Assembly: GCA_965216785.1 (NCBI GenBank)
Contig: OZ244197.1
Coordinates: forward strand, 506,041 to 570,040
DNA: 64,000 bases
Reading direction: 5' to 3'
Source of the DNA: Thermodesulfobacteriota bacterium
Lineage (GTDB): Bacteria; Desulfobacterota_D; UBA1144; Nemesobacterales; UBA2774
The notes under the pieces were generated by a model. That model was not told where the DNA came from. It saw only the letters and a list, made by a program, of their open reading frames with translations, and searched no databases. Below, one piece after another: positions 1 to 64,000 of this stretch. The position numbers and the translations under genes were made by a program. The first letter of the stretch is position 1; every line of letters begins with the position of its first letter.

Positions 1-3000
1 TCCACCTCAACTACGGCTACACCGCCCTCGGTACTCAGGTGAATGTGGATTTGAGATTCACCCGGATAGCTGCTTATAATTTCCCTTGCTTTTAGCATGG
101 TTTCTTTCGTTGTGCCTTCCTTTGGGAAATTTATATGCACTGTGGTGCCGTTCCTCAAATCGCTTAGAGACTTTATATCCGTTGCTCTTAATTTAACCCT
201 GTCCTCCCCGGGCTCGGTCATTCCCTTGATGATTACGGGGTCCACCTTCTCTTCAAGTATAGGCAGCGTCTTTCTCAAAAGATCATTGAAAATAACCACC
301 TCAACGGAGCCTTTAAGGTCCTCGAGAACAAGGTTTCCGAATATGCCGGAGCCGCTCTTTGTGTGCCGTACGTTCAGCGAGCGTACAACTCCGGCGACAG
401 ACACTTCCCGCTTTGTTTTTATGTCGGCAAGCGCTTCCGTATCGGTATTCTTTACGCTCTTACTGAGCTCATGCTCGTATTTAGCCATCGGGTGGCTGGT
501 AACGTAAAACCCCAGCACATCCATCTCGTTTGAGAGAAGTTCCTTCTCTTCCCATGCAGAAATATCGGATAGGGTTGGCAGTGAAACCGAATCGTTCATT
601 GAAAATAAAGAGTGCTGTCCTTCTACAGAGCTCTTTTGCTTTAGAGAAGTGTAGCTAAGAAGCGTCTCGACAGACTCCATCAAGCACGCACGGTGTGCGC
701 CCAGGGAGTCAAAAGCTCCGCTTTTCACCAAGCTCTCGAATGTTCTCCTGTTTAATTTTCTCGCTTCGACTAAATCACAAAAACTGAAGATCGTCTCAAA
801 CTTCCCGCATTCTTCCCTGGCCTTTATAATGGCCTCCACTGTACCCTCACCCACGTTTTTAATAGCAGCCAGACCGAAGCGGATATTCCCGTCTGCTGCC
901 GTAAACTCATCCATGCTCTCGTTAACATCTGGCGCTAGGACCTGAATATTCATATCTTTACATTCTGAAATGCTTGATATGACTTTGTCAGTGTTGCTAG
1001 AATCAACCGACATGAGGGCTGCCATAAACTCCGCCGGGTAATGGGTCTTGAGATAGGCGGTTTGGTATGTGATTAGAGCGTAGGCCGTGCTGTGGCTCTT
1101 GTTAAATGAGTACTCAGCAAACTTCTCCATGGCATCGAATATTTCTTTTGCCTTCTTATCTTTAATACCCTTTTTCTTGGCGCCGTCGAGAAACCTTTTT
1201 CTCTGGGCTTTCATCTCAGCAGGTTTCTTTTTACCCATAGCGCGCCGCAGTAGATCGGCCTCACCCAGGCTGTAATCTGCAACCGCGCTCGCGGTCTGCA
1301 TTATCTGCTCTTGGTATACGAATAGTCCGTATGTGTCTTTTAGTATCTCCTGAAGCTCGGGGAGGGGGTACTCCACCTCCGCGTTCCCGTGCTTACGCTT
1401 TATAAAATCATCTACCATTCCGCTATCCAGCGGGCCCGGACGGTATAGAGCTAACAGGGCAATAATATCCTCAAAAGCCGTTGGGTTGAGCCCCTGGAGG
1501 ACTTCCTTCATTCCCGTAGACTCAATCTGGAATATACCCCTCGTAAGTCCGCTTGAAAGGAGCTTATAAACCTCGGGATCATCGAGTGGAATTTTACGGA
1601 TATCAAAACCTGCGCCTCCGTTCTCCGCGTGATTCTCCTTTATCTGCTTAATCGCTTTATCTATTAGAGTGAGAGTTTTTAGGCCCAGGAAATCGAACTT
1701 TACGAACCCGAGCTCCTCGATCGAGTTCATGTCGTACTGGGTTACGATCTCATCTTTTGAGCCCCGGTAAAGCGGAATATGATCGGCAAGCGGCTCGTTC
1801 GCGATTACTATCCCCGCTGCATGGGTCGAGGAATGACGGACCATGTTCTCAAGCCTCTTCGCAAGCTCGATCATCTCTGACAGCGCTTCTGATTCGTCAA
1901 CCAGCTTCTTAAGCTCTTTTACGCTGTCTATCGCCTTTTCTATGCTGAACACCTTGCCCCTGAACGAGGGGATAAGCTTTGAAACCCTGTCAACGTCCGC
2001 GTATGGGATACCAAGCACCCTGCCCACGTCTTTAACAACTGCCTTTGCGGACATTGTCCCGAACGTGCCTATCTGCGCCACTTTGTCCGCACCGTATTTC
2101 TCTGTTACGTAGCGTATGACCTCGTCCCGGCCCTCGCCACAAAAGTCTATATCTATGTCAGGCATGCTGACTCGCTCGGGGTTTAGAAAACGCTCGAATA
2201 TAAGATCATAGGGGATCGGGTCAACGTCTGTTATACCGAGAACATACGCTACAAGACTCCCCGCCGCGCTCCCCCTGCCGGGGCCTACCGGTATGCCTTT
2301 TGATTTTGCGTAGTTAATAAAATCCGCAACAACAAGGAAGTATCCCGAAAAACCCATCTTCTGAATTATTTCAATCTCGGTGTCGAGCCTTTCTTTATAT
2401 TCCCCGTGTTTTTCTTCGGGGATATTATCTTCCACGAGCTTCTCGCCTAGCTTTTCCGCAGCGAGCTTCGCCATATGCTCATCGAGTGATATGCCTTCCT
2501 CGACTTTATACTCGGGGAACTTGTAACCGTCCACTTCAAAATCAAAGTTACACCTCTTTGCCACTTCTCCGGTTCTATGTATCGCGTCTTCGAAACCCTC
2601 CAGGTCCCCAAGCATCTCGCCCTCTGATTTCAGGTAGTACTGATCGCCCTGAAACTTAAAGCGGTTCTCGTCCTGAAGCGATGAGCCTGTCTGTATGCAT
2701 AGCAGCGCGTCGTGGGGTCTCGTGTCTTCGCGTTTTAAGAAATGGCAGTCGTTCGTGGCCACAATAGGAATGCCGAGTTTATCACTCACCTCTTTTACCT
2801 TCTTATTCACCCTCTTCTGCTCGGGAAGACCCGTGGCTTGTACTTCAAGGTAGTAACGGTCGCCGAAAATCTCCCTGTACCTTGCGGCTACTCCCAAGGC
2901 GGCCTTCATGTCCTTATCGAATATCGCCTTAGAGAGCTCACTGTTAAGACATCCGCTAAGCACGATAAGGCCTTCGTTATGTTTATCAAGTAGCTCGTGA

Positions 3001-3359
3001 TCCACCCGGGGCCTTCGGTAAAATCCGTCAAAATACGCCTTGGTCACAAGCCTGGAGAGGTTTTGATAACCCGTCTTATCCATGGACAGGACTGTTAAAT
3101 GGTGGGTTTTGCCTTCAGCCGGGTTATCTGGGTTTATCTTGGGCGTAATATACATCTCGCAGCCGATAATAGGCTTCACTCCCGACTCTTTGGCTTTCTT
3201 ATAAAAATCGTAAGCACCGAAAAGATTCCCGTGGTCTGTAAGCGCGACGGCCTGCATCCCGAACTCCTTGGCCTGCGGGAAAAGCTCCTCGAACTTAATC
3301 GCGCCGTCTAAGAGCGAGTACTGCGAATGTAGATGTAGGTGGACAAAACCGTTGGACAT
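1..3359 (-). CDS. dnaE: DNA polymerase III alpha subunit (DnaE), N-terminal ~1120 aa; continues beyond window start
   Basis: Minus-strand translation from the ATG at 3357-3359 gives MSNGFVHLHLHSQYSLLDGAIKFEELF...ALTDHGNLFGAYDFYKKA, the PHP-domain N-terminus typical of DnaE. The reading frame stays open to position 1. The ORF track lists only short plus-strand antisense ORFs here. Confidence 0.85.
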   Translation of the reverse strand, partial: MSNGFVHLHLHSQYSLLDGAIKFEELFPQAKEFGMQAVALTDHGNLFGAYDFYKKAKESGVKPIIGCEMYITPKINPDNPAEGKTHHLTVLSMDKTGYQNLSRLVTKAYFDGFYRRPRVDHELLDKHNEGLIVLSGCLNSELSKAIFDKDMKAALGVAARYREIFGDRYYLEVQATGLPEQKRVNKKVKEVSDKLGIPIVATNDCHFLKREDTRPHDALLCIQTGSSLQDENRFKFQGDQYYLKSEGEMLGDLEGFEDAIHRTGEVAKRCNFDFEVDGYKFPEYKVEEGISLDEHMAKLAAEKLGEKLVEDNIPEEKHGEYKERLDTEIEIIQKMGFSGYFLVVADFINYAKSKGIPVGPGRGSAAGSLVAYVLGITDVDPIPYDLIFERFLNPERVSMPDIDIDFCGEGRDEVIRYVTEKYGADKVAQIGTFGTMSAKAVVKDVGRVLGIPYADVDRVSKLIPSFRGKVFSIEKAIDSVKELKKLVDESEALSEMIELAKRLENMVRHSSTHAAGIVIANEPLADHIPLYRGSKDEIVTQYDMNSIEELGFVKFDFLGLKTLTLIDKAIKQIKENHAENGGAGFDIRKIPLDDPEVYKLLSSGLTRGIFQIESTGMKEVLQGLNPTAFEDIIALLALYRPGPLDSGMVDDFIKRKHGNAEVEYPLPELQEILKDTYGLFVYQEQIMQTASAVADYSLGEADLLRRAMGKKKPAEMKAQRKRFLDGAKKKGIKDKKAKEIFDAMEKFAEYSFNKSHSTAYALITYQTAYLKTHYPAEFMAALMSVDSSNTDKVISSISECKDMNIQVLAPDVNESMDEFTAADGNIRFGLAAIKNVGEGTVEAIIKAREECGKFETIFSFCDLVEARKLNRRTFESLVKSGAFDSLGAHRACLMESVETLLSYTSLKQKSSVEGQHSLFSMNDSVSLPTLSDISAWEEKELLSNEMDVLGFYVTSHPMAKYEHELSKSVKNTDTEALADIKTKREVSVAGVVRSLNVRHTKSGSGIFGNLVLEDLKGSVEVVIFNDLLRKTLPILEEKVDPVIIKGMTEPGEDRVKLRATDIKSLSDLRNGTTVHINFPKEGTTKETMLKAREIISSYPGESQIHIHLSTEGGVAVVEV

Positions 3360-3636
3360 TAAGACTAGTATATCCAAGAAGATTCGGAGAGTTCAAGGGT
3401 AGAAAAAACATAATATGTTTCCCGTAACTTAGAGCTGCTAATATTGGCTTATTAATTCTCCTGGTTGAAAACACCCCGCCAAAAAGTATATTAACTTTCT
3501 TAACAAAGTTTTCGTTTGCACTGAGAGCAACAAAGTATTAGACGTATTTAGTATTCAATAAATCTGAAACAGAATGCGATTTAAATAAAATAGACTGTTA
3601 TAATCTCTCTCACATAGAGAGGAGGACCGTATAATC

Positions 3637-4989
3637 ATGGATTCAATATTTTCACTGCTTAATACTATCCCGAGCCCGTTCTCGGATTTCGTAGCCGTAA
3701 TAGCGATTTTCATCGTAATCGCCGTAATTTCATTTGTAATATCCTTCTTTTTTGAGCAAAAGCCCGTAGAAGAGCCGGAGGAGGCTGAAATAGCCGAGCT
3801 GCCTGAAGAAGCTGCCGAAGCGGCACCGGCTGAGCCCGCCCCAGAGACCGGGGAAGGTCTTGAAGAAAAGGTTTTAGAGACAATTGAGGAAGCTCTGCCC
3901 TCTGAACCCGGGCCGGAAGCGGCTATTCCCCCCGAGCCTGTGTCAGCACAGGAGATAATAGATGAAGTACCGCACGCGCCTGAAGCGGAGATTGTCGAAG
4001 CGCCGCCGGAAGAAATAGAAGAAGAGATAGAGGAATTTGAAGAAGAGGACGTGAGCCCGGAGGGGCTGTTCGCGAGACTCCGCTCGGGTCTATCTAAAAC
4101 TCACACAGGCATCTTCGGAAGACTCGGCGGGATGTTATCAAAAAAAGAGATTGATACGGATACCTGGGACGACTTTGAAGAAACTCTCATCATGTCAGAC
4201 CTCGGTGTCCCAACCACTATGAAGCTTCGTGAGAGACTGGAGTCAAAACTCGCGAAGAAGTCCCTTGAAGACGAGGAAACAATAGAGCAGGCTCTTAAAG
4301 AGGAAATACTGGAAATACTAAAAGGCGCTCAGGGGGCGCCTATAAAAGCAGACCGCGAGCCGTTCGTTATTATGGTCGCGGGAGTAAACGGCGTCGGAAA
4401 GACTACTACAATTGGTAAATTGGCTCACAAGCTTAAGCAGGAGAGCAATAACGTCATGGTAGCCGCGGGCGACACATTCAGAGCAGCCGCCATGGAACAG
4501 CTGGAAGTCTGGTCAAAGAGAGTGGGCACCGAGTTTCTTGGGGGCGAGAGCGGCAGAGACCCGTCTTCTGTAGCATTTGACGCCGTAAAAGCGGCCATTT
4601 CAAAAAAAATAGGCATACTAATCATAGACACAGCAGGAAGACTGCATACGAAAGAAAACTTGATGGAAGAGCTTAAGAAAATGAAAAGAGTGGTAGGACG
4701 TGAGCTCGAAGGAGCCCCGCACGAGACTCTTTTAGTGCTGGACGCGACTACGGGCCAGAACGCTATTCAGCAAGCTAAGTTGTTTAACGAGGCGCTCGAT
4801 ATCACGGGTATTGTCCTTACTAAGCTCGACGGCACGGCCAAAGGCGGAGTGATAATCGCGATCGCAGACGAGCTGAATATTCCCGTTAAGTATATCGGCA
4901 TAGGCGAGAGTCTTAGCGATCTAAGAGAATTTAATGCCGAGGAATTTGTAGAGGCGCTCTTTTACTCGGGAAACGAAGCTGTGCATTAA
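3637..4989 (+). CDS. ftsY: Signal recognition particle receptor FtsY, with N-terminal TM helix and long acidic A-domain
   Basis: SRP-GTPase motifs GVNGVGKTTTIGKLA, DTAGRLH and TKLDGTAKGG. N-terminal hydrophobic segment, then an E/P/A-rich acidic region (about 3757-4057). RBS GAGAGGAGGA upstream. Confidence 0.93.
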   Translation: MDSIFSLLNTIPSPFSDFVAVIAIFIVIAVISFVISFFFEQKPVEEPEEAEIAELPEEAAEAAPAEPAPETGEGLEEKVLETIEEALPSEPGPEAAIPPEPVSAQEIIDEVPHAPEAEIVEAPPEEIEEEIEEFEEEDVSPEGLFARLRSGLSKTHTGIFGRLGGMLSKKEIDTDTWDDFEETLIMSDLGVPTTMKLRERLESKLAKKSLEDEETIEQALKEEILEILKGAQGAPIKADREPFVIMVAGVNGVGKTTTIGKLAHKLKQESNNVMVAAGDTFRAAAMEQLEVWSKRVGTEFLGGESGRDPSSVAFDAVKAAISKKIGILIIDTAGRLHTKENLMEELKKMKRVVGRELEGAPHETLLVLDATTGQNAIQQAKLFNEALDITGIVLTKLDGTAKGGVIIAIADELNIPVKYIGIGESLSDLREFNAEEFVEALFYSGNEAVH

Positions 4990-5037
4990 CGCCATTATAT
5001 CGCTCACATACTCTTTGAATTGAAGTTATACAGTTGA

Positions 5038-6150
5038 ATGCCTATAGATAAAGATAAAAAATATATGTCAGCTGCCCTTAAGCTTGCTCTTAAAGCACAA
5101 GGGATGACTAGTCCAAATCCACTTGTAGGGGCCGTACTCGTAAAAAACGGTAAGGTCATCGGTAAGGGGTATCACAAAAGAGCCGGGCTCCCGCACGCTG
5201 AGATAGAAGCATTTGAAGACGCTAGAAAAAAGAGAAACAAGATAGCCGGCTCCACTCTGTATGTTACTCTCGAGCCCTGCTGCCACACCGGAAAAAGAAC
5301 TCCCCCCTGCGTAGGCTCCATCATACAGGAGAAGGTATCAAAAGTAGTAGTCTCATCCCTTGATCCGAACCCCAAAGTGAGCGGTAAGGGCGTATCAAAA
5401 CTCAGGAAAAACGGTATCGAGGTTCTAACGGGTGTACTCGACGAAAAATCCCGGGAGATGAACGAAGCATATATAAAGTACATTACAACCGGGCTGCCGT
5501 TTGTTGTACTTAAGCTTGCGGCTACGCTCGACGGGAAGATCGCCGCGGTCTCGGGAGATTCCAAGTGGATAGGGAGCGAGACACAGAGGAAGTACGCTCA
5601 TATCCTCAGGAGCCGGGCAGACGCCGTAATGGCTGGTATAGAAACCGTGCTGACAGATAACCCAAGCCTGAACGTGAGGCTCACAGGCACTCACAAAGAC
5701 CCTGTGCCTGTCATTCTCGACACAAAGCTCAGGACGCCTCTGTCCTCAAACCTGCTGCGCCTTCACGATGAGCCCGTTATCGTTACAACGCGCCCCGTGG
5801 ATAAGGCTAAGCGTGAGAAGCTCAAGAGTCTGGGCGCAAACGTAATCACTGTGAAAAAGGACAAAAACGGCCGGATTGATATGAGGGAGCTGCTGCGCTG
5901 CCTGGGAGAGCTTCAGTTTACAAGCCTTTTAATCGAGGGAGGAAGCTCGGTCGCGGGACAAGCGCTCAAGAGCGGTATTGTGGATAAAATCACCTTTTTT
6001 TATGCGCCTAAAATTCTTGGCTCGAGCGGGCTCAGCATGATAGGCGATCTTAATATACACAGAGTAATGGATTCTATCGAAGTCCAGGATTTAAGTGTGA
6101 AGAAAATCGGAAGCGAGTTTATGGTAGAAGGGTATTTAGGGAATAAGTAA
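5038..6150 (+). CDS. ribD: Bifunctional riboflavin biosynthesis deaminase/reductase RibD
   Basis: CMP/dCMP-type deaminase zinc motif HAEIEA...LYVTLEPCCHTGKTPPC, followed by a RibD C-terminal reductase domain. Confidence 0.9.
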   Translation: MPIDKDKKYMSAALKLALKAQGMTSPNPLVGAVLVKNGKVIGKGYHKRAGLPHAEIEAFEDARKKRNKIAGSTLYVTLEPCCHTGKRTPPCVGSIIQEKVSKVVVSSLDPNPKVSGKGVSKLRKNGIEVLTGVLDEKSREMNEAYIKYITTGLPFVVLKLAATLDGKIAAVSGDSKWIGSETQRKYAHILRSRADAVMAGIETVLTDNPSLNVRLTGTHKDPVPVILDTKLRTPLSSNLLRLHDEPVIVTTRPVDKAKREKLKSLGANVITVKKDKNGRIDMRELLRCLGELQFTSLLIEGGSSVAGQALKSGIVDKITFFYAPKILGSSGLSMIGDLNIHRVMDSIEVQDLSVKKIGSEFMVEGYLGNK

Positions 6151-6176
6151 CGACCATACAAGACACTTAGTAGACA

Positions 6177-6857
6177 ATGACGAGCCCGGATAATAAAAAG
6201 AAAGTCGGAATTTTCGGAGGCACCTTCGACCCGGTACACCTGGGGCATCTGCGGGCCGCCGAAGAGATTAAGCGCATACTGGGGCTTGAGAAGATTTACT
6301 TTATACCCTCAGCCATTCCCCCGCACAAGAAACATACGGAGACTACCCCTTCAAAAGATAGATTAAATATGCTGGAGGCTGCGCTTGAGCCCTACCCGTA
6401 TTTTGAAATTTCTACATATGAAATAGAAAAAGCTACAACTTCATATACCATAGAGACACTGCAGCATTTTACTTCAAATTACCCGGACATAGAGTTCTAT
6501 TTTATTGTAGGCAGTGAGCTCTTTAATCACATTGAAACATGGAAAAACTATAATGATCTCTTTACGTTAGCGAGCTTTGCAGTGATTGAAAGACCTGGAT
6601 TCCCTGATGAGGGCAAACCATCTCTTCCTATTGCAATTGAGCCCGGTTTTCGATATCATATGAACCGGGACAACGTGACAATATATTCAAACAAATATTC
6701 CAAAGAAGTTGTATTTACACAAATCCACGGCGTCAGGGTTTCTTCCACAGAAATTAGACAAAGAATTAAAGCCGGAGAATCAATAAGTGATTTGGTTCCG
6801 GAAGAAGTCGAGCGCTACATACTAAAGAACCACCTTTACACAGAGGCGTACACTTGA
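6177..6857 (+). CDS. nadD: Nicotinate-nucleotide adenylyltransferase
   Basis: N-terminal GIFGGTFDPVHLGHL nucleotidyltransferase (HxGH) motif. Size 226 aa. Confidence 0.9.
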   Translation: MTSPDNKKKVGIFGGTFDPVHLGHLRAAEEIKRILGLEKIYFIPSAIPPHKKHTETTPSKDRLNMLEAALEPYPYFEISTYEIEKATTSYTIETLQHFTSNYPDIEFYFIVGSELFNHIETWKNYNDLFTLASFAVIERPGFPDEGKPSLPIAIEPGFRYHMNRDNVTIYSNKYSKEVVFTQIHGVRVSSTEIRQRIKAGESISDLVPEEVERYILKNHLYTEAYT

Positions 6858-7258
6858 TAGAAGCTAAAGACAAAGCTCTGTCCATCGCTCGTGCCGCGTG
6901 GGAAAAACACGCGCAGGATCCCGTACTTATTGAGGTAAAATCCTCAAGTGATGTCACCGATTACTTTTTAGTCTGCAGCGCTAACTCGGACAGGGGTGTA
7001 AAAACCATAGTCGAGAGCATAGAGCAAAAGCTAAAAGAGCTTGGTGAGAAGGTGATAGGGATCGAGGGTTATTCTGAAGGTAAGTGGGTACTCATTGATT
7101 CAGCAGACGTAGTTGCCCACATCTTTTATGAACCGTTGAGGGGATTTTACGACATAGAGAGCCTATGGATAGATGCCCCACGCGTCGAACTGCGCTTTGA
7201 AGAGCACACATCAAACGGCCATACCTCCCAAGACCCTACAGAGAGATACGGTTCCTAA
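6854..7258 (+). CDS. rsfS: Ribosomal silencing factor RsfS (Iojap family)
   Basis: DVTDYFLVCSANSDRGVKTIVESI...WVLIDSADVVAHIF is typical of RsfS. TTG start overlaps the nadD stop. nadD-rsfS adjacency is conserved. Confidence 0.8.
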   Translation: MIEAKDKALSIARAAWEKHAQDPVLIEVKSSSDVTDYFLVCSANSDRGVKTIVESIEQKLKELGEKVIGIEGYSEGKWVLIDSADVVAHIFYEPLRGFYDIESLWIDAPRVELRFEEHTSNGHTSQDPTERYGS

Positions 7259-7328
7259 AAAGCTCAAACCTCATAAACTCAGCTTATAAATGTGTTCTTA
7301 GGCCTGTGATTGTTGTCAGCGCCAAGCG

Positions 7329-8411
7329 TTATTGGCCCTCTTTAATACCTCTTCTTCTTATAAAAGCAGGTATCTCAAACTCGTCTTCCGCAACCTCGGT
7401 CGGCACTGATGAAACTATCGTATTCATATTCTGAGCACCTACGGTCTGAATGCCTGTCGCTATCACCGTAAGCTGAACCGACTCTCTGAACTGCTCATTG
7501 AAAACAAGGCCGAATATAAGATTGACGTCTGAATGAGCACGGTCTTTTATATAGTTACAAGCCTGGTTTAACTCTTCGATGCCGAAGTCAGGTGATGCCG
7601 TAACATTGAGAAGTATTCCGGTCGCGCCGTCAATGGAAATATCTTCGAGGAGCGGACTCGTAATAGCAGACTCAGCCGCTTCCACGGCACGGTTCGTGCC
7701 CTCGGCAAAACCGGTGCCCATGAGCGCCTTACCGCCGTTTTCCCCCATTATACTCTTCACATCGGCAAAATCGACGTTTATATATCCGGTTCCCGTAATA
7801 ATATCTGAAATACCGCGCACTGCCTGGAGAAGCACCTCATCCGCCTTCTTAAAAGCATCGAGTATGCTTACCTTATGCACTTCAGCAAGCCTGTCGTTGG
7901 GAATGACAATCAGGGTATCGACTTCTTCTTCAAGCCTCTGAATCCCCTCCAGAGCCTGTTTATTTCTCCTGGGCCCTTCAAATCCAAAAGGTTTGGTCAC
8001 CACTCCAACCGTTAGCGCGCCCGTTTCCTTGGCAGCTTGAGCTATTATTGGGGAAGATCCAGTTCCGGTCCCACCTCCCATACCGGCTGTGACGAAAACC
8101 ATATCGGCGCCTTCGAGCGTCTCTGCTATGAGTGACTGATCCTCAATGGCAGCCTCTCTGCCCAGTACCGGGTTACCACCCGAACCAAGGCCTTTTGTAG
8201 TTCTTGTGCCAATTTGGAGCTTTGTAGGGGCTAGCGATTTTCTCAGGTCCTGAGAGTCGGTATTGGTAACTACAAAATCGACTCCTTCAAGTCCCTTTTC
8301 AATCATCGCATTAACGGCATTGCCGCCAGCGCCTCCGGCTCCGACAACTTTGATTTTAGCCTTTTGCTCAATACCAGTGTCTTCGAGTTCAAAGTTTGCC
8401 ATAATCAACAC
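7329..8411 (-). CDS. ftsZ: Cell division GTPase FtsZ
   Basis: Tubulin signature [21 protein letters not shown]-terminus. Last gene of the dcw cluster. Confidence 0.97.
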
Positions 8412-8441
8412 CCTCCTCCATTATATTTTATCCAGTTTAAC

Positions 8442-9674
8442 CTAAAAAAACTCCTGAAACCAGTTTTTCATGCTATCAAATATTTTTTTAAAGACATTCT
8501 CGTCTCTAATCCTTAACTTTTTATCCCCTTTATACTGCGTACCATACAGAACGAGCCCAACTCCGGTTGAATATACCGGGTTTGCAATAATGTCGCTGAG
8601 CCCCCCTACTTCAGTCGGAATACCCATTCTGACAGGCATCTCCAACACCCTTTCGGCAAGCTCAACCGTACCGTTCATTATTACGCTTCCCCCGGTTATT
8701 ACCACTCCGCCCGGGACAAGCTCGTCGTAACCAGATTTTTTTATTTCCCTTTTTGCCAGTGCGAATATTTCGTCCATTCTCGGCTCTATCACCATAGCCA
8801 GGTCTTTTCTTGAAATCTTTCTAAAATGCCGTCCACCCACACTCGGAACTTCAATCGTTTCTTCCGGAGATACGAGCTCAGCGAGCGCGCACCCGTGCTT
8901 TTCCTTAATCTTTCTGGCCTCAGCCAGGGGGGTCGACAGTCCAAGCGCAATGTCTCTGTCTATGTTGTCCCCGCCGAGAGTAACGTTTTCCGTATACCTT
9001 ATGCTGCCGCCAACGAAAATCGCTATGTCGGTAGTGCCGCCGCCGCAGTCAATTAACACGACTCCGATCTCTTTCTCGTCCTCTGTCAGGACAGCCTCGC
9101 TTGAGGCAAGCTGCTCGAGCACCACGTCTGCCACGTCCATTCCCGCGCCGTGTATGCATTTAACCAGATTCTGCGCCGCGGTAACCTGTCCTGTTACAAT
9201 GTGCACCTTTGTCTCCAGCTTAACCCCATATATACCTATTGGATCCTTAATACCCGACTGACCGTCCACAATATATTCCTGAGGAATTACGTGGATGATC
9301 TCTCTGTCAGCCGGTATCAGCACAGCGTTTGCGGACTCTATTACTCTCTCAAGATCCTTATTAGCCACTTCGCGCTCTCGAAGACTAATCATCCCATGGC
9401 CGCTTATCCCCTTTATATGCCCTCCGGCAATACCGACAAAAACCGTCCTTATTTCACACCCGGCCATATGCTCGGCTTCTTCCACCGCGTTTTTAACCGA
9501 CTGTATTGTGTTGTCGATATTTACTACCACTCCCCTCTTAAGACCGAATGAAGGGTATGTGCCTACGCCTACTATCTCCACTTCCTCAGTTTGCGGGTTT
9601 GTCTCGCCAACAATGGCGCATATTTTCGTTGTGCCTATATCCAAGCCGATTATTAAATCCTGCTCTCTACCCAT
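8442..9674 (-). CDS. ftsA: Cell division protein FtsA
   Basis: Actin-like ATPase, IIGLDIGTTKICAIVGE N-terminus. Position between ftsQ and ftsZ. Confidence 0.95.
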   Translation of the reverse strand: MGREQDLIIGLDIGTTKICAIVGETNPQTEEVEIVGVGTYPSFGLKRGVVVNIDNTIQSVKNAVEEAEHMAGCEIRTVFVGIAGGHIKGISGHGMISLREREVANKDLERVIESANAVLIPADREIIHVIPQEYIVDGQSGIKDPIGIYGVKLETKVHIVTGQVTAAQNLVKCIHGAGMDVADVVLEQLASSEAVLTEDEKEIGVVLIDCGGGTTDIAIFVGGSIRYTENVTLGGDNIDRDIALGLSTPLAEARKIKEKHGCALAELVSPEETIEVPSVGGRHFRKISRKDLAMVIEPRMDEIFALAKREIKKSGYDELVPGGVVITGGSVIMNGTVELAERVLEMPVRMGIPTEVGGLSDIIANPVYSTGVGLVLYGTQYKGDKKLRIRDENVFKKIFDSMKNWFQEFF

Positions 9675-10422
9675 CTTGAGCTCCTGAATCTACTGTCGGC
9701 ACCTCAAAATTTACTACTCCCATATCGCTCGAGCTGATGTTTATATAGGCCTGCTTAAGACCTAAATTGTCTGCGTGCTGAATAATACTTTCAAGCTTGC
9801 GCCATTTTCTGTACACGTCGCCCCTGTCGAACACGATATGTCTTCGGTCCGTTGTATATAGATTTATTCCGTAAATATTATCTATATGGATCTCTGATAT
9901 CTCGCTCCAATCGAGAACACTGCTATTTGATGATAAATCCAATATCTGTAAGGCTTCTTTCAATAGATCCGAGTTTTCTATACCATCGCCGATCAGAACA
10001 GGAAAATCAAGGCCTTCATCAAATTTAGCCGTACCGAGTATTTTGCCGGTACTGCTTAAATAGTGCGGACTGCCGTCTGAGCCAAAGACAAGGCAGTAAA
10101 CCTTTTCCTCTTCAATATCAATATGTACCCTCTTGGGAAATTCTTTATGGACCTTGACGCTGTGGATCCAGGGATTTTTCAAGATATCTTTTTCTACCCT
10201 GTCCTCAAAGAAAAAAATGCTGCTCTCACCGAGCCTTAAGCCCGATCTTTGCAGTATTTCTTTCTCTGAAATCTTCTCGTTACCGGCGACTGTTACTTCA
10301 TGCACGGTAAATACCCCGAGGCTGATTGTAATGTACGTGCACACACCAAACACCGCTATTACCAGCAGTACCGTAAGCACCTTGGCCGCCTTTACGAATA
10401 ACGCTTTTCTCTCTTCGCTCAC
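9667..10422 (-). CDS. ftsQ: Cell division protein FtsQ (POTRA domain, single TM)
   Basis: N-terminal TM helix then POTRA-like region (TVHEVTVAGNEKISEKEIL). Overlaps ftsA start by 8 nt. Confidence 0.85.
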   Translation of the reverse strand: MSEERKALFVKAAKVLTVLLVIAVFGVCTYITISLGVFTVHEVTVAGNEKISEKEILQRSGLRLGESSIFFFEDRVEKDILKNPWIHSVKVHKEFPKRVHIDIEEEKVYCLVFGSDGSPHYLSSTGKILGTAKFDEGLDFPVLIGDGIENSDLLKEALQILDLSSNSSVLDWSEISEIHIDNIYGINLYTTDRRHIVFDRGDVYRKWRKLESIIQHADNLGLKQAYINISSSDMGVVNFEVPTVDSGAQDG

Positions 10423-11315
10423 TTTTTATCCCCTACCACCCTTACCTCTGTCTCGAGCTTTATACCCCTTTTTGACAAGGCCTCTTTCTTGGCCGTTTCT
10501 ATGAGACTAAGAACATCCTGCGCGCTCGCGCCCCCGCAGTTAACTATAAAGTTCGCGTGCAGGTCAGAGAACTTAGCCCCGCCGATCCCGTAACCCTTCA
10601 GCCCTAGCTCCTCAAGCAGCCTGCCGGCCGCGATCTCGGGAGGGTTCTTAAATATTGAGCCGGTATTCGTCATAGTAATCGGCTGAGTTTCGTTTCGCTT
10701 CTCCATGTATTGTTTTACGTTTTGCTCGCTCTCCACCTTGTTTCCTTTCTTAAGCGCGAACATGGCTTTTAGTACGACGCTCCCCTTCGGGAGGTGTGCT
10801 TTTCTGTACTCAAATTTTACATCCTTTCTCTTAAACTCAACTTCCTTCCCGTCATGCCAAACCCAAACTGTATCTACGACGTCCTTGATCTCCCCATCGT
10901 TTGCCCCTGCGTTCATGAATACGCCTCCGCCGACCGTACCCGGTATGCCCGCGGCAAACTCAAACCCCGTGAGGCCCGCCCTAACAGTTTTATTTAGTAT
11001 TGTCCCGAGTATAGCGCCGGTTTCCGCAACCACTTTGCAGTTATCGAGGATCTCGATCTTCTTAAGCTTTTTAGTGGACAGTACAGCCCCTGTTATTCCC
11101 CTGTCATAAACTATCGTATTAGAGCCTTCTCCGAGTACAATCCACTTTGTTCCAGAAGAGTGGAGTATGTCGAGCGCCTCTTTAAGCTGGGCGGCGTTAG
11201 CCGGCGTTACCAATAGATCGGCTTGTCCCCCAACACGGAGCCAGGTGTACTTATCCATAGGATATTTACTCTTAACCTCACACCCGATTTTCTCAAGCTT
11301 TGATGCGAGCGTCAC
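10419..11315 (-). CDS. murB: UDP-N-acetylenolpyruvoylglucosamine reductase
   Basis: FAD-binding MurB fold (LRVGGQADLLV..., GSNTIV). 4-nt overlaps with neighbours. Confidence 0.92.
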   Translation of the reverse strand: MTLASKLEKIGCEVKSKYPMDKYTWLRVGGQADLLVTPANAAQLKEALDILHSSGTKWIVLGEGSNTIVYDRGITGAVLSTKKLKKIEILDNCKVVAETGAILGTILNKTVRAGLTGFEFAAGIPGTVGGGVFMNAGANDGEIKDVVDTVWVWHDGKEVEFKRKDVKFEYRKAHLPKGSVVLKAMFALKKGNKVESEQNVKQYMEKRNETQPITMTNTGSIFKNPPEIAAGRLLEELGLKGYGIGGAKFSDLHANFIVNCGGASAQDVLSLIETAKKEALSKRGIKLETEVRVVGDKK

Positions 11316-12679
11316 TTAATCGCCTCCACTATCTCTTCCCCGTAGGTCCAGACGTTCCCGGCGCCGAGCGTCAGCACAGTGTCCCCCGATTCTATTGCTT
11401 CAAGAACAGCCCTCGCAACACTTTGGCTTCCGTTAATATAGGTAACATCCTCATGACCCGACTCTTTAATTGCCTCAAAGAGCCTCTGAGAGCTCACCCC
11501 CTCGATCGGGTCTTCACTCGCAGCGTAAATATCCAGTAAAAATAGCTTGTCCGCCTGCAGAAGAACCTGAACGAATTCATCGAACAGCAGACTTGTACGG
11601 GAATACCTGTGGGGCTGAAACATCACGACAACCCTCCCCGCACCGGTCTCCTTTATCGCCTCTATGGTAACTTCTATTTCCCGTGGGTGATGAGCATAGT
11701 CGTCTACTACCGTTATCCCGCCCGAGCTCCCCTTAATCTCCAGCCTTCTGCCTATCCCTTTAAATTTCGACAGTCCCTCTTTCACATGCTCAAAACTCAT
11801 TCCAAGCTCCATACCTACGGCAATTGCAGCAAGCGCATTCTGAGCAACATGTCTGCCGGGGGAGTGGATTTTAATATTCCCCAATACAGTATCTTCCTGC
11901 ACTACAGTAAACTCGGTCTCAAAGCCGTGAATTTTTACGTCTTGAGCTCTGAGCTCGGCATCCGGGCTAAACCCGTACGTAACTAACCTTTTCTGATAGT
12001 CCTTGGCGATGGAGCTTACCCTCGGGCAGTCCACACATAATACGGACAGGCCGTAGAACGGTATTTTATTCATAAAGGAAGTGAACGTCCCAACCAATTC
12101 CTCCATATCTTTGTAATGATCCATGTGCTCTTCATCTATGTTGGTAAGTACGGAAATTACCGGAGATAAAAGCATAAAAGACCCGTCGCTCTCATCGGCC
12201 TCGACTACCATAAAGCTGCCTTCTCCGAGCCTGGCATTCGTGCCTAGGGTCTGAACCTTGCCTCCGACAACTATAGTCGGGTCGAGCCCCCCGTAGGAGA
12301 GCACAGATTCTATCATCGATGTAGTCGTGGTTTTTCCATGGCTCCCGGCAACTGCGATACCGTATCGGAGCCTCATGAGCTCGGCCAGCATCTGCGCCCT
12401 CGGGATTACTGGGATGCCCAGAGAATGAGCCTCCGCCACCTCGGGGTTGTCCTGTCTCACTGCCGAGGAAATCACAACTACATCAGTGTCACGCACGTTT
12501 TCCGCCTCGTGTCCTATATGGATGCGGGCACCGAGCCCAATGAGCCGCTTTACCGTTTCAGACTCCTTCAGATCAGACCCCGTAACCGTATAGCCCATAT
12601 TGATCAGTACTTCCGCGATGCCGCTCATGCCGATACCGCCAATCCCAACAAAATGTAGACGTTTTATCTTTCCGTACAC
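11312..12679 (-). CDS. murC: UDP-N-acetylmuramate--L-alanine ligase
   Basis: Mur ligase motifs HFVGIGGIGMSGIA and GSHGKTTTTSM. Confidence 0.95.
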   Translation of the reverse strand: MYGKIKRLHFVGIGGIGMSGIAEVLINMGYTVTGSDLKESETVKRLIGLGARIHIGHEAENVRDTDVVVISSAVRQDNPEVAEAHSLGIPVIPRAQMLAELMRLRYGIAVAGSHGKTTTTSMIESVLSYGGLDPTIVVGGKVQTLGTNARLGEGSFMVVEADESDGSFMLLSPVISVLTNIDEEHMDHYKDMEELVGTFTSFMNKIPFYGLSVLCVDCPRVSSIAKDYQKRLVTYGFSPDAELRAQDVKIHGFETEFTVVQEDTVLGNIKIHSPGRHVAQNALAAIAVGMELGMSFEHVKEGLSKFKGIGRRLEIKGSSGGITVVDDYAHHPREIEVTIEAIKETGAGRVVVMFQPHRYSRTSLLFDEFVQVLLQADKLFLLDIYAASEDPIEGVSSQRLFEAIKESGHEDVTYINGSQSVARAVLEAIESGDTVLTLGAGNVWTYGEEIVEAIK

Positions 12680-13749
12680 CAGTTCACTCCGCTAAGTTTA
12701 TATATTTCGTCAACAATGTGAGGCGCGGCTCCGGGTTTTCCAAGCGCGCGCGATCTCACTGCCATTTCTTCCAGTTTGTTTTTATCCTTTAAAACTTGAA
12801 GCGCTTGAGCCAGATTTTCCGGCGTCGCCTCTTTATCTTCTATCAGTAACGCCGCCCCCGAAGCTTCTAGAGCCTTTGCATTCTCGAGCTGATGGTTATG
12901 CGTCGCATACGGAAACGGTATTAACAGCGAGGGCTTTCCAAGCGCCGTAATCTCTGCAACGGTTCCTGCGCCGGCTCTTCCTATCACAAAATCACTCCTC
13001 GCATACGCTGTGGCCATATCGTCTATAAACGTAAGAACCTCAGCGCTGATATTGTTCTTATTGTAGAAATCCTGAACATCCTTAAGATCATTTTCGCCTG
13101 TTTGATGAATCACATGGAGACCACTGATTCCGCTCCGGGATAGCGCTTCGGGAACCGAGCTGTTAAGCCTCTTCGCTCCCTGGCTTCCTCCGAACACAAG
13201 ACATACAAACGAGCGCCCCTGCTCCTTTTCGCCTTTGTAAGTCAAAATGTCTTTTCTGACAGGATTTCCTGTAACAACTATTTTATCTTTATCGAAAAAT
13301 TTTTCACACCCTTCAAACGTGCTGAATATCTTTTTTGCAAATTTACTCAAGATGCGGTTAGTAACCCCGGGCACGGAATTCTGCTCGCAAACGGCAGTCG
13401 GCAGCCTCAATATCGAGGCTGACAGCACTACAGGACCTGACACATATCCACCTACGCCGAGTACTACATCTGGTTTGAAGCTCCGAATAACCGAAACTGA
13501 CTCGACAATGCCGACAGCTGCTGAAAAAACTCCGGAAACCCTTTTAAATATTCCTTTTCCCACAATACCACCCGAACTAATATGTTTTATCTCATAACCC
13601 CTCTGAGCGACCAATTTATTTTCCAATCCGCTCCTTGTTCCCACAAATAAAACCTCATTCCCAGGGTCCCTATTTAATATCTCCTCGGCAATAGAGATTG
13701 CCGGGAACACGTGGCCCCCGGTGCCTCCGCCTGCAATTATGACCTTCAT
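12664..13749 (-). CDS. murG: Undecaprenyldiphospho-muramoylpentapeptide beta-N-acetylglucosaminyltransferase
   Basis: GT28 family, MKVIIAGGGTGGHVFPAISIAEE N-terminus. Confidence 0.95.
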   Translation of the reverse strand: MKVIIAGGGTGGHVFPAISIAEEILNRDPGNEVLFVGTRSGLENKLVAQRGYEIKHISSGGIVGKGIFKRVSGVFSAAVGIVESVSVIRSFKPDVVLGVGGYVSGPVVLSASILRLPTAVCEQNSVPGVTNRILSKFAKKIFSTFEGCEKFFDKDKIVVTGNPVRKDILTYKGEKEQGRSFVCLVFGGSQGAKRLNSSVPEALSRSGISGLHVIHQTGENDLKDVQDFYNKNNISAEVLTFIDDMATAYARSDFVIGRAGAGTVAEITALGKPSLLIPFPYATHNHQLENAKALEASGAALLIEDKEATPENLAQALQVLKDKNKLEEMAVRSRALGKPGAAPHIVDEIYKLSGVNWCTER

Positions 13750-14891
13750 TTTATTCCTGATCTAGATACGTTGAGTATTATTCCTACAGCCGCAAGTGTG
13801 GTTACAAGTGAGGTGCCGCCATAGCTAATGAACGGTAGTGTGAGACCTTTAGTGGGGAAAAGTCCGACAGCGACAGCCATGTTAATACCGGCCTGAAGAG
13901 TGATCAGCATAATACAGCCAAATACTAAATAGCATCCGAAAAGATCCGGCGCCCTGAGAGACACCCTCAAACTTCTAATCAATAGAACAGCAAATCCGAT
14001 TATTACTAGCACTATGCCTATGAAGCCAAGCTCTTCACCAATTATGGAGAAAATAAAATCCGTATGCGCCTGAGGAAGGAAGAAGAGCTTCTGAGTACTG
14101 TCCCCGAGCCCGGCGCCGTAGATGCCGCCCATAGCGAAAGCGATGAACGATTGTATAGCCTGATAACCCGATCCCAGCGGGTCCTGCCAAGGGTCGAGGA
14201 ACGAGGTTACCCTCTTCATCCTATAACCCTTCGTTACGACCGCGAGTACCATGAATATTATCGAAACAAGCCCTACGGGGATCATGTACTTTAATTTCAC
14301 ATCGCCAATGAACATCATACCGAATAACACCACCAGCACAGTGGTTGCCGTGCCGAAATCGGGCTCTAAAAGTATTAAGACTATATACACTCCCGCAATC
14401 ATTATGTGGGAGGCGAATCCGACTACGAAATTATCCAGTTTATCCCGCTTTTTTGTAAGGGAATGTGCTAGATACAGAACTAATATATACTTTGCGATTT
14501 CTGAAGGTTGGAAGGTGAATATACCTAGATCAATCCATCTCTGCGCTCCGCCCACCTGCTTTCCGATCCCAGGCACCAGGACGAGCACCAGCATCACTAG
14601 CCCCACAAGGTATGCGGGGTAGACAAGCTTTCTTAAGTGTCTGTAATCAAATAACATCAGCAAAACCATTGAGGTTAAACCCATTAAGAGATAAATGCCG
14701 TGACGCTTCAGAAAGTAGTGGGTATCCCCGTACATCTCAAGCGAATATACGGAGCTTGTGCTGTAAACCATCAGCACGCCCATCGAAGTCAGAAATAGAG
14801 CGGACAGGACAACGCCTATGTCGTAACTGTTTCCCTCAACTGTATCGAATATTTTCAACAATTTCCTTGAATCTCCTTCCTCTGTCTTCAT
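13746..14891 (-). CDS. ftsW: Peptidoglycan glycosyltransferase FtsW (SEDS family); start uncertain, the track ORF extends to 15032
   Basis: Multi-TM SEDS protein. The longest ORF overlaps murD by about 200 nt. The internal ATG at 14889-14891 (MKTEEGDSRK...) reduces the overlap to 56 nt and is more plausible. Confidence 0.85.
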   Translation of the reverse strand: MKTEEGDSRKLLKIFDTVEGNSYDIGVVLSALFLTSMGVLMVYSTSSVYSLEMYGDTHYFLKRHGIYLLMGLTSMVLLMLFDYRHLRKLVYPAYLVGLVMLVLVLVPGIGKQVGGAQRWIDLGIFTFQPSEIAKYILVLYLAHSLTKKRDKLDNFVVGFASHIMIAGVYIVLILLEPDFGTATTVLVVLFGMMFIGDVKLKYMIPVGLVSIIFMVLAVVTKGYRMKRVTSFLDPWQDPLGSGYQAIQSFIAFAMGGIYGAGLGDSTQKLFFLPQAHTDFIFSIIGEELGFIGIVLVIIGFAVLLIRSLRVSLRAPDLFGCYLVFGCIMLITLQAGINMAVAVGLFPTKGLTLPFISYGGTSLVTTLAAVGIILNVSRSGIK

Positions 14892-16173
14892 ATGATTTAA
14901 ACATATCAAAACTCGAGCAAGCGGGTGAAAAAAGTACCGAGTCCCGGGGTTCCATATTATCCAGCGCGCTTTGCACCGCACCTTTAAGTGAATCTGAAAG
15001 TATGGACCTGACACTCCCGCCAAGCTCTTCACTCATCCTTTGCCTTGCCTCTCCGATTAATACCAGCACTTTTACCTTTTCATTGACTATGTTTTTTAGC
15101 GCATCATAGCTTACTCCCTTGTCCTTTCCGCCCGCGATCAGGATCACTGGAGCCTTTGTGCTCTCAAGCGCGCTCAGCGTAGCGCCCGGGCTCGTGGATT
15201 TAGAGTCGTTATAGAAGTAAGCCCCCCTGATCTCCCCCAGATACTCGTTTCTATGGGGAAGCGGGTCAAACTCGATTACCGCCTTTCTTATTTGCGCGGG
15301 CTCACAGCCAAGAGCGCTCGCCCCTGCTATAGCCGCCATAATATTGTCTATGTTATGGCGTCCTCTGAGCTTCATCCCGCTTAACTCATACATCTCACTG
15401 CCGTAGCGGACACAGCACCCGTTATACGATACAGCGTTTTCAGATAGAGCGTCACCGAAGGGGATTTTTGTTGCACTCACCTGGGATAAGCGTTTATTTA
15501 TCTCCTCGTCATCCGACTTGTAGATAAATATGTCGTCGCTCCCCTGGTTCGCAGCGATCTTCATTTTTGACTCTATGTACTCAGTGTAGCTTTCGTGATG
15601 GTCCAGGTGGTTTGGGGAGATATTGAGAACTACCGCTATATCCGGCCTGAACTCCGATACCCCCTGGAGCTGAAAACTGCTGAGCTCTAGCACCAATACG
15701 TCGTACTCGCTGTCTTTGCCCGCGATAGTTATTAGCGGAGTGCCTATATTCGCGCCCAGAAAAACTTTTTTTCCGCATGTTTTTAGTATCTCTGAAATCA
15801 GAGTGCAGGTAGTCGTCTTGCCGTTAGATCCGGTAACGGCAATTATGGGTTTGGTAATAAACCTTGACGCAAGCTCCACTTCGCTTATAACCTCGATCTC
15901 TTCCTCGATAGCTCTTTTGACCTCTGGGGTCGCAAAAGGAACTCCGGGGCTCAGCACAATAAGCTCAGGCCACAAAAAGCTCTCGACCGTGTGCCCGCCG
16001 GACTCTACCTCTATAGCCCTAGCGCCAAGCATTTCGATCTCGTTTACCAGCTTTTCAGGAGGCGACATATCGCTCACCCTGACTTGGGCGCCTCTTTCCC
16101 GCAAAAAGAGCGCAGTTTCCAAACCTGTTTTTCCAAGTCCGACAACAAGTACTTTTTTATCTTTCAAGTCCAT
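14836..16173 (-). CDS. murD: UDP-N-acetylmuramoylalanine--D-glutamate ligase
   Basis: VLVVGLGKTGLETALFL N-terminus and GSNGKTTT P-loop. Confidence 0.95.
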   Translation of the reverse strand: MDLKDKKVLVVGLGKTGLETALFLRERGAQVRVSDMSPPEKLVNEIEMLGARAIEVESGGHTVESFLWPELIVLSPGVPFATPEVKRAIEEEIEVISEVELASRFITKPIIAVTGSNGKTTTCTLISEILKTCGKKVFLGANIGTPLITIAGKDSEYDVLVLELSSFQLQGVSEFRPDIAVVLNISPNHLDHHESYTEYIESKMKIAANQGSDDIFIYKSDDEEINKRLSQVSATKIPFGDALSENAVSYNGCCVRYGSEMYELSGMKLRGRHNIDNIMAAIAGASALGCEPAQIRKAVIEFDPLPHRNEYLGEIRGAYFYNDSKSTSPGATLSALESTKAPVILIAGGKDKGVSYDALKNIVNEKVKVLVLIGEARQRMSEELGGSVRSILSDSLKGAVQSALDNMEPRDSVLFSPACSSFDMFKSYEDRGRRFKEIVENIRYS

Positions 16174-16217
16174 ATTAAATCCCTGTTACTATCACAGCAA
16201 TGCCATAGTCCGAAAAG

Positions 16218-17327
16218 CTATCTCAATTTAAGCGTCGAAAGCGCGCAGAGCGCCAGTACAAGCGACACAATCCAAAACCTTATTACAACTTTTGATTCAG
16301 ACCACCCGCTAAGCTCGAAATGATGGTGAAGAGGGGCCATCTTAAATACCCTTTTCCCTGTGAGCTTGAATGAAATAACCTGGATTATCACTGACATCGC
16401 TTCGAGTACAAATATTCCTCCTACAATAATAAGTAGAAGCTCCTGTTTTATTATAAGCGCCACCGAGCCTATTGCCGCCCCGAGCGCGAGAGATCCCACG
16501 TCCCCCATAAATACCTCAGCCGGGTGAGAGTTGTACCACAGAAACCCAAGACACGCGCCGCCGACAGCGGCCATAAACACGGCTAGTTCCCCTGCCCCCT
16601 GAATGTTAGGTATCTGCAGGTATCTAGAAAACACCACGTTCCCGGCAAGATAAGCGAAAATAATATATGTAGCCGCCGCGACAGCTATAGAGCCTATCGC
16701 GAGACCGTCCAAGCCGTCGGTCAGGTTGACGCCGTTTGACGCGCCCACTACTACTATTAATGCGAAGACTACATAGAGCCAGCCCATGTGAATCACAGCC
16801 TGTTTGAAGAACGGCAATACAACAGAAGTAAACGGCAGGTTCTGAACCTTCTCCGCGCTCACAGCCATAGAGAAGCCATTCATGTAGCTTACGACCAGAA
16901 GTACGAAAAGGAAGCCGAACACAAGCTGGAGCGATAATTTTAAGCGTCCGCTCATTCCCTTTCCTTTGGAAAATTTTAGCCAGTCGTCTATAAATCCGAT
17001 AAGAGCGTAGCTAAGCGTGAACAGAAGAACGTACCAGATTACGAGACTTGTAAGATTAACCCAGAGTAATGTTGATACTAATACCGCCACCACTATAAAG
17101 GCCCCGCCCATCGTGGGAGTACCGGCTTTCGAATGGTGGCTTTCAGGGCCGTCGTCCCTTATGCTTTCTTTAAACTGTCTCTTTTGTAGAAACCTTATAA
17201 ATACCCCGCCCAAAATTATGCTTATAAGAAACGCCGTTACACCAGCCCCTAGCGAGCGGAAAGTAATGTATTTAAACACATTGAAGAGAATAAAGTCTCC
17301 TTTATATAGATAAAGAAGATGTAACAT
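16218..17327 (-). CDS. mraY: Phospho-N-acetylmuramoyl-pentapeptide transferase
   Basis: 10-TM protein with MraY signature KxGTPTMGG and DDxxK. Confidence 0.95.
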   Translation of the reverse strand: MLHLLYLYKGDFILFNVFKYITFRSLGAGVTAFLISIILGGVFIRFLQKRQFKESIRDDGPESHHSKAGTPTMGGAFIVVAVLVSTLLWVNLTSLVIWYVLLFTLSYALIGFIDDWLKFSKGKGMSGRLKLSLQLVFGFLFVLLVVSYMNGFSMAVSAEKVQNLPFTSVVLPFFKQAVIHMGWLYVVFALIVVVGASNGVNLTDGLDGLAIGSIAVAAATYIIFAYLAGNVVFSRYLQIPNIQGAGELAVFMAAVGGACLGFLWYNSHPAEVFMGDVGSLALGAAIGSVALIIKQELLLIIVGGIFVLEAMSVIIQVISFKLTGKRVFKMAPLHHHFELSGWSESKVVIRFWIVSLVLALCALSTLKLR

Positions 17328-17341
17328 CCAGTAAGCGCTCC

Positions 17342-18703
17342 TTAACTCAATTTTTTAATTACTTCTTCCATCCGCATGCCGCGCGATCCCTTAACCAACA
17401 CCAAATCGCCCTCGCACGCATAACTTGTAAGAGCAGACGCTGCTTCTTCGTGAGTGGCCGCGTGTACGCCCTCGGTCCCGTTTGAAAGCGAGTCCAGCAC
17501 GGCGGCTCCGAAATTACCGTATGTGATTACGTAATCTACTCCTGCTGAAGATAGGTACTCCCCTATCCCTTTGTGCTCGGACAGAGCGGCTTCGCCAAGC
17601 TCAAGCATATCACCTACTACTGCTACCGCTCGACCGCCGCCTTTCAGGCGCATTAGCTCATCTATAGCCTTTCTCATGGAGTCGGGATTTGCATTGTAAG
17701 CGTCATTTATGACCTTAAAACCCTGCGGCACGTCGCTCACCTCGAGCCTCTGTTGCACGGGCCTGAACTTCTCGAGGCCCTCTCTAATCTCATCAGCCAT
17801 GCATCCAAGCCCATAGGCAATCCCCGCTGCGCACAGAGCGTTCATAACGTTGTGAACTCCGATGGTGTGAAGTGTGACGGGAAATCCCTCACCCGCGATG
17901 CTCATATAGAATTTAATTCCGGTGAAGCCCTTTTCCTCTATCGAGTCTCCCGTGATAAATGAGCCTTTGGACTCTATACCGTATGTAATTTTTCGGCAGT
18001 CCGCTTCATCGGCTATATGCTGCACCCTATCATCATCTGCGTTCACGACAAATACACTGTTCTTACCAAACCCCTCGACTATCTCCGCCTTTGCTTTAGC
18101 CACCCCTTCTATACCGCCGAGTTTTTCCAGGTGAGCCCTACCAATATTTGTTATGGCCCCCACATCAGGCCGCGCGATCTGAGACAGCCTACTTATCTCA
18201 CCGAACTCGTTCATACCAAGCTCGACTACAGCCATCTCATAACTATCGTCAAGTTCAAGAAGCGTCAGCGGAAGTCCGATAAGATTATTAAAATTACCCG
18301 TATTCTTAAGAGTTCTATAATTTTGCGACACTATACTCCATGTCATTTCTTTCGTGGTAGTTTTTCCGTTTGAGCCCGTAATTGCGGCAAGCTCTATATC
18401 GCTCAACGAGCTTCTCCAATTCATGGCAAGGTCACCGAGCGCTCCTAGGGTAGATCCGACCTGCACCAGTCTTGCGTTTTGTATTAAGTTCTCCGGGACC
18501 CTCTCCACAACCGCGGCTGACGCACCTTTTTGGAAAGCCTCTTCGATAAATTTGTGCCCGTCAAAGTTCTCACCCCTAAGGGCAAAAAACACATCACCCG
18601 GGCTTATAGTCCTGGAATCGGTTGAAACGCCCTTTACTGATCCCGCGTCCTCGCCAGAGACAAGCTTGCCCTTTGTTGCTTTGAGTAAAAAGCTAAGCTC
18701 CAA
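17342..18703 (-). CDS. murF: UDP-N-acetylmuramoyl-tripeptide--D-alanyl-D-alanine ligase
   Basis: Mur ligase, AITGSNGKTTTKEM. Confidence 0.93.
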   Translation of the reverse strand: MELSFLLKATKGKLVSGEDAGSVKGVSTDSRTISPGDVFFALRGENFDGHKFIEEAFQKGASAAVVERVPENLIQNARLVQVGSTLGALGDLAMNWRSSLSDIELAAITGSNGKTTTKEMTWSIVSQNYRTLKNTGNFNNLIGLPLTLLELDDSYEMAVVELGMNEFGEISRLSQIARPDVGAITNIGRAHLEKLGGIEGVAKAKAEIVEGFGKNSVFVVNADDDRVQHIADEADCRKITYGIESKGSFITGDSIEEKGFTGIKFYMSIAGEGFPVTLHTIGVHNVMNALCAAGIAYGLGCMADEIREGLEKFRPVQQRLEVSDVPQGFKVINDAYNANPDSMRKAIDELMRLKGGGRAVAVVGDMLELGEAALSEHKGIGEYLSSAGVDYVITYGNFGAAVLDSLSNGTEGVHAATHEEAASALTSYACEGDLVLVKGSRGMRMEEVIKKLS

Positions 18704-18724
18704 AACTACCTCCGTAATTACAAT

Positions 18725-20215
18725 CTAATTAGCTCGATCCCTTAGCGCATCGCCCGCGATAATCCTGTCGTCAAAGGGATATTTTTTCGTTCCTAAAATC
18801 TGATAATCCTCGTGCCCCTTTCCGGCAATGAGCACGGTGTCACCTTTCCGTGCAACGCTAATCGCACGAAGGATCGCCTCTTTTCTATCCGAAACCCTGA
18901 AGTAAGGTTTCTCTCTACCTGCGCCTTCAAGCACTCCCTCTTCAATATCGTCTATTATCTTTTCCGGAGATTCGGTACGGGGGTTATCGGATGTCACTAA
19001 TAGAATGTCTGAAAGCTCTTTACCAATCAATCCCATTTTAGGACGTTTTGTTCTGTCTCTGTCACCGCCGCAGCCGAATACCAGTATAAGATTTCCCGAG
19101 GTCAGAGGTCTTGCCGCCCTGAGCACGTTTTCAAGCGCATCAGGCGTGTGCGCATAGTCTACCAGCACTTTTATTCCCAGCGTGTTTTCCAGGCTCTCCA
19201 AACGCCCCGGTATCACTTCCGCACCCGATAGCCCTTTCTCGATGCTATCTATAGAGGTGCCAAGGGATATGGCCGTAGCTGTAGCCGCGAGTAAATTTGA
19301 GAGGTTGTGGGCCCCGTATAGCTTAGAATTAATATTCAGCGTGCCGGCAGGTGTTTTCACCCGGGCGGAAATACCTCTTTCTGTAATCTCCGAGCTCTCG
19401 GCATACACTGAAGCGCTTTGGTCGTCGGCAGAATACGTTACCACTTCTCCCGCTGCGTCTTTTATTATGTCATCCCCGTATGGATCATCAAGATTTATTA
19501 TGGAGAACTTTCTTTCCTTCTCGCTTGCTTTCAGAATATCCGTAAATAGAGCCTTCTTTGAATTTAAATAGTTCTCGATGGTCCCATGATAGTCCAAGTG
19601 GTCCTGGGTCAGATTAGTGAATACGGCTGCATCAAAATGGCACCCCAGAACTCTTTTTTTATCAAGAGCGTGCGAAGAGACTTCCATCGCCGCAATCTCT
19701 ACTCCTGAATCTCTCATTTCTCTAAACATCCTCATTAAATCCAAAGACTCGGGCGTTGTCATAAGCGATTCCGTTTTATTTTCGCCGTAGCGGTAATCAA
19801 TGGTACCCAAAACCGCAGAGTTAAGCCTGTCTTGTCTCCATATGGACTCGAGCAGATAAGTAATGGTAGTTTTTCCGTTTGTGCCGGTAATTCCAACAAG
19901 CGAGAGCTCTTTTGTGGGGTGAGCGTAGAAATTAGCCGAAACACCCGCAAGCGCCGCTCTTGAGTCCGGAACCTCTATTACTGTCACTCCCTTATATACC
20001 GATTCGGGAGCCCTTTCGACCATTAGTGCCGAAGCGCCGTTTGCAACAGCGGATTCTATGTACTTATGGCCGTCTGTCTTCTCACCAATTAGTGCGACAA
20101 ATAAAAATTCTTTCTCTACTTTATTCGAATCAATTGATATACCGCTAATATTTATTTCGCCCGTGCCTGTGCGTTTAGTTACCTGGATTCTTTCTAATAA
20201 ATCACTCAGAATCAT
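18725..20215 (-). CDS. murE: UDP-N-acetylmuramoyl-L-alanyl-D-glutamate--2,6-diaminopimelate ligase
   Basis: Mur ligase, GITGTNGKTTITYL and DYAHTPDALENVL. Confidence 0.93.
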   Translation of the reverse strand: MILSDLLERIQVTKRTGTGEINISGISIDSNKVEKEFLFVALIGEKTDGHKYIESAVANGASALMVERAPESVYKGVTVIEVPDSRAALAGVSANFYAHPTKELSLVGITGTNGKTTITYLLESIWRQDRLNSAVLGTIDYRYGENKTESLMTTPESLDLMRMFREMRDSGVEIAAMEVSSHALDKKRVLGCHFDAAVFTNLTQDHLDYHGTIENYLNSKKALFTDILKASEKERKFSIINLDDPYGDDIIKDAAGEVVTYSADDQSASVYAESSEITERGISARVKTPAGTLNINSKLYGAHNLSNLLAATATAISLGTSIDSIEKGLSGAEVIPGRLESLENTLGIKVLVDYAHTPDALENVLRAARPLTSGNLILVFGCGGDRDRTKRPKMGLIGKELSDILLVTSDNPRTESPEKIIDDIEEGVLEGAGREKPYFRVSDRKEAILRAISVARKGDTVLIAGKGHEDYQILGTKKYPFDDRIIAGDALRDRAN

Positions 20216-22137
20216 ATTTTCGGCTGCAGCTCAATCGAACAAACCATTCCCTCTTGAATGAAATCACCTGGTGAAGGGTCCTGGTCCGTTACATAGCCGC
20301 TCCCCTTTACTTCTACTTTCACACCTTCCGCCTCTGACCACTTAAGAATATCTCTCACACTCATACCGCTTAAGTCGGGCATGATTTTCGTACCCGCGTA
20401 TACTTTATCGGGTGAGACGCCCATATGGAATAATACTTTTTCCGCTATCTCCCTAAATATAGGTGCTGCGACCGATCCCCCGTGCGTCTTGTTCCTGGGG
20501 GCTTCAACAACAACCGCCATAGCTAGCTTGGGGTCGTCCGTGGGTGCTATTCCGATAAAAGATGCTATATAGCGGTCTTTGTAGTAACCGCCGTTTCTGG
20601 GATCGGGTATCTGAGCAGTACCTGTTTTACCGCCGACTGAAAATCCACTAATCTGGGCTCTTTTACCTGTCCCCTCTTCCACAACCTTCTCCATTATTAA
20701 TTTCATTTGATAAGTCGTATCGTAGGACAATACCCGCGCATGCACCTCGGGCTTTCTTTCTCTAATAATAGTTCCGTCAGAGCTCATAATTTTTTTGATA
20801 ATATAAGGCTCCATCAGATATCCGCCGTTCGCGATCGCCGAGAGCGCCGTGACGAGCTGTAAAGAAGTTACAGATATACCCTGACCAAATGAGATTGTGG
20901 CAAGCTCTATTTTCCCCCACTTCTTAGGGGCCAAGACTTTTCCACCGGACTCACCGGGGAGATCTATTCCGGTTTTATCACCGAAGCCGAACTTCTTTAG
21001 ATAGCTGTGGTATTTATCTCTCCCGAGGAGCTCTCCGATCTTAGATGCCCCAATATTACTGGAGACCCTAACTACGTCTGCGAACGTTATAGTCCCGTAG
21101 GGTTTTACATCTTTTATTACTTTCGCCCCTACCTTTCTTCTACCCATTTCACAGTCAAACAAAGAGTCGGGATTAGCCTTATTCTCCTCTAGCGCCGAAG
21201 CCGCCAGGAAGAGCTTCATAGTGGAGCCGGGCTCATACGTATACCAGATCGGCAGGTTTCTCCTGTTTGCCTCTGGGTATGTACCGTAGCTGTTGGGATC
21301 TATAAAGGGGTAAGAGGCCATAGCCAATACTTCTCCTGTCTCAGGATTCATTAGAATCGCCATACCCTTCTCGGCATTCATGGCTTCGATTCCCTCTTTA
21401 AGCTCCCTTTCCACAATGTGCTGGATCTGCGAGTCTATAGTCAGCACTATATCGTGTCCAGCGGTGTTCTCTTCATCAAAATCCTGTACAATGTCAGGAT
21501 TTTGAATGATTTTACGTCCGAAGGCGTCTCTTTTTAATATAATATTTCTGGGCGTGCCGATAAGAAGGTCATCGAATCGGTACTCTATCCCCTCGATTCC
21601 GTTCGAGTCAATATTTGTGAATCCCAGGACTTGTCCCAAAAGATGACCGTTCGGATAAATTCTCTTTGGCTCCTCGATAAAACCTACGCCCTCTAGATCC
21701 AACTCTTCGAGCGTCTCTGTTACATCAGGGTCGACTAGTCTCTTTAGCCAGACAAAGGACCTTTTTGACGATGCTCTCGAGAGCACGGTTTTCTGAGATA
21801 CATCAATATATTTTGATATTGTTTTTGATATGTCGACAGGGTTTGCTATATCTTTTGGGTTAACATATACAGATTTAACGTCCACATTTACGGCAAGCTC
21901 TTTTAAGTTTCGATCAAGAATCTTTCCCCTTCGGGGCAGGAGCTTTGAGCTTCCGTGGTGTTGCTTTTTCGCTATTTTAAATGCACGCGCTCTGTCCAGC
22001 ACCTGCAGCTCAAGCGCCTTGAACGATATAGAAGCAAAGAGCACAAGCAAGAGAAAGCCTACGATGGATACCCTCCATCTGGGCCTGTTCAGGTCTCTAC
22101 CGAGTGATATTCTTTTGGAATTTTTTTTCTTTTTCAT
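20212..22137 (-). CDS. ftsI: Peptidoglycan D,D-transpeptidase FtsI (PBP3-type class B penicillin-binding protein)
   Basis: N-terminal TM, PBP dimerisation domain, transpeptidase motifs STMK, SSN and KTGT. Confidence 0.93.
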   Translation of the reverse strand: MKKKKNSKRISLGRDLNRPRWRVSIVGFLLLVLFASISFKALELQVLDRARAFKIAKKQHHGSSKLLPRRGKILDRNLKELAVNVDVKSVYVNPKDIANPVDISKTISKYIDVSQKTVLSRASSKRSFVWLKRLVDPDVTETLEELDLEGVGFIEEPKRIYPNGHLLGQVLGFTNIDSNGIEGIEYRFDDLLIGTPRNIILKRDAFGRKIIQNPDIVQDFDEENTAGHDIVLTIDSQIQHIVERELKEGIEAMNAEKGMAILMNPETGEVLAMASYPFIDPNSYGTYPEANRRNLPIWYTYEPGSTMKLFLAASALEENKANPDSLFDCEMGRRKVGAKVIKDVKPYGTITFADVVRVSSNIGASKIGELLGRDKYHSYLKKFGFGDKTGIDLPGESGGKVLAPKKWGKIELATISFGQGISVTSLQLVTALSAIANGGYLMEPYIIKKIMSSDGTIIRERKPEVHARVLSYDTTYQMKLIMEKVVEEGTGKRAQISGFSVGGKTGTAQIPDPRNGGYYKDRYIASFIGIAPTDDPKLAMAVVVEAPRNKTHGGSVAAPIFREIAEKVLFHMGVSPDKVYAGTKIMPDLSGMSVRDILKWSEAEGVKVEVKGSGYVTDQDPSPGDFIQEGMVCSIELQPKI

Positions 22138-22475
22138 TCCATCTTATCACTAAGAATGTGTTTTTGCTCAATATATACAATGTCTTGCTGAGTAGGAAAC
22201 TTGAACCCCAACTCCATTGCCGTACCCTCAAGGCTATCGGCGGATATAGCTCTCATAAATTCCGACTTAAGCGTCTTATTCTCTTTTAGCAGCTCCTTGG
22301 CCTCTTTTTTGTTCCAGGAGATCTCATATCCTAGCCTTATGCCTTCAGCTTTAATCCTGAGATATCCAAGCGCCAATACTACTGAGAGCACAACTAGGAG
22401 CAGTAAGCCGCCAGATACCGCTTTCTTCGCTTTTTTTATTTTCTGTCTCGCACCTAAAGTGCCTGACTTAGCCAT
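22134..22475 (-). CDS. ftsL: Cell division protein FtsL-like (small bitopic coiled-coil protein)
   Basis: 113 aa, basic N-terminus, a single TM helix, then a coiled-coil. Canonical position between rsmH and ftsI. Confidence 0.7.
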   Translation of the reverse strand: MAKSGTLGARQKIKKAKKAVSGGLLLLVVLSVVLALGYLRIKAEGIRLGYEISWNKKEAKELLKENKTLKSEFMRAISADSLEGTAMELGFKFPTQQDIVYIEQKHILSDKME

Positions 22476-22477
22476 CT

Positions 22478-23437
22478 TTATATCCTCTCTCCTACTCTGA
22501 GCTTCGCGCTTCTCGCCCTCGGGTTATCCAGAATTTCGTCCTGCCCGGGCACTATGGGAGAGCGGGTGAGGATCTTTAATTCTCGTTCTTTTCCACAGCC
22601 GCATTCAGGCATTTCGGGAGGGCATACACATGGGTTAGATAAACGCTGAAATGCGCTCTTAACAAGCCTATCTTCAAGTGAATGAAAAGAAATTACAACG
22701 AGCCTCCCACCTGGTTTTAGCAACGAAATAGCTTTATCTAAAAACTCTTTTATATTGTCCAGCTCATTATTCACTGCGATCCTAAGCGCCTGAAATGTCT
22801 TGGTAGCAGGATGAATTCTAGCAGGATGAAACTTTTTCGGAATTGCCCCTGAAACTACTTTGGCAAGCTCTGCCGAGGTTTCGATAGGTTTCAGGTTCCT
22901 TGCCTCAACTATATGTTTGGCGATTTTCTTAGCCCACTTTTCCTCGCCGTATATCTTCAGGACTTTAGATATCTCATCAACACTCATCTCGTTCACCAGA
23001 TCATGCGCGGTAAAACGAAGCCTGGGATCCATTCTCATATCCAGCACTTCGTCTCTCATGAAGCTAAATCCCCGCTCGCTCGACTCAATCTGAAGAGAAG
23101 ACATCCCCAGATCCGCGACTATGCCGTCCACAAGATCTATGTCCAGGTCTTCCAGCACACTGTCTATTTCTGAAAAATTGCTGTTTCTCAGTACAATCTG
23201 GCTCTTATACTTTGAAAGTAGATCGGCCGAAATAGATATTGCTTCCTCATCCACATCAAGACCGATAACTCTGCATTTATATTCTGTATGTTCTAGTATT
23301 GCCTGCGTGTGACCGCCAAGACCGAGCGTGGCATCAACGTATATTCCCTCTCTATCGGTCACCAAGTAATCCGTAACCTCTTTTGTCATAACCGATTTAT
23401 GCATCGGCTTAGTCATGTCTAGTAGTGGGCTTTCCAT
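22478..23437 (-). CDS. rsmH: 16S rRNA (cytosine1402-N4)-methyltransferase RsmH/MraW; the track ORF extends to 23491
   Basis: SAM-MTase with HKSVMTKEV...GIYVDATLGLGGHTQAIL N-terminus. The longest ORF would overlap mraZ by 50 nt. An internal ATG near 23437 fits the RsmH N-terminus. Confidence 0.9.
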   Translation of the reverse strand: MESPLLDMTKPMHKSVMTKEVTDYLVTDREGIYVDATLGLGGHTQAILEHTEYKCRVIGLDVDEEAISISADLLSKYKSQIVLRNSNFSEIDSVLEDLDIDLVDGIVADLGMSSLQIESSERGFSFMRDEVLDMRMDPRLRFTAHDLVNEMSVDEISKVLKIYGEEKWAKKIAKHIVEARNLKPIETSAELAKVVSGAIPKKFHPARIHPATKTFQALRIAVNNELDNIKEFLDKAISLLKPGGRLVVISFHSLEDRLVKSAFQRLSNPCVCPPEMPECGCGKERELKILTRSPIVPGQDEILDNPRARSAKLRVGERI

Positions 23438-23441
23438 AGTT

Positions 23442-23888
23442 TTAGAGTCCTTGTCCGGCAAGTGTTTCTCTACTCTTTTTAAATTCTTCATAGGCGCGCT
23501 CTGACTGCTCGACTTCCCAAACTTCCTTAGACCATATCTCTATTCTGGTAAGCATACCTACCATTACAACATCTTTATTTATATGCGCATGGTTTCTGAG
23601 CGGTTGCGGTATGAGCACCCTCCCCTGACCGTCGAGCGGGCAGTCGACCGCCCCGCCCATAAGGTAGCGGAGAAATGATATAACCTCTTGTTTGAACTGA
23701 GGGAGCTCAGACACTTTACGCTCAATCTCGTTCCATTCCTTTAGAGGATACGCGACAAGGCATTTATCGAAGTTCGTTATTACAAAGGTCTCATCCCCGT
23801 ATTTTTCCTTACAGACTTCCCGGAATTTTGCGGGCATGCTCACTCTGCCTTTATCAGTCATTGTGTGCTCGTAACGTCCTCTGAACAT
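23442..23888 (-). CDS. mraZ: Transcriptional regulator MraZ
   Basis: MFRGRYEHTMTDKGRVSMPAKFRE and a second DxxGR repeat (PLDGQGRVLIP). First gene of the dcw cluster. Confidence 0.93.
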   Translation of the reverse strand: MFRGRYEHTMTDKGRVSMPAKFREVCKEKYGDETFVITNFDKCLVAYPLKEWNEIERKVSELPQFKQEVISFLRYLMGGAVDCPLDGQGRVLIPQPLRNHAHINKDVVMVGMLTRIEIWSKEVWEVEQSERAYEEFKKSRETLAGQGL

Positions 23889-23902
23889 TATAGTACCATC
23901 TT

Positions 23903-23930
23903 ATGCCACTTTATACCACTCTGAACCACT
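23903..23930 (-). promoter_or_regulatory. Three GTGG direct repeats at exact 10-bp spacing immediately upstream of the mraZ start codon; putative MraZ operator
   Basis: CCAC on the plus strand at 23906, 23916 and 23926 (GTGG on the coding strand). A near-identical 17-mer (atgccactttataccac vs atgccattttataccac) recurs at 24152-24168, next to a TATAAT on the minus strand. Confidence 0.45.
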
Positions 23931-24305
23931 ATATAATTTTGTATTAAGTTTGTCAAGTAAGGTTTTGTAATTTATCAATTTTTTCGAAATTACCGATAGG
24001 CAGATTTAAAACTATTTTTCTACTCGTTTTTACTTTATTATTATAAACAGAATCAGATAGAACGTGAAGGCCAATACTTCAACTATGCCTCGCAACTACC
24101 CTATATTCATAGATATTTAATTTTAGCAAAAATCCGCTATAAAATTATACCATGCCATTTTATACCACCACAAGTTTTCAATTAGAGCAAGTATCCGGGA
24201 TTTTTCAGTGTTTTTAAGATATAGTAGAATCGGAAAATTGGATAAATTGATATATAATTCCCGTACTTTGTATCTTGGTGAAAATATATTTCTGGATTAA
24301 CTTCT

Positions 24306-24527
24306 ATGCCGGTTATTCGTATAAAATTAAGAGATAACAGCGAGGCCGTGTATTTCCAATCCATCATGGGAACCTACTCACACCTTGCATGGGTAAGAAC
24401 GGACGACCCCAGCTCCGGAGTCATCAATATTATAACAACCCCGGACAGGGAAGATGAAGCAAGGACGCTTTTACATGAGCTAAAGAGTGAGCTGGATTTT
24501 GAAGAGGTTGAACAAAGCGGTGAATAA
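24306..24527 (+). CDS. Small acidic hypothetical protein (73 aa), possibly co-transcribed with murJ
   Basis: ORF ends 21 nt upstream of murJ. No recognisable domain, no clear SD sequence. Confidence 0.3.
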   Translation: MPVIRIKLRDNSEAVYFQSIMGTYSHLAWVRTDDPSSGVINIITTPDREDEARTLLHELKSELDFEEVEQSGE

Positions 24528-24548
24528 TAGTAATCATACAAGAAACAG

Positions 24549-26123
24549 ATGAAACAACACGAAGAAATAACCCGTTCCGCAGGTCTTGTCGGCTCGCTCA
24601 CTCTGCTTAGCAGAATAGCCGGATACGCCCGGGATATGGTCATAGCCTATTTCTTCGGCGCGTCCGCCTCAACAGACGCCTTCTGGGTAGCGTTTAGAAT
24701 CCCGAACCTCCTGAGGAGGCTCTTTGCCGAAGGCTCGCTCACTATCTCTTTCATCCCGGTCTTTACCGATTACATTGAGAAAGGAGATAAAAAAGAGGCT
24801 AAGAAGGTTGAGGACGCGGTATTTACAATACTCCTTTGCCTCCTAATAATCATATCCGCCCTGGGAGTAATTCTTTCTCCTTACATAATAAAAATATTCG
24901 CAGCGGGCTTTGACGCACAAACATTTAACCTGGCGGTAACTCTTAACCGCTACATGTTCCCCTATATACTGTTCATTTCGCTTACCGCTCTGTCCATGGG
25001 CGTATTGAATTCGCTAAGGCATTTCTTCGCCCCGGCTATCTCTCCAGCCGTTTCGAATATCTGCATTATAGCAGCGATATTTTTAATACACAGAAGCCTA
25101 AACGTCCCCATTTATTCAGCCGCGGCGGGAGTAATGCTGGGCGGTGTTCTTCAACTCGTGATTCAGATCCCGTTTTTAAAATCCCGCGGTTTTCTATTCG
25201 GATTTAGTAAGAGCTGGGGACACCCGGCGGTCAAGCGTATTGCATTATTAATAGTCCCGCAGCTCTTCGGTGTTGCCGTTTACCAGCTAAATATAATAGT
25301 CAACACTCAATACGCCTCGTTTATGCCTCAGGGGAGCATCTCCTACCTCTACTTTGCCGAGCGGCTCATAGAGTTTCCGCTCGGGATAATCGCCGTATCG
25401 ATCGCGACTGTGCTCCTTCCCAGCCTCTCATCGCACGTTTCAAAGGGGGAATTCGGGAAATTCAGAGAAACCTACTCCTACACACTCAGGCTCATGCTAT
25501 TCATTCTGATTCCGGCGCTGGTCGGCCTTATAGTGCTCAGGGTTCCCATCTGCAACCTCCTGTACCAAAGGGGCGAGTTTAGCTACGCAGCAGCCCTCTT
25601 CACCTCTCAAGCGCTATTCGGCTACGCGATCGGGCTATGGGCTGTAGGTGGCATAAGGATTACGGCTCCTGCTTTCTACGCCATGAAGGACACTAAGACA
25701 CCTGTCATAATTGCTTTTGTTGCGTTCATTGCAAATGCGGTACTTGGTTATGTACTCGGATTTACTTTCGGCCTTCTTCACACCGGGCTTGCTATTTCAA
25801 GCTCTGTCTCTTCTATAATTAATTTCCTGCTGCTTTTTTATCTTGTAGAAAAAAGGGTTGGTGACATAAAGGTGAGATCCATACTTGCTCTGTCTTTAAA
25901 GCTGATAGCGATATCCCTCGTTATGGGTTTTGCGGCGTGGAAATTCTCAGGGCTTGCAGATTGGAGCGAAGCCCAATTTTCATGGCAGAAAATCGGGGTA
26001 TTAGCAGGCTCAATTGTCATTTCCGCGGTGGTTTACTTCGCACTCGCCAAACTGCTGAGAGTAAAAGAGTCGGATTTCCTGTTCGCTATGATCCGCGGCA
26101 AATTCTCAAGTGCGAAGGGATGA
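24549..26123 (+). CDS. murJ: Lipid II flippase MurJ (MviN)
   Basis: 14-TM MOP-superfamily protein with LLSRIAGYARDMVIAYFFGAS...FWVAFRIPNLLRRLFAEG N-terminus. Confidence 0.93.
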   Translation: MKQHEEITRSAGLVGSLTLLSRIAGYARDMVIAYFFGASASTDAFWVAFRIPNLLRRLFAEGSLTISFIPVFTDYIEKGDKKEAKKVEDAVFTILLCLLIIISALGVILSPYIIKIFAAGFDAQTFNLAVTLNRYMFPYILFISLTALSMGVLNSLRHFFAPAISPAVSNICIIAAIFLIHRSLNVPIYSAAAGVMLGGVLQLVIQIPFLKSRGFLFGFSKSWGHPAVKRIALLIVPQLFGVAVYQLNIIVNTQYASFMPQGSISYLYFAERLIEFPLGIIAVSIATVLLPSLSSHVSKGEFGKFRETYSYTLRLMLFILIPALVGLIVLRVPICNLLYQRGEFSYAAALFTSQALFGYAIGLWAVGGIRITAPAFYAMKDTKTPVIIAFVAFIANAVLGYVLGFTFGLLHTGLAISSSVSSIINFLLLFYLVEKRVGDIKVRSILALSLKLIAISLVMGFAAWKFSGLADWSEAQFSWQKIGVLAGSIVISAVVYFALAKLLRVKESDFLFAMIRGKFSSAKG

Positions 26124-26214
26124 TTTTGATTCGCACAAATTGCGAGGCATATAAAAATGGGCTGACAGTGATATTAAATCACCCCCAGCCCCGCTATTTC
26201 ATCTTTAAAGTTAA

Positions 26215-28140
26215 CTACCGATTGGCGCAGAAGCCGAAATTCTGCGTGCCTCCCGGCTGAACAGTATTGTTCCAGGACACACCTTCGGCTGTAACGATAC
26301 CGCCGCTCTGTGTATATGTCGCGTTCCACATATTCCTTACAGTCCCGTCAATCGAAAACGATACTATCCAGTCTTGAGGTGAAGAGCCCGAATTAGACAC
26401 CGTTACCTGAGCGCAGTAACCCGATCCCCAGTCGTCATTGATGGCAACGGTTGCGGTAACATCCCCTCCGCCGGGAGGCGCATTAAACTCGTCGTCATCA
26501 TTTGCGCTGCCGCACCCCGGGTCCGCGGGATAGTCCGTAAGACCGTCACTGTCGTTGTCTATACCGTCAGAGCATGCGAACACAGGCGGGGGCGGTGTCG
26601 GCGCAGGAGTCGGAACAGGAGTAGGCTCCGGAGGTGCAGCGCGGTCCGCACAGAAGCCGAAATCCACCGAATTCCCCGGCGCTACCGTATTATTCCAGGA
26701 CACTCCCTCTACCGTAACTTCATCCCCAGACTGTGAATACTCGGCATTCCACATATCCTTGACCGTTCCCTCAATACTAAAGCTAACCACCCAATCCTCT
26801 GTGCTGCTGCCGTTATTCGTAACCACTACCTGGGCGCAGTAACCCGATCCCCAGTCGTCGTTGATGGAGACAGAGGCTGTGACATCCCCTCCGCCGGGAG
26901 GCGCGTTAAACTCGTCATTGTCTGTTGCGGAGCTGCATCCCGGGTCGTCCGGATAATCTGTCAGACCGTCGCTGTCATTGTCGATGCCGTCAGAGCATGC
27001 GGCTACAGGAGGAGGCGGTGTAGGGGTGGGAGGAGGCACATTGCCGTCCATCAGCTGGCTCAGCAGCGCCACTTTATCGTCCCAAACACTCTGCCAATCG
27101 TCCTGTAGTATCCCGCCCGTGTCCCCGCTGTTCGGGTTCCACGACCAGTAAAAGAAGTTAGTCATCCCCTTCCCATCCATCCAGTTTATCAGGGCGTCCT
27201 GCCAAGTCTTGTCTCTTGGGTCACCGCCGTTTCCGTACCTGCCGCCGAACTCACCGATGATGACCGCATAGCCCCTATCCACAAGATAGCCGAAATGCGT
27301 TTCCCAGATTGCGGGCATATTTCCCGGAAATCCGGAGTCGTTGAAGTAGGGCTGAACAAAAACGTCCGGTCCGTAAACGTGCGGGCTTAGTACGAGCTTA
27401 TCCTCGGGAATATTGAGCGGAAAGCAAGAGAATGGTTCCAGATTTCCGCCCCACCAGTGCTGAATGGAGCCCGAGCACGTAGGGTTTTCCTGAACCCCCT
27501 GGACGAAGATCAAGATATTAGAGTTAACCGCGAGAACCTCAGAAGCCGCAAGCTCGGCTGCCCGTTTCCAGTCGGTTGCCGCATCTCCGGTGCCCCAGGT
27601 CGCGGGGCCGTGAGGCTCGTTTTTTATATCTATGGCAAAGAAACTCTCTATATTGCTATATCTGTCCGCCAAGAATGTCAGGTCGTCTATCCAGTCCTGC
27701 TCGGAATAGCTCCCCGTGTACCATAACTCTTCGATAGTCTGACAGTCCGAAGTATGGTGATCGAGGAGTATGTAAAACCCTTGCCTGTCGAGCTCCTCTA
27801 CCACCTTGTCCATGATATCCAGAGACCCGAGTCCCTGAAGATCGGAGTTTGCCGAATAGTTTATGCTCGACGGTGTTACGTTGTCCAGAGTTCTGGGACA
27901 GAAAGGAAGTCTTATCGCCGTAAAGCCGAGCCCCTTAATCTGCTGAATCATATCCTTCCAGTTCCGGGCCCACAAACCGTGTACTACGTTATTATTGGTC
28001 TCAAAACCAAACCAGCTCACGCCGTACAGGTTTACTTCCTGAGCCTGCTCGTTAAATACCTTGCCGTCCTCGACGTAATAAGCCCGGACTGGCAACGTTA
28101 TACAAACCAATACAAAAAACGCTGTAAGTACTAAGCGCAT
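26215..28140 (-). CDS. Secreted glycoside hydrolase family 5 endoglucanase with two C-terminal CBM2 carbohydrate-binding modules
   Basis: Signal peptide MRLVLTAFFVLVCITLPVRA. GH5 catalytic motifs NEP (acid/base) and IGEFG (nucleophile). Two Pro/Thr-rich linkers each followed by a CBM2-like module (W..GY.AQV.V.N.G....W.V.F...G......WNA.Y.QSG....GVSWN....PG....FGFC). Confidence 0.88.
   Translation of the reverse strand: MRLVLTAFFVLVCITLPVRAYYVEDGKVFNEQAQEVNLYGVSWFGFETNNNVVHGLWARNWKDMIQQIKGLGFTAIRLPFCPRTLDNVTPSSINYSANSDLQGLGSLDIMDKVVEELDRQGFYILLDHHTSDCQTIEELWYTGSYSEQDWIDDLTFLADRYSNIESFFAIDIKNEPHGPATWGTGDAATDWKRAAELAASEVLAVNSNILIFVQGVQENPTCSGSIQHWWGGNLEPFSCFPLNIPEDKLVLSPHVYGPDVFVQPYFNDSGFPGNMPAIWETHFGYLVDRGYAVIIGEFGGRYGNGGDPRDKTWQDALINWMDGKGMTNFFYWSWNPNSGDTGGILQDDWQSVWDDKVALLSQLMDGNVPPPTPTPPPPVAACSDGIDNDSDGLTDYPDDPGCSSATDNDEFNAPPGGGDVTASVSINDDWGSGYCAQVVVTNNGSSTEDWVVSFSIEGTVKDMWNAEYSQSGDEVTVEGVSWNNTVAPGNSVDFGFCADRAAPPEPTPVPTPAPTPPPPVFACSDGIDNDSDGLTDYPADPGCGSANDDDEFNAPPGGGDVTATVAINDDWGSGYCAQVTVSNSGSSPQDWIVSFSIDGTVRNMWNATYTQSGGIVTAEGVSWNNTVQPGGTQNFGFCANR
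26218..27000. repeat. About 420-bp tandem direct repeat (about 80% nt identity) encoding the duplicated linker + Ca-loop + CBM2 module of the GH5 gene
   Basis: Long shared nucleotide strings are visible directly, e.g. gcgcagtaacccgatccccagtcgtc...cccctccgccgggaggcgc and gaccgtc(a/g)ctgtc(g/a)ttgtc(t/g)ataccgtcagagcatgcg. Confidence 0.8.
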
Positions 28141-28506
28141 ATGTTATCCCCCTTGCTAAGGATTTATTTGACCTCTTTAGAACCCATGTTTAATAACTAT
28201 AGCCGCGGTTTCCCGGACCGCGTCGAGAAGCAGAAAGCATTTGTTATCCGACACGTGTTCCCATAGGTCAGCTCTATAGATGGGCAATTTGAATGCCATA
28301 AAGCCGGAGTTTATAAAATCAAGTGATTTCAGACGCATAGGCAAATGATTGGTTAGAGAAATAATATATATCGAGATAATATGTGTAATAAAGCACACTC
28401 AGGTTGTGTCTATTAATACAAGAGAGCATATTGCCAATATTAATAATAGTGATTCTGTTGAAGGAGATTCTTGACTCTTTATCGGGTTATAAAGTAATAT
28501 CAGATT

Positions 28507-29217
28507 ATGAACGAGGCTTACGGCTCAGATGCAGATTCAATGAATTCAGACTCTCCTAATACCTTAAAAAAATATGAAGAAATACTGGAGCAAGACCCTT
28601 CCTCGTCCATTTTTGTGTTTCTTGCCCAGATTCTATATAAAGAAAATAAGCTCGAGCGGGCAATCGGTGTATTAATCAAGGGACTCAGATATAATAAAAA
28701 TAATATCACAGGCCGGTTTCTGCTCGGCAAAATCTACTATGAGCGCTGGATGATAGAGCCCGCCAAAAAAGAGCTGGAGTCAGTATTCGGGCTCGCGCCG
28801 GACAACCTGGCGGCCGGAAAAATGCTGGTACAGATTTATAAGAGTGAGGAGAATTTTGAGAAGGCGCTTGAAGTTTTAAGGTTCGTTTATGAATTTCATC
28901 CCTCAGATACTTCAATACGCTCTGAGATAGAGGAGATCATAGAGGAATTGGGCTCTCAGCTGCCGGCCTCATGGCAGAACTTTTCAGCTCCTTCAGGGAG
29001 TACAAAGCACGAGACAGCCCGCTCAGACGGTGACGCTAAAGATACCGAGCTCCTGACTGAAACTATGGCCGATATATATATAAAGCAGGGAGACTATGAT
29101 AAAGGTTTATCCGTGTTTCAAAAAATTTTAGAAAACGACCCGGAAAACAGTTCAGTAAGAAAAAAACTTGAGGAACACAGGATTAAGGTAATAAATAAAA
29201 TTGCGGGATTAGGTTAA
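28507..29217 (+). CDS. Tetratricopeptide-repeat (TPR) protein
   Basis: Several TPR-like helical repeats ([19 protein letters not shown]..., [18 protein letters not shown]..., [27 protein letters not shown]). Confidence 0.7.
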
Positions 29218-29236
29218 GAGGAGCGATAGAAAGAAA

Positions 29237-29671
29237 ATGAAAATACTAATAATTCACGGACCGAATTTGAATATGCTCGGAAAGCGCGAGCCTGAGATTT
29301 ACGGCGCTGATACTCTTAAAGACGTAAATTCGCAGATAGAGGCCTTAGCTAAGGAGCTCGGAGTTGAGGTCGGGTTTTTCCAATCAAACTCAGAAGGCGA
29401 GATAGTAAGCAGGATTCAGGACGCAGCCGCAGAGTATAAAGGGATAGTAATGAACCCGGGAGCATACACTCACACGAGCATTGCCATACGAGACGCGATC
29501 CTTTCATCAGGGCTTTTGGTGGTCGAGGTACATATTTCAAACGTGCATAAACGTGAGGAATTCAGACACAAGTCCTATGTATCCGGAGTTGCCCTGGGTG
29601 TCGTATCGGGTTTTGGAATTGACAGCTATTTCCTGGGGCTAAGAGGACTTGTTAATCACCTTTCAGATTAA
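29237..29671 (+). CDS. aroQ: 3-dehydroquinate dehydratase, type II
   Basis: [23 protein letters not shown]...[15 protein letters not shown], typical of type II DHQase. 144 aa. Confidence 0.92.
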
Positions 29672-29780
29672 CCCCGCTTACAGTAAATTCGCGCAACAAA
29701 GATTCCGTCTTTTTTACTGGCGAGTTAACGGCTATATTTACCTTTTTATATTACAATTCAGTACCGCCTATAAGTAGCCG

Positions 29781-31475
29781 ATGAAGACAAACTGGACGAT
29801 AGAGAAACAAAACCCCAAACAAAGAGACAAGCTCTCTCAAAGCCTCGGAGTATCTTCGGTTACGGCTCAGATCCTATTAAACCGCGGAATAACAAACGAA
29901 GAGGAGGCGAATGTTTATTTAAACAGCACGCTTTTTGATTTACCTTCTCCTTATCTTATGTCGGGAATGGAAAAAGCCGTCGAGAGAATAAAAAACGCCC
30001 TTGGGCAGGGTGAGACCATTGCGATATACGGAGACTACGACGTAGACGGGGTTACATCAACCGCGCTCTTTTACACTTTCCTCAAGAGCCTCGGGGCAAA
30101 CGTAACTTACTATAACCCCGACAGGATAAAAGAGGGTTACGGAGTGAACATTGACGCTGTGAGAAAGCTGTCCGAAGAGGGGGTGACTCTAATAATTTCC
30201 GGAGACTGCGGTATCACCGCAGTTAGTGAAGTTGAGGAAGCTAAAAAGCTGGGTATAGATTTTATTGTTACAGACCACCACCAGCCCCCCTCAGAGCTTC
30301 CTGACGCGATTTCTATTCTCAACCCCCAGCAGCCCTCTTGTAAATATCCGGCCAAGGAGATTGCGGGCGTAGGCGTGATATTCAACCTCGCCATAGGCCT
30401 CAGAAGAGCGCTAAGAGACGAGGGGTTTTTTAAAGAAGGGGAACCGAACCTTGGAGACTTTCTCGATCTCGTGGCGCTCGGCACAGTGGCTGACTGCGCG
30501 CCGCTTAAGGAAGTAAACAGAATATTAGTCAAAGAAGGCATCAAGAGAATGCAAAGCCCCAAACGCATTGGTTTAAAGGCGCTTAAGGAAGCAAGCAGCA
30601 TCAAGGGTGAAGTAAGCTCCTTTGACCTGGGGTTTAAGCTCGGCCCCCGCGTAAACGCTTCGGGCAGAATGGGCAGCGCCGCAAGCGCGGTCGAGCTGTT
30701 TATTTCTGATGACATCGAGAAAGCCCGCGAGCTTGCAAAGAAGCTCAGCCGTGAAAATTCTAATAGACAGAGCGTTGAAGCAGATATAACAGAGCAAGCC
30801 GTAGAGCAGATAGAATCAAACCCCGTATATCTGTCTTCAAACTCTATCGTGATCGCATCCCGCAATTGGCACTCGGGGATAATCGGCATAGTAGCTTCAA
30901 GGATTGTAGAGAAATATGACAAGCCGGCCATACTAATAGCAGTAGGAGAGGACGGCACGGGAAAAGGCTCGGGCAGAAGCGTAGAAGGGGTAAACATTTA
31001 TCAAGCTCTGAGCGAATGCCGCGAGGTTTTGCTACAGTACGGCGGACACGAGCAGGCGGCGGGCATTTCGGTAAGAGAAGAGGATATTGAAAAATTCCGG
31101 GAGATGTTTAAGTTAGCTGTAGAAAGCGGCGCGGCGCGCAGGGGATCGGTTTTGAATATAGACTGCAGGGTCGAGCTTTCAGATATTTCAGAGGAATTAA
31201 TCTCTGAGTTCGAGGCGCTTGAGCCCTTTGGCATAGGGAACCCCGAGCCTGTATTGTACGCCGAGGGGGTACAAGTCCAGTCTCAGCGCCTTCTTAAAGA
31301 AAAGCATCTCAGTCTCATTGTGAAGCAGGGGGACAAACCCCTTAGTGCGATATGGTTCAATATGAAAGAGCCCCGTCTCTTGAAACAAGACAGAATTGAT
31401 ATAGTATTCACTCCTGAATTTAATAAATGGAACGGTAAAAAAGAGATACAGCTAAGAGTAAGAGATATAGATTGA
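29781..31475 (+). CDS. recJ: Single-stranded-DNA-specific exonuclease RecJ
   Basis: DHH family motifs IYGDYDVDGVTS and DHH, followed by a DHHA1 domain. Confidence 0.9.
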   Translation: MKTNWTIEKQNPKQRDKLSQSLGVSSVTAQILLNRGITNEEEANVYLNSTLFDLPSPYLMSGMEKAVERIKNALGQGETIAIYGDYDVDGVTSTALFYTFLKSLGANVTYYNPDRIKEGYGVNIDAVRKLSEEGVTLIISGDCGITAVSEVEEAKKLGIDFIVTDHHQPPSELPDAISILNPQQPSCKYPAKEIAGVGVIFNLAIGLRRALRDEGFFKEGEPNLGDFLDLVALGTVADCAPLKEVNRILVKEGIKRMQSPKRIGLKALKEASSIKGEVSSFDLGFKLGPRVNASGRMGSAASAVELFISDDIEKARELAKKLSRENSNRQSVEADITEQAVEQIESNPVYLSSNSIVIASRNWHSGIIGIVASRIVEKYDKPAILIAVGEDGTGKGSGRSVEGVNIYQALSECREVLLQYGGHEQAAGISVREEDIEKFREMFKLAVESGAARRGSVLNIDCRVELSDISEELISEFEALEPFGIGNPEPVLYAEGVQVQSQRLLKEKHLSLIVKQGDKPLSAIWFNMKEPRLLKQDRIDIVFTPEFNKWNGKKEIQLRVRDID

Positions 31476-31558
31476 TAGCTTAATAGAAAAGAAAATTTCG
31501 CGCTCTCAGGCTATATTTATGTAACATGAGATCGATAAAAAAATACGGAGGTAAATTA

Positions 31559-32443
31559 ATGGCTAAAAAACCCAATTTAGAAAACCTTAACTTTCTATAC
31601 CCGATAATCATAATCGTGGTAATCATACTCGCCACGAGCGCATTTGTTATAGTAGACAGCGGCCATGTAGGCGTCATCAGGACACTCGGAGCGGTACAGC
31701 CCGAGCCACTGCCCGAAGGCTTCCATTTGAAAAAACCTTTTTTAGATAAGGTAGAGCAGATTGATATAAGGCTTACCAAAGCGAAGTCAAAATCACAGGC
31801 TGCCTCAAAGGACCTCCAGACCGTGGAAACTCAGGTAACGGTGCAGTACTCGCTCTCGGGACCTATTGCTCCACTAACTTATCAGAGGATCGGCAAACGT
31901 GACATAGTCGCCGCGACAGTCATCGAGCCCGCTATTCAGGAGTCCGTAAAAGCCGTCACGGCCCAGTACACGGCTGAACAGCTTGTGACAAAGAGAGCCG
32001 AGGTAAAACAGCAGATACAAAAAGCGATAGAAAACTTCATAGATGTTACGCTAAAAGACAAGAACGTCCCGACTGCGCTAAAAATCGCAAACGTTGCAAT
32101 CACCGATTTTGAGTTTTCTGAAGAATTTAACAAGGCAATCGAGCTCAAGGTGAAAGCAGAGCAGGAAGCGCTTCAGGCACTTAACGAAAAGACAAAACGT
32201 GTTACGCAGGCCGAAGCCGGTTATCAGGAAAGAAAGCTCGCAGCGGACGGAGAGGCTTATGAGATTGAGGCCGCGTCCAAAGCCAAGGCCGACGCTATCG
32301 CAAGAGAGGCTAAAGCCCTTAAAGATAACCCTCAGCTTATTCAGCTGCGATTAGCCGAGAAGTGGGACGGTACCCTGCCCAAGTTTACCGGGAGTGAGGC
32401 TATTCCACTGATTAACGTCGAGTCTCTTAAAACAGATAAGTAG
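31559..32443 (+). CDS. SPFH/band-7 (prohibitin/HflC-like) membrane protein
   Basis: N-terminal TM, then an SPFH domain (HVGVIRTLGAVQPEPLPEGFHLKKPFLDKV) and a coiled-coil tail. The start at 31559 (MAKKPN) is preferred over the track start 31526. Confidence 0.8.
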   Translation: MAKKPNLENLNFLYPIIIIVVIILATSAFVIVDSGHVGVIRTLGAVQPEPLPEGFHLKKPFLDKVEQIDIRLTKAKSKSQAASKDLQTVETQVTVQYSLSGPIAPLTYQRIGKRDIVAATVIEPAIQESVKAVTAQYTAEQLVTKRAEVKQQIQKAIENFIDVTLKDKNVPTALKIANVAITDFEFSEEFNKAIELKVKAEQEALQALNEKTKRVTQAEAGYQERKLAADGEAYEIEAASKAKADAIAREAKALKDNPQLIQLRLAEKWDGTLPKFTGSEAIPLINVESLKTDK

Positions 32444-32515
32444 GGTTTGTATGCTCTATTTTCTCTAAGGTTTGTTACTCGGAGAATTATTTGTTTTGGA
32501 ATATCGGGGGGCTGA

Positions 32516-35419
32516 TCAGTCCTCATAAGATTCTATAGGGGGACAGCTGCATACGAGGTTTCTGTCCCCGTACGGGTTATTAATCCTGCCCACAGGCGGC
32601 CAGAACTTATGCTCCTCCACATATGGGAGGGGATATAGCGCTTTTTTCCTGGAATATGGGTGTTTCCAATCCTCTATCAAGGCTTCCTTTGCAGTATGGG
32701 GGGCATTCTTAAGTACATTATCCAGCGGGTCTGAAGCGCCCTCGTTAATTTCCTCAATCTCTTTGTAAATAGATATAAGCGCGTCGCAGAATCTGTCGAG
32801 CTCATCCTTGGCTTCACTCTCGGTCGGCTCAATCATCATGGTCCCCGCGACAGGCCAAGAGACAGTAGGCGCGTGGAAACCGTAGTCCATGAGCCTTTTT
32901 GCAACGTCCTCTACGTCAACGCCGCAGTCCCGCTTAAAACGGCGGAGGTCCAATATAAATTCATGCGCTACTCTTCCGTGCGAGCCTGAATACAGCACAT
33001 CATAATACCCCTCCAGCTTCGACTTAAGGTAATTCGCGTTTAGTATCGCATACTCGGTAGCTTCCGTAACGCCGGTTTTGCCAAGGAGCTTAATATAGGC
33101 GTAAGAAACGAGTAAAATGCTCGCGCTCCCCCAGGGTGACGCCGATACCGATGATGATTGCCTGCCGTTTCCGGGGTCTATTACCGGGTGTCCGGGCAGA
33201 TATGGTGTAAGATGCTCTGCAACACAGATCGGCCCCATCCCCGGACCTCCCCCGCCGTGAGGAATACTGAAGGTCTTATGGAGGTTAATATGACATACGT
33301 CGGCTCCGATTACGGCCGGGCTCGTCATACCCACCTGCGCGTTCATATTGGCGCCGTCCATATATACCTGCCCGCCGTTATCATGAATGACAGAGCATAT
33401 CTCCCTGACCCCTTCCTCAAATACACCATGAGTGGAGGGGTAAGTAATCATTAGAGCTGCCAGTGAATCCTTATGCGTCTGCGCTTTTTTCTTTAAGTCC
33501 TCTATGTCGATGTTACCGCGCTCGTCACAGCCCACCACTACAACGCGCATACCGGCCATGGCGGCGCTTGCGGGGTTTGTGCCGTGCGCGGAGGAAGGAA
33601 TGAGAGTAACATTCCTGTTTTCGTCCCCTTTGTCTCTATAGTAGTCCCTGATGACCAAAAGCCCGGCGTATTCACCTTGGGCCCCTGAATTAGGCTGAAG
33701 TGATACGGAGTGAAGCCCTGTAATTTCAGCCAGAAACCCTTCAAGCTCTTTAAATATCTTGAGGTATCCGGCTGCTTGCTTTTTGGGTGCAAACGGGTGC
33801 AGCTTAGAAAACTCGGGCCAGGTAACTGGCAGCATTTCAGTTGTAGCGTTAAGTTTCATAGTGCATGAGCCCAGCGGTATCATCGAAGTCGTAAGCGACA
33901 AATCCTTACTCTCGAGTTTCCTGATGTAGCGGAGCATCTTTGTTTCACTGCGGTATCTTTCGAATACAGGATGTGTTAAAAAAGGGCTTGTGCGTTTGTG
34001 CTCATCGGGAAAATCAGCCGAGAATTCCTTGAAGATTTTATCAAAACGAGTGAAGTCATACTCGCTGTTATTCAGCGCGGAGAAAATGCGAAGGAGTTTT
34101 TTGACATCGTCTGACTCGGTTGTCTCATCGATCGATATCCCTATGTGTTTTTTATCTATATATCTGAAATTAATGCCTTCTGACTCCGATAGAAGTCTTA
34201 TTTTCTCAATTGCTTTTTTAGCCTCTTTCCCCATATTGACCTTGAGCGTGTCGAAGTAGGCGCTATTCACCTGCTTATAACCCATGTCCCCCAGCTCTCT
34301 TTCTATGAAGCTGGCTGTAGAGTGTATTCTTGCAGCAATAGAGCGCAGACCGTCTCCCCCGTGGTATACGGCGTACATGCCGGCCATGATGGCCAGGAGC
34401 GCCTGCGCCGTGCAGATGTTTGATGTGGCTTTTTCCCGTCGAATATGCTGCTCCCTAGTTTGAAGCGCCATCCTGTATGCAGGGTCCCCGTTTGAATCTA
34501 CAGAGACGCCGATAATACGCCCCGGCACCTGTCGCATGTAGCTTTCATGGGTTGCGAAGTATGCCGCGTGCGGACCCCCGTAGCCCATCGGAACGCCGAA
34601 CCTCTGAGCGGAGCCTAGAACTACGTCAGCCCCGAATTCTCCCGGGGGAGTGAGAAGCGTGAGGCTTAGTAAATCGGCGGCTACAGCAACTAGGATCCCG
34701 TTATTGTGCGCCTTTTCCACAAAGCCCGAATAATCGTCAATCTCACCCTCAGAGCCGGGATACTGAAGCAGCGCTCCAAAATAGTCGGTATTAAAATCAA
34801 ACTTTTTGTGGTCCCCAATTGTTAGCTCAATCCCAAGCGGCTCTGCCCTTGTCTTTAGTACGTCTATAGTCTGGGGGAAGCATCTCTCAGACACAAAGAA
34901 TTTTCGCCTGTCTTCTTTTTTATGCTGACCCGCGCTGACGCGGTGGAGCATCGTCATAGCCTCAGCCGCGGCACTCGCTTCGTCAAGTAAAGAAGCGTTT
35001 GCTATTTCCATCTTTGTAAGGTCTATAACAAGGGTCTGAAAATTAATCAGCGCTTCGAGGCGGCCCTGCGATATCTCGGCCTGATACGGAGTGTACTGGG
35101 TATACCAGCCGGGGTTTTCAAATATATTGCGCTGAATAACGCCCGGAGTAATACAGTCATAGTATCCAAGCCCGATGTAGGATTTATATACCTTGTTTCT
35201 TTTCGCGGTCTTCTTAAGCTCCTCTAAGAATTTATACTCACTTAAAGGTTCGGGCAGCTTAAGAGGCTTATTAAGTCTGATAGATGAAGGGACAGTTTGG
35301 TCTATAAGACCGTCAAGTGAATCGACGCCCACAGACTCGAGCATCGACTCAGTCTCCGATTCACCCGGGCCGAGATGCCTCTTGGAAAATAAATTATATC
35401 CGTTGGGATTATTTTTCAT
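32516..35419 (-). CDS. gcvP: Glycine dehydrogenase (decarboxylating), single-chain P-protein
   Basis: 967 aa, N-terminal FxxRHLGPxxxExxxML motif and PLP-dependent domains. Follows gcvT-gcvH. Confidence 0.95.
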
Positions 35420-35578
35420 TTATATCTACACAGGAAATATTGTCTATTTTTACGGAAAGGTAAGAATTACGAATGTGAATATATTAATGCCGACATTAAG
35501 ATTGTGATATTGTACCCGACTTGCAGCGGTTTAGTCTTCCCTGTTTTCATGTTTAACTTGTCTTAATCTTTTTCGGAC

Positions 35579-35974
35579 CTAATCTTCCATTTCATTTTCT
35601 ACATGCTCAGTGTAACTTGTGCTTTCCATCAAACCCTTAAGCTCGTCCGGGTCGTAGGGTTTTACTTTGATCATCCAGCCCTCGCCGTAAGGGTCCTCGT
35701 TTATAGTTTCAGGCGCATCAAGAAGAGCCTCATTTACCTCCATCACGTCACCGCTGATCGGCGCGTAGAGATCCGACACGGCCTTTGTCGATTCTACCGC
35801 CCCGAAAGGATCGCCTTTGGTAATTTCATCCCCCTCGCTCGGAAGCTCTATATATACAATTTCCCCAAGAGAGTCCTGGGCATAGTCGGAAATGCCGATT
35901 ATCAACAAATCTCCTTCTTCCATTACCCATTCGTGATCGTTCGTATATTTTAATTCAGCAGGTATCTGAACCAT
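35579..35974 (-). CDS. gcvH: Glycine cleavage system H protein
   Basis: Lipoyl-lysine motif ESTKAVSDLYAPISGDV. 131 aa. Confidence 0.93.
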   Translation of the reverse strand: MVQIPAELKYTNDHEWVMEEGDLLIIGISDYAQDSLGEIVYIELPSEGDEITKGDPFGAVESTKAVSDLYAPISGDVMEVNEALLDAPETINEDPYGEGWMIKVKPYDPDELKGLMESTSYTEHVENEMED

Positions 35975-35986
35975 GATACATTCTCC

Positions 35987-37096
35987 TTAATTACTGTCCT
36001 TTTTATAAAAGGGAAGCGAAGCCACCTGAGCCTCCCTGAGTGTATTTCTAATCTCTATCTGCATCCTGTCACTGCTAATTTCATCAGCGCTACTACCCGT
36101 ATCTACCCCTTTTAGATAACCCATACCGATGGGTTTTTCAAGACTTGGGGAAAAAGTTCCACTTGTAACCTTTCCTGCGTACTCCCCTGCCCTGAATATG
36201 CTATATCCCTGTCTTGGTATTCCGCGCTCTACCATGGTAAAAGCGACAAGCTCTTTTTTTAACCCGTCCGCGGTACCCTCAACTATCGCCTGCTTGCCAA
36301 TAAAGTCGTCTGTGTTGAGTTTCACATATCGTCCGAGCCCGGCCTCGAGCGGATTCGTTTCTTCGTCTATCTCATGCCCGTAGAGAGAATAACCCATCTC
36401 CAGTCGAAGCGTATCTCTTGCCCCGAGCCCAGCGGGTCTCACTCCCTTGGCGGCGCCTGTGTCCATAAGTCTTTCCCATAACCCCGGACCCGCTTCCCAG
36501 GGGAGAAATACCTCGTATCCGTTCTCACCCGTGTAACCCGTCCTTGCCACTATTATGTCTTTGCCGTTCCAGGTGCAGGTGACAAAATAGAACCTTTTTA
36601 ATTCATCAAGAGAAATACCAATGCTATCGGATAATATTGCGAGAGAATCCGGTCCCTGAACCGCGATCTGAGAGTAGTCGGGACTCCTGTCTATCACCTC
36701 AACATCAAAATTCCCTGTCTGAGCAAGCATCCACTCATATACTTTCGCCGAGTTAGACGCGTTAACGCAGAACAGAAGGTTCTCATCTGAGAGCTTATAA
36801 AGTATTACGTCGTCCACTACCCCGCCGTTGTCATAACAGATGAGAGTATACTGAGCCTGGTCAATCTTTATCTTGGCCGCATCGTTTGTAGTGATCCGCT
36901 GGCAGTATGCAAGCGCGCCGGGCCCTCTGACCTCGATCTCTCCCATGTGGCTGACGTCGAATAAGCCCGCGTGATTCCTGACCGCAAGGTGCTCCTGCCT
37001 TACGCCCTCATACTGTACGGGCATCTCCCAGCCTGCGAACTCGACCATCTTCGCGCCCAGGTCTTTATGTATTTGGTATAGGGAAGTCCTCTTCAT
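35987..37096 (-). CDS. gcvT: Glycine cleavage system aminomethyltransferase T
   Basis: GcvT fold, FAGWEMPVQYEGVRQEH...VSHMG. Confidence 0.93.
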   Translation of the reverse strand: MKRTSLYQIHKDLGAKMVEFAGWEMPVQYEGVRQEHLAVRNHAGLFDVSHMGEIEVRGPGALAYCQRITTNDAAKIKIDQAQYTLICYDNGGVVDDVILYKLSDENLLFCVNASNSAKVYEWMLAQTGNFDVEVIDRSPDYSQIAVQGPDSLAILSDSIGISLDELKRFYFVTCTWNGKDIIVARTGYTGENGYEVFLPWEAGPGLWERLMDTGAAKGVRPAGLGARDTLRLEMGYSLYGHEIDEETNPLEAGLGRYVKLNTDDFIGKQAIVEGTADGLKKELVAFTMVERGIPRQGYSIFRAGEYAGKVTSGTFSPSLEKPIGMGYLKGVDTGSSADEISSDRMQIEIRNTLREAQVASLPFYKKDSN

Positions 37097-37210
37097 CTAC
37101 CCTAATTGTTTAACGATAGAACGGGGGATTGTCAATTTTGTGGCTAAATTTAAGTCCGAAGAAATCTAAATCTGTGGAGACACTGCTAAAGAGGGATTAA
37201 TTCCTGAGTA

Positions 37211-37909
37211 CTAATACTCTTCCACTACTCTTAAATCTCTCCGAAACTGCTCTGGGACGAGGTCGGGATCGTTCACGAAATGCTCTATACCCCGGTCATC
37301 CGTCCAAATGTATATGGTGCGCCTTTCAGACTCAGGGGCGTATGAGTAACTATCGGGCGTACTTTGATATTCCCCAGGATATTCATAAACATCTTCAGGG
37401 TAATAATCTGGCTTATCAATACCGTAATCCGGGCCGTATACGTAATTATTTACTTCCAGGTTGCTCCGTCTCTCAGGCACCGTGCCTAGAGTCGATCCGT
37501 AGCCGTCGTAGGGAATATCTTCATAGCCGTAATAGTCATCCGGGTAATAAACGTATCCGCCGTAAGCTCTGTAATAGGGTTTGTATCCGTAGTAGTTATA
37601 GTGCTTTTTATGGTTCTTATAGTAGTGTTTTTTACCGTGGCCATGGTTCCCGTAGTATTTTTCGTTGTAAGCCTTTGTACCGGGGTGAGGCTTATAGTAC
37701 TTATTATGAAACTCCTTATGCTTGTTAAAGAGGTTTGTGTTGCCAAAGGAGTTATAGCTTTTTTTGTTGGCGGGGTACTTAAAAGCTGTTTTCCCGCTCT
37801 TTGAGCTTAATTTATTGCTCTTATGGCTTGCGCTTTGACCGAACGCCAGAGGAGAAAGGAAGGCAAGCAAAAACAAAACCATTAGTCCCGTAATCGTTCT
37901 TTTTATCAT
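37211..37909 (-). CDS. Secreted Tyr/His/Lys-rich low-complexity protein with C-terminal DUF4124-like motif
   Basis: Signal peptide (MIKRTITGLMVLFLLAFLSPLAFG). About 35 Tyr in 232 aa, in YY/YGY/HY clusters. The C-terminus TIYIWTDDRGIEHFVNDPDL resembles the DUF4124 core (IYkWvDenGvvHfSD). Confidence 0.7.
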   Translation of the reverse strand: MIKRTITGLMVLFLLAFLSPLAFGQSASHKSNKLSSKSGKTAFKYPANKKSYNSFGNTNLFNKHKEFHNKYYKPHPGTKAYNEKYYGNHGHGKKHYYKNHKKHYNYYGYKPYYRAYGGYVYYPDDYYGYEDIPYDGYGSTLGTVPERRSNLEVNNYVYGPDYGIDKPDYYPEDVYEYPGEYQSTPDSYSYAPESERRTIYIWTDDRGIEHFVNDPDLVPEQFRRDLRVVEEY

Positions 37910-38070
37910 GACCCTACCCGTTTATCCCCTCAGTTAAATAATGCGTCATACAAATCGCTATTTCAACCCCTATTTTGACCCGTACCGAGAGCCCTTTTTT
38001 TATTAGTAGCCAATCACCAGAACTTTAATTACAATATCAAACTAGAGTCCGCTGCGAGGGAATTGAAACG

Positions 38071-38622
38071 ATGCCTAAAGTTTTGGAAATAGCAGAGCTG
38101 GGTCAGCACGTATTACGAGAAAAAGCCTCTGACATCGATAACGTCGAAGACCCCTCGGTACAGGAATTTATAGACAATCTCATTGAAACGGGAGTAGATT
38201 CAAACGGTGTAGGCATAGCGGCGCCCCAGGTGTTTGAGCCCTACCGCATATTCATAATCAACTCGCGCCCTAATCCGCGATATCCGAGCGCTCCCGAAAT
38301 CGGCCCCATGGCTATAATAAACCCTGAGATTACTTCCTATTCCGAAGAAAAAGAAAAAGACTGGGAGGGTTGCCTGAGTATTCCGGGCATTAGGGGGCTT
38401 GTGCCAAGACACAAGCACATAAGCACGCGTTACACGACAAGGGAGGGTAATATTGAGGAAAAGAATTTTTCGGATTTTGTTGCCAGAATATTCCAGCATG
38501 AGTTCGACCACTTAAACGGCGTCGTATTTTTAGACAGGATGGAATCGAGCCGGGAGATTATTACAGAAAAGGAATATCAGCGGCTGATGGGCCAAGCTTA
38601 TGATCTAAACGACGGAGGATAG
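38071..38622 (+). CDS. def: Peptide deformylase
   Basis: Three PDF motifs: GVGIAAPQV, EGCLSIPG, QHEFDHLNG. Confidence 0.93.
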   Translation: MPKVLEIAELGQHVLREKASDIDNVEDPSVQEFIDNLIETGVDSNGVGIAAPQVFEPYRIFIINSRPNPRYPSAPEIGPMAIINPEITSYSEEKEKDWEGCLSIPGIRGLVPRHKHISTRYTTREGNIEEKNFSDFVARIFQHEFDHLNGVVFLDRMESSREIITEKEYQRLMGQAYDLNDGG

Positions 38623-38627
38623 AACAG

Positions 38628-39401
38628 GTGAACCCGGGCTTAAAGCTAATAGGAGCTATTATGCTACTACTAATATCGACTTCTTATTCAAGCACCCTCT
38701 CAACAGCCGAAGAACATCAGGATTCTCTCTTTCAGACCGCTATCCTGCAGTCTCTTGTAGATGGAGTGTACGACGGAGACTTAACTGTAGGGGAGTTAAA
38801 AGAGCACGGCGACTTCGGAGTGGGAACATATAACCGGCTTAACGGAGAGATGGTGGCTCTTGACGGCGTCTTTTACCAGGTTAAGTCAGACGGCAAAATA
38901 GAAATCCCGGATGACTCCACAAAAACCCCCTTCGCGATAGTAACATTTTTTGATACCAATGAAACTATGAAGCCCCATAGCAAGATGAGCTGCGAAGAAC
39001 TTAAAAGCTATATTGAAAACGCCCTTCCCGCTGAAAACATATTCTACGCAATAAAAGTTCACGGGAGTTTTGAATATATGAAGACCAGGAGCGTACCCGA
39101 GCAAACAGCGCCGTATCCGCCCCTTAGCGAAGTGGTTAAAATAGAGTCAAAATTCGAATTCAAGAACATTACCGGAACCATCGTAGGACTATGGTTGCCC
39201 GAGTATATGGACAATATAAATCAGCCAGGATTCCATTTTCATTTCATATCGGACGACAAAAAATCAGGGGGACATGTGCTGGACTGTAAAACGGAGGATG
39301 TAGTAATAGAGATAGATTACATGAGAGAGCTCGATCTCGATCTTCCAGACACGGAAGGCTTTAATAACGCTGAGCTTACGGAGCCAAAAAAGGAAAATTA
39401 G
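38628..39401 (+). CDS. Alpha-acetolactate decarboxylase (AlsD/BudA family), with N-terminal signal peptide
   Basis: LFQTAILQSLVDGVYDGDLTVGELKEHGDFGVGTYNRLNGEMVALDGVFYQ matches the ALDC N-terminal core. Hydrophobic leader LIGAIMLLLISTSYSS. Confidence 0.8.
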   Translation: MNPGLKLIGAIMLLLISTSYSSTLSTAEEHQDSLFQTAILQSLVDGVYDGDLTVGELKEHGDFGVGTYNRLNGEMVALDGVFYQVKSDGKIEIPDDSTKTPFAIVTFFDTNETMKPHSKMSCEELKSYIENALPAENIFYAIKVHGSFEYMKTRSVPEQTAPYPPLSEVVKIESKFEFKNITGTIVGLWLPEYMDNINQPGFHFHFISDDKKSGGHVLDCKTEDVVIEIDYMRELDLDLPDTEGFNNAELTEPKKEN

Positions 39402-39409
39402 GAGCAATT

Positions 39410-40231
39410 ATGAAACATTATCATTCAAGACTTCTTATCTTACTATTAGCTGCATTGTTATTAGGTAATGCAAACATTACTAATGCAGAATCCGCGACGA
39501 GTACTTTTCCGGAGGGAAAATGGATCGATCTTACGCACGATTTTTCTTCAGACACGATTTACTGGCCGACGGCTGAGAGTTTTACGCTCGAAACAGAATT
39601 TCAAGGTATTACAGATAAAGGATACTTCTACGAGTCGCACCGCTACAGTGCGTCGGAGCACGGCGGAACGCACATTGACGCGCCCGTGCATTTTGCTGAA
39701 GGTAGGCAGAGCGTTGATCAGATACCGCTTGAGAAGCTCATAGGCAGCGCCGTAGTGATAGACGTGAGCGCAAAAGCGCTCTTAGACCCGGACTATCAGG
39801 TAAGCGTTGAGGATATTACCGATTGGGAAAAAGAGAACGGGCAAATACCCGAGGGCTCAATACTATTATTGAATACAGGTTACGCCAAATTCTGGCCCGA
39901 CAGAGTAAAGTATATGGGGACGGATAAAAAGGGCCCGGAAGCTGTGAAAGAGCTGCACTTCCCAGGACTACATCCGGAGGCTGCCAAATGGCTAACTGAG
40001 AACAGAGAAATTAACGCTGTGGGACTCGATACACCAAGTATAGACTACGGCCAATCTACACTGTTCGAAACCCACAGAATACTGTTTAAGGAAAATATCC
40101 CGGCCTTCGAAAATGTCGCGAATCTGGATAAACTTCCTGCAAAGGGAGCATTCGTAATCGCGCTTCCCATGAAGATCAAGGGCGGGAGCGGAGCGCCGCT
40201 CAGGATTATCGCCACCATACCGGAAAATTAG
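39410..40231 (+). CDS. Putative cyclase / arylformamidase-family hydrolase (PF04199-like), with signal peptide
   Basis: HGGTHIDAPVHF metal-binding motif characteristic of the cyclase/kynurenine-formamidase family. N-terminal signal peptide MKHYHSRLLILLLAALLLGNA. Confidence 0.75.
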   Translation: MKHYHSRLLILLLAALLLGNANITNAESATSTFPEGKWIDLTHDFSSDTIYWPTAESFTLETEFQGITDKGYFYESHRYSASEHGGTHIDAPVHFAEGRQSVDQIPLEKLIGSAVVIDVSAKALLDPDYQVSVEDITDWEKENGQIPEGSILLLNTGYAKFWPDRVKYMGTDKKGPEAVKELHFPGLHPEAAKWLTENREINAVGLDTPSIDYGQSTLFETHRILFKENIPAFENVANLDKLPAKGAFVIALPMKIKGGSGAPLRIIATIPEN

Positions 40232-40261
40232 AGCCGGGAGAATAAGAACGAGGAGTAGAAA

Positions 40262-40657
40262 ATGAGCCAGGACAAACCTACTAGAGAGCAGGAAGTGGAG
40301 GATGGAAAGCAGAGGGATATATCAGAGCACGCTAAAAATGCGGGACTCCTGATCCCCATGTTTATTACATCCACCGTGTGGGACGCGTGGGTAGTCCCGG
40401 ACAAAAAAAGCATCGAGCAGGGTGAAAATGAAACCTCGCGTCTGAATAACATTCTGGACAAGCTCGTTTACTACATGAGGGTGCAGCGACAAACTAACCG
40501 ATCTAACCTTATATTTTTCCCGGTCCCTCTAACTAAGGATGGAGAATCCGAGGACGTACAGCTGCTGTCCCATCTCGGCCCTCTCGAAGTTGGGGTGAAT
40601 AAGCCCTGTATTACGATAATGACCCCAGAGGAATATGAAGCGCAGAATGCAAATTGA
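40262..40657 (+). CDS. Hypothetical protein (131 aa)
   Basis: Co-oriented and closely spaced with the ALDC/cyclase pair. No recognised domain. Confidence 0.4.
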   Translation: MSQDKPTREQEVEDGKQRDISEHAKNAGLLIPMFITSTVWDAWVVPDKKSIEQGENETSRLNNILDKLVYYMRVQRQTNRSNLIFFPVPLTKDGESEDVQLLSHLGPLEVGVNKPCITIMTPEEYEAQNAN

Positions 40658-40789
40658 ATTGAAAAAAGCCGTACCATAAAACCCTCTGTTCTCTCAAATT
40701 CAGTCCCGGCAATCAAAAGAGGCTTTCAGAAAACATTACGGCGTATAAATACCGCAAATAATGTATAATAATTTTATTGAGGTCTGGAT

Positions 40790-41932
40790 ATGACACGCCG
40801 TGAAATTTACTTTGACAATAACGCGACTACGAGACCGCTCCCCGAAGTAAGGGAAGAGGTGCTTAAGGTCATAGGTGAGGAGTTCGGCAACCCCTCTAGC
40901 GCTCACTCTACCGGAGAGAGGGCCCGCCGTCACCTAAGCCAGGCAAGGGACAGCCTCGCAGCGCTCCTCGGATGCAATGCGTCTGCCGTCACATTCACCG
41001 GATCGGGCACGGAATCCAACAACATGGCGTTTTATTCCTGTACAAGGGATAAAAAGAAGAAATGCCGAGTGGTCACGACCTCGGTCGAGCATTCGTCCAT
41101 CCAGAAAATGTGCAGTTACTTATGCATTAACGGCGTCGATATCAAAATGGTAAACGTCCAGCCAAACGGCTTAATCGACCGAGAAGAGCTCGAGAGAGCG
41201 ATTAACGAAGATACCTCTCTTGTCTCCGTTCAGTGGGTGAACAATGAAACGGGCGTTGTGCAGCCGATAGAGGAAATAGGGGCGATGTGCAAAGACATGG
41301 GAGTCCCGTTTCACACCGACGCGGCGCAGGCTGTAGGAAAGCTTAAGATGAACCTTGATGAGCTGCAGTTTGATTTTCTTTCGCTCACCGGTCACAAGTT
41401 CCATTCCCCCCAGGGCGTTGGAGCCATTTACTGTAAAGACCGCTTTATGCTTGCTCCGATCCTTTTCGGCGGCTTCCAGGAAGAGGGTTTCCGCCCGGGT
41501 ACAGAGAACCTGCCCGGTATAGTAGGTATGGGAAAAGCCGCAGAGATAAGAAAGGCAAAATTAGAGCAGTACATCTTAAAGATGAAGGACCTCAGAGACC
41601 GCTTCGAAGCCATGGTGCTCGACTTTGTACCCGGCACCAGAGTAAACGGAACTACGGAGAGCAGGGTATGCAATACTACCAACATTATGTTCGGCGGAGT
41701 AGACGGCAGAAAGCTCGTTAGAGAGCTGGACAACGTAGGTGTAAGGTGCTCTCAGAGCTCGGCCTGCACAAATTTTGAAATCGCGCCGTCCTATGTGCTA
41801 TGCGCTATGGGGCTTACGGAAGAAGAGGCTTACTCGAGCATAAGGTTCAGCTTTTCCGTTGAAAACACGTTTGACGAAATAGATACAACTATTGGGCTTT
41901 TAAGAGACATTACCGAAAAATCCAGAATCTAA
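40790..41932 (+). CDS. Cysteine desulfurase (NifS/IscS-like class V aminotransferase)
   Basis: IYFDNNATTRP N-terminus, PLP-lysine motif SLTGHKFHSPQGVGAIY, active-site Cys region RCSQSSAC. Confidence 0.88.
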   Translation: MTRREIYFDNNATTRPLPEVREEVLKVIGEEFGNPSSAHSTGERARRHLSQARDSLAALLGCNASAVTFTGSGTESNNMAFYSCTRDKKKKCRVVTTSVEHSSIQKMCSYLCINGVDIKMVNVQPNGLIDREELERAINEDTSLVSVQWVNNETGVVQPIEEIGAMCKDMGVPFHTDAAQAVGKLKMNLDELQFDFLSLTGHKFHSPQGVGAIYCKDRFMLAPILFGGFQEEGFRPGTENLPGIVGMGKAAEIRKAKLEQYILKMKDLRDRFEAMVLDFVPGTRVNGTTESRVCNTTNIMFGGVDGRKLVRELDNVGVRCSQSSACTNFEIAPSYVLCAMGLTEEEAYSSIRFSFSVENTFDEIDTTIGLLRDITEKSRI

Positions 41933-42028
41933 ATCACAATCTGGAATAATTTTAGCCTGATCTCAACCACACGCTTATCATTCATCCCCGACTCTGATTC
42001 CCCCAGGCTTGAATAAAGGTAATAAGGA

Positions 42029-42556
42029 ATGGACAGAGCGAAGAAAAACATACTAATTTCAGGACTTCCGGGGATAGGCAAGACCACCCTAATCAAAAAC
42101 CTTATTCAAAAGATACCACTTTCCCGGCCCATAGGGTTCTACACCGAAGAGATAAGATATGAGGGGGAAAGGAAGGGGTTTCAGGCTGTGAGCCTTGATG
42201 GTGAGAGATTGATTCTGGCACACGAGCTTTTACAGAGCGGATACCATGTAGGGAAATACAAAGTCGACGTAAAAGGCTTTGATAAATTCCTCGATAATAT
42301 AGATTTTCTAAGAGATTATGAAAGACCTGTTGTTATTGATGAAATAGGAAAGATGGAGTGTCTCTCCGGTAAATTTGTAAGGATAATTTCTGAAATACTG
42401 GACTCCCCGGCTACTTTTGTCGCCTCTATCGCCCACACAGACGGCGGTATAAAGGGCAGAATAAAAAAGAGAGACGACGTCCTCTTATACAAAATGAATC
42501 TCGATAACAGAGAAACACTGCTTGAGGATATTCTGGATATCCTGAATCCAGAATAG
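42029..42556 (+). CDS. THEP1/MJ1559-family nucleoside-triphosphatase
   Basis: Walker A ILISGLPGIGKTTL, Walker B VVIDEIGKME. About 175 aa, typical of the archaeal-type NTPase family PF03266. Confidence 0.75.
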   Translation: MDRAKKNILISGLPGIGKTTLIKNLIQKIPLSRPIGFYTEEIRYEGERKGFQAVSLDGERLILAHELLQSGYHVGKYKVDVKGFDKFLDNIDFLRDYERPVVIDEIGKMECLSGKFVRIISEILDSPATFVASIAHTDGGIKGRIKKRDDVLLYKMNLDNRETLLEDILDILNPE

Positions 42557-42666
42557 AGCAACTTCCACACATGCTTTACATCTAATATCAAAGTATCGGT
42601 CGTTCACAAAAAGTTTTGATATCTTTTGACATTTATATTATAAATGTGATGGAGGGAAAATATCCA

Positions 42667-44652
42667 ATGGCTGAAACAACTCGACAAGCTAAAAAACATA
42701 AAAGCTGGTACAAAGTGCTCGAGCACGGCGAGCTTCCGGAAGGGAGGGTAACTACCAGGACTTGCCGGAACCTAACCTTATGCCTCAGTAGACACGGGGG
42801 CAAATACGGAGCGCTCGACAACAAATGCCCTCATCAGGGGGGGCCGCTCGGGGAAGGATCTATCGAGAACGGCTGGCTCAGGTGTCCCTGGCACGGATGG
42901 GACTTTGATCCTATTTCCGGGAAATCGCCCGGAGGGTTTGAGGACGGCGTACCTGTATTTGAGATAGAAGAGCGGGACGACGGAATATATGTCGCGCTTG
43001 AAGATTTGGGAGAACATCAGAGAACAGTTACCGATCTTATGGCCGAGACAATGGTAAATTGGGGAATCAAGCATGTATTCGGCATGGTAGGACATTCGAA
43101 CCTCGGGCTTGCGGACGCGCTGAGGGTTCAGGAGGAGAAAGGGAATATCTCCTACATAGGAATACGTCACGAAGGGGCTGCTGCTTTTGCGTGCTCGGCT
43201 TACGGCAAGCTCACAGGGAGACCCGCGGCGTGTCTTGGAATCGCAGGACCCGGATCAACTAACCTACTAACCGGACTTTGGGACGCGAATGTGGACCGAA
43301 GCCCAGTGCTTGCTCTGAGCGGCCAGGTAGATACGCAGGTGCTGGGCCCGGGGGCTTTTCAGGAAGTGGACCTGCAGGCAGCTTTCGGCAAGGTGGCTCA
43401 ATGGACCCAGACCGTGCTTCAAACGAGTAAGCACGCAGAGCTTGTAAACCTGGCACTCAAGAGCGCCATACTGAACAGAGGGGTATCTCATCTGATTTTC
43501 CCGGACGAGGTACAGACGCTACCTGCAAAAGACGAGGCAAAAGCCGGCAGCCCTGTAGGCAGAGTGACACCGCTTACAATCACCCCGCCAAGGCAGACGT
43601 TAAACGAAGCGATAAAACTTATAAAGAAAGCCGAGCGGCCATCGATTATCGTAGGGCACGGCGCAAGGTTTAATATGGATTCTATAACAGAGCTTGCACA
43701 GAGCCTTAGGTGTCCGGTGTTTACGACATTTAAAGGCAAGGGGCTTATCCCTGACAACCATCCACTCGGTTGCGGTGTACTCGGCAGGAGCGGTACTCCA
43801 ATAGCGAGCTGGTTTATGAACGAGTCGGACCTGCTCATAGTGTTTGGGGCGAGCTTCAGTAACCACACAGGAATATCATCGAAGAAGACGATCATACACG
43901 TGGACTTTGACAACATGGCTTTAGCTAAATTCCACCCGGTCACAGTGCCGGTTTGGGGCGAGATCGGTATTACCGCAGAGCTTATAAAAAAAGCGGTGAA
44001 AGGAAAAGCTAAATCCAAGGACAGAAGAAAAGAGATAGCAAAACGGTGGAAGATATGGCGGGAGGAGAAAGAAAGCCGGAGAAAAGACGAAAGCTCTGTC
44101 GGGCTTAGCTCGTCCTATATATTCGAGGAGCTTTCTAATCACTCTCCAGAGGATGCCATAATAGCAGTCGATGTAGGTAATAACACATATTCGTTCGGAA
44201 GATACTTTGAATGTAAAAAACAGTCGATACTGATGTCGGGCTATCTGGGCTCTATCGGGTTTTCTCTTCCCGGTGCGATAGGGGCATGGACAGCGACCCA
44301 GGAAGATGACCCGAGGTTCAGAGGACGAAAGGTAATATCCGTCTCCGGGGACGGAGGGCTCGGGCAGTATCTGGCAGAAGTAACTACAGCAGTTAAATAC
44401 GGGATGAACATTACCCATGTGCTCCTTCACAATAAAGAGCTTGGGAAGATTTCAAAAGAACAGCGCGCCGGGAACTGGGAGGTATGGCAGACTTCTCTGC
44501 ATAACCCGAACTTTGCCGACTACGTGAACTCCTGCGGAGGGCTTGGAGTAAGGGTTACCAAAAAATCGGAGCTCAGAAGGGCTCTCAAAAAATGCTTCAA
44601 GCATAATGGGTTTTCAATGGTCGAGATTATGTCCGACCCGGATTTAATTTAG
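42667..44652 (+). CDS. Fusion protein: N-terminal Rieske [2Fe-2S] domain + thiamine-diphosphate enzyme of the pyruvate oxidase/acetolactate synthase superfamily
   Basis: Rieske ligands CPHQGGP...CPWHGWDF. Then TPP Pyr domain (WGIKHVFGMVGHSNLGLADAL...GIAGPGSTN), a middle domain, and a PP domain with GSIGFSLPGAIGA...SGDGGLGQ...HNKELGKI. A Lys/Arg-rich insertion sits between the middle and PP domains. RBS GGAGGG precedes the ATG at 42667; the track ORF starts at 42616. Confidence 0.85.
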   Translation: MAETTRQAKKHKSWYKVLEHGELPEGRVTTRTCRNLTLCLSRHGGKYGALDNKCPHQGGPLGEGSIENGWLRCPWHGWDFDPISGKSPGGFEDGVPVFEIEERDDGIYVALEDLGEHQRTVTDLMAETMVNWGIKHVFGMVGHSNLGLADALRVQEEKGNISYIGIRHEGAAAFACSAYGKLTGRPAACLGIAGPGSTNLLTGLWDANVDRSPVLALSGQVDTQVLGPGAFQEVDLQAAFGKVAQWTQTVLQTSKHAELVNLALKSAILNRGVSHLIFPDEVQTLPAKDEAKAGSPVGRVTPLTITPPRQTLNEAIKLIKKAERPSIIVGHGARFNMDSITELAQSLRCPVFTTFKGKGLIPDNHPLGCGVLGRSGTPIASWFMNESDLLIVFGASFSNHTGISSKKTIIHVDFDNMALAKFHPVTVPVWGEIGITAELIKKAVKGKAKSKDRRKEIAKRWKIWREEKESRRKDESSVGLSSSYIFEELSNHSPEDAIIAVDVGNNTYSFGRYFECKKQSILMSGYLGSIGFSLPGAIGAWTATQEDDPRFRGRKVISVSGDGGLGQYLAEVTTAVKYGMNITHVLLHNKELGKISKEQRAGNWEVWQTSLHNPNFADYVNSCGGLGVRVTKKSELRRALKKCFKHNGFSMVEIMSDPDLI

Positions 44653-44696
44653 ATGTATAAATTTAAAATTGAATCATCAATAATCCAGGAGGAAAT

Positions 44697-45488
44697 ATGG
44701 CTGACAAAACCGAGTATCCGGATATTAATTACAACGACGGTATTAAAACAATTGAGACTGTGCACGGATACGCAAAACTCTTAGGCGCAATCAGGGCCTC
44801 GATGACTCCCCCACAAAAAGACTATTGGCATATAAGCCTCAGGACCGGGCCGCTAGGGTTCCGTACTACGCCCGTGCCGATTGGAGACGGTCATACATTT
44901 GAATTACTTCTAGACCTGGTTTCACACTCGGCGGCGATCACAACGAGTAAAGGCTACACGTGGAACTTGCCAATCGAGGGACAAACGCTTACAGCCTTTT
45001 CGGAAAGCGTACTTAGAGAGCTCGGGAAGCTCGGAATCAGCCCTGAAATCGACACTGAAAAATTCAAAGACGAGACGGAAAGGATATACAACTTTCAGCA
45101 CGCCTCGGACATATTTAGATACTATTCCATTTTCGACATGGTCTTAAAGGAATTTAAGGGAACGCTTGCTCAGGAGACAAGCCCCGTTCAGCTGTGGCCG
45201 CACCACATGGACATAGCGTTTACCTGCTACACGGAGTCAGGGTTATTGCTAACTTGCGGTTTTCTCCCGGGGGACGAAAGTATAGAAGAGCCATATTTCT
45301 ACATAACCGCATACCCTGAGATAGATGATACGTCTTCTGTCACCCTTGGGGGTAAGGCGTATTGGCATACCGTAGACTGGCAGGGGATTATCTATAAATA
45401 CTCAGACCTTCTGGAATCAGAGTCTCCAAGAGAAGAGCTGCTAAGACATCTGGGATCGAGCTTTGATCAAATTATGGAAAAATCCTGA
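44697..45488 (+). CDS. Hypothetical protein (263 aa), 44 nt downstream of the Rieske-TPP gene
   Basis: Good RBS (CCAGGAGGAAAT ATG). No recognised domain. Probably co-transcribed. Confidence 0.5.
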   Translation: MADKTEYPDINYNDGIKTIETVHGYAKLLGAIRASMTPPQKDYWHISLRTGPLGFRTTPVPIGDGHTFELLLDLVSHSAAITTSKGYTWNLPIEGQTLTAFSESVLRELGKLGISPEIDTEKFKDETERIYNFQHASDIFRYYSIFDMVLKEFKGTLAQETSPVQLWPHHMDIAFTCYTESGLLLTCGFLPGDESIEEPYFYITAYPEIDDTSSVTLGGKAYWHTVDWQGIIYKYSDLLESESPREELLRHLGSSFDQIMEKS

Positions 45489-45490
45489 TT

Positions 45491-46126
45491 TTATTCTGAG
45501 CATAAACCCGAGCAGGATTTATAGCCGGCTTTACACCCGGATACGCATTTTGATCTTTTACCAGACTTAGCCCCACCTCCGATATATACACTGCAGCCCG
45601 ACTTACAGTGCCGGAGCTTGTAATCGCAGTCTTCACTACAGCTTAGATCCGGTTTTTCTGGGTAATCGAGCCTTTCGGGAAGAGAGGGATCGGCGCATCT
45701 TTTTTTGCAGTAATCAGAGCTCTCGGCGCACTTGCTTCTGCATACGCTTTTCTTCCCGCTCTTGGCCCCGCCGCCTGTGTATTTGGTGCAAACTTCGTTG
45801 CAGTCAACAAGCTTTAAATCACATGCGTCCCTGCACGCACGGTCGTGATACGCCTCGGGTTTAAGCGTTGGCCTGGGCGTAGGGTTCAGGCATCTAACAT
45901 TGCAGCCCTCAAGCTCTTTTCCGCAGCCCCTATTACACTCCCGTCTTTTCTCAGCCTTAGCCCCACCCCCAATGAGCTGTGAGCATGAGAACTCGCAGTT
46001 ATCCCTACTCTCCTCACACATTTGCGGGCAGGTGAGATCTATATATTCTTCACCCCAAGCGGGATTGAAGAAAGATCCCAACATGGCAATTGTCGCCAAT
46101 ACCGATATTAGAGCTATTTTATTCAT
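45491..46126 (-). CDS. Secreted Cys-rich repeat protein (three ~65-aa units, 8 Cys each, central GGGAK motif)
   Basis: Signal peptide MNKIALISVLATIAMLGSFFNPAWG. Each unit is C-X3-C-X6-C-X3-C-X5-6-GGGAK-X4-5-C-X3-C-X6-C-X3-C. The track ORF starts 57 nt further upstream, at 46183. Confidence 0.7.
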   Translation of the reverse strand: MNKIALISVLATIAMLGSFFNPAWGEEYIDLTCPQMCEESRDNCEFSCSQLIGGGAKAEKRRECNRGCGKELEGCNVRCLNPTPRPTLKPEAYHDRACRDACDLKLVDCNEVCTKYTGGGAKSGKKSVCRSKCAESSDYCKKRCADPSLPERLDYPEKPDLSCSEDCDYKLRHCKSGCSVYIGGGAKSGKRSKCVSGCKAGYKSCSGLCSE

Positions 46127-46237
46127 ACATTTTGGCTTTGTATTGCTTACTAAATGAGTACTTAAAGTATAGCAACTATGCATCTAACATAAAGCCCTGC
46201 TTGTTACGAACAGATACCCTCGTTATAATTTGCAAGC

Positions 46238-47566
46238 ATGAATACAGATAAATTGAGAAGCGATGCGGTCGCAATATTTAAGGCAGGCCTAAAAGCGGTA
46301 GATCCCGTAAACGCCGTAAAGAACAGGTTAAAACGCGAAGGTGAGATATTAAGGCTTGAAGGCAGTGAATATAACCTGGCAGAATACAAAAATATTTACG
46401 TAATCGGTATGGGCAAGGCGGCAGCGGCAATGGCAAGCGCGGTTGAGGATATATTGGGCGGGCTTATAACCGCGGGCGTGGTTAACGTAAAATACGGACA
46501 CTCCGTACCGTTACAAATAATTAAGGTGAATGAAGCCGGCCACCCTGTACCGGACGAAAAAGGGCTCCGGGGAACCCAAGAGATTGTTGACCTTCTGAAA
46601 AACTCCGCAAGAGACGATCTGATTATCTGCTTGATATCAGGCGGCGGATCTGCGCTACTGCCGCTCCCCGCGGCGGATATTACGCTTGAGGACAAGCAGG
46701 AGCTTACCTCAGCGCTCCTTAGCTGCGGCGCTACGATTCATGAGATAAACGCGCTGCGAAAACAGATATCGGGAGTCAAAGGCGGCCGTCTGGCAAAACT
46801 TGCCTATCCCTCGACAATGATATCGCTGATACTATCAGACGTCATTGGAGACAACCTGGACGTAATCGCATCAGGTCCCACGGTGCCGGACACCCACTCC
46901 TTTCACGACTGCCTTGAGATTGTGAATAAATACGGGCTTAAAGAACAAGCTCACGGGGCTGTAATTGAGTACATAGAAAAAGGATGCCGCGGAGGTCACG
47001 AGGAAACCCCCAAGCCTGAGGACCCCGCGTTTGAGCGCACTCAAAACGTTATAATCGGAAGCAACATAGAGGCGGTAAGGGCCGCAAGCGAGAAAGCCGG
47101 GGGGCTTGGATACAACAGCCTGATCCTATCTACTTTCATACACGGAGAAACAGAGGAAGTAGCAAAGGTGCACACAGCTATAGCCGAAGAGATACTAAGC
47201 TCCGGCAACCCCGTAAAGAGACCTGCCTGCATAATCTCAGGCGGCGAGACAACAGTGACAATTGAAGGCACGGGAAAAGGAGGAAGAAACCAGGAGTTTG
47301 TTTTAGCGGCGGCCATTCATATTGAAGGATTAAATGACGTTGTAATCCTGAGCGGCGGAACAGATGGAACCGACGGTCCGACAGACGCGGCAGGCGCGGT
47401 AGCCGACGGATCTACAGTATCAAGAGCGCATGATCTGGGACTTGATCCTTACGCATTTCTTTGCAATAACGATTCATACAACTTTTTTACGCAGCTTGGG
47501 GATCTGCTTATTACAGGCCCAACACATACGAACGTGATGGATGTAAGGGTCTTACTTGTAACATGA
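46238..47566 (+). CDS. Glycerate 2-kinase (MOFRL family; DUF4147 + MOFRL domains)
   Basis: YVIGMGKAAAAMA N-terminal motif and the C-terminal MOFRL region ...LSGGTDGTDGPTDAAGA. Confidence 0.85.
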   Translation: MNTDKLRSDAVAIFKAGLKAVDPVNAVKNRLKREGEILRLEGSEYNLAEYKNIYVIGMGKAAAAMASAVEDILGGLITAGVVNVKYGHSVPLQIIKVNEAGHPVPDEKGLRGTQEIVDLLKNSARDDLIICLISGGGSALLPLPAADITLEDKQELTSALLSCGATIHEINALRKQISGVKGGRLAKLAYPSTMISLILSDVIGDNLDVIASGPTVPDTHSFHDCLEIVNKYGLKEQAHGAVIEYIEKGCRGGHEETPKPEDPAFERTQNVIIGSNIEAVRAASEKAGGLGYNSLILSTFIHGETEEVAKVHTAIAEEILSSGNPVKRPACIISGGETTVTIEGTGKGGRNQEFVLAAAIHIEGLNDVVILSGGTDGTDGPTDAAGAVADGSTVSRAHDLGLDPYAFLCNNDSYNFFTQLGDLLITGPTHTNVMDVRVLLVT

Positions 47567-47605
47567 GGGAAAAGATAAATAAGCGGATTTAGTATACTCC
47601 CGAAA

Positions 47606-47959
47606 TCAGAGTTTAAGACCAGCAAGAAATCCTATCTGCTCGGCAAGCTCCTCACGGGTGACGGAGAAAATATCGAAAGTTTTATTGAGAGTGACCATCC
47701 TTATATTCTCGGCAATTAGTCTTTCCGAGCCTGAAACCCAATAGACACAGACGATCATCTCAAGACCGTTTGGATGCTTAAACATAATAGAGGCGTATCT
47801 ATCGATGCCCATTATCAGCGGCCCGTCCGGTACAAGCTTTACCTGGTAGCCGGGAGCGGCGCCATAGTCTTTTATGAAATCTTCGAAAACCGGCCGTACC
47901 ATGTTCTCGAATAAATCTTCTACTTTTTCGTCTAAATTTGACTCAGAATAATCGCTCAA
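47606..47959 (-). CDS. Hypothetical protein (117 aa)
   Basis: ORF only, no recognised domain. Confidence 0.35.
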   Translation of the reverse strand: MSDYSESNLDEKVEDLFENMVRPVFEDFIKDYGAAPGYQVKLVPDGPLIMGIDRYASIMFKHPNGLEMIVCVYWVSGSERLIAENIRMVTLNKTFDIFSVTREELAEQIGFLAGLKL

Positions 47960-48021
47960 TTAACTCACACTGAAATTCATACCACTCATATTTTATAGTA
48001 CCAAAGTATGATTAAGACCGC

Positions 48022-48393
48022 CTATGACAAATCAAGCGAATGTCTTTTTAAATCCTCAATGGAGATGAGCTCAAGAACTGATTCATGGGTCGAGGTAAGA
48101 ACGACAGGTGGAGCAACTCCGTTATCCATTGCTTCTTTCCACCTGAGCGCGCATACACACCACCTGTCTCCGGGTTTCAGTCCCGGGAAATCGAAATCAG
48201 GGTTCGGTGTGCTGAGGTCATTCCCAGTTGCTTTTGAGAACTCTAAGAACTCTTCTGTCACCTCGGCACAGACCACATGCATACCCAAATCTTGAGCGTC
48301 CGAACTGCAGCAACCGTCCCTGAAAAAACCCGTCATAGGATTCGTAGAGCAAGTATCGAGTTTTTCTCCGAAAACATTTTTATCATCTGGCAT
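48022..48393 (-). CDS. DUF2237-family protein
   Basis: PMTGFFRDGCC...DLGMHVVCAEVTEEFLEFSKATGNDLSTP...FPGLKPGDRWCVCALRWKEA matches the conserved DUF2237 pattern. Confidence 0.75.
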   Translation of the reverse strand: MPDDKNVFGEKLDTCSTNPMTGFFRDGCCSSDAQDLGMHVVCAEVTEEFLEFSKATGNDLSTPNPDFDFPGLKPGDRWCVCALRWKEAMDNGVAPPVVLTSTHESVLELISIEDLKRHSLDLS

Positions 48394-48492
48394 TAAATAG
48401 CCCCCCTTATCTGATCTTTAATAATCAGAGACTATAGATCTAATATATTATCCAGAGAGAAAAGAAACTATCCATAGCTCGTTTAATTAAAA

Positions 48493-50367
48493 CTATGACT
48501 CTCCCGGACGCTCCCAAGCATGATCGTTATCTTCCTCTATATCTTCCTGATCGGATTTCAGAAGATCTATCAGGTCCTGGTTTTTCTCCTTGGTCTTTTC
48601 TATAAACGCTTTTTCATCCTCGGACTCCAGCACGTCGTATAACTCTACAAGATGCTTTTCATCATGGTGCTTGAAATTGAGCGCCGCGCGGTGCGCTTGG
48701 TAACCATGAAACCCGAGCATCCTGAGCGCGCTTTCACCAAGCTCAATCGCTGACGCAAAAGTCTCCCTCTCTATAACCTTAACCCCCGCATCCATTAACT
48801 CATAGGTATGTCTTCTATCAAAAGAACGGGCTAAAATCTGTAAATTGGGGAAATGCTTCCTGACAGTGCGCGCTATCTCTATTGCCTTGTCTTTGTCATC
48901 CACGGCCAACACAAAGAGCTTTGCGTCCTGAGCGCCCGCGGATGTAAGTAGATCAAGCCTCGAAGCGTCGCCGTAAAACACTTTATATCCAAATCTTCTT
49001 ACCATATCTATCTGGCTCGGCTTATAATCCAGCACCGTTGTACCGATATTATTCGCATGCAGCAGTCTACCGACGATCTGGCCGAATCTTCCAAAGCCCG
49101 CTATGATGACGGGGTTTTTCTCATCTATCTCGTCAGGATCCCTTTTCTCGCTAAGGCTCTTAAAGCGGGGCTGTATAAGAAGCTCGTTAATTATCATCAT
49201 GATCGGCGTCATCATCATCGAAAGCGCGATCACTAATATGAGGGTGCCGGATATATACGCCGGAATCACATTATTTTGTGTAGCAAAAGAAAAGAGCACG
49301 AATCCGAACTCGCCCCCCTGCGCGAGTGAGAAGGAGAACAAAAAGTTTTGGCTCATATTCATTTTGAAGACTACGCCGAGTATGAACAAGATAATGAGCT
49401 TTATAGAAACGAGCACCGCGACGAGACCTAAGATTAGATAGGGTTCTTGCATAAATAGATTAAAATCAATGCTCGCCCCCACAGAGATGAAGAATAGACC
49501 GAGCAGGAGTCCTTTAAACGGCTCGATATCGGATTCGAGCTCGTGTCGGTATTCGCTATCGGCCAGAACCACGCCTGCTAAAAAGGTTCCCAAGGCTGGA
49601 GACAGCCCTACGAGCTGCATAGAAAGAGCGATACCTATAACGAGAAATAGAGCGAACGCCGTGAATATTTCTCTTAACCTGGTCTCGGCGATAAAGCGGA
49701 AAGCGTAACGGGCTAAGAACTTGCCGGCTATAATTATAGTTCCGATGAGCGCTGTCACTATCAGCGCTTGCTGCCACCCCGGCAGTGCTTCAACGGGTGA
49801 TTCGCTATGACCCGCTCCGGATTCCGCACCGATAAACGGTACGCTTGACACTGCAAGAAGCGGGATTAATGCCAGCATGGGTATTACTGCTATATCCTGA
49901 AACAGGAGCACTGAGAAACTCGAGCGGCCTCCTTCTGAATTCATTAAGCCTTTTTCGCTTAGGGTTTGAAGCACAATGGCGGTTGAGGACAGGGCCAAAA
50001 TAAGGCCTACTGCAAGAGATATCCTCCAACCGAAATCAAGCGCGAAAGCAAGTGCCCCTATAACAACAGCGCTCAGAAGCACCTGAAGGCCGCCAAGTCC
50101 CACTATGGGCCCTTTTAGCTTCCATAGTCTTGAAGGCTGCAGCTCTAGCCCGATCAGAAACAGCATCAGCACTACGCCGAACTCGGCAAAGTGCATTACC
50201 TCCCCCGTCTCAGTACCAACAAACTTGAGCGCAAAAGGTCCTATAATCACGCCCGCTAGCAAGTAACCAAGCACCGATCCAAGCCCTAAACGCTTGGCGA
50301 TAGGGACAGAAATTACCGCTGCAAGTAGGTATATGAATGCCTGAAATAAGAGATTATCACTTCCCAT
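48493..50367 (-). CDS. kefC: Glutathione-regulated K+-efflux / CPA2 family cation:proton antiporter with C-terminal RCK (TrkA-N) domain
   Basis: About 13 TM helices, then a Rossmann motif IIAGFGRFGQIVGRLL. Acidic C-terminal tail. Confidence 0.85.
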   Translation of the reverse strand: MGSDNLLFQAFIYLLAAVISVPIAKRLGLGSVLGYLLAGVIIGPFALKFVGTETGEVMHFAEFGVVLMLFLIGLELQPSRLWKLKGPIVGLGGLQVLLSAVVIGALAFALDFGWRISLAVGLILALSSTAIVLQTLSEKGLMNSEGGRSSFSVLLFQDIAVIPMLALIPLLAVSSVPFIGAESGAGHSESPVEALPGWQQALIVTALIGTIIIAGKFLARYAFRFIAETRLREIFTAFALFLVIGIALSMQLVGLSPALGTFLAGVVLADSEYRHELESDIEPFKGLLLGLFFISVGASIDFNLFMQEPYLILGLVAVLVSIKLIILFILGVVFKMNMSQNFLFSFSLAQGGEFGFVLFSFATQNNVIPAYISGTLILVIALSMMMTPIMMIINELLIQPRFKSLSEKRDPDEIDEKNPVIIAGFGRFGQIVGRLLHANNIGTTVLDYKPSQIDMVRRFGYKVFYGDASRLDLLTSAGAQDAKLFVLAVDDKDKAIEIARTVRKHFPNLQILARSFDRRHTYELMDAGVKVIERETFASAIELGESALRMLGFHGYQAHRAALNFKHHDEKHLVELYDVLESEDEKAFIEKTKEKNQDLIDLLKSDQEDIEEDNDHAWERPGES

Positions 50368-50402
50368 AATTTATATGCCCTAAAAATTATATGCTCCCAA
50401 TT

Positions 50403-51032
50403 TTACATGCTCTTGGATTTATACTTTTCCAGAAAGTAACCATTAATATATTCAAACTCCTCAAGCGCCGCTAAGTTTATTTCCTCATCTCTTAGGGTTT
50501 TAATTATTTCTCCGTATAGCTCTTTAGACACTTCTATGTCTTGATACTTTTTTGAACCCGAAGCGTCGTGCACAACAAAAGGCGGCAGGTAATGCATTCC
50601 GCAGAGCACAGCCGATTGCTCAAAGGGTTTTAGAAAATCCCTAACGTTATAATAATGAATTCCGTCCCTGCTGTACGAATTGAAACTACCACCCGCGGTT
50701 ATGGCATTCATCATCATTTTTCCTTTTAAAGCCGTGCCCTGGTGTCCGTAAGCAAAACCGAACTCGAGCACCAGATCTTCCCATTCTTTTATGATGGCTG
50801 GAGAGCTGTACCAATAAAATGGATGTTGAAACACTATCACGTCATGCTCCAATAGGAGCTCCTGCTCCTTCTCAACATCTATAAGAAAATCCGGGTACAG
50901 ATCATACAAATCCCGGAAGGTAACACCTTCCAGCTCATTTACGGCTTTGATGAGCTGGATATTAATCCTGGACTTTTGCAAAGCCGGATGGGCAAAAATA
51001 ATCATCACTCTGTTTCGTATATTCTTAGACAT
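50403..51032 (-). CDS. kefG: KefG/KefF-type flavodoxin-like NAD(P)H oxidoreductase (Kef ancillary subunit)
   Basis: VMIIFAHPALQKSRIN...VIVFQHPFYWYSSPAIIKEW is typical of KefG/MdaB-like proteins. Immediately upstream of kefC, as in E. coli kefGB. Confidence 0.8.
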   Translation of the reverse strand: MSKNIRNRVMIIFAHPALQKSRINIQLIKAVNELEGVTFRDLYDLYPDFLIDVEKEQELLLEHDVIVFQHPFYWYSSPAIIKEWEDLVLEFGFAYGHQGTALKGKMMMNAITAGGSFNSYSRDGIHYYNVRDFLKPFEQSAVLCGMHYLPPFVVHDASGSKKYQDIEVSKELYGEIIKTLRDEEINLAALEEFEYINGYFLEKYKSKSM

Positions 51033-51254
51033 GTGTTTTTAAGATCAAGGCTTGCCGCTCCTTTTAATTTCACGCGCGTGGCAAATAACTGATACCGTTT
51101 TAGCTTTAATGTTAGATATTACACAAAATTCCCGATTATAGAACTACCCGATTCCCTATTAGGAATTCTCAATACCGTAATATCCTATGAGTTCAGAAAT
51201 CTGAAGAAAGAGCTACATATGATTAGAGGGAAATAGAATTCAAATGGTTCAAAA

Positions 51255-51845
51255 CTAAAAGGTTAAGCTTTGCAAGGATTGATCCAGATCATCTGCGAAT
51301 ACTTCACAAATATCGTCCCATTGATCTGAAATATTCGAATCGTTGAAGCTCGAAGTAAAAAAGGAAAGGTAGGACATCAGGATTTGAGCCATTCCCGAGC
51401 TTATTTCTTTAAACACAAGGTTTCTTTCGGCCTTCTCGCCTGTCCATCCTTTATATAGATTCCGTGCCGTAGCGTCTGAGATGCGATTTTGTCGGACATG
51501 GAGAAGTCTTAGATGAGAGTATTTATCCGAAGCGATATTTGCCAGATTTGTCAGAAACTCAGTTTCAGGTTCGACTTTCATCACTTTCTCAGTAAATTCT
51601 GCACACTGGTTCAACATGATAAGCATGACAGATATAGCAGTGTAGGGATCTTTCCCTATCTTTTTATTCAGAGAGAGAAGATGCTGATCAAATTCTGAGA
51701 ATAAACGTACTAAATTATTCTCCAGTACTTCGTCGCTAGCAATTGAGCTGACTTTACCCAGTTCAGAGTTGGTCTGGTGTGTTGTCTCTTCGCTATCATT
51801 GCTTAGAACTATAATATTTCTTTTCATCGATTTATCACTATGCAC
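51255..51845 (-). CDS. Hypothetical protein (196 aa), 8 nt downstream of the MshEN-REC gene
   Basis: No recognised domain. Operon partner of the regulator gene. Confidence 0.45.
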   Translation of the reverse strand: MHSDKSMKRNIIVLSNDSEETTHQTNSELGKVSSIASDEVLENNLVRLFSEFDQHLLSLNKKIGKDPYTAISVMLIMLNQCAEFTEKVMKVEPETEFLTNLANIASDKYSHLRLLHVRQNRISDATARNLYKGWTGEKAERNLVFKEISSGMAQILMSYLSFFTSSFNDSNISDQWDDICEVFADDLDQSLQSLTF

Positions 51846-51853
51846 ATCTAACC

Positions 51854-53308
51854 TTATCCTGAGATTAACCCTGCTGCATTTGAGCTTGTGTATCTTTGAG
51901 CGGCCTCTACAAGCTCACTTGCCGCAAACGGTTTAGAGATATTTCCGTTTGCTCCCGCCATTTTTGAGCGTACTTTATCAACGAGTCCATCTTTAGAAGA
52001 CAGCATGATAATGGGTACTTGTTTCATGAGCCCGTGGCTTTTAATAATCTTGCAAACCTGGTAACCATCCATGTGCGGCAGGTTTATTTCTATAAAAATT
52101 AAGCCCGGCTTAACATCAGTTAAGCACGAGAGTGCCTCCATACCATCAGACACAGCGCTCACAGAATACCCTTGACGGTTTAAGGCAATACTTATTAACT
52201 TTTGAATCGTAGGGCTGTTATCTATAACTAAGACATTTTTATTGATCCCACTTGAACTAATATCATTTGGAGTGATTTCACTTGACGGATCATTCATATC
52301 TACAGAGTCTGAGGCAGAGGCCTGGAGTTGCTTTTCAATTTCCGGCTCGGCAGATGCCGCAAAAGGCTCATTAATTGAGTTTAAGCCCTGAGATGAAGAT
52401 GTAAGCTGGACAGGTTCCTCATTAGACTGATCCGTTCCCTCCAAAGTGTCCCCGCCAATTTGGTTCTCGTCCTCAGTCATTTCTGCGGAGTCTTTATTAT
52501 CGGGAGAATTAATAAATAGATTTTGACTAAAAACGTCTACGCCATCACCAGGGGCTGAGTCTTCTACCCGAGTCTCCGATTCTTCAAAAAAGCCGGAATT
52601 GTCAGCGTCGTTGTGCAATTCGTCAGTTTCAGATTCATCTATAAGATCTTCATTCGTATCTCTAACGGGGGGAGCGTCTATTTCAGATTCAATCTTCTCT
52701 GCATGAAAAATTTCTTCATTGAATGTTGATTGAGTATTTTCTTCTTCCAATGATCCGTTAATATCAACTTCTAAAGTATCATCGTTTTTATACCCTTCTA
52801 TCTCTTTTACTAACTCTTCTATATCTATATCTTCATTTTCAGCGGGTTTTGCCGATAATTTAGAATAATCCGTGAAATTTTTATTGTATCCGTAATACTG
52901 CGTTAACATATCAATTATGGAGCGCTCTGAAACGACTACGGGGATAATATTTTTCCCCGTTAAAAAGTTTAGTTTATCTAACAGTATTAAATTTGAGGGG
53001 TCTGACATAGCGACTGTTAATGCAGAACCTGTGATGCTCAGTGGTATAAGACGGTTCTCTATTGCTATCTCACTTGGAATAAGCTCTAAAACTTCTTGAT
53101 CTACAGAGTGGTCCTCTATGCTAATTACAGGCACACCGTAAGATTTACCGAGAAAATCCATTAGCTCAGGTTCAGTTATGTAGCCCAATTCAATTAAAGC
53201 CTCACTAAGCTCCATATCGGAATTGTACTTTTTCTCAATCGCCTCTTTTATCTGCTCCAGGCTTAAAATATCTTCTTTAACCAGAAGCTTAGCTATCTGC
53301 ATTTTCAT
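51854..53308 (-). CDS. Response-regulator receiver protein with N-terminal MshEN (T2SS-E N-terminal, c-di-GMP-binding type) domain and ~240-aa acidic disordered linker
   Basis: N-terminus LLVKEDILSLEQIKEAI...LGYITEPELMDFLGKSYGVPVI (GSPII_E_N/MshEN). C-terminus NVLVIDNSPTIQKLISIALNRQGYSV...IMLSSKDG...K (CheY-like REC). The middle (about 52190-52890) is D/E/S-rich. The track ORF starts at 53344. Confidence 0.8.
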   Translation of the reverse strand: MKMQIAKLLVKEDILSLEQIKEAIEKKYNSDMELSEALIELGYITEPELMDFLGKSYGVPVISIEDHSVDQEVLELIPSEIAIENRLIPLSITGSALTVAMSDPSNLILLDKLNFLTGKNIIPVVVSERSIIDMLTQYYGYNKNFTDYSKLSAKPAENEDIDIEELVKEIEGYKNDDTLEVDINGSLEEENTQSTFNEEIFHAEKIESEIDAPPVRDTNEDLIDESETDELHNDADNSGFFEESETRVEDSAPGDGVDVFSQNLFINSPDNKDSAEMTEDENQIGGDTLEGTDQSNEEPVQLTSSSQGLNSINEPFAASAEPEIEKQLQASASDSVDMNDPSSEITPNDISSSGINKNVLVIDNSPTIQKLISIALNRQGYSVSAVSDGMEALSCLTDVKPGLIFIEINLPHMDGYQVCKIIKSHGLMKQVPIIMLSSKDGLVDKVRSKMAGANGNISKPFAASELVEAAQRYTSSNAAGLISG

Positions 53309-53716
53309 ATAGGTTAAGAATTTTGCAAGTAGCGTGCCATACACAAATTAGTCTGTAAAATATCCATAAGCCCCCTATATCACTATATAATCTTGTACAG
53401 ACTAGTGAGTACCTAATGCGCAATTGTGACGAAAAACGTCAATATGCGACTTTAAATTCACATTTTGTAAGGGAAACACTATTTTCACTATTATGGTTTG
53501 ACTAAAATATCGATCTTATTTAAAGGTTTTTCTGCCACGATAAAAGAAGTTTAAACTAGCGTAAAGTTAACCATTAAGACGGAAGAATTAATAATTCGGA
53601 TAAAATCACGTATCAAGTGTCTAATTTTTAAAACTTCGTGCTTAAAAGTGAGGCACATTTTTTTATTAACATTTCATAAGATGCCTATTTCATTGATTGA
53701 AATGCGTTTTGATAAG

Positions 53717-53732
53717 TGGTATGGTGTTTGCA
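53717..53732 (+). promoter_or_regulatory. Putative sigma-54 (-24/-12) promoter of glnB-glnA
   Basis: TGGTATGgtgtTTGCA matches TGGCACG-N4-TTGCW at 11 of 12 defined positions. It lies about 30 nt upstream of the glnB ATG. Confidence 0.6.
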
Positions 53733-53736
53733 TTAA

Positions 53737-54099
<363 letters not shown>

Positions 54100-54169
54100 G
54101 GGTATAAGGTTGTCGCTAAATCCGTAATATCCACACACTAGAATAATATATACAAAGGAGCAAAGCATT

Positions 54170-55636
54170 ATGCCCACAACAAGAAAGAAAACCAGCAAAG
54201 GAGGAAGTACGAGTATGTTTCCAAAGAAACCAGCCGATGTATTGAAAATGATTAAGGACAATAATATTGAATTTGTCGATTTTAGATTCCTTGATTTCAT
54301 TGGAACCTGGCAGCATTTTAGCATTCCCGCAAGAGAATTTGAGGCCTCAACATTCGATGAAGGCCTGGGTTTTGACGGTTCAAGCATTAGGGGATGGCAG
54401 TCAATTAACGCAAGCGATATGCTTATGATTCCTGAAGCAGCAACAGCCAGGATCGACCCGTTTTTAACTATTCCTACAATCGCGATCATTTGTGCTATAG
54501 TCGATCCTATTACACGCGAGCCTTACTCCAGAGACCCGCGTAATATTGCTAACAAAGCAAACGCGTACCTTAAGAGCAGCGGAGTCGGAGATACAGCGTA
54601 TTTCGGCCCTGAGCTCGAGTTTTTTATATTAGATGACGTAAGGTACGATCAGACAGCAAACTCGGGCTATTATTTTATAGACTCCGTGGAAGGTATCTGG
54701 AATTCAGGAGCGGACGAAGGCCCGAACCTCGGTTATAAGCCAAGACATAAAGAAGGGTACTTCCCTACCCCGCCTACAGATTCTTACCAGGACATGCGCT
54801 CGGAAATGGTTAGTGTTCTTGAGAGACTCGGGATATTGATAGAGGCTCACCACCACGAGGTAGCAACAGCCGGGCAGGCTGAAATCGATATGAGGTTTGC
54901 ACCGCTGGTACAGATGGGCGATCAGATGATGTGGTATAAATATGTTATAAAGAACGTGGCAAAAAGCTATGGTAAAACGGTCACATTTATGCCTAAACCT
55001 CTCTTTGAAGACAACGGCTCGGGAATGCACGTTCACCAGTCGATATGGAAGAAAAATAAACCCCTGTTCGCGGGAAATGGATATGCCGGAATGAGCGATA
55101 TGGCTATGCACTATATAGGCGGCATATTAAAGCACGCACCTACAATTTGCGCGTTCAGTAATCCGATTACAAACTCTTACAGACGTCTTGTTCCGGGCTT
55201 TGAAGCGCCGGTTAACCTCGCCTATTCGGCAAGAAACAGAAGCGCCGCGGTTAGGATACCGATGTACTCGCCAAGTCCTAAAGCAAAAAGGCTAGAGTGC
55301 CGCTTCCCGGACCCTTCAAGCAACGGATACCTGACTTTCTCTGCCATGCTGATGGCAGGGCTCGACGGTATAGAGAAGAAGCTCGATCCGGGCGATCCGC
55401 TGGATAAGGATATCTATGCATTGGGACCGGAGGAGCTTGCGGACATTCCATCAGTCCCGGGCACACTCGAAGACGCGCTTAAAGCACTCGAGGCAGATCA
55501 CGAATTCCTTCTCAAGGGTGATGTATTCACAGAAGACGTGATTGAGACATGGATAGACTACAAAATGGAAAACGAAGTAAACCCAATTAAACTAAGGCCG
55601 GTGCCTTATGAGTTTATGCTTTACTTTGACGTATAA
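54170..55636 (+). CDS. glnA: Glutamine synthetase type I
   Basis: GS-I beta-grasp and catalytic domains ([17 protein letters not shown]...; [12 protein letters not shown]). The alternative start at 54215 (MFPKK) also has a good RBS. Confidence 0.93.
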
Positions 55637-55652
55637 AAGTTAAAGGAGAAAA

Positions 55653-55692
55653 GATGAAAAGGCGGCAATTCGAACAAAATTGCCGCCTTTTT
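55653..55692. terminator. Bidirectional rho-independent terminator between convergent glnA and nuoL
   Basis: AAAAGGCGGCAATTcgaacaaAATTGCCGCCTTTTTTATT: a 10-bp GC-rich stem flanked by an A-run and a T-run. Confidence 0.8.
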
Positions 55693-55804
55693 TATTGCCC
55701 TTTTGCTAATATCTAAGAACTATAAAACTATAATGGTCTACTATGAATGACAGAACCTATTAGGATAGTGTGGGCTGCTGGTGAGTATTGCTAGATAGAG
55801 CCTG

Positions 55805-57778
55805 CTAAAACTGCCATAGTAAAATAAATATTAAGATTATAGCGGCTCCAATGGCCATGAGAGAAGCGTAGCTTCTTAATGCCCCCGATTGAGCTGCCTG
55901 AAGAGTAAGAGCCGTTTCCCTGACTATGGAAGCAACCCCGTTTACGGCGCCGTCAATAAACTTCTGGTCGAACCTCGAGGCCTGCTCTGCTATATAGGTA
56001 AAGGGCTTTACGATTATATAGTCGTATAGCTCATCCACATACCATTTATTGAGAGAGCCCTCATAAAGAGGCTTGACCACTTCATTCTCGGCGATTTTAT
56101 CAGCCGAAGAAGGCTTAATGAGATATAGGTACAGGGCGATTAGTATTCCAAGCAAAGCAGCAACGATAGAGAAGATAACCAGGGTCCAGTGGCTGAAAAG
56201 GTGATGACCTATGTGTCTGGTGCCGTCCAGCAAGATCGAGGTGGATATGAATTTCTCAAATAAATTCGAATCGTGTACCCCTACTACCTCGCCCATAAAC
56301 TCAGGCACGCCGATGTAGCCCCCGAAAATGGAAAGCACAGCCAGAACTATGAGTGGTATCGTCATGGTCGCCGGGGATTCGTGTATATGCTTTTTAACAG
56401 CTTCTGTGATCCTGGACTCGCCCTCAAAGGTGAGAACGTAGAGCCTGATCATATAAAGCGCCGTTAGTACAACCGTGATCAAGGCCACGATCCAGTGGAT
56501 CATATACCCCCCGTCATACAGGGAAGCGAGTATCTCGTCCTTACTGAAGAAACCCGACAGGAAAGGAACGCCCGCAATAGCCAGAGTACCGATGAGAAAT
56601 GTAATGGCCGTTATGGGAATAAACTTTCTAAGCCCGCCCATATGCCTTATATCCTGCTCACCGCTCATCGCGTGAATGACGCTTCCTGAGCCTAAGAACA
56701 ATAGCGCTTTAAAGAACGCGTGAGTTACCAGGTGGAATAGGCCCGCCGTGTATGCGCCGACGCCGATTGCCATAAACATATATCCGAGCTGGCTGACAGT
56801 AGAATATGCAAGGACTTTCTTAATATCGTTTTGGGTAATCGCAATACTGGCGGCAAGGATAGCGGTAAAAGCCGCGATAGATACGACTATCATCTGTGCA
56901 GTTGGGGACTGGGAATAGAACACATTGCAGCGAGACATCATGTACGCGCCCGCAGTGACCATGGTAGCCGCATGTATGAGCGCGCTAACAGGGGTCGGGC
57001 CGGCCATAGCGTCCGGGAGCCAAACGTAGAGCGGGAATTGAGCTGACTTACCAACGGCCCCTACAAAGAGTAGTAGCGCGACCGCGGTTATTGCAAGTCC
57101 TGACACTCCGGTCATAAACGAAGGGTCTAGGGCTTTTGCGAATACGTCCTGATAATTAACGGACCCAAAAAGGAAGAAAATGAGGAATATGCCTAAGATA
57201 AAGCCGAAATCGCCGATCCTGTTTACTATGAATGCCTTTCTACCGGCATAGGCTTTCTCGGTATCGCTGAACCAAAAACCGATGAGCAGATAAGAGGCGA
57301 GCCCCACACCTTCCCAGCCAACGAACATGAGAAGGAAGTTGTTTCCTAATACGAGAGTCAGCATGAAGAAGATGAAGATGTTCAGATACGTAAAATATTT
57401 GGCGTAGGCCTTGTCGTCGTGCATGTAGCCGATCGAGTAGACATGAATGAGAAACCCTATCCAGGTGATGATTAGCGCCATGACGCATGAGAGCGTATCG
57501 AAGAGGACCTCAAAGCTGACCGTAAATGCGCCCGAAGGTATCCAGACAAATAGAGTCTCTATGATCTGCCTATCCGAAGGCTCCATAGACAATAACCTTG
57601 TGAATAATACCGTTGATAATATTGCGGATATTAGTACTGTTAGCGAGGCGATGACGCCTGAGACGCTGTGCTCTGTGTGCTCGTCTCCCCCGAGCACTTT
57701 CCTGTAGAAGCCCGATGCGAAGAAAAGGCCGTTAAAAATGGCTCCGATGAGCGGAATTAAAATTATCCAGGCAATCAT
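55805..57778 (-). CDS. nuoL: NADH-quinone oxidoreductase subunit L
   Basis: 657-aa antiporter-like subunit with the long C-terminal amphipathic arm, IAWIILIPLIGAIFNGLF N-terminus. Confidence 0.9.
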   Translation of the reverse strand: MIAWIILIPLIGAIFNGLFFASGFYRKVLGGDEHTEHSVSGVIASLTVLISAILSTVLFTRLLSMEPSDRQIIETLFVWIPSGAFTVSFEVLFDTLSCVMALIITWIGFLIHVYSIGYMHDDKAYAKYFTYLNIFIFFMLTLVLGNNFLLMFVGWEGVGLASYLLIGFWFSDTEKAYAGRKAFIVNRIGDFGFILGIFLIFFLFGSVNYQDVFAKALDPSFMTGVSGLAITAVALLLFVGAVGKSAQFPLYVWLPDAMAGPTPVSALIHAATMVTAGAYMMSRCNVFYSQSPTAQMIVVSIAAFTAILAASIAITQNDIKKVLAYSTVSQLGYMFMAIGVGAYTAGLFHLVTHAFFKALLFLGSGSVIHAMSGEQDIRHMGGLRKFIPITAITFLIGTLAIAGVPFLSGFFSKDEILASLYDGGYMIHWIVALITVVLTALYMIRLYVLTFEGESRITEAVKKHIHESPATMTIPLIVLAVLSIFGGYIGVPEFMGEVVGVHDSNLFEKFISTSILLDGTRHIGHHLFSHWTLVIFSIVAALLGILIALYLYLIKPSSADKIAENEVVKPLYEGSLNKWYVDELYDYIIVKPFTYIAEQASRFDQKFIDGAVNGVASIVRETALTLQAAQSGALRSYASLMAIGAAIILIFILLWQF

Positions 57779-57780
57779 AT

Positions 57781-58086
57781 CTATCCTTTAAGAAGCTTTA
57801 ATAAGTCTATATTGAGTGACTCTCTGTGCTTGTATATCGCAACCACAAGGGCGAGCCCTACGGCGACCTCGGCAGCCGCTACAGTGAGCGACATTATCAT
57901 AAATACATGTCCTGTCATATCGTCAAGCGCCCGGGAGAACCCTACAAACGCGAGGTTTGCAGCGTTTAGCATGAGCTCAAGACACATGAGTACGATAAGA
58001 ATGTTTTTCCTCGTAATGACGCCGAACGCGCCTATGAGAAAGAGAATCGCGCTAAGCACGAGATAATGCTCTATGGATATAGCCAA
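57781..58086 (-). CDS. nuoK: NADH-quinone oxidoreductase subunit K
   Basis: 101 aa, LVLSAILFLIGAFGVITRKNILIVLMCLELMLNAANLAFV matches NuoK/ND4L. Confidence 0.92.
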   Translation of the reverse strand: MAISIEHYLVLSAILFLIGAFGVITRKNILIVLMCLELMLNAANLAFVGFSRALDDMTGHVFMIMSLTVAAAEVAVGLALVVAIYKHRESLNIDLLKLLKG

Positions 58087-58087
58087 C

Positions 58088-58588
58088 TCAGCCGTCCCTC
58101 CTCTTTGCTATCGCTACAACACCAATGATGGCGGCCACTATGAGAACAGAGGTTAGCTCGAATGGCAGAAGGTATTCTGTGAACAGCATAGTGCCTACGC
58201 CCTTAGCTGAGCCGAAGTCCACGGACTCGGTGTAGCTCCTCTTAATCCCCCTGCTGAACCCAAGGCTTGCGAAATAGCCTACAAACAGCAGCAAAACCAT
58301 GAAAATGCTTATCTTGAATTTCATGTACTTAGAGTCGAATTTGAACGCTTCGGGCCGGATGTTGAGGAACATGACCGTGAATAGAAATAGGATCATGATC
58401 GCGCCCGCGTAAACTAGCACCTGAACGACAGCCACAAAATCGGCGTGCAGGAGGACAAAAAGTACAGCCGTTGAAAAAAGAGTGAGTACAAGGGAAATGG
58501 CGCTGTAAACAGGGTTACTGTGAGTTACAACAACAATTGCGCCTGCTACAGCGAGGGCCGCGAATAGGTAAAAAACGACTGTTTCCAA
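58088..58588 (-). CDS. nuoJ: NADH-quinone oxidoreductase subunit J
   Basis: HSNPVYSAISLVLTLF...VLVYAGAIMILFLFTVMFLN matches NuoJ/ND6. TTG start with GGAGGA RBS. Confidence 0.9.
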   Translation of the reverse strand: METVVFYLFAALAVAGAIVVVTHSNPVYSAISLVLTLFSTAVLFVLLHADFVAVVQVLVYAGAIMILFLFTVMFLNIRPEAFKFDSKYMKFKISIFMVLLLFVGYFASLGFSRGIKRSYTESVDFGSAKGVGTMLFTEYLLPFELTSVLIVAAIIGVVAIAKRRDG

Positions 58589-58733
58589 GTCTTAAAAATC
58601 CTCCAAAGTATTTAGGGGAAATTATTTCAGTTTACGGGGTAAGAATTATATTTGGAATGGGGGGATAGTCAACAGGATATCCGACTTCGCTCAAGCAATG
58701 TCGAGACAGGCAAAAAAACAAATCCCTTTTAAT

Positions 58734-58792
58734 CCCCCTTTTTCTAAGGGGGAATAAGAAAAGACAAAAGCAAAAGATGAGATTCTGAAACA
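58734..58792. repeat. Intergenic repeat element copy A: 7-bp hairpin + conserved ~30-nt motif, followed by two further hairpins (58805-58823, 58857-58876)
   Basis: CCCCCTTtttctAAGGGGG...caaaagcaaaagatgagattctgaaacaa, then TCCCGGAtcaagTCCGGGA and TTCCGGGtcgaagCCCGGAA. Confidence 0.6.
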
Positions 58793-58882
58793 ATACTGAA
58801 TAGATCCCGGATCAAGTCCGGGACATGGTTCAGAATGATAGCTTGAAGGATGAGATTCCGGGTCGAAGCCCGGAATGACTAT

Positions 58883-59539
58883 TTAACGACTTATATCTAC
58901 CCCTACTCTGTCGCAGTGCTCTGTGATCGGGCAGGTGGAGCAGATGGGGGAGATGGGCCGGCACTGGTGCTGGCCGAAGGCTACTAGGAGGCTGTTGTAG
59001 TCTATCCAATGCTCGCGGGGGAGTTTCTTTCTAAGCGTCATCTCTGTATCGAGCGGGTCTTTCGTTCGAATATAACCAAGCCTATTGGAAATTCTGTGGA
59101 CGTGGGTATCCACGCATATTCCGTCCTTGTTATACCCAAGCGTGAGTACCAGATTTGCAGTTTTTCTGCCTACACCCTTGAATTTAAGAAGCTCGTCCAG
59201 GTCGTCGGGGACAATAGAGTCATATTTCTCTACCAGCTCACGGCATATTCCAAGAATGTTCTCAGCTTTGGTCTTATAGAACCCAACCGGGTATATGGCG
59301 TCCGCGATGGTTTCTTTACTTAGCCTGAGCATATCGCCCGGGTTATCGGCAAGCTTAAATAAGCGCCTGGATGCTTCAGCCGTGGTCTCGTCCTTTGTCC
59401 TGAGGCTGAGGACTGTGGAGATGAGCACCTTAAATGGGTCTCGGGAGGTTTCTGCCTCGAGCGTGACTGCCGGGACGGTCCATTTGGAGTATTCTGCTTT
59501 TAATTTTTTTACTACGGTGTGGATGTCGGATGCTTTCAT
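58883..59539 (-). CDS. nth: Endonuclease III (DNA-(apurinic or apyrimidinic site) lyase)
   Basis: HhH-GPD motif KFKGVGRKTANLVL and [4Fe-4S] motif C-X6-C-X2-C-X5-C (CRPISPICSTCPITEHC). The track ORF (to 59638) would run through repeat copy B; the start at 59539 (MKASDI) is preferred. Confidence 0.88.
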   Translation of the reverse strand: MKASDIHTVVKKLKAEYSKWTVPAVTLEAETSRDPFKVLISTVLSLRTKDETTAEASRRLFKLADNPGDMLRLSKETIADAIYPVGFYKTKAENILGICRELVEKYDSIVPDDLDELLKFKGVGRKTANLVLTLGYNKDGICVDTHVHRISNRLGYIRTKDPLDTEMTLRKKLPREHWIDYNSLLVAFGQHQCRPISPICSTCPITEHCDRVGVDISR

Positions 59540-59604
59540 TTGTTCTGAGGGGAAGGATAGCATAAACAGCGGAATAAGTATTAATGATAAATAATCCTCC
59601 CTAG

Positions 59605-59666
59605 CCCTCCTTTGAGAAAGGAGGGTATAAAAAGGCAAAGATGGAGATCCTGAAACAAGTTCAGGA
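59605..59666. repeat. Intergenic repeat element copy B: 9-bp hairpin + conserved ~30-nt motif + 7-bp hairpin
   Basis: CCCTCCTTTgagAAAGGAGGG...aaaaaggcaaagatggagatcctgaaacaa, and TCCTGAAacaagTTCAGGA. Homologous to copy A: hairpin, then (a)aaa.gcaaagatg.gat.ctgaaacaa. Confidence 0.6.
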
Positions 59667-59707
59667 TGACATCATTGAGTTTGGGGGGATTTAGAGTTTA
59701 AATACCG

Positions 59708-59737
59708 GCAGCTTCATAAGGAGCAGCGCGAAGCTGC
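59708..59737 (-). terminator. Hairpin immediately downstream of the sigma-factor gene (possible terminator/attenuator)
   Basis: GCAGCTTCataaggagcagcgcGAAGCTGC, an 8-bp stem 16 nt after the stop codon. No strong U-tract follows, so it may be an RNA-stability element instead. Confidence 0.35.
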
Positions 59738-59752
59738 CGGGGGATAATCGAT

Positions 59753-60994
59753 TTAGTTGTATACGTCCATGAGGCTTCTGAGCACGGGAGCCGACTTTGA
59801 GCGCCTCATACGCTCAAGAGCTTTCTTTTCGATCTGCCTGATTCTCTCTCTGGTGAGCTGGAATTTCTTGCCGATCTCATCGAGCGTAAAAGCTGTTTCA
59901 TACCCTATGCCAAAGCGCATCTTCACGACTTCCCTCTCTCTAATGTTAAGCTTAAGGAGAGCGGTGTTGATGTTGTCGGGGATGGAGATCTCGGCTATCA
60001 GGCTGTCAACGCCTGTGGAGCCAGAGTCCTCGACGAAATCGAGATATGTCGCGTTCTCACCAGCCCAGACAGGGGTGTCGAGACGAACTACACGGTTACC
60101 GCCTGATTCGAGTATTCTCCTAACGTTCTCAACACTCATTTTTGCCTTAGCGGCAATTTCTTCGGCAAATGGCTCTCTTTCGTTCTCTTTGGTGAGCACC
60201 CTTTTTACGTGGCGCACCTTGCCTGCTTTTTCCAGAAGGTAGGCGGGCATCTTAACAGTTCTGGTCTGATTGAATATGCCCCTGGTCATAGCCTGGTTGA
60301 TCCACCAACAGGCATATGTGGAAAACCTGTAGCCCTTTTCGTGGTCGAACCTTTCTACAGCTTTTATGAGGCCGAGGTTACCTTCCTGGATGAGGTCGAG
60401 GAAAGGAACGCCGCGTCCGACGTAGCGCTTTGCCATACTGGCGACAAGCCTGAGGTTTGATTTTACAAACCTGTTCCTGAGCTGGACGCCTTTGTTTGTA
60501 AATGCTCTGTACCTGCCAAGAAGAAGAGCGAGAAGTCTCTTATCGCCGGCAGTCAACTTGGAGCTATTCGGGGAAAGGCTCCACACCTCGGTATCTAGAT
60601 ATTTATATGTTTCGACCTGGTAGTTAGCCCAGTCGGCGTCAAATTTCATGCCGGTTAATTTTTCAATGTTCTTTTTGCAGTCTTTGGCACCGGATTCACA
60701 AGCCTTGATCTTAGCCGCAATCTGAGCTTCCTCATTCGGCGTTAGAAGCGGTTCAAGACTTACTTCCTGAAAGTATGCGTTTACAAGTCTGAGGTCACGG
60801 TTTACCTCTTCTGTTTTTTTACCTTTAGTCTTAGCAACGACTTGCGCGGGCTCCGGCTCGGAATGGAGCTCCTCGTCCAGAACCTTTTGCGGCTCCTCAA
60901 TTTCTTCGTGGTCAAATTCGTGAACAACACTCTCAAGCTGAACAGTAGCTATTTCTTCGTCGTATGTATGGCCGTATTCGATTTTTTTAGACAT
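59753..60994 (-). CDS. rpoD: RNA polymerase sigma-70 family factor (group 1/2, RpoD-like, 413 aa)
   Basis: Region 2 DLIQEGNLGLIKAVERFDHEKGYRFSTYACWWINQAMTR, region 3, and region 4 HTH TLDEIGKKFQLTRERIRQIEKKALERMR. Acidic N-terminus, no long region 1.1. Confidence 0.85.
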   Translation of the reverse strand: MSKKIEYGHTYDEEIATVQLESVVHEFDHEEIEEPQKVLDEELHSEPEPAQVVAKTKGKKTEEVNRDLRLVNAYFQEVSLEPLLTPNEEAQIAAKIKACESGAKDCKKNIEKLTGMKFDADWANYQVETYKYLDTEVWSLSPNSSKLTAGDKRLLALLLGRYRAFTNKGVQLRNRFVKSNLRLVASMAKRYVGRGVPFLDLIQEGNLGLIKAVERFDHEKGYRFSTYACWWINQAMTRGIFNQTRTVKMPAYLLEKAGKVRHVKRVLTKENEREPFAEEIAAKAKMSVENVRRILESGGNRVVRLDTPVWAGENATYLDFVEDSGSTGVDSLIAEISIPDNINTALLKLNIREREVVKMRFGIGYETAFTLDEIGKKFQLTRERIRQIEKKALERMRRSKSAPVLRSLMDVYN

Positions 60995-61274
60995 TCCTGG
61001 CCTCCTGTAGGATTAGATGTGCTTTTAATGAAAATAGATGCTCCGGTTTTGTGCCGGTTATATGTCTATAAACTAATACGATTGGAAATAGGTTTCAGCT
61101 TTAATAAAAAAAGCTGAGGGAAGGGGGCAGGAGCAGGCATAATTGAATTGATAGGGAACCCCTACGAGAGTCGAATTGTCGATGTAACTCCCTAATCTAA
61201 ATACATTATTTATCGTCGAGGTGAGAAGGCTTAAACTCCGATGGTAACATACCTCAGAATTCAATAATTCTATA

Positions 61275-61541
61275 TTACTTATTTAAAATCTCACCGACGG
61301 ATAAAGAGGAAACGGGTGATATGGACGATGTGCACTTTAACATCCCCGGCTCGAGGAACTCGACGACTTTATCGTAATCATCGGTCTCAACCGTATAAAT
61401 AATTGTATGTGAGCCGTGCTCAATATAAATATTATTCACTTTAAGGTCGTCCACATCTTCGTTTATAAATACCTTCCTAAAACCCCCGATGTCCTTGGGA
61501 CAATTTTCGGGGTCATGAACTTGGGTTATCATAAACTGCAT
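61275..61541 (-). CDS. Hypothetical protein (88 aa)
   Basis: ORF only, no recognised domain. Confidence 0.3.
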   Translation of the reverse strand: MQFMITQVHDPENCPKDIGGFRKVFINEDVDDLKVNNIYIEHGSHTIIYTVETDDYDKVVEFLEPGMLKCTSSISPVSSLSVGEILNK

Positions 61542-61753
61542 GATTACGCCTCCTGTACTGGAATTTATACATATAAACCCTCATAACCCACTAAAATTGC
61601 AAATTATCTGCCATAACGAAGATTCTAAAAGGGCAATACTTGAGGAGGGTTACAGCCGTTTATGTTGCAAAATCATCTGTCATTCGTCATAAAATCAGAC
61701 AGAGATTATGCCATTTACGGTATTTTAAACGTTATGATGAGTATTTGGGATAC

Positions 61754-62533
61754 TCACTGGATGGGAGAGGTATCTATATTGCCCTCGGCTTTACTTCTTA
61801 TCTCGTCCCACTTCTGAAGAAGTATCATGAGCGAGGAGTCGGCCTCTTTGGCTTTGCCCTCCTGTATCATGCGGAGCACGCCCCAGATTTCTGTAACAGA
61901 GCGCTCGTTATCGAGGGTGTAGGGGTGTATGATGGAGCAGATATCACCGTAATTTAGAACGATGAAGCCGCCGGGATCAAACCCGGAAAGCCAAGCCCGG
62001 AGATCGGATAGACCCTTTTTCATATGCTCGACATTTCCCGGGTGGAGAGCTGTAAAAGCTGATTTGTCATCCAGATTTGAGTAATTTTCGAGTATAGCTT
62101 CGGCCTCGACAATTCTATCTAGAGCATGCGCTATATTAGCGTCGTAATGTATGGCGTTTAGGCCCCAGTGGGTGAAGAGGGTCTTGCGTTCGTCCTCTGT
62201 AAACAGCATGAACCAGTCAAGCGGGATAATGTTTTCGGCGCTTAGAATATTGGCCTTTGACGATGCTGGGGCCACGTAGTAACTCCCATGATCGTCTTTC
62301 ATGAAGTAGCAGTCCTCAATCTCCCGCTCTTCTATCTCAAGATGATTGGCTAGCGCCTGCTGAAATGCCTTGTACTCGTTACCGAACCATACACCAAGTG
62401 GAGAGGTGGGACCTCCCCAGTAATTTTCGTAAAACTTTACGTATTCTAGCCAATAGGAGCTTTTATCCCTGAAACTATCTATGGGCTCATAGACTATGAG
62501 GGTACTTCTGGCCATTACAAAGTAATAAACCAA
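61754..62533 (-). CDS. Hypothetical protein (259 aa)
   Basis: Long ORF, no recognised domain. Confidence 0.4.
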   Translation of the reverse strand: MVYYFVMARSTLIVYEPIDSFRDKSSYWLEYVKFYENYWGGPTSPLGVWFGNEYKAFQQALANHLEIEEREIEDCYFMKDDHGSYYVAPASSKANILSAENIIPLDWFMLFTEDERKTLFTHWGLNAIHYDANIAHALDRIVEAEAILENYSNLDDKSAFTALHPGNVEHMKKGLSDLRAWLSGFDPGGFIVLNYGDICSIIHPYTLDNERSVTEIWGVLRMIQEGKAKEADSSLMILLQKWDEIRSKAEGNIDTSPIQ

Positions 62534-62619
62534 ATAAGGTCTAAAATCAATTGCATGGGGTTATGTATTTTAAATAAAATAGATTGACAAAAGCTTTACA
62601 ACCTGCTTAATATCTTGGT

Positions 62620-63336
62620 ATGCAAGAGATTTCACTTGAAGAAATTATAATAGAAGCTAAGAAAAGAAAGATAGACTTGGGGGGAGACCCTGAGAATACA
62701 ATCAAAGTTTGCGCCAAGCTGGGGCTAATACCGAAACCTAAGCGGAAAAGAACCACTAGGAAAGGGGTCAGGAAAACTACGCTCTACTTCCCTGAAAAGA
62801 CCATAGACAAGCTCGCGCACATAAAAGCTATGAAGTCCGAAGGGTTGAGTCTGCATGAAATAAGGGATAGCTTTGCACTCGAATATGTGCAGGGGGCGCT
62901 GAAAGACCTCTTGAATAACGCGGACGGCGATAAGGTAAAGGAGCTTGCTAATATTATCAGCAAGGAACAAGAGCTCGAGTCCATTGTGGAGGCTCCTCTC
63001 GTGTACTTAATTGAGGGGATGTCACAAGATGAGGCAAAAAAGCTTCTTACGCTTTTTTGCGGAGTAGGGTTCTACGCGCTGCTCGAATCGCAGAAACTGA
63101 TGGAGGAATTCCGCTTCAACGAGGCCAGACGCTCGCTCTTTAAGGCTATATTCTATAACTCTATCGCGATGCTCAGAATGGCGCGCACTACAGGGGACAC
63201 TAAGCTTGAAGATACAGCGTCTGAGATATACGAAAAGGCGGTTATCGCACCGATTGGGAAGGCGAGCGAGCGGGTCAGGAAGGAATTTATAAACTCGTTT
63301 GAGAAATACCTGAAGGACAAGGGTTTAACAAACTAG
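62620..63336 (+). CDS. Putative MerR-like HTH regulator with helical C-terminal domain
   Basis: Residues around VCAKLGLIPKPKRKRTTRKGVRKTTLYFPEKTIDKLAHIKAMKSEGLSLHEIRD resemble the MerR HTH pattern GLL.P......G.R.Y.......L..I..L...G.SL.EI. Confidence 0.5.
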   Translation: MQEISLEEIIIEAKKRKIDLGGDPENTIKVCAKLGLIPKPKRKRTTRKGVRKTTLYFPEKTIDKLAHIKAMKSEGLSLHEIRDSFALEYVQGALKDLLNNADGDKVKELANIISKEQELESIVEAPLVYLIEGMSQDEAKKLLTLFCGVGFYALLESQKLMEEFRFNEARRSLFKAIFYNSIAMLRMARTTGDTKLEDTASEIYEKAVIAPIGKASERVRKEFINSFEKYLKDKGLTN

Positions 63337-63359
63337 AGCTATCTAAAAAGCCATACCGC

Positions 63360-63611
63360 TTAAGATTTAGCAGACAAGAATGCATTGATAGAATTTACCG
63401 ACTCAAGAATCTCGGGAGTTATCTCACCCTCGTCTATGCCCACCTGGAATTCCTCTTCGAGCGCCACCACGAGCTCGAGGGTCGCCACCGAATCGAGTCC
63501 CACCCCAAGGTCTATTAACGATGAATCGTCTTCTATTTCCTCCGGGCTCATGCTTTTTAACACGTTTTGAACAAGAAGGTGTTTTATACGCTCTTTAGTC
63601 TCTTTACTCAT
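63360..63611 (-). CDS. Acyl carrier protein (stand-alone)
   Basis: 83 aa, acidic, phosphopantetheine attachment motif LGVGLDSVATLEL (DSL/DSV Ser). Confidence 0.8.
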   Translation of the reverse strand: MSKETKERIKHLLVQNVLKSMSPEEIEDDSSLIDLGVGLDSVATLELVVALEEEFQVGIDEGEITPEILESVNSINAFLSAKS

Positions 63612-63615
63612 ATTA

Positions 63616-64000
63616 TTATTTTAAACGCTCCCTGAGAACTTTGCCCGAAGGGCTGCGGGGCAGCTCGTTTACAACCTGTATTATCCTAGGCACCTTGTAT
63701 CCTGCGAGCCTGTCCCTGCAGTACTCAATGATCTCCCCTGGCTCTATATCCCCTTCTGTAACAAGGGCCGCTTTTACAAGCTCGCCGCCCTTTTCGTCAT
63801 CTACGCCTAACACTACGGCTTCTTTGAGCAGTGGGTGTGAAGTAAGCACGTTCTCAACCTCTGCCGGGTCGACCTTATTGCCGCTTATGTTTATAAAGAG
63901 CTTCTTACGGCCAACTATGTATATATAGCCTTCAGGGTCGATTCTTCCCAGGTCTCCTGTGAAATAGTAACCGTTTTTAAATACCTCGGCTGTCTCTTCG
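63616..64000 (-). CDS. AMP-dependent synthetase/ligase (acyl-CoA / acyl-ACP synthetase family), C-terminal part; continues beyond window end
   Basis: Minus-strand translation gives ...YYFTGDLGRIDPEGYIYIVGRKKLFINISGNKVDPAEVENVLTSHPLLKEAVVLGVDDEKGGELVKAALV...YKVPRIIQVVNELPRSPSGKVLRERLK, an AMP-binding C-terminal domain with the catalytic Lys. Confidence 0.85.
   Translation of the reverse strand, partial: EETAEVFKNGYYFTGDLGRIDPEGYIYIVGRKKLFINISGNKVDPAEVENVLTSHPLLKEAVVLGVDDEKGGELVKAALVTEGDIEPGEIIEYCRDRLAGYKVPRIIQVVNELPRSPSGKVLRERLK

Follow-up and report, generated by a model that had tools for sequence, protein, structure and literature searches.

The window, a stretch of 64,000 nucleotides from a Thermodesulfobacteriota genome, contains the gene for endonuclease III (nth) between nuoJ and a sigma-70 gene. 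Both spacers flanking nth hold one composite element which, read on the minus strand, consists of a repetitive extragenic palindromic (REP) unit, a T-rich spacer of ~15-25 nt, and a second hairpin (H1) with its tag (Table 1). On this strand, the REP part has an unpaired NGTC head, an 8-bp stem starting with an A-T pair followed by a T-A pair, a loop of 4-5 nt and a CTC(ATC) tail, and H1 is composed of a pyrimidine arm and a purine arm (C-arm/G-arm) followed by a GGGnGGATT tag. The copy in the nth-nuoJ spacer (module 1) is enlarged by a tandem second REP unit, and the loop of one REP in it, a long form, contains a nested hairpin. All units are polar, with the GTC head on the minus strand, which is the gene strand. 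The nuoJ promoter (TTGACT-16-TATAAT, 11/12) is situated downstream of module 1, and the modules fill the dead space from the end of one transcription unit to the next promoter. In total, the 64 kb contain four REP units and two H1 units, confined to these two adjacent spacers, and no Rfam family, canonical terminator, transposase, GIY-YIG gene or DUF559 gene was found in them.

Table 1. Genes and repeat features around nth (positions within the window)
Feature	Position	Strand	Description
nuoJ	58088-58588		nth neighbour on the side of the nth-nuoJ spacer
nth, endonuclease III	58883-59539	minus	homologs with PF00730 and the endonuclease III name
nth stop codon	58883-58885		
Sigma-70 gene	59753-60994		nth neighbour on the side of the sigma-nth spacer
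Composite module 1 (nth-nuoJ spacer)	58716-58842	minus	REP long form, T-rich spacer, H1, degenerate tag
REP unit B	58849-58879	minus	aGTC, ATTCCGGG cttcga CCCGGAAT, CTC ATC; stem region 58855-58876
REP unit A, long form	58776-58839	minus	hairpin 58782-58836; degenerate TATC head, CTCATC tail
Unit A outer stem	58782-58789 paired with 58829-58836		ATTCTGAA/TTCAGAAT; sequence and inverted repeat
Inner hairpin	58805-58823	minus	TCCCGGA tcaag TCCGGGA; nested in the unit A loop
Module 1 T-rich spacer	58754-58775	minus	CTTTTGCTTTTGTCTTTTCTTAT
Module 1 H1	58733-58753	minus	TCCCCCTT agaaa AAGGGGGA; CCCCCTTtttctAAGGGGG at 58734-58752
Module 1 degenerate H1 tag	58720-58732	minus	TTAAAAGGGATTT; family consensus nnnnRGGGGGATTT
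Composite module 2 (sigma-nth spacer)	59588-59673	minus	match of covariance model R1
REP unit C	59640-59670	minus	tGTC, ATCCTGAA cttgt TTCAGGAT, CTC CATC; hairpin 59647-59667
Module 2 T-rich spacer	59626-59639	minus	TTTGCCTTTTTATA
Module 2 H1	59605-59625	minus	CCCTCCTTT ctc AAAGGAGGG; CCCTCCTTTgagAAAGGAGGG at 59605-59625
Module 2 H1 tag	59593-59604	minus	CTAGGGAGGATT
Orphan tag-like sequence	59681-59692	plus	TTGGGGGGATTT; orientation opposite to the modules

Parts of the modules were also detected at other loci. REPs of the unit B type, which has a perfect stem of 8-9 bp, are present in L257, L259, L262 and many genomes, and the core of unit C (GAGATCCTGAAACAAGTTCAGGATGAC) recurs identically in several viral and genome contigs. 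The long form of unit A is shared with L147 (ATCATTCTGAACCnTGTCCCGG..CCGGGATC..TTTCAGAATCTC), and L264 has the reversed nesting; contigs of the same organism in Logan break at 58796-58822, inside a unit. The T-rich spacer of module 1 is kept as ATCTTTTGCTTTTG... in L257, L264, L147, L053 and L048, and the H1 variant of module 2 also occurs at the orthologous site of L263. The orphan tag on the plus strand may be what is left of an inverted H1 unit.

Every sequence quoted in the first-pass annotation was found where it had been placed, and its perfect hairpins are real (the inner hairpin and the stems of units B and C). It had also described a near-identical 30-mer in both spacers; the similarity holds over ~28 nt (58766-58793 versus 59631-59658, 79% identity), whereas a separate motif does not exist, the shared stretch being composed of the A-rich spacer, the 5' flank GATGAGAT and the left arm of the REP hairpin. 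The two copies are not aligned at a fixed spacing, with a 1-nt indel in copy 1. Both intergenic RNAs were predicted to fold far better than shuffled sequences (z = -4.05 and -4.80; none of 200 shuffles as good). A covariance model (R1) was built from 17 composite copies, with the nth-nuoJ copy left out and the sigma-nth copy included in the training alignment A1. It recovered the untrained nth-nuoJ copy with 62.6 bits (E = 8e-15, model positions 1-90) and the sigma-nth copy, as a training member, with 72.6 bits (E = 1.3e-17). Searching the 64 kb at E <= 1, R1 matched nothing beyond both modules except weak overlapping partial matches in the sigma-nth spacer; a weak match on the plus strand (59641-59696, 17.6 bits) extends to the orphan tag.

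That the similarity arose from simple local duplication of one spacer across nth is the least probable reading considered. The copies are ~870 bp apart in the same orientation, as such an event would leave them, but their REP stems are different and each internally compensated (ATTC..GAAT versus ATCC..GGAT), the spacer lengths differ, and so do the H1 arms (CCCCCTT versus CCCTCCTTT). In addition, each variant is closer to copies in other genomes than to its partner across nth.

The REP units resemble the CGTC-tagged REP superfamily described by Di Nocera, De Gregorio and Rocco (2013, BMC Genomics 14:522; PMC3733652), which includes dRS3 of Neisseria and RPE-4/RPE-6 of Rickettsia. Members of this superfamily are defined by an unpaired CGTC tag (or TGTC or CCTC) that is present at just one end, a stem of 8-9 bp whose first and second positions are complementary A-T and T-A, a loop of 4-5 nt, and an unpaired 3-nt tail, most commonly CCA (PMC3733652). 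They occur in many dispersed copies per genome, intergenic and near the 3' end of the upstream ORF, and span many phyla, five of which were listed, without an attached transposase gene (PMC3733652). In the window, the stems of all three units agree with this definition (Table 1), and the heads do so with TGTC in unit C, AGTC in unit B and a degenerate TATC in unit A; the first base of the head is off-definition in two of the three units. The loop comprises 5 nt in unit C; in unit B it comprises 4 nt on the plus strand, where a G-T pair closes it, or 6 nt on the minus strand. The exception is unit A, whose ~39-nt loop contains the nested hairpin. All three units have a CTC tail. The head of unit B begins 3 nt past the nth stop codon, and the same placement was found in L257 and L262-L264. 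Further spacers in relatives also carry copies, such as those at 6916, 11076 and 11310 of L259.

A broader sample supports the same architecture. Among 209 unique GTC-headed 8+5+8 hairpins in the fetched loci, GTC was preceded by C 103 times, by T 82 times, by A 21 times and by G 3 times; 160 of these hairpins had a CTC tail, and at least 12 compensating stem variants were observed. Hairpins left out of retrieval gave a flank consensus of (A)TGAG-stem-GAC(R). When GTCAT-N17-ATC sequences were picked by their flanks only, a selection that introduces no pairing bias, all six inner pairs were present in 56 of 130 compared with 0.4 expected. At least 120 stretches with a REP unit were detected in a viral scan, and at least 120 across many phyla in a scan of genome contigs, whose pattern (GATG-N0-1-AGATYC...) was expected to be lineage-specific; Flavobacteriaceae, Treponema, Sphingomonadaceae, Saccharibacteria, Mesoaciditoga, Sulfurovum, Micropruina and others are among the genome matches listed, and the source genome is not. 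A search of the INPHARED cultured phages with the consensus unit returned nothing useful, and a literature search found no account of palindromic repeats in Dadabacteria; matching the sequences themselves against the literature gave primers only. The hairpins thus belong to a family that is distributed across many phyla and whose members have conserved flanks and stems that covary. The motif is therefore not limited to the two sites beside nth, and the suggestion of REP/MITE-like repeats in the first-pass annotation is borne out by the CGTC-type features (PMC3733652) and by the presence of the units and the composite in other loci, genomes and phage-like contigs. As to MITE features, neither terminal inverted repeats (TIRs) nor a target-site duplication could be discerned at the modules, and the filled site of L257 and the empty site of L260 are too diverged for the ends to be defined.

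The orthologous spacers were compared in loci of Dadabacteria-like metagenome-assembled genomes (MAGs; L257, L259, L260 and L262-L264). The number and type of elements vary even among relatives whose Nth is 89-95% identical: L257 has the same H1 and a single REP, with the stem ATCC/GGAT in place of ATTC/GAAT, the arrays of L263 and L264 are different, and additional genes are inserted at these spacers in L259 and L262. In the more distant L260 (Nth 79%), the nth-nuoJ spacer contains no element. Copies at both nth sites have been gained, lost and exchanged among close relatives, and these differences in unit number and type, together with the lack of any unit in the distant relative, imply turnover rather than a conserved RNA or operator.

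Two proposals that tie the modules to this locus are affected directly. It is very improbable that they encode a small RNA, or form a conserved cis-regulatory RNA, specific to this locus. Strong predicted structure and the bracketing of one gene by two similar copies agree with such a function, but Rfam 15 gave no match at gathering score in the whole window (within 58500-59800 only two chance-level ones, at E about 9), no promoter-like site adjoins the modules, the content varies at 89-95% Nth identity and is absent at 79%, and unrelated loci as well as phage contigs contain the same composite, including in regions of phage structural genes. The small RNAs initially suggested thus find no support. 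Slightly less probable still are operator-like protein-binding sites co-regulating nuoJKL, nth and the sigma factor, an idea also raised initially, for which the position on both sides of nth is the one favorable observation; the same units lie near unrelated genes in many phyla, the sites are not kept in relatives with the same gene order, and the modules do not include the conserved nuoJ promoter. Several other identities were rejected, including hammerhead and other ribozymes (no Rfam match), integron attC sites (R'/R'' boxes missing), an encoded small peptide (the ORFs differ between the copies), and a T-arm-like tRNA fragment (on sequence grounds).

A different possibility, judged rather unlikely, is that the hairpins function chiefly as RNA, serving as terminators, attenuators or stabilisers of the sigma and nth transcripts at their 3' ends, and that their repetition is secondary; a REP origin would agree with this as well. 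The units are found on the sense strand, immediately past the nth stop, and lie upstream of the nuoJ promoter; each REP is followed by a T-rich tract, the intergenic RNA folds strongly, and REPs near ORF 3' ends are thought to work as RNA (PMC3733652). However, a scan of 58400-59900 for intrinsic terminators (G+C-rich stem with a T run within 0-2 nt) flagged no unit, the U-rich tract being ~6 nt beyond the stem, and the nth-nuoJ spacer of L260 works without an element. Moreover, phage-like contigs hold the same units antisense to structural genes, and the orientation of units is constant across 13 kb, whichever strand the ORFs occupy.

Quite probably, then, each module is a copy of one composite palindromic DNA repeat, in which a CGTC-tagged REP (dRS3/NTS family) is fused to a second hairpin repeat, and is to be regarded as junk-like or mobile repeat DNA, not as a regulator dedicated to nth. 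The first-pass interpretation as a whole is thus partly supported. Further copies of the composite are present in Dadabacteria-like genomes and phage-like contigs. All-against-all clustering of the ORFs around REPs revealed no recurrent transposase, and Pfam analysis of the phage-like contigs identified terminase, Fic and tail proteins and no nuclease or transposase candidates. PF01541 ORFs were detected in five REP-anchored loci of other organisms, and neither GIY-YIG nor DUF559 ORFs were found in the window or in ~80 kb of the relatives' loci.

H1 is an independent, widespread repeat; an identical 19-mer (CCCCCTTAGAAAAAGGGGG) was found in more than 120 metagenome stretches. In the H1-anchored metagenome sample, only 5 of 117 H1 copies had a GTC-headed hairpin within 120 nt upstream, so the idea that a REP always precedes H1 was discarded and the REP-H1 fusion is lineage-specific. 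At other loci, DUF559 genes adjoin H1 hairpins, and H1 is there the subterminal hairpin of a small element of ~0.65 kb with 20-bp inverted ends (GGGCATAAGCGCTAACTTAA), which has a DUF559 (Vsr-like PD-(D/E)xK) endonuclease as its sole gene and lies in the loops of C-arm/G-arm hairpins. The 20-bp TIR of this element is absent from the window, and no paper on H1 or the DUF559 element was found. It may tentatively be suggested, as a possibility short of even, that H1 in the window (CCCCCTTAGAAAAAGGGGG with the GGGGGATTT tag) is a solo copy of the subterminal hairpin of the DUF559 element and that the composites join the target or recognition hairpins of two families of stand-alone nucleases. The paired nucleases would then be an Ssn GIY-YIG enzyme for REP and DUF559 for H1, and the co-oriented arrays in Dadabacteria-like chromosomes and phage-like contigs would reflect single-strand, replication-linked spread.

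With regard to mechanism, we infer that these repeats may be selfish or semi-domesticated and act as single-stranded DNA hairpins; small stand-alone nucleases, with genes at other places in the genome, would recognise them in a strand-specific manner. The published precedent of CGTC/NTS-type repeats points to an Ssn-type GIY-YIG ssDNase for REP, and the observed association with DUF559 suggests a DUF559 endonuclease for H1; spread would proceed by nicking and repair or recombination. If the nth and sigma mRNAs extend into the modules, their 3' ends may be stabilised by the hairpins as a side effect.

These findings remove a regulatory story for the hairpins beside nth, which are repeat DNA that comes and goes among close relatives. 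They also extend the CGTC/NTS-type REP superfamily to Dadabacteria-like bacteria and phage-like contigs, in both of which the units form dense co-oriented arrays that are rare in the published survey. Such arrays bear on how REPs spread, because no transposase is known for CGTC/NTS-type REPs. If confirmed, the role of H1 hairpins as ends and insertion targets of DUF559 mini-elements would provide a function for a very large family of unknown function, and DUF559/H1 would be the second tiny nuclease paired with a genome-wide hairpin repeat, after Ssn/NTS.

Several known repeat systems are comparable. GTAG REPs and REPINs, which are mobilised by RAYTs (IS200/IS605-like Y1 transposases) and form a superfamily separate from CGTC REPs (PMC3733652), are likewise short extragenic tagged palindromes thought to act as ssDNA hairpins; in contrast, the window units have no GT[AG]G tag at the hairpin foot, their heads being NGTC followed by AT, no inverted REPIN pair is present, all four units being co-oriented, and no RAYT was seen. 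Inverted doublets do occur in loci of Flavobacteriaceae, Treponema and Sphingomonadaceae. The BIMEs of E. coli and NIMEs of Neisseria resemble the modules in being intergenic arrays of palindromic units interspersed with other short conserved motifs, in having a unit number that varies by strain, and in coinciding with sites of inserted genes in relatives, whereas BIMEs are built of GTAG REPs in alternating orientation tied to RAYT and the window elements are of CGTC type, co-oriented and joined to H1.

NTS and the Ssn-related motifs (SRMs) of the GIY-YIG ssDNA nuclease SsnA (Chenal et al. 2025, Nat Commun 16:2388; PMC11893778) are comparable as well. Hallmarks of this system are a nuclease that cuts its single-stranded repeat strand-specifically and a cd10448 GIY-YIG (ssn) gene in the genome, often with repeats on its flanks (PMC11893778). 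NTS (CGTCATTCCCGCG..GCGGGAATCYRG) and the window units have in common a GTCAT head, an ATTCC..GGAAT stem base, an ATC tail, a strand polarity of the kind that matters to the enzyme, and clustering around variable genes, and some REP-anchored loci contain GIY-YIG ORFs; the window units differ in their A/T-richer inner stems (CTGAA) and in that no ssn-like gene is found in the window or the relatives' loci. No stretch of the window exactly matches the published SRM pattern, HGTCWYN(0-2)YYVSBRHN(0-5)WNVSBRGN(0-2)RNCYNB (PMC11893778); unit B and the nested unit are 2 substitutions off and unit C more than 3, and matches with one mismatch are at shuffle level (9 versus 9.4).

Finally, CGTC REPs and the window units are alike in the one-ended unpaired head, the 8-9 bp stem with its A-T/T-A start, the 4-5 nt loop and the 3-nt tail, as well as in their intergenic position near the 3' end of the upstream ORF, multi-phylum distribution and lack of an attached transposase. 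They are unlike in the heads (AGTC, TGTC and TATC in the window) and the tail (CTC(ATC) compared with CCA), and while CGTC REPs form head-to-head dimers and negligible head-to-tail arrays (PMC3733652), the window units are arranged head to tail. The window also has a long form with a nested hairpin and a second hairpin repeat that is fused to the REPs by way of a T-rich spacer, and its hosts, Dadabacteria/Thermodesulfobacteriota-like MAGs, lie outside the five phyla of the published survey (PMC3733652).

The two modules beside nth are copies of one composite palindromic repeat whose main unit is a REP of the CGTC/NTS type, an ordinary kind of sequence. The first-pass annotation was therefore correct in its observation of related structured elements on both sides of the gene, and all the sequences that it quoted are present in the window. 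In the gene sense, that is, on the minus strand, which carries every gene from nuoL to the sigma-70 gene, the same composite is read in both spacers: a REP hairpin in which an unpaired GTC head precedes an 8-bp stem with A-T and T-A as its first pairs, the loop is short and the tail reads CTC(ATC); a T-rich spacer (ATCTTTTGCTTTTGTCTTTT); a second hairpin, H1, with one pyrimidine and one purine arm, in the form TCCCCCTT-agaaa-AAGGGGGA or CCCTCCTTT-ctc-AAAGGAGGG; and a GGGnGGATT tag a few bases further downstream. The conserved 30-mer previously described does exist, but not as a motif of its own, since it consists of the spacer together with the flank and left arm of the REP hairpin. Two REP hairpins, B and A, stand in tandem in the nth-nuoJ spacer, A being a long form with a further hairpin nested in its loop. 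Logan contigs of the source organism break at 58796-58822, within this nested hairpin, as would be expected of a sequence that is polymorphic or present in multiple copies.

Features of the nth region and of related loci (window coordinates unless a locus, L, is named)
Feature	Position	Strand	Remarks
nuoL	55805-57778	minus	
nuoK	57781-58086	minus	
nuoJ	58088-58588	minus	
nuoJ promoter	58672-58645	minus	TTGACT-16-TATAAT; 11/12 consensus, near-consensus sigma-70
nth-nuoJ spacer			294 nt
nth	58883-59539	minus	homologs with PF00730, named endonuclease III
sigma-nth spacer			213 nt
sigma-70 gene	59753-60994	minus	
REP unit B		minus	aGTC-ATTCCGGG-cttcga-CCCGGAAT-CTC
REP unit C		minus	tGTC-ATCCTGAA-cttgt-TTCAGGAT-CTC
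Hairpin nested in unit A	58805-58823		
Hairpin after sigma-70 gene	59705-59740		11-bp perfect, CCGGCAGCTTC..GAAGCTGCCGG; 12 nt past stop codon
Hairpin downstream of nuoL	55656-55692		15-bp stem, GAAAAGGCGGCAATT..AATTGCCGCCTTTTT; A and T runs flank
Insertions at nth spacers	L259:1849-3090, 3747-13528; L262:1393-5443		IPTL-CTERM, alginate-export-like, pentapeptide-repeat proteins
Divergent-stem GTC-headed hairpins	e.g. L263:4190-4255, L262:1440-1470		in L262, L263, L264, L162 spacers
DUF559 elements	L340:544-1090, L397:1100-1700, L387:1931-2460, L402:1510-2100		also L322, L344, L379, L293

The predicted folding of both spacers is far stronger than that of shuffled sequence (z = -4.05 and -4.80), and a pattern scan of the 64 kb found the REP/H1 composite features confined to them. 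A covariance model of the composite, built from 17 copies with the nth-nuoJ copy left out of training, gave 62.6 bits (E = 8e-15) for the omitted copy and 72.6 bits for the sigma-nth copy; its only other hits at E <= 1 in the window were weak, overlapping partial ones in the sigma-nth spacer. Structural covariation, a check named in the earlier proposal, was also found: the stems covary, and further copies of the composite lie at other loci, in other genomes and on phage-like contigs. A degenerate hairpin pattern was matched by at least 120 stretches in the viral collection, and a stricter one with the GATGAGAT flank by at least 120 stretches in species-representative genomes, the matches listed including Flavobacteriaceae (many genera), Treponema, Gastranaerophilales, Saccharibacteria, Sphingomonadaceae, Mesoaciditoga, Sulfurovum, Micropruina and others. 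Because these retrieval patterns favoured pairing, pairing was assessed in hairpins chosen by flanks only, in GTCAT-N17-ATC instances unmatched by the patterns; all six inner positions were paired in 56 of 130 (0.4 predicted by shuffling), with at least 17 different stems among the 56. Hairpins of the same loci outside the pattern selection, oriented by their GAC side, showed the flank consensus (A)TGAG-stem-GAC(G/A). The units are often inverted doublets in Flavobacteriaceae, Treponema and Sphingomonadaceae. One such doublet (..GTTCTCAT, about 20 nt, GATGAGATTCTGAA..) lies beside an ABC-transporter gene, seemingly at the same place in several genera of Flavobacteriaceae (Lutibacter, Flagellimonas and Muricauda; L173, L174, L177, L209, L213, L222, L230, L232, L233), and may have been kept across them.

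H1 is a repeat separate from the REP. Over 120 metagenome stretches contain its exact 19-mer (CCCCCTTAGAAAAAGGGGG), in almost every case with nnnnRGGGGGATTT after it, and a GTC-headed hairpin lay within 120 nt upstream in only 5 of 117 H1 copies of the metagenome sample, so that the REP-H1 fusion is restricted to this lineage together with its phage-like contigs. H1 also occurs with DUF559 (PF04480) endonuclease genes. The H1-anchored loci, 0.70 Mb in all, contained six of these, and five abutted an H1 hairpin directly; the rest of the fetched sequence (about 2.2 Mb) had one. In a protein-first survey, approximately 95 of 120 DUF559 homologs ended in (E/K)IPPxPP(F/L)xKGG, a read-through tail that is the translated H1 hairpin plus tag. 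The corresponding element, of about 0.65 kb and read in the DNA of several loci, consists of a 20-bp inverted end (GGGCATAAGCGCTAACTTAA), H1 and tag, the DUF559 gene, a tag with an H1-like hairpin and the other inverted end; the ends are perfect, H1 with a GGGGGATTT tag lies inside each, and a C-arm/G-arm palindrome encloses the whole unit in its loop, the flanking sequence being of at least five kinds. A literature search found no paper linking DUF559 with palindromic repeats or describing the element, and the window contains none of its parts beyond solo H1 units.

By its Nth homologs, the organism falls among MAGs labelled Candidatus Dadabacteria or Thermodesulfobacteriota. Relatives keep the sigma-nth-nuoJ order, whereas the two spacers differ in the repeats that they carry. 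L257 (Nth identity 92%) has one REP after nth, with the stem ATCC/GGAT versus ATTC/GAAT in the window and the same H1, and a different REP type plus 400 extra bases after sigma; the arrays of L263 and L264 (89% and 84%) differ again, and among them is a long form with reverse nesting. L260 (79%) lacks any element and has a canonical terminator after sigma. Genes for IPTL-CTERM and pentapeptide proteins are inserted at the two nth spacers in L259 and L262 (91% and 95%), and since this occurs at the same sites in two close relatives, the repeat-bearing spacers coincide with gene-insertion hot spots. Spacers of L262, L263, L264 and L162 also carry other GTC-headed types (GTCATTGCGAGCG.AGCGAAGCAATC, GTCATTCTGAGCGGAGCGAAGAATCTC, GTCATTCCCGAACG..CGGGAATCC), which have the head and ATC tail in common and quite different stems, and a separate CACCCTGAG..AGGGTG hairpin.

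Small RNAs, or binding sites coordinating nuoJKL, nth and the sigma factor, had been suggested for the modules. The variation and loss among relatives argue against a locus-specific RNA or operator; an Rfam search of the modules gave no match, and what is conserved (the hairpin after the sigma-70 gene, the nth leader and the nuoJ promoter) lies outside them. The nuoJ promoter is kept in all relatives, including the repeat-free one, which implies a dedicated promoter for nuoJKL here, apart from nth. The hairpin after the sigma-70 gene, which keeps its position in L257, L259, L262 and L263 with changes in both arms, is followed by no T run and falls outside the repeat family; it is probably a 3'-end structure of the sigma transcript. 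No canonical intrinsic terminator was found among the module hairpins. The ordinary terminator form in this organism is exemplified by the canonical two-way terminator downstream of nuoL, conserved in L257 and L260. The modules fit repeat DNA with rapid turnover that occupies the stretch from the end of one transcript to the promoter that follows.

The same composite is carried by three phage-like IMG/VR contigs (3300010223_000008, 3300028845_000195 and the contig of L112; loci L048, L075, L053/L031/L265 and L112), one with a terminase and another with tail proteins; Fic is also present. Under a strict definition they have 9-12 units per 13 kb, and a looser pattern raises the number to as many as 29, with at least five stem types among their GTC-headed hairpins. 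In two of them (L048/L075 and L053/L265, not L112) the H1 19-mer is identical to that of Dadabacteria-like chromosomes, which suggests a shared host range or repeat exchange. All units are co-oriented in the window, as they are in each of the Dadabacteria-like loci; those of the phage-like contigs also have one orientation, antisense to the structural genes, so unit orientation is not tied to transcription.

CGTC-tagged REPs (Di Nocera et al. 2013; PMC3733652) have an unpaired CGTC or TGTC head, an 8-9 bp stem that almost invariably starts with A-T, T-A, a loop of 4-5 nt and a 3-nt tail; they occur in several phyla just after ORFs, without an associated transposase, also as inverted doublets, and include Neisseria dRS3 and Rickettsia RPE-4 and RPE-6. 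Judged by head, stem, loop, tail and placement, the window units belong to this superfamily, which bears out the earlier suggestion of REP/MITE-like repeats, and REP diversity in this lineage exceeds that of the four CGTC families already published. SsnA, a 94-aa GIY-YIG nuclease acting on single-stranded DNA only and on one strand only, binds and cuts the oriented repeat of Neisseria, NTS (CGTCATTCCCGCG..GCGGGAATCYRG), and motifs related to NTS, termed SRM, lie on the flanks of ssn homologs in many phyla (Chenal et al. 2025; PMC11893778). NTS shares its head, stem base and tail with the window units. The units deviate from the published SRM pattern at two or more positions (PMC11893778), and no GIY-YIG ORF was found in the window or the relatives' loci, so they were assigned to CGTC REPs rather than SRM; PF01541 ORFs were present in five REP-anchored loci. 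The link to Ssn serves as a working analogy. Small nucleases encoded elsewhere may recognise the units as hairpins in single-stranded DNA, the repeat would spread by nicking and repair, and stabilisation of mRNA 3' ends might be a by-product. Like the nth spacers here, Neisseria dRS3/NTS clusters have been reported at gene-insertion hot spots.
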